A stretch of DNA of 32,000 nucleotides, taken from assembly GCA_000503875.1 (NCBI GenBank), contig CP006913.1:720001-752000 (forward strand). The letters run 5' to 3'. The position numbers and the translations under genes were made by a program. Origin of the DNA: Candidatus Saccharimonadota bacterium. GTDB taxonomy: Bacteria; Patescibacteriota; Gracilibacteria; Absconditabacterales; Absconditicoccaceae. Under the pieces are notes generated by a model. The model made no database searches. It was not told where the DNA came from and worked only from the letters and a program-made list of their open reading frames with translations. Within the stretch, counting starts at the first letter, position 1; the number at the start of each line of letters is the position of its first letter. Below, piece after piece: positions 1 through 32,000 of the stretch.

Positions 1-207
1 TTAGTATCATGTATTATTGTATCAATAATTTTAATTTTCGATACAGCTGTGGTTTTGTTAGCCATAATTGTAGTATTAATGTATTTTAGAATACTAAGAT
101 GGACAGGTGCAAAACAATTTTTAAAAGATTTTATAATAAAAGATCTTATCACTGTATCCACATATAAGTGGATAATATTAAAAAACGAAACTATAAAATT
201 ATGGTAA
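1..207 (+). CDS. 3' end of a membrane protein gene (partial; start lies outside the window)
   Basis: Frame 1 is open from base 1 to TAA at 205-207. The tail LVSCIIVSIILIFDTAVVLLAIIVVLMYF... is a hydrophobic TM segment. A hairpin plus T-run follows. Confidence 0.4.
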   Translation, partial: LVSCIIVSIILIFDTAVVLLAIIVVLMYFRILRWTGAKQFLKDFIIKDLITVSTYKWIILKNETIKLW

Positions 208-234
208 AAATTACTTATCATAAATACAACTATC

Positions 235-256
235 GCCTCAAATTGAGGCTTTTTTT
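235..256 (+). terminator. Rho-independent terminator
   Basis: gcctca-aat-tgaggc stem-loop (235-249) followed by ttttttt (250-256). Confidence 0.6.
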
Positions 257-319
257 ATTATTTGAAAAATGAAAAATATTCTATATAGTATCGAATATAC
301 ATTTATAATAATAGTATCC

Positions 320-1270
320 ATGAAACCAATAATCTGATTCGCCCCTATGGACGGGTTTACTGATGCGGCTTGCCGCAGTATAGCACAAGATATCCGAAAC
401 GAGTATTGAGATAAAAACCAGTATGATTTTTTTCTATGGACAGAATTTATGACTGCTGATGGGTTTGTGAGAAATCGCGAAGGGGTAATTCATCATCTTG
501 AAACAACACCCAACCAAAAGAATCTTATCGCACAGATTTTCGGAGGCAACGAGGAGACCTTACTTCAGACAGCAAAAACACTCGATAAAGAATATAAAAA
601 CCGTTTCGTCGGCATCGAACTCAATATGGGATGCCCTGCAAACAATGTCATGAAAAGTTGAGGCTGAGCAGAACTTATAAAAGATAAAAAAAGATCATTA
701 GAGATCATAAAAAATATAAGAAAAGCAATCGATATGCCATTTAGCATCAAAACAAGAACAGGAATAAACGAACAAGACAAATTAAATCAGATGGAATTTC
801 TTCTCCAAGCTAGCCCTTATGTCGATATGATAACAATTCACGCCAGAACTACTGCTCAAGGATATGGGCCAAATCCAGACCGAAATTTTATTTATCAACT
901 CAAAGAACAACTTCCTAACCAAAAAATTATCGGAAACGGAGGAATAACAAATTACGAGGACATTGAGACAATGAGAGGGAATCTCGATGGGGTGATGATA
1001 GGGCAAGCCGCCATCGGAAACCCATGGATCTTCACTCCTCATCACCCCACCTCCCAAGAAAAATTGACAACAATTCTCAAACATATTGAACTTATAAAAA
1101 ATTTTTCAACAGAAGAAAATCTTGCACGTTCGCTTATGGAATTTAGGAAACACCTCTACTCATACGTAAAAGGAATCCCCGGCTCAAAAGAATTCAAAAC
1201 CACTTGCAATAGTCTCAAAGATTATCATTTACTAGTTGATCATATTACAAATTTCTTTTTTTGATTATAG
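320..1270 (+). CDS. dus: tRNA-dihydrouridine synthase (Dus family), 316 aa with 5 in-frame UGA(Gly) codons
   Basis: Reading TGA as Gly fuses the frame-2 ORF fragments 449-661 and 734-1264. Motifs seen: APMDGFTD, GIELNMGCPANNVMKSGGGAEL, IKTRTG, ITIHARTTAQ, GNGGI, GVMIGQAAIGNPWIF. The ORF reads through TGA 1262-1264 to TAG 1268-1270. Confidence 0.85.
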
Positions 1271-1296
1271 AAAAAAGAGCCATTAGGCTCTTTTTT
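1271..1296. terminator. Bidirectional terminator between convergent dus and rpsA
   Basis: aaaaaa-gagcc-atta-ggctc-tttttt: a GC stem flanked by an A-run and a T-run. Confidence 0.6.
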
Positions 1297-1314
1297 CTCT
1301 ATATATCTATTTAA

Positions 1315-2625
1315 TTATTCTGCTTTTGTTGCTTTTTTAGTAGTTTTTTTAACTGGTTTTGCTGTTTCTTTTTTTTCAACAGCTTTTTCAACTGATTTTT
1401 CTGTTTCTTTTTTTTCAACAGCTTTTTCTTCAGTTTTTTCTTCAGCTAATTTTTTAACTATATCTTCCAATCCTTTTTTGGATGGAGCAGCAACTTTCTT
1501 GATTACTGGCTTTTCTGCGGTGTAATCACCTGTTGGTTCATTTACCCCTTTCATACTAAGTCCAATTTTTCTATTTTTAGGATCCAATAAGATAATTTTT
1601 GCTTTAACAATTTGTCCAAGTTTTACTACTTCATTTGGATTTTGAGTAGATTTGTGAGAAAGTTCACTCAAGTGAATTAATCCATTGATATCTTGGAATA
1701 CTCTAATAAACACTCCATAAGGCACATATCTCACAACTTCTCCTTCGAGAATATCTCAAACTTTGTGATGTTTTGGTAATTCTGTCCATGGATCATCCTT
1801 CAATTTTTTACTAGAAAGAGATATCTTTCCATTTTCTAAACCAATAACCTTAACTTTAATCTTATCTCCAATTGTTCCCAAGTTATCTATGTTGTTAACG
1901 TGCCCATATGTAATTTCTGAGATATGAACCAATCCTTCAACAGTTCCTCCAATAGTAACAAATAATCCATATGAAGATATTCCACTCACAACTCCATCAA
2001 ATATCTTTCCAACTTCTAATTCTTTGAGTACAGATTCTCTTTCTTCTTTCAAAGCTTCTCTTTCAGAAAGAATAATTCTCTTTTCTTCTTCATCTATATT
2101 TATAATTCTCACTCTAAGTTCTTGTCCAATAAGATCCAAAAGCTTTTCAAAAATAGCTTCTTGATCTCCATCTTCTACTCTTGGATAGTGGATTGGTGCC
2201 AATTGAGAAAGTGGAACGAATCATTTAATACCATGCATATCTACAAGTAAACCTCCAAGGTTTGCTTCTGTAGGAATAACAGTAATAATTTCATCATCTT
2301 CAAATTTTCTCAAAATAGCTTTCCATACATCAAATTGTAATAATTTAGTGATAGATACAATATAATATCCATCTTCATGTCTAATATTTGGGTTAACTAT
2401 TTCTAATTCTATTTCTCTTCCAGGAGCTAAGTCATATCCTGATTTTTCTAATTCTTTTACTTCCTTAGAAAGAATAATTCCAGTAAAAATTGAATTTGCA
2501 CAATTTACTAAAACTCAATTACTAATTTTTTTGAGAACAGTTCCTTTTACTTTTTCTCCCTCTCTAATGAAAGGTACTAAAAATCCAGAAGAAGCTCTTC
2601 TTTCTGTAACTTTTTTTGGTGTCAT
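1315..2625 (-). CDS. rpsA: 30S ribosomal protein S1 (short 436-aa form with several S1 domains and a Lys/Glu-rich tail)
   Basis: Fragments 1315-1734 and 1756-2202 plus upstream sequence join through TGA at 1756-1758, 2221-2223 and 2515-2517. S1-domain signatures: GIKGFVPLSQL, GKIFDGVVSGISSYGLFVTIGGTVEGLVHISEI, KVGDILEGEVVRYVPYGVFIRV...GLIHLSELS. ATG at 2623-2625. Confidence 0.85.
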
Positions 2626-2714
2626 AAAAATAAAACGTTAAAATATAAAGAGTAGTCTATTATTCGTTAGTCTATCAGTCTGACTTTAGATTTGATGACT
2701 TGTAACCTAATGAT

Positions 2715-2966
2715 TTACTTAATACCAAATTTCTTTGAAACAGTAACATAAATATCAAGATTAGTGTTTTTGAGATATCTCAAAAGAGATCTTCTTTTTG
2801 CTACTTTTTTAAGAATACTTCTTTTAGCATCAAAATCTTTTTTGTGTGCTTCCAAATGACCTTGTAATACTGCAATTTCATCAGATAACAAAGAAATTTG
2901 AAATTCTGGAGAACCAGTGTCTTTGTCGTGTCTTTTGAAATTTGTTTTTTCTTTTTTTACAACCAT
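2715..2966 (-). CDS. rpsO: 30S ribosomal protein S15
   Basis: MVVKKEKTNFKRHDKDTGSPEFQISLLSDEIAVLQGHLEAHKKDFDAKRSILKKVAKRRSLLRYLK... matches the S15 pattern (DTGS.E.Q...L...I..L..H...HKKD). I chose the internal ATG at 2964-2966 over the longer track ORF. No UGA codons. Confidence 0.9.
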   Translation of the reverse strand: MVVKKEKTNFKRHDKDTGSPEFQISLLSDEIAVLQGHLEAHKKDFDAKRSILKKVAKRRSLLRYLKNTNLDIYVTVSKKFGIK

Positions 2967-3048
2967 GAGAATAAGAATAAAAATATAAAAGAATATGAAC
3001 ACAACACCAACAGATGGTTAAGCCGTTATGGATATGTATTCGTAATAT

Positions 3049-3121
3049 TACCCCTGACAGGACTCGAACCTGTATTTACTCCTTAGGAGAGAGTTGTTCT
3101 ATCCCGTTGAACTACAGGAGC
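3049..3121 (-). tRNA. tRNA-Arg (anticodon CCU)
   Basis: Hand-folded cloverleaf on the minus strand: GCTCCTG-TA-GTTC-AACGGGATA-GAAC-A-ACTCT-CTCCTAA-GGAGT-AAAT-ACAGG-TTCGAGT-CCTGT-CAGGGGT-A. It has a 7-bp acceptor stem (G1:U72 and one further G:U wobble), a T-loop TTCGAGT and no encoded CCA. Confidence 0.85.
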
Positions 3122-3308
3122 CTGCAGAAAGCTTTTGCTTATAATTTTTTTCCAACAAAAATCAACAGAAAAACAGACAAAAAACATTATAAGAATAAAT
3201 TTTGTTGTTTTGTCAACAAATAGTAACAATAAAAAGAGGTGGCATTTGCTTTTTTATCAAGAAGAAATATAATCAAAACAGTAACATAGAGATAGAAAAT
3301 TAATAAAC

Positions 3309-3362
3309 ATTCTACTATTTACTATTCCACCTTGAAACTATTTAGCTATTCTACTATTCACT
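3309..3362 (+). promoter_or_regulatory. Direct repeat pair attctactatt[t/c]act immediately upstream of the pilN-like start
   Basis: Copies at 3309-3323 and 3348-3362 match at 14/15 positions. CTATT occurs five times within about 50 nt. Copy 2 ends 1 nt before ATG 3364. Confidence 0.25.
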
Positions 3363-3363
3363 C

Positions 3364-3903
3364 ATGAAATCTCATCGAAAAAAATATTTTAAACTCAGTT
3401 CTTTCCTTTTCGTACTTATGTTACTTACTTGGATTGTTTTACAGGTATATGTTTTTTTTCTCAATAAAAACATTCAAGACAAAGATACAACATTAGCAGA
3501 ACAAAATATATCTTTAGAAAATTATAAATCTTTGACCGGATTTACAAAGCTTATGGCAGTCAAAGAACTTGAAGGTAAATATGATGAAATTCCACGATCA
3601 ACGCATATCAAAAAAGTAATAACCATGCTTGAAGAAATAAGAAATCTTGATCAAAGTTGAGACGAAACATTGGTTTTGTCAGATTTTAATGTAGATTTGC
3701 AAAAAATATCTGTTAAATGACGTGTTTCCAATTTAATATTATTGTATTATTCAAACCAGGAAAAATGAATTGTTTCACTAATTGATAGATTCAAAAATCT
3801 CGATTTTATAGAAAATTTATATATCAAAAATTATACAAGAGAAAATGATGATAATTTCTTTTCATTTGTTTTAGAAGCTAACGTTATCAAAGATGCAAAA
3901 TAA
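3364..3903 (+). CDS. PilN-like type IV pilus assembly protein (bitopic, 179 aa)
   Basis: Short basic N-terminus, one TM (LSSFLFVLMLLTWIVLQVYVFF), a coiled stretch, then LVLSDFNVDLQKISVKGRVSN...FSFVLEANV, typical of the PilN C-terminus. Three UGA codons are read through. It is the first gene of the pilus operon. Confidence 0.45.
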
Positions 3904-4693
3904 CAATCAAGAACAGCAAAATCAAGATCTTATTCAGAAATTAATGGAACAACAAAACAACGAACATCAAGAAAAAAAAGATGATGATCAAATATCAATA
4001 TCAACCGCAAGAGTATCTTCAATCAAATACAGATTATATGTATTTATATTTTTAGCATTAATTGTAGTTTGAATTGTAGATTATATTCTTCCAACCCGAG
4101 AAAAAACAATATGATTACATACAACAATAGCAGATAAACAGCAACAAATAACAAATTTCCTAGAAAAAAAATCTCAATATGAAAAAGACAAAGATTTGAT
4201 ATCTCTCATGGAAATCAATGAAAATAAAATTATTTCTTGTGTAAATTACAAAGTTTGATGTACCGAAATCCCACAAGAAATTAGAGAAAATTTTTGATTT
4301 GCTAGATCATATCTTCAGCTCAACAATCTTCATGATCCAAAAATGGAAATTAATGAAAAAATCATACTTGCAAATATAAACGAATATTTATTAAAAGAAA
4401 TCGGTCAAAATAACAACGAAAGTTTGACAAGAATCGGAAAAATTACAAATATTTCTATAGGAGAATCCAAAGTAGTAGTCAGTCAATTGTACTCAATTCC
4501 TATTAGATTACAGGCTAGTTTTGCCAACAAAGACAACCTTCTAACATTTATAGAAAATGTTGATAAAAATGTATTAGAAGCCAAATCATATCGTATCTTA
4601 TACAAGATAGATGAAATTAATTACAATATTATGGAATATGACCAAGAACAAATTGTTGATATAAAAATGCATGCCTTTTATTACCAAGAATAA
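3893..4693 (+). CDS. PilO-like type IV pilus assembly protein (266 aa)
   Basis: ATG 3893 overlaps the upstream gene by 11 nt. Gln/Asn-rich N-terminus, one TM (LYVFIFLALIVVGIV), a coiled-coil, and a C-terminal domain LYSIPIRLQASFANKDNLLTFIENV...IVDIKMHAFYY like PilO. Fragment 4343-4693 is extended upstream through 4 UGA codons. Confidence 0.4.
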
Positions 4694-4695
4694 AT

Positions 4696-5814
4696 ATGAG
4701 CAACGAAATCAATAAAAATGATATTTTTGATACTATGATTATTCGTTTCTTACAAGCATTTGATAAGAAAAATTTTTCTCAAAAAGAAAAAATATTATTA
4801 TTCAAAGAACTTTCTTATCTGCTAAAATGAGGTATTTCATTAAACGAATCAACAATCATTCTTCAACAATCAACTGACAATTTTGCACTCAAAGATATGG
4901 TAAAAACTATTCAGTCATATATCAAAAAGGGTATGCCACTTTCTTTTGCATTATGAAGATTGCCAGATTTTTTTAATGAAGGAGATATTGCAGTTATAAA
5001 AACAGGTGAAGCATCAGGAAAGTTAACTACCGTCTTGGCATCACTTGCTACAGAATATGAATATACTACAGATATAAAAAATAAATATGTTGGAGCTATG
5101 ATTTATCCAGTTATTTTGTTGTTAGTAGCAATCGTTGCGGTAATAAGCCTTTTTAGTTTAGTTTTACCTTCGATTTTTTCTATCGCAGACAGTTTTCAAA
5201 ATCTTGAATTACCTTGGGCTACACAAATGCTTAGAAATATTTCCAGTTTTTTGGAAAATAATCGAAAAGGAATTCTACGAACAATATGATGAGTTTGAAT
5301 CGTAGGTGGAATATTATTATCAACAGAAAAATGAAAGAAATTCTGGTTTAATTTATTGTTACAAATTCCTCTTATCGGGAAAATGACGCAATATTATTAT
5401 GTTGTTAAATTTTGTAGATATATGAAACTTATGAATGCCTCTGGAATGAGTTATATCCAAACATTTCAATTATTGAAAGATATTTTAGGTGTTCCTGCTT
5501 ACCAAGATATGTTAGACAATATCATTTCATGACTCAAAGAGGGAAAAGATATCTACTCTTCGATCAAATATGAAAGAGACCTCCTCCCAGCCGATGTCTC
5601 AGTAATGATAAAAGTTGGAGAACAGACAGCTAACTTAGAGCAATCACTTCAAAATATATTAACAATGTATGAATGAGAACTCAATGTTTCCATCAACCGT
5701 CTTTCAAAAATCATTGAGCCTATTATGTTAGTTTGAATCTGAGGAATTGTGGTAATTATCGCTTACGCTGTCTTTGGATTAATTTTGCAAATTATGGAAG
5801 GATCTGGAATATAA
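4696..5814 (+). CDS. pilC: Type IV pilus platform protein PilC / GspF family (372 aa)
   Basis: Two GspF-type repeats: LSYLLKGGISLNES...GDIAVIKTGEASGKL and MNASGMSYIQTF...ADVSVMIKVGEQTANLEQSL. The terminal EPIMLVGIGGIVVIIAYAVFGLIL is also typical. About 11 in-frame UGAs sit at typical Gly positions. Confidence 0.85.
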
Positions 5815-5830
5815 AAATAAGACAAAGAAT

Positions 5831-5980
5831 TCATAAATAGAATATTTCAAGAGAGCGCTTAAATTTTAGGTAAAAAATACGGCCAAAGGCAAAATATACA
5901 GGCCGCCGGTTTGAATTATATATTTTAGTATTTTTTATCGTATAGAAATTTAACAGTGAACGGAAATATTCTATTTATGA
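5831..5980 (+). ncRNA. Candidate structured RNA or repeat element ('element A')
   Basis: Perfect 18-bp closing stem tcataaatagaatatttc (5831-5848) / gaaatattctatttatga (5963-5980). Nested helices 5859-5866/5946-5953 and 5871-5880/5928-5937. A GC-rich apex ggcc...ggccgccgg sits in an AT-rich background. The core is homologous to 22343-22431. Confidence 0.35.
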
Positions 5981-6065
5981 GAAAATAAATTTATTGGCAG
6001 ATAATTTATTGCATCACACTATAAAATAACTATAAGCTGAAGGAATTTATTTTCTTCTTTTTTTG

Positions 6066-6587
6066 ATGAAATCAAAAAAAAACTGATATACATTATTTGA
6101 GATCATGATTGTTTTGGGGATTATTATCATCATTATGACAGTAACAATGAGATTTAGCTCTTCCCGTATAGATGATCTTCAAGTTCAAACCAGCAAAGAT
6201 GACTTCAAAAACAACTATGAACAACTGCTTTTGAGCAATATGAGTTCAAATTATCATAATGGTGAAAGATATTCTAAGTTAATTATTGGCATGCAGTCTT
6301 GATTTAATGGATTTACCTATACTCTTGAAGATGAAGTTTGATGATCGAAAATATATACAGAATTTTCCAATAATAAACAGATCGTAAATAAAATAATTAC
6401 AGAGACTGAAGAACAATCAGAAATACAAATCCAATTAACCCCTTACAAGATTGGTTGTGAAATTTCAACAGAAAACAACTCTTATTCACAGGCAGTTATC
6501 CAAACGCAAGCAAAGAACAAAACATATTGCTTTACATTAGATACAAATATATGTAAATTAGAATCTATATCTTGCTCACAACTTTAA
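6066..6587 (+). CDS. Prepilin-type pseudopilin (GspH/FimT-like minor pilin, 173 aa)
   Basis: MKSKKN-G|YTLFEIMIVLGIIIII: class III signal peptide with Glu at +5. The -1 Gly is TGA at 6084-6086. C-terminal Cys pairs (CFTLDTNICKLESISC). Confidence 0.75.
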
Positions 6588-6601
6588 TTTGCTATAAAAA
6601 C

Positions 6602-7180
6602 ATGAAAAAAAAGTGATTCACTTTGATAGAAATTATGATTGTTTTACTTGTTTTTTCTGTTGGGGTTTTGGCTGTTTTGAGACTTATTCTTCATAATATG
6701 AGTACCATGAATGATTTAGAAGCCAAAACGACAGCAACACTTCTTGCAAAAGAATGATTAGAATTTGCTTATAATACAAGAGATAGTAACCGTTTAGCAT
6801 CATTACCTCGAGATTGTATTATAAATTATCAATATAATGCAAGTCAAAATTCAGATCCTTGTAAAAATCATTTTTTAGACAATCAATGATTACGAGCACT
6901 AGAAATAATAGGAAATGATATAGAACGAAAAAACATTTCTGACACAAAACTTTTCGAAGAATGAAAACTTTTTTTAAAAAATATATGATGATTAAAATAT
7001 ACCCATCAAAATACAGAACAACCAAGTATCTTTACGAGATATATTTCTTTTACAGGAGTCAAAGATAATGATAAGATTATAAATACATGATATCTTCTCA
7101 AAATAGAATCACATGTGTTGTATCAAAAATGAACGAGAACAGGAGAAATTGTTTTGGAATGATTTATTTGAAATTATTAG
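6602..7180 (+). CDS. Prepilin-type pseudopilin (PilV/GspI-like, 192 aa)
   Basis: MKKK-G|FTLIEIMIVLLVFSVGVLAV. The -1 Gly is TGA at 6614-6616. TATLLAKEGLEFAYNTRDSN resembles PilV/GspI. Confidence 0.75.
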
Positions 7181-7181
7181 C

Positions 7182-7802
7182 ATGAAACAAAAAAAACGTT
7201 GATTTACTCTTTTAGAATTACTCATATCGATAGGTATTATCGGGATTTTATTTGTAATTTTATTTAGAGCATATATTAGTATATCTCAAGTAACTTTTCG
7301 TGTACAACAAGCAAAAAATATTCAACAAGAAATGATTCGAATTTCTCAAATATTACAAAATATAGCAGATAATCATAGTATAAATTTTGAAGCGTACAGT
7401 GGATCACAAATGAATGATATATTATTTCTTTCTGGGGAAGGGGGAAATGTGAGTATTACATCTACGGGAGTCTGTATATCTAATTCCCCAGCAATCACAT
7501 GATTTACGCAAGAACAAAAAGACAATCCGTGTCAACTCATTATCATTAACCAAGACGAAAGTATTACCACTATAACTACCCCATCAGAAAGTTTTATATC
7601 CAAACCATATTTCAGTATATTTCCAACCGAACCAAACCAACAAATAATACATAATGATCAGATTGATGATTTCCCTTTTTTAAAAATAAAACAGCCAAGT
7701 TTTCAAGTACATTTCAATATATATACCCCTTTATACGAACAATGAAATTGGATAAATATGAGTTCGCTGTTATTCCAACAATTCTTTACTCTCCAATGAT
7801 AA
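7182..7802 (+). CDS. Prepilin-type pseudopilin (PilW/GspJ-like, 206 aa)
   Basis: MKQKKR-G|FTLLELLISIGIIGILF. The -1 Gly is TGA at 7200-7202. The start lies 1 nt after the upstream stop. Confidence 0.7.
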
Positions 7803-7803
7803 A

Positions 7804-8676
7804 ATGAAAAAAAAAGGAAATATAAGTTTATTGGTTTTGTTTATCTTAGTAGCTTGTTCGTTACTAGGAATTATTGCTGTTCAATATACTAGACATATGG
7901 CAATTCAAACAAGCCAAATATACAATTATTATAAAACATATTATCTTGCAAAATGAGGAAGTGAAATCGGATTAAGTTTAATGCAACTTCGTTGAGCAGG
8001 ATATTCGTGGGAAATAAAACAAGACGATCTTTTTGTTGAACAAAATATCAGAACGGGAAATGCATTTTCTTTGAAAATACAAGGAGATAATTCATTGATT
8101 TCCGAAAATCATCCAGACATAAAAAACTGTATAAATTGATTAGTTATCCCATGAAAACAAAGCTTGATACTTCCTTTATTTACAGATACAACTGAGCTTG
8201 GTTTATCAGAACAATTCACCGAACAAAATTTTTACAAAAATAAGTCTGACTTACTCAAATTAATAACTATTACTTGACTTGATATGCCTCGTGATGTCGG
8301 AGTATGAATAATTATTTCTTCTTGAGGAATGCTTTCAGAATTGGGTATTTTCTTTACAAGCTGAAGCTTTTGAGATGATGATTTTTTTCAAAAACTTTCA
8401 AATAAAATCCAAGAAAGTTTCAATACTATAGACGATCCAATTATTAGAAATCGACAACTAGAATCAGAACTACAAAATTATCTTATCATAGCAAACAAAG
8501 AAGATCAAGAATTACGTTTTTGTCTTAGTATTCCCAACGGAACATTAGCTCTTCCAAAAACATATATTTCTAGCTTCGGATATGCAGGAACAAAAAAAAT
8601 GGGATTAGAAACAGTTTATCAACAACCAATTCCTTCTTATCTTATAGACAGTAGTTTATTTCAAGGTTGAGAATAA
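7804..8676 (+). CDS. PilX/GspK-like minor pilin (290 aa; no Glu+5)
   Basis: MKKKGNISLLVLFILVACSLLGIIAV..., then YYLAKGGSEIGLSLMQLRG as in PilX/GspK-type proteins. It is the last gene of the pilin operon. Many UGAs are read through. Confidence 0.55.
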
Positions 8677-8718
8677 AAAAAAGAATAGAACCTAAGTCCT
8701 ATTCCTCTATTTAAAATT

Positions 8719-9282
8719 TTATAATTGTCCCATAAGGTCACCTAATTTTGATTCTTGTTCTTTTTTTGCTTTTTGACTTAATTCATCTTTATCCATAGTA
8801 TCAAGTACCGCTTTCCATCTTTTAAGTCTTGATTCTCTTTCTCCATCGATAGCTACTTGTTCATTTTCTTCTTCTTTGCGAAGTGCATGTAAATTCATCT
8901 GTTCTTCTATATAAATTTCATACAATCTAAGAATTTGGAAAGATCGTAATTCTGAAACAGTTTTTACTACGCTTTGTTCTCCACTCTTGACTGCTATATA
9001 TAATTCTTTTTCTTCATCTTCTTTTTCTTTTTTGAGTTCATAATCACTACTAAATGATCCCAATACTAATTGTTGCAACAAATCCCAATCAAAGTCCTCT
9101 TTAAGTTCTTCTGGAACATGATAAGCAATAGGTGAGAATTTCACCAAATATTCTGTATACCATTCTTGGTCTTTAATATCTCCTTGAATTGGTCATACAA
9201 ATTGTTCATACTTTTCAACTATTTGTTTTTTTTCTGCTTTTTCTCTAAGTTCTTCTATAAATGCTTGAAAATCAAAAAGCAT
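8719..9282 (-). CDS. Hypothetical acidic protein (187 aa)
   Basis: ATG 9280-9282. Fragment 8719-9147 is extended upstream through UGA 9193-9195. Glu/Lys-rich. I recognise no family. Confidence 0.5.
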
Positions 9283-9366
9283 GTGAATTATTGAAAAAAT
9301 AAATGTAAATATAACGCGGTAACTATACGCAATGGAAAAATGATTTCAAGAGGTTTTCCTCGAAAT

Positions 9367-10095
9367 TTACTCTTCCATCAACTTTATCTTCCAAATACTT
9401 GCTAGATACGCCAATACATCTGGGGTTTTGTAACGAGGATCCTGTTGATTCGCATAATATCGTTTATACGGGTGTACCAACACAACTGATTGAAGGTCAT
9501 GAAAATCTTGAAACAATTCGGCATGAGTTACCAAAATATATTTCACTAGTCCATGTTTCACCTGCCAAAACGCCTTATCTTTCTTCACTTGACTATCTGA
9601 AGAATGTAAGAACAAAACCCCAGCCTGATTTCTCACAGATTCATCAACCATCATAGTCATTGTCCATAAATCTGGATACACAATCAAAGTTTGGCCTTTT
9701 TCTGCAACAGAAACAACATCGAAATTTTTTGCATCTATGTGTAACGATTTGAGTCATACTGGTTTTTTTTGTATTTCCCTTTTGAGTAAGGATTCAACAT
9801 CCTGAACACTAAAATATTTCATAACATTTCTATATGTACTATAATATTCTGCTACCATCCAATGAATCCAATCAATATGTTTTTTAGAAAAAAATCATGA
9901 ATAAATTAATTGTAACTGACGCCCTTCAGGAAAACGAGATGTATATTGTTCAGTAAACGAAACTTCATTTCCCAAGACCAAGAAATATTCATCATCAGAT
10001 TGTAATAAATCTCCAGCAGAAAATCACAGATCATCACGATCCACTTTCATCACTTTATCTATACCTGCAAAGGTAGTAAATCCGTAAAGATACAT
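9367..10095 (-). CDS. PriA-like protein, truncated and lacking catalytic helicase motifs (242 aa)
   Basis: GQTLIVYPDLW...LFLHSSDSQVKKDKAFWQVKHGLVKYILVTHAELFQDFHDLQSVVLVHPYKRYYANQQDPRYKTPDVLAYLA parallels PriA lobe 1 (LV.VPE...LHS.L...ER...W......G...IVIGTRSALF.PF..LG.IVIDEEHD.SYKQ...RYHARD.A..RA). There is no GxGKT Walker A, DEEH is replaced by VHPY, and the ORF ends there. Confidence 0.4.
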
Positions 10096-10104
10096 TTTTC
10101 ATAT

Positions 10105-11304
10105 CTAAATAATAAATTTTCCATCTTGATAAATAATTTTTTCACTTCAATCTTCCAAATACGCAGTTACTGTCCTATCTGTCGTAGAAATAATATCAAT
10201 ATGTTCTGCGCTTTGATTAAATCAAAGTTCCTTTCTTTGTTCTGCAGATAAAGAACTTACATCTCCAGTATATGTTTCTTCATAAGCTCTACCAATTGCT
10301 ACATGAGTATTTCCAAACGGTCCTCACATATTTTCATCATACAACGTTTCTCCCATCGCTTTTGTAATACGAGAATGCCTACCATCAGTTAAGCTAAATT
10401 CTCCCAATGATTTTGTACCAGAAATTTCAAAAATTTCAGTAAGGAGATCTTTACCTTCTTGCGCATCAAATTCTATCACTTCACCTTTTTCAAATTTCAA
10501 TGAAATTCCAGTAATTTTTTGTCCATATCTATATAGTGGTTGATTAAATTTCATCCAACCCGATGTTTGTCTATAATCTGGAGAAGTGAAAATTTCAAAC
10601 GAAGGAATATTTCTACCGGATCCGCCAAGCCATTTCCTATCTGATCAAATACCTACCCAAAGATCAACATCTTGACCAACCATATGCACTTTTTGGATTT
10701 TTATAGTATTAAGTTTGGTAATAATAGTTTCTATTTCTTCATTAACTTTTTTCCAATGTTCTATAGGTTTTTCTTCATCCAAATAACAAGCATTAATAAT
10801 CTGTTTTCGATATTCTTCCAACGACATTCAAACTTCTTCTGCCATTGCTGGAGTTCCATATAATCCGAGAGTCCAGGTCATTTTTCCTTCTAATTCTTTT
10901 TGTGTACGTTTTTCGATATACGGTTTACGAGAAGAAACTCTAGCAGCCATTTTTTGTGGATCCACCCCTTTAAGTTCATATTTATCAGCTTCAGCAATAA
11001 CAGAAATTACATGTGTCATTTGCTGGACTTTGCCATGCAAAAAATGTTCTGGATAAAAAGTTATTTGTTCATCTGCTGCATGTTCATAAAAATGTCTACT
11101 CACTCCATCAGGATAATATTCAAAAATAGGATGAGCTCCTGCCTCCAAAATAGATTTCTGCAAAGGTAAATAAAATGGTTTTGCACATTCTGGAATCTGA
11201 ACAAAAACCACATCTCATTGTTTTACACCTTCCCCACCTCGCAATGCAAATTTCACCAATACATCAGCATATTTTTTTAACAATTCTGGACTTGGTTGAT
11301 ACAT
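10105..11304 (-). CDS. Aminopeptidase, M29 (AmpS/PepS/aminopeptidase T) family, 399 aa
   Basis: Fragments 10324-10554, 10645-10827 and 10828-11211 join in one frame via UGA. MYQPSPELLKKYADVLVKFALRGGEGVKQGD..., ...LYDENMGGPFGNTHVAIGRAY... TAG stop at 10105-10107. Confidence 0.85.
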
Positions 11305-11384
11305 AATAAATCAATAATAAACAATATAAAAAGTAAATTCTGATTTCTTTTCTGTTGTATAATTTTGCTTTCAAGTTACAATTG

Positions 11385-11412
11385 AAAATAAAAAAAGCTC
11401 GGAATTCCGAGC
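11385..11412 (-). terminator. Rho-independent terminator of the small lipoprotein gene
   Basis: Palindrome gctcgg-aatt-ccgagc (11397-11412), followed on the minus strand by a T-run (plus-strand A-run 11390-11396). Confidence 0.7.
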
Positions 11413-11413
11413 G

Positions 11414-11647
11414 TTAATAACGATAAATACCACTATAACTATTACTAGCTTTTCGTGCTGTTCTTTGCTGTAAACTTTGAAAATAAACATATCTACGATA
11501 GATATCCATTTTATAATAATTTATCGTGTAAACTGGTCCTTTAGGTCTAACACCATTACACGATGGATGATTCATAGATATTTTTTTTGTTCCAGAACAC
11601 GAACAAAGAAAAAAAACACTCAATAAAATAACAATAATTTTTTTCAT
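11414..11647 (-). CDS. Small putative lipoprotein (77 aa), basic and Tyr-rich
   Basis: MKKIIVILLSVFFLCSCSG: signal peptide with a lipobox-like L-C-S-C. The gene is bracketed by terminators. No UGA codons. Confidence 0.5.
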   Translation of the reverse strand: MKKIIVILLSVFFLCSCSGTKKISMNHPSCNGVRPKGPVYTINYYKMDIYRRYVYFQSLQQRTARKASNSYSGIYRY

Positions 11648-11708
11648 TTTTTTTAGGTTTTATTAGCTGCAGGAAAGATATATAGAAATTTTCTTTTAAA
11701 AATCAATT

Positions 11709-11737
11709 AAAAAAAAGCCAGACTTTTACCTCTGGCC
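11709..11737 (-). terminator. Rho-independent terminator of the RuBisCO gene
   Basis: gccaga-cttttacc-tctggc hairpin (11717-11736) with a minus-strand T-run (plus-strand A-run 11709-11716). Confidence 0.65.
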
Positions 11738-11763
11738 TTTATGTATATATCATAAATTAAGAA

Positions 11764-13224
11764 TTAATTAGATTCTCTTCTTTCCGCATGTCTAACGTCT
11801 TTGTTTTCTTTTTTGGTAAAAAATTCAATAGCTTCAGCCAATTCTACATGATCTTTTGCATATTCAGCAATATTAATACCTTGTTTATATGCTTCACATG
11901 ATTGTACCAAAGCCGTTGCTCCAGCCTTCGTACCTCTTGGATGAGCATGACAACCCGCTCCCATAGTCGTAATAAAGTCTACATCTCCCATCACATCAAT
12001 AAACGGTTTCAAAAGTGTTGGATTGAGTCCTCCAGAGATAATTGGGCAACATTTTTTGAGATTTCTCCAAGTATCATCTTCTTTGGTAAGATGTTGATGA
12101 TGATCTTCTTGTACTTTTTGAAGCCAATCAACATCATTTTCTGGAATGGTTCCCCATGATTGTTGAAAGATATGTCCTGGGGCGTCTAGCCCGAATATAC
12201 TATGTGCTGCAGTTACGTCTTCTTCTGGAGTTCCAGCCATTTTACCCACACCAGCTGTCCCCGTATGAATACCTGACGCCCCAGCTAGTCTAGCAAACTT
12301 AGACAACACTAAGACCGTATATCCGATAGGATTTTCTGGTCTTGTAAATGCTCCATGACCTGCTCTATGGAAATGAATAAATACATCAGGATATTTTCTT
12401 CTAAGGGTTTGAACTGCCATCCATCCTGCAGTTGTTCCATCAATCAAAAACGCATATGATCATTTTTCCATGCCTGAATTAACGATCAGTTCACATCTTT
12501 TGATCATAGTATCATAATCAGACGCTGACACGTTAAAGGAATGTACTTTTTTCTTTCCTGTTTCTTTCACTGCCTTATCCATAGCTTCTTTGATATGAGC
12601 TACCATTTTATCATAAGGACAGAAATCTTGATCTGCCTGTGGTTCATCATTTTTTACAAAATCTCCTCCACCTACTCGGAAATCATAGGCAACTTCAGCA
12701 TATTCAGCAGAAGTAAGTCCCATTTTTGGTTTTACAATAGTTCCAAGAATCGGTCTATCATATACATTCAAGTAAGCTCTCATATCATCCAAGGTATAAC
12801 TAGGTCCATCATATTGTTCAAGCATTGCAGCGGGAAATCGAACATCTAATAATTTAAACGCAGCGACTTCTTTCATTCCAAAAACATTTCCTGCAATATA
12901 GGTCAAAATATTTTGTACATTACCTCCTCTATCAAACAATCTCCATGGATAAGCAATCCAAACGAGGTTTTTTTCTAAATCAATTTTATACACCAAAGCA
13001 TTTAGCATTTTGGAATATGCTGTTTCTGTTTGTACAAGGAAATTTGTTCCTGTACTTGATTCTGCAGCTGCTTCACATGCCGCTTGCAAAATATTTAATT
13101 TTCCCCCAGGAATCAAATGGAAAGCAGCCAACATATAATCACCATTTCTCGGATCTTTAAGATCCATATTGATATATGCCGCCTGATGGGGATTTAAACT
13201 TGCAATAAGTTCTTGTAAATTCAT
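11764..13224 (-). CDS. rbcL: Ribulose-1,5-bisphosphate carboxylase large-subunit homologue, form II/III-like (486 aa)
   Basis: Fragments 11764-12447 and 12460-13224 are joined by UGA 12460-12462. Catalytic motifs are intact: GTIVKPKMGL, GGDFVKNDEPQ (carbamylated Lys plus Asp/Glu), HFHRAGHGA, GIHTGT, ISGGLNP, GAGCHAHP. Confidence 0.9.
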
Positions 13225-13370
13225 TTTTGTTTTTATATTAGAGATTAAAAAGTACTCAACAAAAGTATATACAAAAAATAGTTTTTTACAATTTTTTCAC
13301 CAATTTCTCCTTGATAAAAAGTTGACATACACTACAAATCTGATGTTTTAATAATATTAATATATATTTC

Positions 13371-14027
13371 ATGCTACAAGCAATCATTTTCGACATGGAT
13401 GGCGTTCTCGTAATCTGAACAGGATACGTTTGGAAATCATTTTCTATAGTTCTCAACAAATACGGAATAGATATTAGCCAATCAGACAGAAAAAAATATT
13501 TAGGAAAGTCTCTTGCAGATCAGATTAAAATGTGGAAAGAGGAATACAATATTCAACAAGATATTATTCTTGAAGATTTTGCCAAAGAAGCACTAACCTA
13601 TCAATTAGAATTTATGAAAAATGAATTACATCCAGACAAAGATGTCCAAAAACTTATAGCCGAAGCCAAAGAAAAAGGAATAAAGATTGCTGTAGGAACA
13701 TCTAGCCACAAAGAAAGAGCTATTACTATGTTAAAACTTGTGGGAGTTTTTGATAAAATTGATGCTCTGGCTACTTTTGAAGATGTTGAAAATGCAAAAC
13801 CAGCGCCAGATATTTTTCTCAAAGCAGCAGAATTAATGAACATACAACCAGAAAATTGTCTTGTCATCGAAGATGCACTCAATGGAATCGAAGCCGCAAG
13901 AGCAGCGCATATGAAAGTTATAGGAAAAGTATGACCACATCATACAAAAGAAGAACTTGAAATAGCCGATTTTGTTTTTGAAAATTTCGATGAAATAACA
14001 TTACAAAACATAGAAAATTTATTCTAA
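13371..14027 (+). CDS. HAD-superfamily hydrolase, subfamily IA (beta-phosphoglucomutase/phosphatase-like, 218 aa)
   Basis: AIIFDMDGVLV (DxDG), IAVGTSS, KPAPDIFLKAAE, LVIEDALNGIEAARAAHM. Two UGAs are read through; TAA at 14025-14027. Confidence 0.8.
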
Positions 14028-14067
14028 ATAATCCCCCCTTTAAAAAACTCTTGCCTTTACAAAACAT

Positions 14068-14083
14068 ATCAATACATATTGAT
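14068..14083. promoter_or_regulatory. Candidate ArsR-family operator (7-2-7 inverted repeat)
   Basis: atcaata-ca-tattgat, 33 nt upstream of the ArsR-family start codon. Confidence 0.3.
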
Positions 14084-14115
14084 GCGTTGATTTTTTATAT
14101 TAACAGAAACAACAA

Positions 14116-14406
14116 ATGAAATGTACACAAAAGTCAGATTTAGAATCTATTTCAAACATATTAACAATAGTCTCACAGCCTAATAGATTACAAATCATCT
14201 GTCTCCTTAACAAAGGAGAACTGTGTGTATGCAAAATCACCGATGCCCTAGATCTGAAACAAAACCTCATTTCTCACCACCTCAATCTTCTCAAAAATAT
14301 TTGACTTCTCAATACCAGAAGAGAAGGGAAAAATATCTTCTATTCATTAGACAAAGCCACCTATAAAATATTTCAAAAAAATATCAAAAATATCTTTAGT
14401 TTATAA
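14116..14406 (+). CDS. ArsR/SmtB-family transcriptional regulator (96 aa)
   Basis: NRLQIICLL..GELCVCKITDAL.LKQNLISHHLNLLKNI-G(UGA)-LLNTRREGKNIFYSL: the wHTH signature of the family. Confidence 0.85.
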
Positions 14407-14414
14407 TATTCAGG

Positions 14415-15659
14415 ATGAAAAAAATTAGCATTCGTACAATTTCACAAATTATTATTGTTGGAATTGTTCTCTTCCTTGCTTTCACTCATCAGCAATATGG
14501 GATAGAACAAGCATCTCCTATCCACGCCTATTGCCCATTTTGAGCTTTAGAATGAGCTTTGACCTATATCTTTAGCGGAGAATTTCTCACTAAGACATAT
14601 CGAAGCAATTATATTTTATTGGCCATATTTGTTCTACTAACTATCTTTTTTGGAAGAGTTTTCTGTGGATTTTTCTGTCCACTTGGAGCTATTAGTGAAC
14701 GATTAAGAGCTCTTTGAAAAAAACTAGGAATCAAAAAAGATGTCGAACTTCCAGATACATTAGATAAATATATGAGATATGTGAAATATCTGGTTTTATT
14801 GATCATAATTTATTTTTCATTTAGATATACTGCTTTGGTTTTTGATGCTTATGATCCTTTTTCAGCATTTGCTCATCTAGGAAACGAATTTGATGAACTT
14901 ATTTTTGCTTATTCAGTACTAGGATTTGTAGTTATTACTGCTCTCTTTAGCAAAGGACGACGATGTAGATATTTTTGTCCCCTCGGAGCATTCTTTGCAT
15001 TGGTTAAAAAATTAGGTTTTTTCAAACTCAAGAGAGATAATAACACCTGTATATCCTGTGGTATTTGTAGAAAATCATGTCCAGCAAATCTAAAAATCAA
15101 AACAGCTGATCAAATAACTCATCCGGATTGTATTAGTTGTATGGAATGCGTAAATGATTGTCCAAAAAATAGTTTAGACGTCTATATTTTGGGTAAGAAA
15201 ATTAAAAAACAGACATTTCTATGGGTAGTAACTTGAATATTCTTTATAACGCTCAGTATCGTTATTTGGACTCCTCTTTGGAAAACAAAACCAGTATCAA
15301 ATATTATAAGCGATCAGTGAATAATAAAAGTAGAAAATATAAGATGAAGTAATACGTTACAATATGTAATTGATACCACGAAAGTACCTCTAACGTATTT
15401 CCAAGAGAAATTACAACTTCCTGTAGATATTGACACAACAATGAAGCTTAAAGAAATAGGAACCACCTATGATATCAAAAATCTAAGTTGAGAAATAATA
15501 GAAACAGAAGATTTTAGAATAGCCATAGATCAATATGAAGAAAAAAAAGATAACCAAGAAGTAACGTGTCCATTTTGAGAAGTAAATTGTGAATTTCCAG
15601 GTGAATGTGGTGCCTATACAGACCAAGATAAAAATCAGATTTGTGATTATTCAGAATAG
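14415..15659 (+). CDS. Integral-membrane 4Fe-4S polyferredoxin-like protein (NapH/MauN-like, 414 aa) with a Cys-rich C-terminal tail
   Basis: CPFGALEG, GRVFCGFFCPLGA, RCRYFCPLGAF, CISCGICRKSCP, CISCMECVNDCP. After a last TM there is a soluble domain ending [30 protein letters not shown]. Confidence 0.75.
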
Positions 15660-15688
15660 TTTTATATAATAATATCAGAAACAAAATT

Positions 15689-16039
15689 ATGGACGTATTT
15701 AAAATTTTTTCTCAAGATGCATGCGATATTCGTGGTAAGCAAGCAAAAGATAAACGAACACGAACAGAATATTTTGAAAATAGAAAAGCATTAGAAGCTA
15801 ATGGAATCAAAGTTATTTTAGTAGATATGATCAACCATCCTATAGAAGATGCCATTGCTATTTCCAACGAATTATTTTTCGAAGAACAACATCCAGAAGG
15901 AACTGTTTTCGCTTTATATTGCCACTCTGGAGGATCTTCTGGCTATGTACAAATGCAACTCAAACCGATGTTACCACAATACAATATCATCAATATCGAT
16001 GGTGGAATCAATATGTATAACGTACAAAAATTTAGATAA
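15689..16039 (+). CDS. Rhodanese-like domain protein (116 aa)
   Basis: The active-site-like loop ALYCHSGGSSGY and the size fit a single-domain rhodanese. The N-terminal part is divergent. No UGA codons. Confidence 0.55.
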   Translation: MDVFKIFSQDACDIRGKQAKDKRTRTEYFENRKALEANGIKVILVDMINHPIEDAIAISNELFFEEQHPEGTVFALYCHSGGSSGYVQMQLKPMLPQYNIINIDGGINMYNVQKFR

Positions 16040-16052
16040 TAAACAAAAAACT

Positions 16053-16289
16053 ATGATTATTAAAATCCTTGGAACAGGATGTCCAAAATGCAAATTATTA
16101 GAACAATCTACAAGAGATGCTGTAAGCGAACTCGGATTAAAAATAGAGATCATCAAAGTAAATCAAATAGAAGATATTCTGCAATACGACATTATGGCGT
16201 TGCCAGGAATTGTCATAGATGAAATCGTCGTTAGTTCAGGAAAAGTTCTCAATAAAGAAGAAATCAAAGAACTTTTATCAAATAAATAA
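16053..16289 (+). CDS. Thioredoxin-fold 'redox-active disulfide protein 2'-like protein (78 aa)
   Basis: MIIKILGTGCPKCKLLE...ALPGIVIDEIVVSSGKV: CPxC motif and typical length. Confidence 0.8.
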   Translation: MIIKILGTGCPKCKLLEQSTRDAVSELGLKIEIIKVNQIEDILQYDIMALPGIVIDEIVVSSGKVLNKEEIKELLSNK

Positions 16290-16294
16290 TTTTA

Positions 16295-17263
16295 ATGTTC
16301 AATCGACTTCAATCAATCACTGATCGAATTATTTATGACGTAGCACTTTTAAGTCCTGCTTCTCATCGAAGCCAAGCACTCAATTTTTTCATATATGACG
16401 GGATTAAAATACTCTTATTATTGATCGTCATCACCACTTTAATGACGTTATTGAACTCATATCTTCCTATAGAAAAGATTAAAAATTTTTTACACAAAAA
16501 TAAATTATTTTGATTAGAATACTTTTTCGCATCGTTATTTGGTGCAATCACTCCTTTTTGTACATGTTCTTCTATTCCTTTATTTGTTGGATTTCTCAAA
16601 GCAGGAATTCCTCTAGGAGTTACTTTTTCATTTCTTATTACTTCCCCTCTCGTAAACGAAGTAGCAATAGCAATGTTTCTAGGAATTTTCGGAATAAAAG
16701 TTACAGCAATCTATATGGGAACAGGAATGCTTTTGGGAATCATAGGAGGATGGATACTCGGAAAGTTATGATTAGAAAAATATTTAGCTGATTTTATTCA
16801 AGCAAAAAGAGCTAATCAGGAAACCAATATAAATAAAACACATATTCCATTTAATCAAAGAATTAAAGAAGTATTCAACGAAGCGAGTAATATTACAATA
16901 AAAATTATTCCCTATGTTTTGCTCTGAGTAGCCGTTGGTGGAGCAATACATGGATTCGTACCAACATGATTTTTTGAGCAATATATCACCAAATCTAATC
17001 CATTCGCAGTGCCATTAGCCGTAATATTCTGAGTTCCTATGTATGCAAATGCAACCAGTGTCATCCCTATTGTTCAAGCACTCATCGCAAAATGAATTCC
17101 GCTGGGAACAGGTTTGGCCTTTATGATGGCAGTTGTCGGATTATCCCTCCCAGAATTTCTCATTCTCAAAAAAATCATGAAAATGAGATTGCTGCTTACC
17201 TTTTTTTGAGTAGTTGCATTATCAATAATTATCGCTTGATATATATTTAACTGGATATTATAA
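16295..17263 (+). CDS. Permease of the DUF318/COG0701 (ArsP-like) family, 322 aa
   Basis: GAITPFCTCSSIPLFVGFLKAGIPLGVTFSFLITSPLVNE, followed by a second half with PMYANATSVIPIVQALIAKGIPLGTGLAFMMA. About 9 UGAs are read through. Confidence 0.8.
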
Positions 17264-17285
17264 CGCAAACTCATATACAAAAACT

Positions 17286-17666
17286 ATGACAACCATTTCT
17301 CATTACTCCTCTATCAACGACCTCTTATCTAAACTCTCACCAGAGCATCGTTTTCTTGTTGAGAAAGCGAGAACATTACTCCTGAAATATGGAGCAAAAG
17401 AGACGTTAAAATCCATTCATATCTGCTACAAGTTTCCCAACAATATGCGATTTTACCTCAATAGTTACAAAAAGAAATTTCCTATTCTTTCCTGTAATTG
17501 TTACCGTATATTTGATGAATATCCTATGCTTCAACACCTCTTTGATGCTCAAGCAAAATACATCACCAAAATTTTTCTCAGAAACGAAGACGTTTTCCAA
17601 CAAAAAGCCATTGAACAACTCATCAAACTCACCAGCGAATCAAAACCAACAAAAAATTCTCTGTAA
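17286..17666 (+). CDS. Hypothetical protein (possibly DUF1801/YdhG-like, 126 aa)
   Basis: Intact ORF with no UGA. The family resemblance is weak (LSPEHRFLVEKARTLLLKYGAKE...). Confidence 0.4.
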   Translation: MTTISHYSSINDLLSKLSPEHRFLVEKARTLLLKYGAKETLKSIHICYKFPNNMRFYLNSYKKKFPILSCNCYRIFDEYPMLQHLFDAQAKYITKIFLRNEDVFQQKAIEQLIKLTSESKPTKNSL

Positions 17667-17710
17667 CTTTTTTCTTCACTTCTCGTATCATAAATGTATA
17701 TATTAAACTA

Positions 17711-17740
17711 ACCAAAGAATCTGTGCCTAATTGCTTTGGT
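17711..17740 (+). promoter_or_regulatory. Conserved hairpin motif (copy 1) upstream of the ECF sigma gene
   Basis: accaaag-aatctgtgcctaattg-ctttggt. It is near-identical in loop and core to 22457-22486, with compensatory stem changes. Confidence 0.4.
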
Positions 17741-17828
17741 ATTGTTTAATTATACTATAAACTTTAGATGTTTAAATTCTAAAGTAATAAAGTATAACAT
17801 CGACGTTTATACTCTTACGCGTAAATGA

Positions 17829-18398
17829 ATGCCGGTTTCAGACAATGATCTTGTAAAGTCTATCCAACAAGGAAAGACTGATAATTTTGTACAGCTTTAC
17901 GAAAAATATGTTAAAAAGATTTTTGACTTTATTTTTTTCAAAGTTGGAAATAAACAAGATGCGGAAGATCTAACATCTGATACCTTTCTCAAAGCATTCG
18001 ACAAAATAAAAACATTCGACAACAAAAAAAATATTCAATTTTCATCCCGGTTATACAGCATTGCGAGAAATACCACTATCGACTTCTTCCGCCAGAATCA
18101 CACTGATTATCCGGAATATACATGGTTAGAAGAACAGTCCGTAGAAATAGATATGCTCCAAGGAATCCAAGACCGCGACAAATTAAACCAGATTTTACAA
18201 TTTTTAGACACCTTAGGCAACGAAAAAAAAGAAATTTTCCTCCTCAGAGTTTGGAATGAAATGTCCTATGATGAAATCGCTCATATCATAGGAAAAACAC
18301 CAAACACCTGCAAAGTAACCTTTCATAGAACACTTCAAACTGTCCTCCAAAAATACGGATATGTATGATTATTCATTCTACTACTTAGTATAAAATAG
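17829..18398 (+). CDS. ECF-type sigma-70 family RNA polymerase sigma factor (189 aa)
   Basis: Region 2: DAEDLTSDTFLKAFDKIKTF...RLYSIARNTTIDFFRQ. Region 4: EIFLLRVWNEMSYDEIAHIIGKTPNTCKVTFHRTLQ. The ORF reads through TGA 18366-18368 to TAG 18396-18398. Confidence 0.85.
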
Positions 18399-18425
18399 AT
18401 TCTTATTTACCAATAATTCTTTAAA

Positions 18426-19472
18426 ATGGCTTCTCATGTAATTGTTCAAGAAATCATCAACGATATTATCGCCATAGATCCAGATCTCAAAAACATCAAA
18501 TCTGAACTTGAAAAACTAGTACAGGAACTTATCGCGAACAAACCACAAACACCATTCACCAAAGAATTCAAAGAATCACTTAAAGCCCAAATTATCTGAG
18601 CTATCAATGAGCAGAAAATTTTATACGAAGAAAAAAAACGAGATCGAAATGAAATGTTTCATTCACTCAAATTTTGGATGGTTGGGGTTTCTACAGTTAC
18701 CGCATGATTATTGATATTTACTCTTTTTTATTATTTAGAAGATATCCAACAACCAGCTACACAAGTAACCTATATAGGAGAAACTAAAGAAAAGGAAACA
18801 ACTCCACTACAAGATGAAATACGCGAAATACAACCAACAATAAGATCACTATCAATGGACGAAGAAACCCCAACTGATACTCAAGGTGGTGGTGCTTCAA
18901 ACAGTGCTGATAATGTGATGATGTTGGCAATACCAGAAGCAAATGAAGAACCAGCAACAGACAATACTTCTTTAGTAAGAAGTTCCGAAGAATACGAAAT
19001 GATGGCAAAATTTATAAGCGCACCAGTTGAAGAAGCAACAAATGCCGACATGGCGATAGCCGAAATCACGACAGACGAAACATCTGCCACCAAAGCCCCC
19101 TCGCCAACTTTCTGCGAAACCAGCAAACAATTTCTTATCGCCAACAATATATCTGAAAACACTACCAAAACGATCACCTATGAGAATCAAATATATAAAA
19201 CAACCACAGATTTTACAAACAATATGATAATGATCGACCATATTGGAACCCAAGATGATAGCAAAATAGAAACAGAATTACCAAATCTGAATTTATTTTT
19301 CAAAAACAATAATTTTAATGTAGAGTCTGAATATTCTTCACCTATTATAGAAGAAACAGATACGTATTTTGAATATTATTATCCTAGACACAATAACCAA
19401 GAAGGAATAACCGTTCGTATCAATAAAATCAACAATATTATTTTCTCTGTTCAGAATATTTGTATCTATTAA
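18426..19472 (+). CDS. Single-pass membrane protein, putative anti-sigma factor (348 aa)
   Basis: It lies immediately downstream of the ECF sigma gene. About 80-aa cytoplasmic N-terminus, a TM (FWMVGVSTVTAGLLIFTLFYY), then an acidic/Thr-rich extracytoplasmic part. No zf-HC2 motif was seen. Confidence 0.4.
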
Positions 19473-19539
19473 ATTTTCTGCTTGAATTTTCCTAGCAATT
19501 TCATATCTATAGTAAACGCTTTATTCGTAACAGAATTTC

Positions 19540-20043
19540 ATGAGCAAAGTACAAAGAACTTTGGTTGTTCTCAAACCAGATACTATTGGACGTTCTATTT
19601 CTGGCGAGATTATTTCTCGTTTCGAAAGAGCAGGACTTCACATTGCAGGAATTAAAATGGTTAAACCAGACAAAGAATTTTTGTATCATCATTATGAAAC
19701 TATTGGACAGATGATTTCTCGTCGCGGACAAAAACCATTTGATATGGTAATAAGTTTGATGACAAAGTTGCCTGTAATAGCAATTGTTCTTGAAGGTGTT
19801 GCTGCTGTAGAATATGTTCGTAAATTAGTAGGTGCTACAGAACCAAAAGCTGCTGCTCCAGGAACTATCAGATGAGATTATGCACATATGTCATTTGGTT
19901 ATGCTGATGCTGCAAATGTAGGAGTACCAAACCTTGTACACGCATCAGGAAATGAAGAAGAAGCTGAAAAAGAAATCAAACATCGATTCAATGAAGAAGA
20001 AATATTTGTTTACAATCCATTAAATCACGCATTCACTCGTTAA
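19540..20043 (+). CDS. ndk: Nucleoside diphosphate kinase (167 aa)
   Basis: ERTLVVLKPD-type start (QRTLVVLKPD), GTIR-G(UGA 19873-19875)-DYA, NLVHASG (active-site His). Confidence 0.9.
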
Positions 20044-20129
20044 TACACTTCTTATATAAAATCGTAGTTTCCAACCTGTGGTTATCCACTTGTCTACGCA
20101 ACAACATTTATACTTTATAATACCTACCA

Positions 20130-20354
20130 ATGAAAGACGGAATTCACCCAAAATACTTCAAAGACGTTGAAGTAAACTGTATCTGTGGAGCATCATTTAC
20201 TATAAATGCTACTGTTCCAGGACCAATCAAATTAGAATCTTGCCATAAATGTCATCCTGCATACAATAAAAATCAAGTTATCAAAAAGGTAGCTAAGGGA
20301 AGAATGGAAAAATTCTTAGAAAAACAAAAAAAGATCGATACTATGCAAAAATAA
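20130..20354 (+). CDS. rpmE: 50S ribosomal protein L31
   Basis: MKDGIHPKY...CICGASF...CHKCHPAYN...GRMEKF. No UGA codons. Confidence 0.9.
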   Translation: MKDGIHPKYFKDVEVNCICGASFTINATVPGPIKLESCHKCHPAYNKNQVIKKVAKGRMEKFLEKQKKIDTMQK

Positions 20355-20375
20355 CAAATTTATTAGCATATTTTG

Positions 20376-20984
20376 ATGATCCTCAAAACCTTCATTACAC
20401 AGTATATCAGTGAAGAAAATGTCGAAGACATTATTTTTCATAGCGGAAGTATTATTATCAAAGATACACTAAGAACAATTTTGCTATTAGCTGTTTTTTA
20501 CTGAATATTCTATATATTAGATTTGTCTATCCAATGGTTGCTATTACCATGGATTTTTTGAGCAATTGGAGCAATTCTATTGATGAAATTTGGTATTGAT
20601 ATATTTAACAAAGGAGTAGATTGTATTGTCTTATCTAAACAATGAATAACTTTTTTTGCCCGAGATGGAGTTTTTAAATATAAAACTGAATTTTTTGGTC
20701 GAGATTCCATAGAAACAATTTCTCATCAACAAAACACCTTTCGAGATAAACTTTTTTTGAGAGGAGATATTAAAATTGTTTTGGATCATGAAATAACATA
20801 CGAGTTTGAACAAGTAACTACACCAAAAAAACAAGTTAAAAAAATAATGAAACTCAAAGATCAATATCTTGCAAAAAAAGAATATGAAGAAGACTCACAA
20901 TCAAATATAGATCATGATCAAATTTGAATTCTTTCCGACGCTCTTTCTGATGTTATCAAAGAATATTTAGAAAAGAAAAAATAA
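20376..20984 (+). CDS. Membrane protein with a bacterial PH (YdbS/YdbT-like, bPH_2) domain, 202 aa
   Basis: Two TM helices, then LSKQGITFFARDGVFKYKTEFFGRDSIETISHQQNTFRDKLFLRGDIKIV, typical of membrane-flanked PH domains. Confidence 0.5.
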
Positions 20985-21007
20985 TTCATTTACTTTACTA
21001 TAAAAAA

Positions 21008-21634
21008 ATGTTTAGCGAATTAATAAGTCCCATAATTGATCGATATATGGCACATGTAAATTATCTAAGTGTTGGACTTCTTATGACCATAGAAAGTTCC
21101 TTTATTCCATTTCCTTCAGAAGTTATAGTTCCTCCTGCTGGATGGAAAGCTGCACAAGGATTACTAAATAGTGGTTGAGTTCTTCTTGCGGCAACTATTG
21201 GGGCTCTAATTTGAGCACTTATCAATTATTATTTAGCTTTACGACTCGGAAGAAAAGTCGTTTATAAACTAGCAAATACACGTCGAGCACACATGCTTTT
21301 GATAGACAAAGAATCTATAGAAAAAGCCGAAAATTATTTTCGCGATCATGGAAAAATATCTACGTTTATTGGACGCTTACTTCCAGCAATTCGTCAATTA
21401 ATTTCACTACCTGCTGGACTGGCAAAAATGGATATAAAATATTTTATTCTTTATACCACTTTAGGAGCGTTATTATGGAATATAATCCTATTTGTGACTG
21501 GATATATACTAGGACAACACCGAGAAAAAGTAAAAGAATATAATCATATTTTCACAAATATCGTCTATGGAGTAATCATTGCTGCGATACTATTTGTAGC
21601 AATACGTTATTTTCTCAAAAAGAAAAAAAAATAA
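21008..21634 (+). CDS. dedA: DedA/SNARE-associated family membrane protein (208 aa)
   Basis: LLMTIESSFIPFPSEVIVPPAG, YFRDHGKISTFIGRLLPAIRQLISLPAGLAKM. Confidence 0.8.
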
Positions 21635-21644
21635 ATTAAAGATC

Positions 21645-22259
21645 TATCTCCCATTGGGGTAATTTTCAGTCAATACCATCTTGAACAGCTTCCAAAATAT
21701 CTTGGAGGTTTGTTTTTTTATATTCATCAAAAGAAGTCTGGTTATTTTTATGAAAATTGGTCTCAACAATCTTTGGGTTAATCAAAAAAACGCGATTCCC
21801 TAACTCCTTTCTAAGAGAGCCAACAAATCCTCTTAATCAAAATTTAGATGCTTGATATCAAGCTCCCCCTGAAAACAAGGTTTTTCCTGCTACGCTTCAA
21901 ATAAAAATAAATTGCGCCTTTTCAGAAACCTTTGGCAAAAGATAGTTCATAAAGACCATATTTGCCCACAAATTGACTTGTAGCATCTCTTTTTCCTGCT
22001 GCAAAGAAATCGATCAAAAATCACCAAAATAGCCAATTCCTGCATTAAAGATAAAAACATTTATGTCCAGTTTGCTAAGTTTTTCCGCAAGAGAGATGAT
22101 TTGCTGATCATCACGTAAATCACATGGGAAAAAAATAATTTCAGGATGCTTCGAGGGGGATCTAGACGCAGTGTAGACCTCACAATTTGCAAGCAAATTG
22201 TTCGCCACATACTCCCCAATTCCACTAGATCCCCCACTGATAAATACCTTTTTTTTCAT
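21645..22259 (-). CDS. Short-chain dehydrogenase/reductase (SDR), 204 aa
   Basis: KKVFISGGSSGIGE (TGxxxGxG-type), IFNAGIG, IGSVAGK, YQASKFGLRGF (YxxxK). Fragment 22014-22259 is extended downstream through 5 UGA codons to TAG 21645-21647. Confidence 0.8.
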
Positions 22260-22345
22260 AGAAAAAATTTTCAGATAAATAATTTAGTTAGTTAATGTGT
22301 ATAAATATATACCAAAAGTTCAATAACAAAAGAATAATATCACAA

Positions 22346-22552
22346 GTGAGCGTTTACATTTTTAGGTAAAGAAAACACATGGAGTCTAATTTGTTTGTGT
22401 TTTCTACCGTTAAGAAAATGTAACAGCTCACGAGGGGTTTTTGGTTACTTCGAACACTCAAAGAGTCTGTACCTTATTGCTTTGAGATGAGAGAAGGATA
22501 CTTGTTAGTGTACTTTTTGACCTGGTAGCAAAAAGTAACATAGAAAGTATCC
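22346..22552 (+). ncRNA. Candidate structured RNA ('element B'): three hairpins upstream of the surface-protein cluster
   Basis: H1 spans 22346-22431, with helices gtgagc/gctcac, ttacatttt/aaaatgtaa and agaaaacaca/tgtgttttct. H3 spans 22457-22486 (ctcaaag/ctttgag). H2 spans 22496-22552 (ggatactt/aagtatcc, tacttttt/aaaaagta). GC content is locally elevated. The strand was assigned only from context. Confidence 0.35.
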
Positions 22553-22694
22553 ATAAGAAAACTTCAGATAAAAAAATCTCTAATAAAATTTGCTTGTGAA
22601 TTTTACCTATTAAAAAAGTAAGAGAAAATTTGCAAAATAAAAAACTCTCATTATAATTACATAGAAGATTTTTACTTCCTATTCAAAAACAAAA

Positions 22695-23261
22695 ATGTTT
22701 AAATCAACAAAAGTCCTATTAGTTGGAGCTTTCCTAACTCTTGTAGCATTCGCTTCAATGACAAAAGCTCAAGTAAGTACCGATGTATACCTAACAATTT
22801 TGGGAGGTAATGTAACAATCGGAACAACAGGAGCATTCGATTTTGGATCATTCCCTGTTGCCTCTACAGACACTAATGTAGAAAAACAATTTACAGGTGC
22901 TGATTATTTCCGAGTAGATGATATGAAAGGTGCTGATTTAGGTTATTATACAACACTTCAAGTAACTGACTTAACTGGAGATAACGGAACTATTCCAGCT
23001 GCAAATATCTCAACAAAAGTTAGTTCGGTAACTACAACAAAAATTAATGGTACAGATAATGCAAACGTTGTTGTTAGTAATACTCTTTTAAATTACACAC
23101 CACTTAACAGTGCAATTACTTTTATCAAAAGAGATACTGCTGCAAATACTGGTAAATTGGGTAGATATGCTGCTTTTCCATTTTTGCAAGTAACTATTCC
23201 TGCATACCAATCAGTTGGTTCATATCATGCAACATTGACCTATACTATTATTGAAAACTAA
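22695..23261 (+). CDS. Small secreted WxL-like surface protein (188 aa)
   Basis: Signal peptide MFKSTKVLLVGAFLTLVAFASMTKA|Q. VDDMKGADLGYYTTLQV and the C-terminal GSYHATLTYTIIEN mirror the two WxL-type motifs with Tyr in place of Trp. It is a clear paralogue of the last ~140 aa of the giant ORF. Zero UGA codons. Confidence 0.6.
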   Translation: MFKSTKVLLVGAFLTLVAFASMTKAQVSTDVYLTILGGNVTIGTTGAFDFGSFPVASTDTNVEKQFTGADYFRVDDMKGADLGYYTTLQVTDLTGDNGTIPAANISTKVSSVTTTKINGTDNANVVVSNTLLNYTPLNSAITFIKRDTAANTGKLGRYAAFPFLQVTIPAYQSVGSYHATLTYTIIEN

Positions 23262-23289
23262 AAAATCTATTCAAAATATTTCTATAAAA

Positions 23290-23312
23290 AAGACGCATAT
23301 GCGTCTTTTTTT
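23290..23312 (+). terminator. Rho-independent terminator
   Basis: aagacgc-atat-gcgtctt followed by a T-run. Confidence 0.8.
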
Positions 23313-23316
23313 AATA

Positions 23317-23344
23317 TTGTCAACTTATTTTTATGGATTATAAC
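23317..23344 (+). promoter_or_regulatory. Putative sigma-70-type promoter for the giant gene
   Basis: TTGTCA, 16-nt spacer, TATAAC. It would place the transcription start downstream of ATG 23333, which favours the ATG at 23450 (or 23402). Confidence 0.3.
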
Positions 23345-23449
23345 ATTACGCAAGTGATTATTATTCTGAATAATTCGAAAAATTGCCATATAAAAAAGCG
23401 TATGTATAATTGTATTGTGTCCTATTTCTGGATTACTCAACCAAAAAAT

Positions 23450-26400
23450 ATGAAAAAAACAACTAACCACATTATGTATCATGCCAAAAAAGTGCTTCAC
23501 CATAGTGGACGCTTGGCAAATAAACATAAACATATACTCTTAGGATATATGCATATTTGTCTCGTTATTATAAGCTTGGGAATATATCATATGGCAACAT
23601 CTATGTATGCACAAGAAAATTGAGAAACAATTATCATGGAAGAAAATATAGCAATCAGTTCAATGTTTGAAGAGACTTCAGAAACAATTAATACAGAAGA
23701 GGTTATTGAAGAAACACCAATTACTGAAACACCAATAGAAGAAATAACATGAGAAGAAGCTGAAAATATTTCATGAAATATTGAAGAAATTACTTGAGTT
23801 AACAATGATGAAATACTTTCTTGAGAAATATTTTCTTGAACAAATACTATTCTTTCATGAGAAACGACAACAGAAATAGATTCATGAACTATCCAAGAAA
23901 ACACTTGAATAATCAACGATGAAATACTTTCTTGAGATGCATTTGAAATATCGTCTTGAAATATAATTAACAAATCAAATACAGAAGACGAACAAGAAAT
24001 ACAAACAGGCACATTACCGATTATCGAAAGTCCATTAGATATAGAAAATTTAGAAGCATGGTTTGATGCAAATCAAACAAACAGTATGATTCTTTCATGA
24101 AATTTAGTCCAAATTTGGAAAGATAAACGTTGATTTTGACACAAAGCTTTTATAAACGAAGAAAACAAATGTCCTCTCTATATATCTGGCGTTGTAAATA
24201 ATCATGCAGCTGTATTTTTCGATAATATCGATGATGGATTAGAAACAAATATTAAATTAAATTCAGAATATACTATGTTTTTGGTATACAACAAAGAAAT
24301 AACTCCATTAGGATTTGCTTCTGCATTGGGAACAAACAAAAACTGGTTTATTGGATTTGAAAATAATAATTTTTTGTTTTTTTCATCAGGAGCAATTAAT
24401 GTGCCAAATTATCGAGAAAATAATATTTTTAAAATAATAAGTGTTGCTTCTAACAATACAGGAACAGCAGTAGCTATAAATAACAAACCAGTAAGCATAG
24501 AACAAACACCGCTTATACCAACAAACAATTTAAGTTTAGGAAAAATTAATGAAGATAATTTTGCTCTATGATGATATATTGCAGAAGTAATTATATACAA
24601 CACTACCCTTTCAGAATATGAAATAACAGAAATAAACAATTATTTAACAAGAAAATATTCTCCTTTTCTATCAAAATGATTGCCTACAAATAATTCAATT
24701 AATGAGGAGTCATTAGAATCAAACACAAATTTAGAAGAAATTACAATTTCAAGTGATAACGAAACAATTCAACCAGGAGAAACAAGCGAAGAAGAAATTA
24801 TAGAACCAATAGAAGAAATAAATGAAATCCAAGAAATAAATAAAAATCAAGAAACAAATGAAAACCAAGAAACAAACGAAGAAGAAATTATAGAACCAAC
24901 GGAAGAGATAAATTCAGATTTCTATTTTTCAAAAGCATTTAAAAAAGACGAACAAGAAGAAACCATAGGACAATTGCAAAAATTTTTAACTCGGTACTGA
25001 ACATACGAAGGAGATGCAACAAGCACTTATGATGAAAAGACAATAGAAGCAGTTTTTCAGTTCCAAACAAAAGAAAATCTCCTCAAAGGACAAGAAAAAA
25101 ACAAAAAAGTTCAATGATATCTTGGTCCATCAACAAGAGCCAGAATAAATAAATTATGGAAAGAATTTATAGACAACATTTCTTCTGAAAAAACAGAAAA
25201 TATAATAAACGAAGAAATTCTTACAGAAAATTCTATTGAAGAAATAGCAGATCCAAAAGAGCATTTTAGAAAAAAATTATTAGAATTTGGATTTTTACAA
25301 GAAAAGAGAAAAGATAAAGACGTATTGATGGGGAAAAAATGATTTTGATTGAGTGAAAGTGAAGGTATAATACAAGTATCAACTGTTATTACCAATGATA
25401 GCGAAAATCCAATTGGTGAAATAACATTTCCAGAAGACACTATTATAAAAACTCAAGAGAATCAAAATTTTACTTGAGAAATCGTATTTTTTGATATAGA
25501 AGAAACAAAACAATTAAAAAATGGTATAGAGAGTATAGAAACGTTCAAGGCCTGAGCAGATGAACCAATTTTCTTAGAAGATGATAATGGAAATGCAAAA
25601 AATGCTACAATCAAAGTAAATATTCCTAGTTCAAATTCAGGAAAAAATATTATTGTACAATATTCTCATGATGGATATACGTGGAATTATTTAGATACAA
25701 TACAACCACAATCTGATGAAAATGGGCTTTTTATAGAATTTCAAACAAATCATTTTACCATATTTTCATTAGGCGTTTGGACAGGTTCTTTTGTTATCAA
25801 CAATGATGATGCAACAACCACAGGACTTAATGTAACATTAAATACTAGTATCGTTTGAGCTACGCATATGAAAGTTGGAAATACTCCAGCTGCCAGAGAC
25901 AGCGCCAGTCGAGTTACTTACAATGCCAGTTATCCACGAACCCTCACTGGCGCTGATGGAGAAAAAACCGTTTACGCAATATTTAGTGGAAATGGATCTC
26001 TAGCTTATATTCAAGATACTATTTATTTTGATACTACTTCTGTACAAGAAGCAACAGGTCTTCAACTCCATCTTGATGGATCATACAATGGAACAACATT
26101 TTACGATCTTTCATCAAATAATTATACAGCAAATAGCATAAATAATGTTTTGACTACAACTCGATGAGGATTACCTACCATGGGTTTCAATGGTTCAAAT
26201 CAATATATCAACATAGTTCAACCTATTGTTACAGCATATCCTTTTACAATTTCTGCATGGGTAAAACCAGATAGAATAACAGGAACACAATGAATCGTTT
26301 TCAAATGAAGAAGTACAGCAAATAATAGATATTTTGGAATAAATTTAAATAATGCTGCATTTGAAATTACAGCGAGAAATACTAATGCAAGAACTGCAAA

Positions 26401-29400
26401 TGCAACAATTGCTGCACAAGTAGGACAACGATATCATGTAGTAGGAATTTTCTCATCAGCAACCAGCAGAACGATTTATGTAAATGGAGTGCAATGAGGA
26501 ACAAGTACCAATAGTGTAACTTTAGATACGACTACCCAACATCGAACAGTTGGAAAATATGCAGGAACTACTACCAACTATTTTTCTGGAGCTATTGACG
26601 AAGTTCGTGTATACAATAAAGTATTAACTTCTGGAGACATCCAAAATCTCTATATTAAAAAACCAAGTTTCGTGACAAAAACCGTTTATACAACAACTCC
26701 GGTACTCGAATGAGCAGTACCAGATGCATATATGACTATAAACATGATCCTCAATGGAAATAATTACTCAGCTACTAATTACCAAAATGGAACACGAAAA
26801 ACAAATATTATCAATCCTAACGTATCTGCAGGAACATATAATGTAACATTAAATTATACCAATATTTACGGAAGAACAGGAACTATTACGTACACAAATG
26901 GTTTAACAGTAAATCCACTCCGATCATTTATTTATACCCCAAATATTCAGACGTTTAACAATGTTACATCTACACTAACTTGATATTCAAATGATTATTT
27001 TATCACAAATAATAACGGATCTCCCGATTATACGTTTACAAGTAACGGACAATTTATTTATAAACTCCAAAGTACAACTGGACTTACTTATGAAACAATC
27101 GCTGCTGTAAATTGGATAAGAAAAGGATCAATCACAGGAACAAATCTGACTTTTTATGAAAATGAAATACTCAACAACGGATCAATACAAAACACAATAA
27201 GCTTTCAATTAACATGAGATACTTTCAATACTAATGTACCAACAAACGGAAGCATAACAATGATTGGTTTACCAGTTTGACTAACACCAAATTATTCTCT
27301 TAGTGGAACACAAACCTTACTTGTAGGATTGTCATGAACAGCCACAAGCCACGCAAACGCCAACGATACAAATAACTTGGAAATCAGATTCGGATCTTGA
27401 GCATTTACTACGTACACAGAAAACGAAATTATCAACAATACAATTACAGGAATCAAAGTTGATTTTTTGGCTCCATATGTAGGGTTACCAATATATCCAA
27501 GTGATGATACTATGATTGATGCCGATACTGATGTAGCAAATGGATGTTGAGATTGAGTATGTCAAGAATACAATTTTGGAGCAATGCAATATTTATGTAC
27601 CTCTGATTTTTGATCAAAAATTCTTCTTAAATTCAATCCGTCTAGTGTACCAACTGGAGCAAAAATCACCTCAGCAAAACTTAGACTTACAAGATATTAT
27701 ATCAATACACAAACTGAAGGTATGTCATTTAGTATTAGACCAATTATCAATAACTTCTCATGGACTGAAGGAACAAGTGCAAACACAAAAGCGTTAGCAG
27801 GAGAAGTTAACTACAAAATGCGTAAACGAGGACAAGAATCTTGGTATAATGGAAATATTGGTATGGTAAATTGAATAGATTATGGAACAACAAATATTGT
27901 TAGTGTTCCATCATTTACATGAACAATAACAAACAATATAACCCAAGAATTTTCATTTAATAGTTATTGATTAACAACAGTTCAAAATTGGTTAGACAAC
28001 CCAAATACAAATCAAGGAATTATGGTATGAGATAGTAATGATTATTGGTTGTGTATACGTTCAAAAGAATATGCCACAGTTGGAGAAAGACCTATGCTTA
28101 CAGTAACGTATGCTATCGATACCGATCGTCCAGAAATATCATCAATTAGTCCATATAACAATGAAACCAATGTTGGATTATCCAATAATTTAATTATAAA
28201 TTTTAATGAAAATATTAGAAAATATACAGGATACAACATTACAATCAAAAGACTTCATGATAACAGTGTCTTTGAAACAATAGATGCAGGAAGCAATAAT
28301 GTAACAATAAACAATGACGTAGTAACCATTAACCATGGAAATATTTTTGAAAATTTCACAGGATATTATGTAGAAATTCAAAGTGGTGCATTCAGAGATG
28401 TTGCAGGAAATAGTTTTACAGGATTTGTAGGATCAACAAACTGGAAGTTTACTACGCTTAACACACAAGTAGTTCCCGTTATCACATGAAACATAGCTAC
28501 AAATATTACACAAAATAGCGCCCAAGTAACAGCAACTATCACTTCAACATGAAGTGCAACCATTACTGAAAGATGATTTTATCGAAGCACAATAAATGGA
28601 TTTAATGATTGAGTAGGAACTAAAGTAAGTGAAACAGGAAATCGGGATACTCTTTGAGATTTTTCTCTAGTATTGACATGACTTCCATCAGGAACACAAA
28701 TTTATTTCAAATGATTTGCAACTAACAGTTATGGATCAAAATTTACCTCACAATCAGGATTCTTAACGCTTCCAGCAAAACCTATTTTGAAACCAGCTAC
28801 CTATATTGATAATGATGGATTTAGAATAAATCGAGAAACGACAACTGGAGCAACAAGTTACAACCTGCGAGTTTCAACTGGCGCTTCTTTTACAACTACC
28901 CTGCCTGAATATAGTGGAAAAGTTATTATAGATACAAAAGAAAATTTAACAGGACTCCAAAAAGAAACACGATATTATTACAAACTGCAAGCAGTAAATA
29001 ATGCTTGAGAAAGTCAGATTTCTGATATTCAATCCACACAAACAACTTGGTTACCATGAGCTCGATCTTGGCTAAAATTCGAAGAGCCATCAGGAAGTAC
29101 TACTTTTGATAGTTCATTAAACAATAACTATGGAATCTTACTTTGAGGAGTAATTATGTATCAAACATGAGTTGATGGAAAAGCATTTCAATTCGACTGA
29201 GTCAATGATGAAGTAAGTATTGTAGACTTTGATCACGGCCCAGATTTGACTATTTCTTTCCGATTCAAAACCAATAGTACCGGAAATAATATGCATCTCT
29301 ATAGTCATGGAGACAGTGCTGCAGTAAATTCTATCAATGTACTATTAAACAATAGTGATCAAACACTCAAGACATTTATCAATGGACAACAAACAATATT

Positions 29401-30373
29401 AAATCTGAATGGAACACTTTATCCAACACTCATCAACAACGAACGACATCTCTATACATTAACAATCGATGATAACTGAGAAGTCGCTGGCAAAAAGAAA
29501 GCAACTGTATATATAGACGGAACAGCAAGAATCAGTAACTCCTCTATCGATGCAGGAACATATAATCCGACGAACAATATCACCCTTGCCAGAAGAAGTG
29601 CAACACAAACAAATACATTTTATAAAGGACTTTTAGATGATGTCCGTATTTACAACAAAACTTTGACCTCTGGCCAGGTATATAATTTATACGCTGCCTT
29701 CGTCGATACAATTCCTCCAACAGCATATATAGAATACTCACCATGATCTGGAACATGCTACAATGGAGATGTTATTGCAACATTGACTGGATATTCAGAA
29801 AACATCACCATCACCAATAATGGATGATCAAATATGTATATATTTACAGAAAACAATACATTTACTTTTACCTTTAGAGATGATGGTTTTAATACAGGAG
29901 AGGTTATTGCAACAGTAGATTGGATTTGTAAAGAACCAGTAAATATTTGATGACCAGCAATGGTAACATGAGCTATAGAAGCTACTAGTGAATATCAAAT
30001 AGTTGAGCAAGAGTTTTCTGATTACTTTTGGATAAATGATCCAATTGGAGCAAATAATTGATATTATACAACCGTATCTATATCAGATCTTTCATGATCA
30101 TATGAAAGCATCAATAAAAACAATGTTTGATTAAAAGCAACTGAAATAACAACCCTTTCATGAACAGTAAATCCTCGTGTTGAAATAAATAGCAATCTTT
30201 TAAATTATCAACCAATTGGAGAACCAATCACTTATATCAAAAGAGATGTTGCAAGCAATTATTGAATAAAAGGAAAATATGGAAATAAACCATGGTTAAA
30301 ATTTGATATTCCTGCTTATGTAACTATTGACGATTATCATGCAACATTTACATATACTCTTTATGAAAATTAG
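23450..30373 (+). CDS. Giant secreted multidomain surface protein (2307 aa)
   Basis: I walked frame 2 codon by codon from 23333 to TAG 30371-30373; it contains only TGA interruptions and no TAA/TAG. Start chosen at MKKTTNH...ILLGYMHICLVIISLGIYHMATSMYA|QE. Three LamG-type domains end in ...G.I.EV.IYN..L, ..IDEVRVYNKVLTSGDI and ..LDDVRIYNKTLTSGQV. A peptidoglycan-binding-like repeat is present (LQKFLTRYGTYEGDATSTYDEKTIEAVFQFQ). Also present are a DNRLRE-like domain (ILLKFNPSSVPTGAKITSAKLRL...ERPMLTVTY), Ig/FN3-like modules and a C-terminal WxL-like domain. Confidence 0.8.
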
Positions 30374-30439
30374 TTTGCATCTGACAAAGATTTTTCTATA
30401 TACTAAGCTAATCAAAGTTTTAACTTTTACAAACAAAAG

Positions 30440-31489
30440 ATGAAAAAATTTTTGGCATTATTATTTTTTTTAGGAGCACTTTTTATAAGTAATACATATG
30501 CCGCTACTATTGGTGATGTTGCTTTAAGATTTTGTAATAATTCTGGATCATTAGAAAAAACAATATCGCTTACAACAAGTGGACAAGAACAAAAAGAAAT
30601 TTGTATGATGCTTATCAATTGATCTTATGAACCAACAGATGTTAGTATAAATTTTGTAGATGGAACAATAACAAACGATGCTGACCAAAAAAAAGCATGT
30701 AAAAACGAATGAGAAAATCAGAATTTTTGACAATATATGACTTTAGAAAATAAAACCATAAGTGTACCAGCCAGAGGAAACACTACATTTACAGGAGTTT
30801 TGGAACTTCCAGAAGAAGCAGCAGGAGAAATACATGGATGCGTAACTTATTTCATAAATAATGAAAAAAATCAGAAAGAAATGTTTACTATTATGGTTCG
30901 TAGGGCAAATTTTATAGATATTTTTGCAAAAGGAATAGTAACTATTTGATTGGAATTTGTCGATATTGAATCACCAACAAAAAGTATTTCAAAAAATCCA
31001 AAACTCGTAAGCTTCTTTGATACCAAAGAAAATAAATTATATATTCAATCTATGTTAAGAAACAAAGGAACTGCTGAGCAATGAATTACCATAAAAGGGG
31101 AAATTAAAAATCGATTTGGCTACAAAAAAACATTTTTTGAAGAGAAAAGGACTATTTTTTCAAAGCAAACATCAAACATAAATAATGTTATAGATGATTT
31201 ACCATTTTATAAAGGACCTTTCACTATAACATATAGCGTAGAACATAGTGCAAATGTATCAGAATGACTAGAAACAGATACAGAAGAAAAAACAGGAATA
31301 TTGGCAGAAACAACAAGCATTTTGATAATAACTCCAGCTACTTATATTAGTGTACTAGTATTTTTACTAATAATTGCTGGGATATCTTTCTTTATTATCA
31401 GAAGAAAGCATAAAAAAACAAAAACAGCTCACACAACAAACCATAAAGGAACAAAAAAACATCATAAAATAGTCGCAGAAACTTCCTAA
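30440..31489 (+). CDS. Membrane-anchored DUF916/WxL-interacting-protein-like surface protein (349 aa)
   Basis: Signal peptide MKKFLALLFFLGALFISNTYA|A, two beta-rich modules (e.g. ISVPARGNTTFTGVLELPEEAAGEIHGCVTYF), a C-terminal TM (ILIITPATYISVLVFLLIIAGISFFII) and a basic tail RRKHKKTK. Fragments 30440-30622, 30737-30949 and 31301-31489 are joined via UGA. Confidence 0.55.
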
Positions 31490-31580
31490 AGAAGTTTAAC
31501 GACGATTTCTATCGCTATAACACAAATCAACTATAACTTTGAAATTACTATAAGACAAATAATTTACTTTTTTTGAAACA

Positions 31581-32000
31581 ATGCGAAAAAAATTGTTCAT
31601 GTGAATATGCTTAGTATTTTTTTTAGCGTTATTTCACAAAGCAATAGCCGTCGATGTTGACCTATACTTAAGTATTGTTAACTCCTTTTCTTGAACGGTA
31701 ATAGTTACATGAAATAATACGATAACTCAAAACTGAATTACTTATACATCGACAACAACACCATCCCTCCAAATTTTCTCTAATGTTGGATCTAGATATA
31801 ACATATCATGAGATCTTGTATCAGCAATAAGTTGATCTCAATCAAATCCTTATACAATACAAACGATAATACAGGTAAACAAAACTAATGCTATAAATGA
31901 CATTTTTCCTATATTTTGGAGAGAAATAGAACTTTTAACACATCCAAAATTAAAGATATTTGTTGATACCTTAGGTCCAACACTACCTACTATCATAGCT
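31581..32000 (+). CDS. Secreted protein, 5' part (continues beyond the window)
   Basis: MRKKLFMGICLVFFLALFHKAIA|VDV signal peptide. The frame stays open to the window end with UGA read as Gly. Thr/Ser/Asn-rich like the other surface proteins. Confidence 0.5.

Follow-up and report, generated by a model that had tools for sequence, protein, structure and literature searches.

A structured hairpin between pilC and pilin genes of an Absconditabacteria genome is probably a copy of a new ERIC/MITE-like palindromic intergenic repeat family

Introduction

The features of the ERIC repeat were reportedly set out by Hulton in 1991 and by Wilson & Sharp in 2006. The general features of bacterial MITE, ERIC and Correia repeats are described in PMC3184786, together with the ways in which Correia/MITE repeats affect their neighbours, through promoters or RNase III sites. 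According to PMC3733652, REPs are GC-rich units of 20-40 nt with a GTAG/CGTC tag. Full-text searches of the literature returned nothing on repeats of such kind in Absconditabacteria, whose genomes are streamlined (about 1 Mb) and in which retained non-coding repeats are unexpected.

Here we analyze a structured element at positions 5831-5980 of a window of Absconditabacteria DNA, by which we mean the whole stretch of 32,000 nucleotides. Like the repeats above, the family to which we assign it is multi-copy and dispersed, intergenic beside unrelated genes, and palindromic with a stable stem-loop. We conclude that the element is probably one copy of a new ERIC/MITE-like palindromic intergenic repeat family, and not a regulator of pilus or surface genes. 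The family is apparently the first interspersed palindromic repeat family described in Absconditabacteria.

Results

The window and its genes

The window has a GC content of 31%, and its open reading frames are intact only when TGA is read as sense. This holds across its whole length, as in genetic code 25 (SR1/Absconditabacteria): the T2SSF/PilC gene (4696-5814) carries 10 in-frame TGA codons, and table-11 ORF lists fragment nearly every gene. The PilC homologues of the window gene carry the label Absconditabacteria/SR1. The stop of pilC lies 17 nt before the element, hereafter copy A. A further 85 nt lead to the first of the pilin genes, of which the three covered by the motif scan have N-terminal methylation (pilin) motifs; a fourth gene, at 7804-8676, neighbours them. 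Copy A is sense to the downstream pilin genes (6066-8676, + strand), and the pilC-pilin spacer measures 251 nt, hairpin included.

Just 5' of the first pilin start codon, 6039-6068 holds a separate small hairpin (GAAGGAA..TTCTTC / AGGGAA..TTCCTT) and, after it, 7 T in a row. This hairpin also occurs at L004 11470-11500 and L005 11285-11316 (the prefix L marks the loci compared), and is thus kept in relatives with and without the repeat. Elsewhere, the window contains a RuBisCO large-subunit gene (11764-13224, - strand) and a 39-nt tandem repeat (1345-1458) within the 3' end of an S1-domain gene.

Parts and fold of copy A

The sequence-only reading had described copy A as a perfect 18-bp stem enclosing nested helices and a GC-rich apex, and all three parts are present. 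The 5' arm of the outer stem (5831-5848, TCATAAATAGAATATTTC) pairs at 18 of 18 positions with 5963-5980, its exact reverse complement; the minimum free energy (MFE) fold has nested helices within it; and the ggcc...ggccgccgg apex occurs at 5881-5909. Folded as RNA, the + strand of 5825-5985 reaches -44.5 kcal/mol, against -21.8 +/- 3.5 for 200 shuffles, none of which folds as well (z -6.5), and against -34.5 kcal/mol for the other strand. Folded as DNA, it has a z-score of -6.0.

The outer arm 5831-5848 is a diverged homologue of the left terminal inverted repeat (TIR) of the family, whose consensus is AACAATAAACAAATATATAAC; only 11 of 21 positions match, and the partner arm at 5963-5980, the homologue of the right TIR, has diverged along with it and remains a perfect complement. 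By homology to the family alignment, P1 would pair 5851-5856 (GAGAGC, where the family has GUGARC) with 5956-5961 (GTGAAC), with tandem G.A mismatches and weakened by an A/A mismatch. In the MFE fold, P2 joins 5859-5867 (TTAAATTTT) to 5945-5953 (GAAATTTAA), and P3 joins 5869-5880 (GGTAAAAAATAC) to 5928-5939 (GTATTTTTTATC). Between them lies an asymmetric internal loop, seen in the fold and the family alignment, with a single A at 5868 on its 5' side and GTATA (family GUUAA) at 5940-5944 on its 3' side. The apex (5881-5927) is a copy-specific insert of 47 nt forming GC-rich mini-hairpins, in place of the short variable loop plus UUUGUU of the family. It is unique to this copy: among the loci examined, its GC-rich 11-mers had no match in other family copies, and its words gave only scattered chance matches of AT-rich words.

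Copy A scores 30-42 bits with the covariance model described below, against about 110 for typical copies, and yet its helices are all perfect despite this strong divergence in sequence. We regard 5831-5980, with good confidence, as a diverged type A copy of a lineage-restricted intergenic palindromic repeat family.

Copy B and its homology to copy A

A second element in the window, copy B (22346-22541), had been noticed through its likeness to copy A. The homology holds: with a single gap, 28 of 33 positions agree between 5848-5880 and 22343-22376, and the 3' cores align too. The compensatory changes reported between the two copies are also real (A:T to C:G in P2; A:T to G:C and T:A to A:T in P3), but the pair numbers originally attached to them (A62:T50, C57:G420) cannot be mapped to coordinates.

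Copy B lies between a divergent short-chain dehydrogenase gene (21636-22259, - strand) and a weak WxL-like gene (22695-23261), which is followed by a gene for a 2346-aa protein and then by a weak WxLIP-like gene. The 2346-aa product (23333-30373, + strand), a secreted or giant protein, adjoins both. Hairpin 1 of copy B (22346-22431) scores 112.8 bits and agrees in layout with the type B consensus fold, with a fully Watson-Crick P1 (GUGAGC/GCUCAC), then P2, the internal loop, P3 and the loop; the fold of 22335-22440 has -32.5 kcal/mol (z -5.35). Upstream, the stretch 22322-22345 (AATAACAAAAGAATAATATCACAA) appears by eye to be a degenerate relative of the type A left TIR, and has no right partner. 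Downstream, the type B tail (22432-22541) consists of a linker (GAGGGGTTTTTG) and hairpin 2 (GTTACTTTTTG..CAAAAAGTAAC), the latter split by a lineage-specific insert of ~63 nt (about 22451-22513) present only in the window. Covariance model and sequence scans found no family members in the window other than copies A and B and a mini-hairpin at 22497-22551.

A multi-copy family with two subtypes

An initial pattern, built from five copies and scanned over one genome per species, matched 37 loci. About 29 were in five related MAGs (9, 7, 7, 4 and 2 copies), one was on an 8-kb contig binned as Oscillospiraceae, and seven were apparent chance matches in unrelated taxa; the source assembly of the window is absent from the matches, presumably because it is not a species representative. 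With the strict pattern, the fuller related MAGs have 7-9 copies each. A covariance model scan, proposed when the element was first noticed, was run on the related loci with a model (R1) built from 31 copies, and revealed a multi-copy family. Across 417 kb of sequence, drawn from six related genomes of Absconditabacteria, the model recovered 34 full copies and several partial ones; the 32-kb window has 2. The family is confined to a small clade of Absconditabacteria (SR1, genetic code 25), and its unit has 100-150 nt and about 30-35% GC. The copy on the contig labelled as an Oscillospiraceae MAG (L028; CAZCTO010000033.1, 8.3 kb) is a bona fide type A copy with the flanking heptamers described below, and the contig is probably a mis-binned Absconditabacteria fragment.

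Two subtypes can be distinguished. In type A, terminal inverted repeats (AACAATAAACAAATATATAAC / GTTATATATTGTTTATTGTT) surround P1, P2, the internal loop, P3 and the apex; the ends are complementary over 16-23 bp, and there is no ORF inside, copy A included. Type A units are often trailed by a degenerate half-copy "tail" (GCGAACGTTGATGTTTTATTTATC...). This second module, GCGAACGTTGATGTTTTATTTATC...CTACAAAAC, was observed just 3' of the right TIR in L032, L036, L037, L041, L044 and L046, as well as at L004 11263-11345, where it runs on into a second 3' end of the element and resembles a P3-deleted half-copy, and at L005 11190-11250, where it stands alone in the pilC-pilin spacer. A deletion variant without the P3 5' arm and apex (GTGAACGCTTACATTTGCCTGTGTTTTCTACCGTTAAG...) was seen in L052 (880-990), L071 and L091, at one locus in three metagenome samples.

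Type B has a fully Watson-Crick P1 (GUGAGC/GCUCAC), no right TIR, and a linker plus second hairpin. Its 45-nt tail, GAGGGGTTTTTGGTTACTTTTTGACCyGGnAGCAAAAAGTAACA, is identical in 8 copies from 4 genomes save two loop positions (e.g. L017 2934-2975), and hairpin 1 varies in these same copies. Stand-alone type B tails were not found in the loci examined. The two variable sites are 3 nt apart (CCY GGN). We considered a micro-ORF in the tail (TTG GTT ACT TTT TGA CCY GGN AGC AAA AAG TAA), with 10 codons, GAGGGG ahead, and both variable sites at fourfold third positions; we set it aside, since the window and L012 both carry inserts that break it.

The fold is maintained by compensating changes

The common layout of the unit is an outer stem (the TIRs), P1, P2, a conserved 1x5 asymmetric internal loop, P3 and a variable apex. 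The claim that this fold is maintained, made from copies A and B, is borne out by compensating changes in the helices across the 31-copy alignment. Over its 26 consensus pairs, 99.5% of cells are paired, against 90.3% in shuffles (reached by 0 of 500), and there are 78 double-change cells against 22.9, statistics that overstate independence given that the copies are interrelated and pattern-ascertained. Slid alignment controls gave 44-57% paired. Compensatory double changes affect 9 of the 26 pairs in these 31 family members, and P2 exists in at least six fully paired versions across the family. In P1 (alignment pairs 6:92, 7:91, 10:88 and 11:87), pair 10:88 covaries between GC and AU; type A has a GUGAAC/GUGAAC duplex with tandem G.A pairs, where type B uses Watson-Crick pairs instead. 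In all type A copies the two TIR arms complement each other, and substitutions in them are compensated, for example in L018, L028 and L044.

The two strands are not equivalent. The + strand fold is the more stable in 30 of 31 copies (mean -25.1 vs -19.8 kcal/mol), and G.T outnumbers A.C at variable pairs by 15 to 3. The fold z-scores of the family units tested range from -5.4 to -6.5. Compensating changes thus run through all helices, the TIRs included, and the fold favours one of the two strands.

Some of the sequence conservation is inherent to the search. The selection pattern fixes TTTAGG, CGTTAAGAAA and AACAG in the ascertained copies, and the internal loop reads GTTAA in all of them by construction; two copies that were not so selected (L024 7917-7999 and L018 4418-4470) have GTTAA followed by A, not G. 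Template-switch repair of quasi-palindromes could also mimic some of the compensation without selection, although it would tend to erase an asymmetric loop, and the conserved asymmetric loop persists.

Copies stand beside unrelated genes

With ORFs called under code 25, 34 of 35 copies are intergenic. It had been anticipated that a selfish MITE/REP-like repeat would be scattered randomly, including inside genes: the copies are indeed dispersed beside unrelated genes, but they keep to the spacers. Tandem heptamer arrays (TTAGGAC, TTAGAAT, TCTACCA) flank many of them, e.g. at L028 7380-7420, and by eye also around L023, L026, L040 and L018; in L005 an array (11129-11180) follows the pilC stop. 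Because the period is 7, three units of such an array are enough to bring a TAG stop into each reading frame. Canonical terminators adjoin several copies.

From the window alone, the element could be taken for a cis-regulatory RNA, a riboswitch or leader that lies in the 5' UTRs of operons for pili and surface proteins. Both window copies are upstream of, and sense to, such genes, namely the pilin genes and the WxL-like/giant-protein cluster (22695-31489), the covarying fold is strong, and of 10 type B copies, 8 precede the next gene in sense orientation. However, the genes downstream of type B copies are functionally unrelated (uvrB, frr, a YraN-like nuclease, a Mur ligase and the WxL-like gene). 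Type A copies adjoin dus and pilin genes; between co-directional genes, 6 lie in sense and at least 4 in antisense orientation, and the others are in divergent or convergent spacers.

The hairpin is also absent from the pilC-pilin spacer of three relatives that keep the synteny there. The corresponding spacer has 193 nt in L005, 72 nt in L007 and 33 nt in L009, whose PilC proteins are 79%, 69% and 61% identical to that of the window. In L004, the closest relative (PilC 85% identical), a 444-nt spacer holds a canonical copy and a partial second 3' end.

At copy B, the best sigma70-like site for the WxL-like gene (TTTGCA-17-TATAAT, 22629-22657) is downstream of the element, and copy B is therefore probably outside the 5' UTR of this surface-protein gene. 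The unit itself is built as a rod-like hairpin; its apex is variable, and it lacks a multi-helix ligand pocket. As the sequence-only reading had supposed, it does not belong to a known RNA family: neither locus has a match in Rfam at gathering thresholds, and a search of Rfam 15 at E<=10 returned for both only noise (snoRNA/miRNA models), the c-di-GMP classes also being without match. The copies are thus neither sense 5' UTRs of related genes nor matched by a curated RNA family, and we give the cis-regulatory reading very little probability.

The proposed link to cell-surface appendage operons does not survive these comparisons, given unrelated housekeeping neighbours, copies in both orientations, and relatives without the hairpin in their pilC-pilin spacer. 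Far from being always pilus or surface genes, the neighbours share no functional theme, so the surface-appendage association in the window is a coincidence of two copies.

Gain, loss and inversion at orthologous loci

By comparing the flanks of all copies, we recognised ~10 orthologous loci. Many copies are kept at such loci across species whose flanks are only 75-85% identical, and others come and go. The pilC-pilin loci have further copies on the downstream side of dus (L004) and on its upstream side (L007). At the dus-upstream site, L007, L024 and L038 all have the element, only a 3' remnant is left in L004, and in the window the site is empty. Twice, a locus that holds type A in one species holds type B in another (L044/L017 and L014/L030). 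Apical-loop subfamilies are common to non-orthologous copies and sometimes differ between orthologous ones, which points to conversion or re-insertion.

At three of the ~10 loci, species differ in the orientation of the element (L018/L019, L023/L026, and L007 and L024 vs L038). The clearest comparison is that of L023 5796-5963 with L026 1048-1213: the flanks are collinear at ~75% identity, and the 169-bp unit aligns only when reversed, at 89%. The inversion breakpoints are the outer TIR ends. The family has thus been gained, lost, truncated, flipped and subtype-swapped at orthologous loci.

Inversions exactly at the ends of TIRs of 18-21 bp that bracket the unit, together with two window copies upstream of surface-structure genes, recall an inverton, in which a recombinase flips a segment between inverted repeats and so phase-varies adjacent pilin or surface genes. 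We give this reading almost no credence. The two of the three flipped loci whose immediately adjacent genes were identified are at housekeeping genes (SpoU-dus, and a pseudouridine synthase/radical SAM pair); the interior of the unit is itself palindromic, and consensus scans for a promoter within it were not above shuffles. Pfam searches found no recombinase encoded in the window or in the orthologous neighbourhoods, and three metagenome samples of one locus (L104, L106 and L108) all have a single orientation.

Searches for an origin and for other element classes

No target-site duplication was found at ~10 canonical copies, nor in the comparison of the filled and empty dus sites, a test that loses power because the flanks are AT-rich and the copies old. 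When metagenome contigs were scanned with a TIR 20-mer, 71 loci matched, 62 of them chance AT-rich matches and 9 ordinary TIR-plus-hairpin copies; none of the contigs had an autonomous element with a shared TIR. Clustering of 337 ORFs near copies gave no recurrent transposase-like family. Viral contigs had no matches for the family core or the type B tail, and on this basis a phage origin was rejected.

Several other classes were considered and set aside. A promoter carried by the type B tail (TTGACC, with a 19-nt spacer to a weak TAnAAA) fell with the promoter scans mentioned above. An integron attC was rejected upon inspection: the polarity of the R-box-like heptamers (GTTACAT...ATGTAAC) is opposite to that of RYYYAAC...GTTRRRY, and a cassette structure is lacking. 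For the internal loop, K-turn and loop-E motifs were rejected, the sequences being off consensus and P1 being GUGAAC/GUGAAC with tandem G.A. The AT-rich stem base and lack of a U-tract do not fit an intrinsic terminator. Finally, there is no reverse transcriptase nearby, no A-specific variation and no ribozyme core, as a retron, a diversity-generating retroelement or a self-cleaving ribozyme would have.

Discussion

A mobile hairpin or a host module

In our preferred reading, the family consists of non-autonomous hairpin elements that are mobile, or were until recently, much like ERIC, Correia or REP-like repeats, and that would be moved or flipped by an enzyme acting in trans. The covarying TIRs and the strand asymmetry suggest that the entity recognised and preserved would be the single-stranded top-strand fold, rather than the duplex TIR sequence; covarying TIRs are not what a duplex-binding DDE transposase would require. 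The pilC-pilin spacer would then carry copy A as a passenger. Should this spacer be transcribed, copy A would yield a near-perfect RNA duplex of roughly 60 bp between the pilC and pilin genes, which might be cut by RNase III or alter mRNA stability. An effect of copy A on pilC-pilin processing or stability is plausible in this way, and would be a side effect, not dedicated pilus control.

The missing target-site duplication, autonomous partner and viral copies speak against a mobile element, and the orthologous retention and the invariant type B tail fit a function at the level of the host at least as well as selfish spread. The units could instead be modules maintained by the host: a structured small RNA encoded in many copies, above all in type B, or a strand-specific site for a hairpin-binding protein. 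Purifying selection, and not selfish spread, would then hold them at fixed intergenic sites. Copies retained at ~10 orthologous loci across species, a type B tail invariant but for two loop positions next to a variable hairpin 1, the conserved asymmetric internal loop, the strand-asymmetric fold, and the helices of copy A, which stay perfect under heavy sequence drift, all argue for such modules. We nevertheless find them distinctly improbable: no conserved promoter or terminator flanks the units, the flips at orthologous loci indicate that either orientation is tolerated, and presence is variable, with truncated copies.

A reading that draws on both is a hairpin-dependent system new for CPR bacteria, in which the conserved asymmetric loop and the invariant type B tail of a strand-specific structured nucleic acid would be read by a putative protein, either a recombinase or transposase that recognises hairpins and makes no target duplication, or an RNA-binding factor. 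Units would be moved, flipped or converted at fixed intergenic sites and would serve the host as RNA-processing or regulatory modules switchable by orientation. We offer it as speculative and unlikely.

Treating the element as a probable mobile repeat removes a false lead, in that there would be no pilus or surface riboswitch at copy A. The compensation in all helices including the TIRs, the strand asymmetry, the flips between species and the invariant tail of one subtype are unusual, and in combination they make the family well suited to the question of whether selection on a single-stranded fold keeps such repeats in place. As a practical matter, the repeat marks its clade and is a likely cause of assembly breaks or mis-binning, as with the copy on the contig binned as Oscillospiraceae.

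Comparison with known repeat systems

Type A units have, as MITEs do, TIRs around a transposase-free core, without target-site duplication; type B copies, copy B included, have no right TIR. Because neither a duplication nor a cognate IS was found, we file the family only under the broad class of palindromic repeats.

Within this class, ERIC (about 127 bp) is similar in that its units are imperfect palindromes of ~100-150 nt, multi-copy, strictly intergenic and in either orientation (PMC3184786). Its presence likewise varies between related species, it forms a long hairpin if transcribed, and some copies have internal insertions. In contrast, there is no sequence similarity, and the host here is a CPR bacterium of about 31% GC. 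ERIC-type units have been reported with TA flanks and target duplications (PMC3184786), neither of which was seen in the Absconditabacteria family, and the latter differs further in its second subtype with an invariant extra hairpin and in its covarying TIRs. Correia (CREE/NEMIS, of Neisseria), RUP, Nezha and Chunjie elements are also small and dispersed in intergenic regions, with TIRs, no ORF and stem-loop potential. However, the 26-bp TIRs of Correia elements are conserved, and these elements also have a TA duplication and an IHF site, whereas the Absconditabacteria TIRs drift with compensation, with no duplication and no cognate IS found.

The pneumococcal BOX/SPRITE repeats have an unrelated sequence and another module logic. 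They are similarly intergenic, structured and modular, with a full hairpin plus reduced or partial modules (PMC3184786), to which the type A "tail" and hairpin 2 of type B are comparable. REPs differ from the units described here, which are longer (100-150 nt), AT-rich and devoid of a GTAG/CGTC tag. The REP/BIME system and its RAYT enzymes (IS200/IS605-like HUH) nonetheless offer a likeness in mechanism, since recognition of a single-stranded hairpin would account for three observations made here: the compensatory evolution, the strand asymmetry and the missing target duplications.

Follow-up and report, generated by a model that had tools for sequence, protein, structure and literature searches.

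How might a tiny and uncultured bacterium that reads UGA as glycine keep a surface protein of 2307 residues on its cell wall? Could it rely on a kind of gene cluster, the WxL/WxLIP cluster, that is so far known only from Firmicutes-type bacteria? Vampirococcus lugosii and other Absconditabacteria encode very large multi-domain predicted surface proteins, together with peptidoglycan and type IV pili; the text describing them identifies no means of holding the giant proteins on the cell and mentions neither WxL nor DUF916 (PMC8080830). We analysed a window of 32,000 nucleotides from candidate division SR1 bacterium RAAC1_SR1_1 (Absconditabacteria; UGA=Gly, code 25). Like V. lugosii, this member of a predatory or episymbiotic lineage encodes a giant, predicted multi-domain surface protein, here with a putative anchor domain and partners beside it. 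The cluster is, in our judgement very probably, a divergent WxL/WxLIP (Csc-type) surface system of a monoderm-type, peptidoglycan-walled SR1 bacterium.

Genetic code and gene layout

Under translation table 11 the region 22695–32000 breaks into fragments, and open reading frames of at least 150 aa total 7 kb, as against 34 kb with TGA as sense. In solved Ndk structures the motif PGTIRGDF has an invariant Gly, and the sole TGA of the Ndk gene (19531–20043) falls on it, which shows directly that TGA encodes Gly. Read in this way, the region holds four genes, p1, giant, p3 and p4 (Table 1), all on the plus strand; the first three are consecutive, with gaps of 188 nt (p1–giant) and 66 nt (giant–p3). 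The original prediction, made from the letters alone, of four consecutive same-strand genes in a recoded CPR/SR1-like genome is thereby borne out. Promoter-like hexamers upstream of p1 and giant are only suggestive, because such sites are not more numerous in this AT-rich region than in shuffled sequence.

Signal peptides were called from the n/h/c-region sequence pattern together with N-terminal helices in AF2 models, and their cleavage is predicted. Peptidoglycan synthesis is complete in the genome and an LPS pathway is missing (PMC3812714), which points to a monoderm-type envelope. Kantor et al. noted a sortase in this genome but no predicted sorted proteins (PMC3812714).

Table 1. Features of the cluster and their positions in the window.
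Feature	Position	Strand	Description
Promoter-like hexamers TTTGCA-17-TATAAT	22629..22657	+	38 nt upstream of p1; 10/12 match
p1, small WxL-like protein	22695..23261	+	188 aa; predicted signal peptide and single WxL-type domain
Promoter-like hexamers TTGCCA-16-TATAAT	23383..23410	+	40 nt upstream of giant gene; 11/12 match
giant, large WxL-like protein	23450..30373	+	2307 aa; 64 in-frame TGA (Gly)
PG_binding_1 module, giant aa 504-544	24959..25081	+	Pfam PF01471, E=1.3e-6, 28.9 bits, above GA 23
Laminin_G_3/concanavalin-like lectin module, giant aa 914-1065	26189..26644	+	Pfam PF13385, E=6e-39, two stretches
Big_5 bacterial Ig-like domain, giant aa 1557-1669	28118..28456	+	Pfam, E=1.7e-11
Second Laminin_G-like module, giant approx. 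aa 1925-2077	29222..29680	+	second Laminin_G_3 stretch; start approximate
C-terminal WxL-like domain, giant aa ~2164-2307	29939..30373 (stop codon included)	+	paralogue of p1
p3, WxLIP-like protein	30440..31489	+	349 aa
p4, fourth secreted component (predicted)	31581 to beyond 32000	+	N-terminal 140 aa visible before window end

The N-terminus of the giant protein is extended and His/Lys-rich, of signal or anchor type; an acidic, Gly-punctuated region and variable passengers lead from it to the C-terminal WxL-like domain. Lectin-like and peptidoglycan-binding modules had been anticipated here, and Pfam recovers both (Laminin_G_3 and PG_binding_1). Weak fn3-like matches follow Big_5 at about aa 1800–1860, and the second Laminin_G-like copy ends at aa 2077 according to an internal blastp.

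A WxL-type domain without its tryptophans

Does p1 carry a WxL domain, even though it contains no Trp at all? Its top Pfam match is WxL (PF13731; E=0.0014), at 19.1 bits under the GA of 25, and orthologues of 66% identity pass that threshold with 27.6 and 29.9 bits. Across the family the Pfam model matches 13 of 19 close members (best E=7e-7) and 14 of 77 distant ones. When 77 SR1-type sequences were aligned by hhalign with six canonical Firmicutes WxL proteins, the comparison spanned 148 columns, kept both motifs in register and scored 98.0% (E=2.6e-13); crossed negative controls scored 0.6% and 0.5%. A tblastn search of 7.3 Gb of plasmids with an orthologue led to the same family, eight of its ten annotated matches being genes for a 'WxL domain-containing protein'. 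These results support homology of the p1 domain to WxL despite the missing Trp.

Neither Trp-x-Leu motif is present as such. Instead, p1 has GYYTT (W1=Y84) and TLTYTI (W2=Y183), so that the motifs read Y84-Y-T and Y183-T-I, the first being also without its Leu; the giant protein has Y2205-Y-T and Y2302-T-L. As originally proposed, Tyr stands at both signature positions, hhalign placing GYYTT on canonical GWTLT and TLTYTIIEN on DLTWTLTDA. Among the 77 sequences W1 is Tyr in 62, Trp in 10 and Phe in 3, while W2 is Tyr in 53, Phe in 16 and never Trp. The Trp at W1 of the orthologues from related locus L001 is genuine and TGG-encoded.

The residues around the motifs tell a more conservative story. 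The WxL scaffold has been described as a hydrophobic residue at W1-10, Asp at W1-8, Arg at W1-6, a G-x-x-x-G turn, hydrophobic residues at W1+4 and W2-2, and a small polar x in motif 2 (PMC9772566). In the 77 sequences, V/I/L at W1-10 and Asp at W1-8 occur throughout (77/77 each), L/I/V at W1+4 in 76, L/I at W2-2 in 73, Leu at W2+2 in 69, and Thr as the x of motif 2 in 73. Position W1-6 is only partly kept (Lys in 45, Arg in 5), and Gly lies at W1-5 and W1-1. The two motifs of p1 are 99 residues apart, within the 93–104 of canonical small WxL proteins, and five residues follow W2 in both p1 and giant, compared with six to eight in canonical proteins. In almost all of the best 150 of 428 representative clusters the WxL-type domain lies at or near the C-terminus.

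That the last ~140 aa of giant are a paralogue of p1 is confirmed by blastp, with 45% identity over 127 aa (E=5e-33) up to the last residue of both proteins. The family HMM matches this domain from its position 40 to 188 (E=2e-60); the C-terminal 150 aa alone find no Pfam match. The motif spacing is 97, unlike the published figure of about 68 for canonical large WxL proteins; the large protein of Bacillus tropicus plasmid locus L015, the only one measured here, has 82. By its sequence, the C-terminal domain of giant is a WxL copy of the small type.

The AF2 model of p1 is all-beta (pLDDT 78.5), with low confidence at aa 28–54. Its best PDB matches are self-complemented FimA-type pilins (E=2e-5, TM 0.35–0.45, rmsd 7–13 A). 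The long-WxL chain of 9i25 lies outside the top 50, and no small-type WxL structure is among the matches listed.

Codon use sets p1 apart from its large neighbour. TGA accounts for none of its 15 Gly codons, and p1 thus contains no TGA codon, compared with 64 of 189 in giant, 1 of 39 in RuBisCO and 3 of 35 in S1. The lack of TGA, resembling RuBisCO and S1, suggests high expression, and p1 is probably an abundant platform subunit.

A predicted membrane-anchored protein of the WxLIP type

For p3, Pfam ranks WxLIP_PGBD/DUF916 (PF06030) first, at E=0.0055 and 17.2 bits, under the GA of 27.3. The same model matches 15 of 32 p3 family members (best 1.2e-6), one of which, P0046, exceeds the threshold with 29.0 bits. 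Against canonical Firmicutes WxLIP the p3 family scores 97.4% in hhalign (E=9.8e-12), only the PGBD half being aligned. No member of the 32 matches PF11797 (DUF3324/HBD) at E<0.1. Of the profile matches expected from the original prediction, those of p1 to WxL and of p3 to WxLIP_PGBD were found, as top matches that are themselves sub-threshold and that orthologues carry above it; those of the giant C-terminus and to DUF3324 were not.

The predicted architecture of p3, two beta-rich modules followed by a C-terminal TM and a basic tail, is reproduced by its AF2 model (pLDDT 83): a helix at 2–15, two beta-sandwich domains, a helix at 299–325 and a Lys/Arg/His-rich tail. When Foldseek compared this model with 350,542 PDB chains, the top three matches were E. 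faecium WxLIP (9i25_C and 9i1y_A/B), the best at E=3.7e-12 and TMt 0.62 over 293 columns of the two-domain 9i25_C, spanning both domains. The two-domain fimbrial chaperones CfaA and CsuC come next (E about 1e-9 to 1e-7). Fold comparison, then, upholds the original assignment for p3; for p1 the best match is FimA at a TM of about 0.4. The family profiles match no PDB sequence.

Published WxLIP proteins are 337–365 aa long with the layout SP-PGBD-HBD-TMH (PMC10599100). The length of p3 falls in this range, and its predicted signal peptide, its PGBD-like domain, a modelled second beta-sandwich in the position of the HBD, and a TM helix near the C-terminus with a basic tail after it agree with the layout. 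The conserved N-terminal WxLIP motif NQIDKxxxYFDLK is not present in p3, whose family reads GDVxLRFCN at that position; the family has instead an invariant FVDGTxTND...AC motif with a conserved Cys. Homology of p3 to WxLIP through the PGBD (DUF916) domain is supported, and the second WxLIP domain is unrecognisable in its sequence.

A constant gene set with changing passengers

Is the cluster a peculiarity of one genome? In every related recoded MAG locus with enough flank, genes for a small WxL-like protein, a large protein with a C-terminal WxL-like domain, a WxLIP-like protein and a p4-like protein occur together, as the original prediction invited one to look for. The p1/giant/p3-type set occurs in loci L001 and L003-L012. 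Three different gene orders occur, and the large proteins range from 975 to 2930 aa. The C-terminal domain stays constant and their passengers differ by lineage (Laminin_G_3, H_lectin, DUF5122 propeller), a pattern that matches the large WxL proteins of Firmicutes.

Orthologues of p4 have 320–500 aa; a predicted signal peptide and a conserved beta module are joined by an fn3-like module, and the C-terminus varies by lineage. Of the ten distinct related loci examined, eight have a p4-like gene inside the cluster, also where the gene order is permuted; in this count L004 and L005 end before the expected p4 position and L010 is a short contig. No domain-level homology links p4 to the WxL or WxLIP families, and LPxTG is found in none of the cluster proteins or p4 orthologues. 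The L001 orthologue has a weak SLH match (E=0.0039). We take p4 to be a conserved fourth secreted component in place of an LPXTG (CscD-type) partner.

Discussion

In the definition of Hassan et al. 2023, a WxL cluster has one or more full-length WxLIP and two or more WxL proteins lying within four genes of one another (PMC10599100), and p1, giant and p3 constitute such a cluster. This, with the profile–profile scores of 98.0% and 97.4% against controls below 1%, sustains the assignment of the locus to the WxL/Csc type. The closest comparison is with the WxL clusters of Enterococcus faecium and E. faecalis (loci A-C, Elr operon), which consist of a small WxL, a large WxL and a WxLIP (DUF916-DUF3324-TM). 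In common are adjoining same-strand genes; a small secreted protein that is a WxL-type domain alone; a large protein that carries variable, adhesin-like passengers and ends in a WxL-type domain; and a protein of ~340–365 aa in which two Ig-like domains, in p3 as modelled, lie between a signal peptide and a C-terminal TM helix. In contrast to these clusters, both Trp are replaced, by Tyr in the SR1 genome and by Tyr, Phe or occasionally a retained Trp in the clade; p3 lacks a sequence-recognisable HBD/DUF3324 and the N-terminal motif; the passenger is two to four times longer; and the cluster belongs to a CPR bacterium with UGA=Gly.

The Csc clusters of Lactiplantibacillus plantarum and Listeria comprise CscA (DUF916), CscB (small WxL), CscC (large WxL) and CscD (an LPXTG protein). 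The SR1 cluster shares their four-component logic, including a fourth small or medium secreted protein, and a lectin-type passenger recurs in both kinds of locus (L-type lectin in L015, Laminin_G/ConA-type in the SR1 giant). Unlike the Csc clusters, however, it has no LPXTG-anchored protein of the CscD type: p4 is built on a conserved N-terminal module of its own, and no homology to CscD is detectable. The SR1 cluster therefore departs from the known kind in five ways, namely the exchange of Trp for Tyr/Phe, two WxL domains both of the small type, a second WxLIP domain that sequence does not reveal, p4 without an LPXTG partner, and the lectin array of giant.

Could the same machinery have another job, organising the cell's own wall or capturing and processing extracellular polysaccharide, with no attachment to host or prey? 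Csc clusters were reportedly first proposed by Siezen et al. in 2006 to serve carbohydrate utilisation, and lectin-like and peptidoglycan-binding modules would suit the capture of glycans or binding to the cell's own wall just as well. The organism is moreover metabolically sparse and a likely scavenger (PMC3812714). We nevertheless consider this unlikely: neither in the window nor in the related loci does the cluster contain or adjoin glycoside hydrolase or transporter genes, passenger turnover between lineages is typical of partner-recognition adhesins, and the cultured or observed Absconditabacteria are epibiotic predators whose giant surface proteins have been proposed for host recognition (PMC8080830). 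The similarity to FimA raises a different question, whether p1 is a pilin-like subunit polymerising by N-terminal strand exchange, with giant, its C-terminal copy missing the first strand, as the adhesin at the tip and p3 as a membrane-tethered, chaperone-like assembly factor of two Ig domains. Chaperone-usher pilins and chaperones (FimA, CfaA) do share Ig-like folds with the cluster proteins, and the fibre would accommodate the low-confidence N-terminal segment of p1, the start of the giant copy at family-HMM position 40, the similar first mature strand of p1, p3 and p4, and the codon use of p1. However, the TM-scores and rmsd with FimA are consistent with generic Ig-like similarity, WxLIP structures rank above CfaA and CsuC for p3, the cluster has neither usher nor sortase gene, and there is no outer membrane and no sequence relationship to chaperone-usher systems; such a fibre strikes us as highly improbable.

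Finally, the WxL/WxLIP resemblance might be convergent or spurious, the C-terminal domain being an unrelated CPR-specific anchor. The sub-threshold Pfam scores of p1 and p3, the missing signature Trp and the lack of a PDB sequence match would agree with that. They are outweighed by orthologues above GA for both families, by WxLIP structures as the best fold matches of p3 and by a cluster made of the same three parts; tblastn hits falling specifically on annotated WxL genes and hhalign with its controls effectively rule out an unrelated anchor, and we give this explanation hardly any weight.

On the preferred reading, a WxL/WxLIP system, the cluster apparently holds the lectin-rich adhesin on the SR1 wall. 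All four products would be exported via Sec signal peptides. A C-terminal stop-transfer helix would keep p3 in the cell's own membrane, its two Ig-like domains facing the wall and its basic tail, by the positive-inside rule, in the cytoplasm. Its PGBD-like domain may capture the WxL-type domains of p1 and giant, the probable mechanism being beta-strand augmentation of the kind seen in the solved E. faecium complex of WxLIP with long WxL; strand insertion is the predicted mode of WxLIP–WxL binding (PMC10599100). Together p1, giant and p3 would form a non-covalent platform at the wall, with predicted peptidoglycan binding. From it the passenger of about 2100 residues, with at least two Laminin_G/concanavalin-type lectin modules, PG_binding_1, Big_5 and fn3-like spacers, would project outward and bind glycans on a partner surface, most likely that of the cell which serves this episymbiotic or predatory lineage as host or prey.

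As a speculation to which we attach only a small probability, a Trp-free, single-type WxL module could be the general mount for interchangeable giant lectin adhesins in UGA-recoded CPR lineages (Absconditabacteria and relatives), with p1, more than a platform bound to the wall, assembling through exchange of N-terminal strands into a short polymeric fibre or lattice that p3 nucleates and giant caps, p4 being a fourth structural adaptor. If true, monoderm cells would have an usher-less counterpart of donor-strand pili, one that sets host or prey specificity.

A recoded four-gene surface cluster

With translation table 11, the cluster region is broken into fragments. Once TGA is read as sense, ORFs of 150 aa or more sum to 34 kb instead of 7 kb, and one open frame reaches 2353 codons. 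Which residue does TGA encode? The sole TGA of the Ndk gene falls on the Gly of PGTIRGDF, which is invariant among solved Ndk structures, and GANN(TGA)YYTT of the giant protein aligns with GADLGYYTT of the small protein p1. As both positions are Gly, translation follows table 25 (UGA=Gly). The window's proteins match entries of candidate division SR1 bacterium RAAC1_SR1_1, a 1,177,760-bp genome. According to its authors (PMC3812714), UGA is read as Gly, peptidoglycan synthesis is encoded in full, an LPS pathway is missing, and the sortase has no predicted substrates.

The original prediction described four consecutive genes, encoding p1, a giant protein ending in a p1 paralogue, the membrane-anchored p3 and a further secreted protein, p4. 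This description was accurate as to ORFs, paralogy and Pfam domains. The C-terminus of the giant is 45% identical to p1 over its last ~130 residues (E=5e-33), and the alignment stays in register to the last residue of both proteins. The lectin-like and peptidoglycan-binding modules claimed for the giant are likewise present, as Laminin_G_3 in two stretches (E=6e-39) and PG_binding_1 (E=1.3e-6), together with Big_5 (E=1.7e-11). Signal peptides in the cluster proteins were called by eye. An NCBIfam scan of the four proteins returned nothing relevant, a terminator scan of the cluster region found none, and promoter-like sites at the cluster were no commoner than in AT-rich background.

The first 200 aa of the giant (window 23450-24049) comprise an unusually long His/Lys-rich n-region and then a hydrophobic segment, MKKTTNHIMYHAKKVLHHSGRLANKHKH...; the long n-region is kept in the orthologue of L001, a related recoded MAG locus (MIKIHKHIIHHTKRAIHHSKKILHH...). 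Next comes an acidic stretch rich in Glu, Thr and Ile, interrupted at intervals by Gly residues (EEITG, ENISG, EILSG, EIFSG ...) that are almost all TGA-encoded.

Genes of the cluster and of its surroundings, in window coordinates
Feature	Position	Strand	Remarks
Type IV pilus / T2SS-like block	3346-8676	+	
PilC/T2SSF-like gene	4621-5814	+	by eye, code-25 translation
Prepilin-like genes, at least 3	6036-6587, 6557-7180, 7107-7802	+	FTLIEIMIV / FTLLELLISIG N-termini, by eye
M29 aminopeptidase-like gene	10105-11520	-	adjoins RuBisCO-like gene; by eye
RuBisCO-like large-subunit gene	11764-13347	-	GGDFVKNDEPQ motif, by eye
HAD hydrolase-like gene	13242-14027		adjoins RuBisCO-like gene; by eye
ECF-type sigma factor-like gene	17712-18398	+	by eye
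Gene for 351-aa protein	18417-19472	+	central hydrophobic segment, by eye
Ndk gene	19531-20043		one TGA codon
DedA-like gene	20840-21634	+	
Short-chain dehydrogenase gene	21636-22283	-	upstream of p1
p1	22695-23261	+	188 aa, code-25 ORF
giant	23450-30373	+	2307 aa, 64 TGA codons
p3	30440-31489	+	349 aa, code-25 ORF
p4	from 31581, cut by window end	+	code-25 ORF

The pilus block, which by eye (code-25 translations) also holds further small membrane proteins, lies about 14 kb upstream of the cluster; block and cluster together make the window rich in surface and attachment genes. The sigma factor-like gene precedes that for the 351-aa protein, a possible anti-sigma factor, and both lie upstream of the cluster, at a distance of about 3 kb.

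p1 and the giant C-terminus are homologous to WxL domains

WxL was indeed the top Pfam match of p1, but at 19.1 bits (E=0.0014) it falls short of the threshold of 25; the C-terminal 150 aa of the giant alone gave no Pfam match. Pfam WxL was matched by 13 of 19 close p1 relatives (best E=7e-7), and two tandem orthologues from L001, 66% identical to p1, reached 27.6 and 29.9 bits, above the gathering score. A tblastn search of 72,556 plasmids with one of these orthologues retrieved 14 records, and eight of the ten annotated matches are 'WxL domain-containing protein' genes of Enterococcus, Bacillus and Terribacillus. We aligned six canonical small WxL proteins from four retrieved plasmid loci (A6) and, by hhalign, set them against the SR1-type family, represented by 77 sequences (A4). 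The two match at 98.0% probability (E=2.6e-13) over 148 columns that begin at the N-terminal G-x-L-T-I...F-G strand and run to the C-terminus; crossed controls of the WxL-like against the WxL-interacting protein (WxLIP) families gave 0.6% and, in reverse, 0.5%. The link of p1 to WxL is thus firm at the family level.

The bridge from SR1 to Firmicutes consists of the plasmid tblastn and hhalign results. A word-indexed search with A4 found uncultured CPR-type entries only and no such bridge, and the family profiles A1, A3 and A4 had no WxL or WxLIP match among PDB sequences. A consensus-like WxL bait aimed at the WxL chain of 9i25 matched only OspA, by composition, and was discarded. Fold comparison of p1 weighed neither for nor against the WxL assignment: its AF2 model retrieved FimA-type pilins at low TM in Foldseek, with no WxL chain among the top 50 and no small-type WxL structure among the PDB matches.

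What is retained in a WxL-like domain without its tryptophans? As predicted, Tyr occupies both Trp positions (W1 and W2), hhalign placing GYYTT on GWTLT and TLTYTIIEN on DLTWTLTDA. The scaffold residues of the WxL motifs defined by Hassan and Williamson (PMC9772566) are conserved in the 77 aligned sequences: W1-10 is V/I/L and W1-8 is Asp in all 77, W1-6 is Lys in 45 and Arg in 5, the turn is flanked by Gly, W1+4 is L/I/V in 76, W2-2 is L/I in 73, W2+1 is Thr in 73 and W2+2 is Leu in 69. At W1 itself we find Tyr in 62, Trp in 10 and Phe in 3 sequences; at W2, Tyr in 53, Phe in 16 and Trp in none. Loss of Trp is not genome-wide, because the giant holds 18 Trp residues (p1 and p3 have none). The two motifs are 99 residues apart in p1 and 97 in the giant, compared with 93-104 in canonical small WxL proteins, 82 in the canonical large protein of the Bacillus locus, and about 106 and about 68, respectively, in the literature. 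Since its spacing is near that of p1, the giant holds a small-type copy and not a distinct long type, and this copy is closely related to its neighbour p1.

In a relative at 66% identity (L001 2295-3662; L002 9140-10570), the small gene is tandemly duplicated into two 190-aa copies. Both copies carry a genuine TGG-encoded Trp at the first motif (GWYTT), the adjoining giant's copy reading GYYTT; the clade thus still samples Trp at this position.

p3 resembles WxL-interacting proteins

The predicted WxLIP assignment of p3 met a similar outcome in Pfam, WxLIP_PGBD (DUF916) being its top match but at 17.2 bits against a threshold of 27.3. This domain is matched by 15 of 32 p3-family members, one of which, P0046, exceeds the threshold (29.0 bits). 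hhalign with three annotated 'DUF916 and DUF3324' proteins gives 97.4% (E=9.8e-12) over the signal peptide and PGBD only. In the AF2 model (pLDDT 83), two beta-sandwiches are seen, together with a helix at 299-325 and a basic tail that is disordered. Among 350,542 PDB chains, the three best Foldseek matches were 9i25_C and 9i1y_A/B (E=3.7e-12 to 4.8e-11, TMt 0.54-0.62), aligned over ~290 columns across both domains; fimbrial chaperones such as CfaA came next. The entry of 9i25_C is titled 'WxLIP from Enterococcus faecium locus A bound to long WxL'. The length of p3 lies within the published 337-365 aa, and the order SP-PGBD-HBD-TMH agrees (PMC10599100).

A sequence signal for PF11797 (DUF3324, the HBD) is absent from all 32 family members, and p3 lacks the NQIDKxxxYFDLK motif. 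Instead, the family alignment (A3) contains an invariant FVDGTxTND...AC motif with conserved cysteines, which suggests disulfide-stabilised loops where the counterpart of the WxL-binding hairpin would lie. Its invariant residues are N60, F72-V73-D74, T78, A86-C87, F96, C134, T136 and R154, with C55 nearly so; they form an NFVDGTITNDxDQKKACKNE motif absent from canonical WxLIP.

p4 and a common first strand

Members of the p4 family combine a signal peptide with a beta module peculiar to them and an fn3-like module; their C-terminus varies, and one orthologue has a weak SLH match (E=0.0039). By hhalign, the family has no domain-level homology to WxL or WxLIP families. We rejected p4 as a third WxL protein, its orthologues being without the C-terminal motif and only 23 N-terminal columns aligning with the WxL-like family (25% probability), and as a WxLIP relative (22%). 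An apparent WxLIP-p4 fusion ORF in the related locus L006 spans a masked run of N and was also rejected.

The mature chains of p1, p3 and p4 open with a similar first strand, TDVYLTI (window 22770-22800), GDVALRF (30503-30530) and VDLYLSI (31650-31690), which is kept within each family and is the only stretch to align between the p4 and WxL-like families. The giant's WxL-like copy is without it, and in the p1 model it has low confidence. It may be a strand open to exchange, or else a processing signal common to the three proteins.

Conservation and distribution

A scan of GTDB species representatives yielded ten related loci, all TGA-recoded and all in uncultured Absconditabacteria or Patescibacteria-labelled MAGs. 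By custom family HMMs on code-25 ORFs, genes for a small WxL-like protein, a large WxL-ending protein (975-2930 aa) and a WxLIP-like protein occur in every locus with enough flank. Eight of the ten distinct loci also have a p4-like gene; the sequence of L004 and L005 stops short of where p4 would be expected, and L010 is only a short contig. The set is kept through three gene orders, which is good evidence for a joint function of its components. Passengers of the large proteins vary by lineage (Laminin_G_3, H-type lectin, DUF5122 beta-propeller). An exhaustive HMMER search of 1.84 billion representatives matched 428 clusters at E<=1e-3, of which 271 reach E<=1e-10. Among the best 150 of the 428, with proteins of 180-1850 aa, the chain nearly always ends in this domain. 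The names borne by hits of the family are only 'uncultured bacterium (gcode 4)', Absconditabacteria or Patescibacteria.

The Firmicutes plasmid loci L013-L016 carry canonical WxL/WxLIP clusters; the plasmids are conjugative or mobilizable in Enterococcus and Terribacillus and non-mobilizable in Bacillus. The Terribacillus cluster lies among conjugation genes (VirD4-like, CagC-like, lytic transglycosylase). The WxL/WxLIP system is therefore mobile, which bears on its route into CPR bacteria.

Discussion

The SR1 cluster departs from its Firmicutes counterparts in five respects. The Trp positions, occupied by Trp in both canonical motifs, are not conserved; the giant ends in a small-type WxL copy; the HBD, recognisable in canonical WxLIP, is unrecognisable by sequence in p3; the giant's passenger is 2-4 times longer; and, whereas Firmicutes loci include an LPxTG protein, this motif is absent from the cluster proteins and the conserved p4 family takes its place. 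Published surveys assign >91% of WxL sequences to Firmicutes. Full-text searches combining WxL with Absconditabacteria or 'candidate phyla radiation' found no literature, those with Patescibacteria nothing relevant, and neither WxL nor DUF916 occurs in the text of the Vampirococcus paper (PMC8080830). Precomputed Pfam tags already sit on a few orthologues; the databases touch the edge of this clade, yet it is undescribed.

How might the complex be arranged? From the WxL-family literature and the solved WxLIP-long-WxL complex (9i25), we infer that p3 would sit in the cell's own membrane, its TM helix followed by RRKHKKTK... fitting the positive-inside rule. Its PGBD-like domain would bind the WxL-type domains through strand addition, the complex would lie on peptidoglycan, and the giant's lectin array would extend outward. 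TGA accounts for 0 of 15 Gly codons in p1, 64 of 189 in the giant, 6 of 23 in p3 and 6 of 8 in the visible part of p4; elsewhere we count 0/4 in L31, 1/39 in RuBisCO, 3/35 in S1 and 10/28 in PilC. At the giant's rate, the p1 count has a chance of about 0.002 (0.66^15). p1 avoids TGA completely, in which it resembles RuBisCO and S1, and its codon usage suggests that it is the abundant subunit. TGA(Gly) use differs strongly from gene to gene, seemingly through a bias against this codon that follows expression.

Does the cluster serve attachment to host or prey? Passenger turnover, the Absconditabacteria lifestyle and the nearby type IV pilus genes argue for this, and giant surface proteins of observed Absconditabacteria have been proposed to act in host recognition (PMC8080830). 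The main functional rival is that the cluster organises the cell's own wall or captures glycans. Attachment would be our reading of these observations.

By what means CPR episymbionts and predators retain their very large surface proteins and recognise hosts is a standing question, and CPR genomes encode giant proteins without recognised anchors. For one clade, the cluster suggests a concrete and conserved answer, made up of a putative anchor domain at the C-terminus, a partner predicted to be tethered in the membrane and matched by a solved structure, and a fourth conserved component. The C-terminal domain can be used to list the displayed adhesins of any such genome, and 428 representative clusters already match. 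With a WxL system so far outside Bacillota, either an ancient origin or transfer between Firmicutes and CPR bacteria comes into consideration. For WxL biology, the membrane-anchored WxLIP topology is natural in a thin-walled cell, and the domain can do without its namesake tryptophans but not without the scaffold around them.
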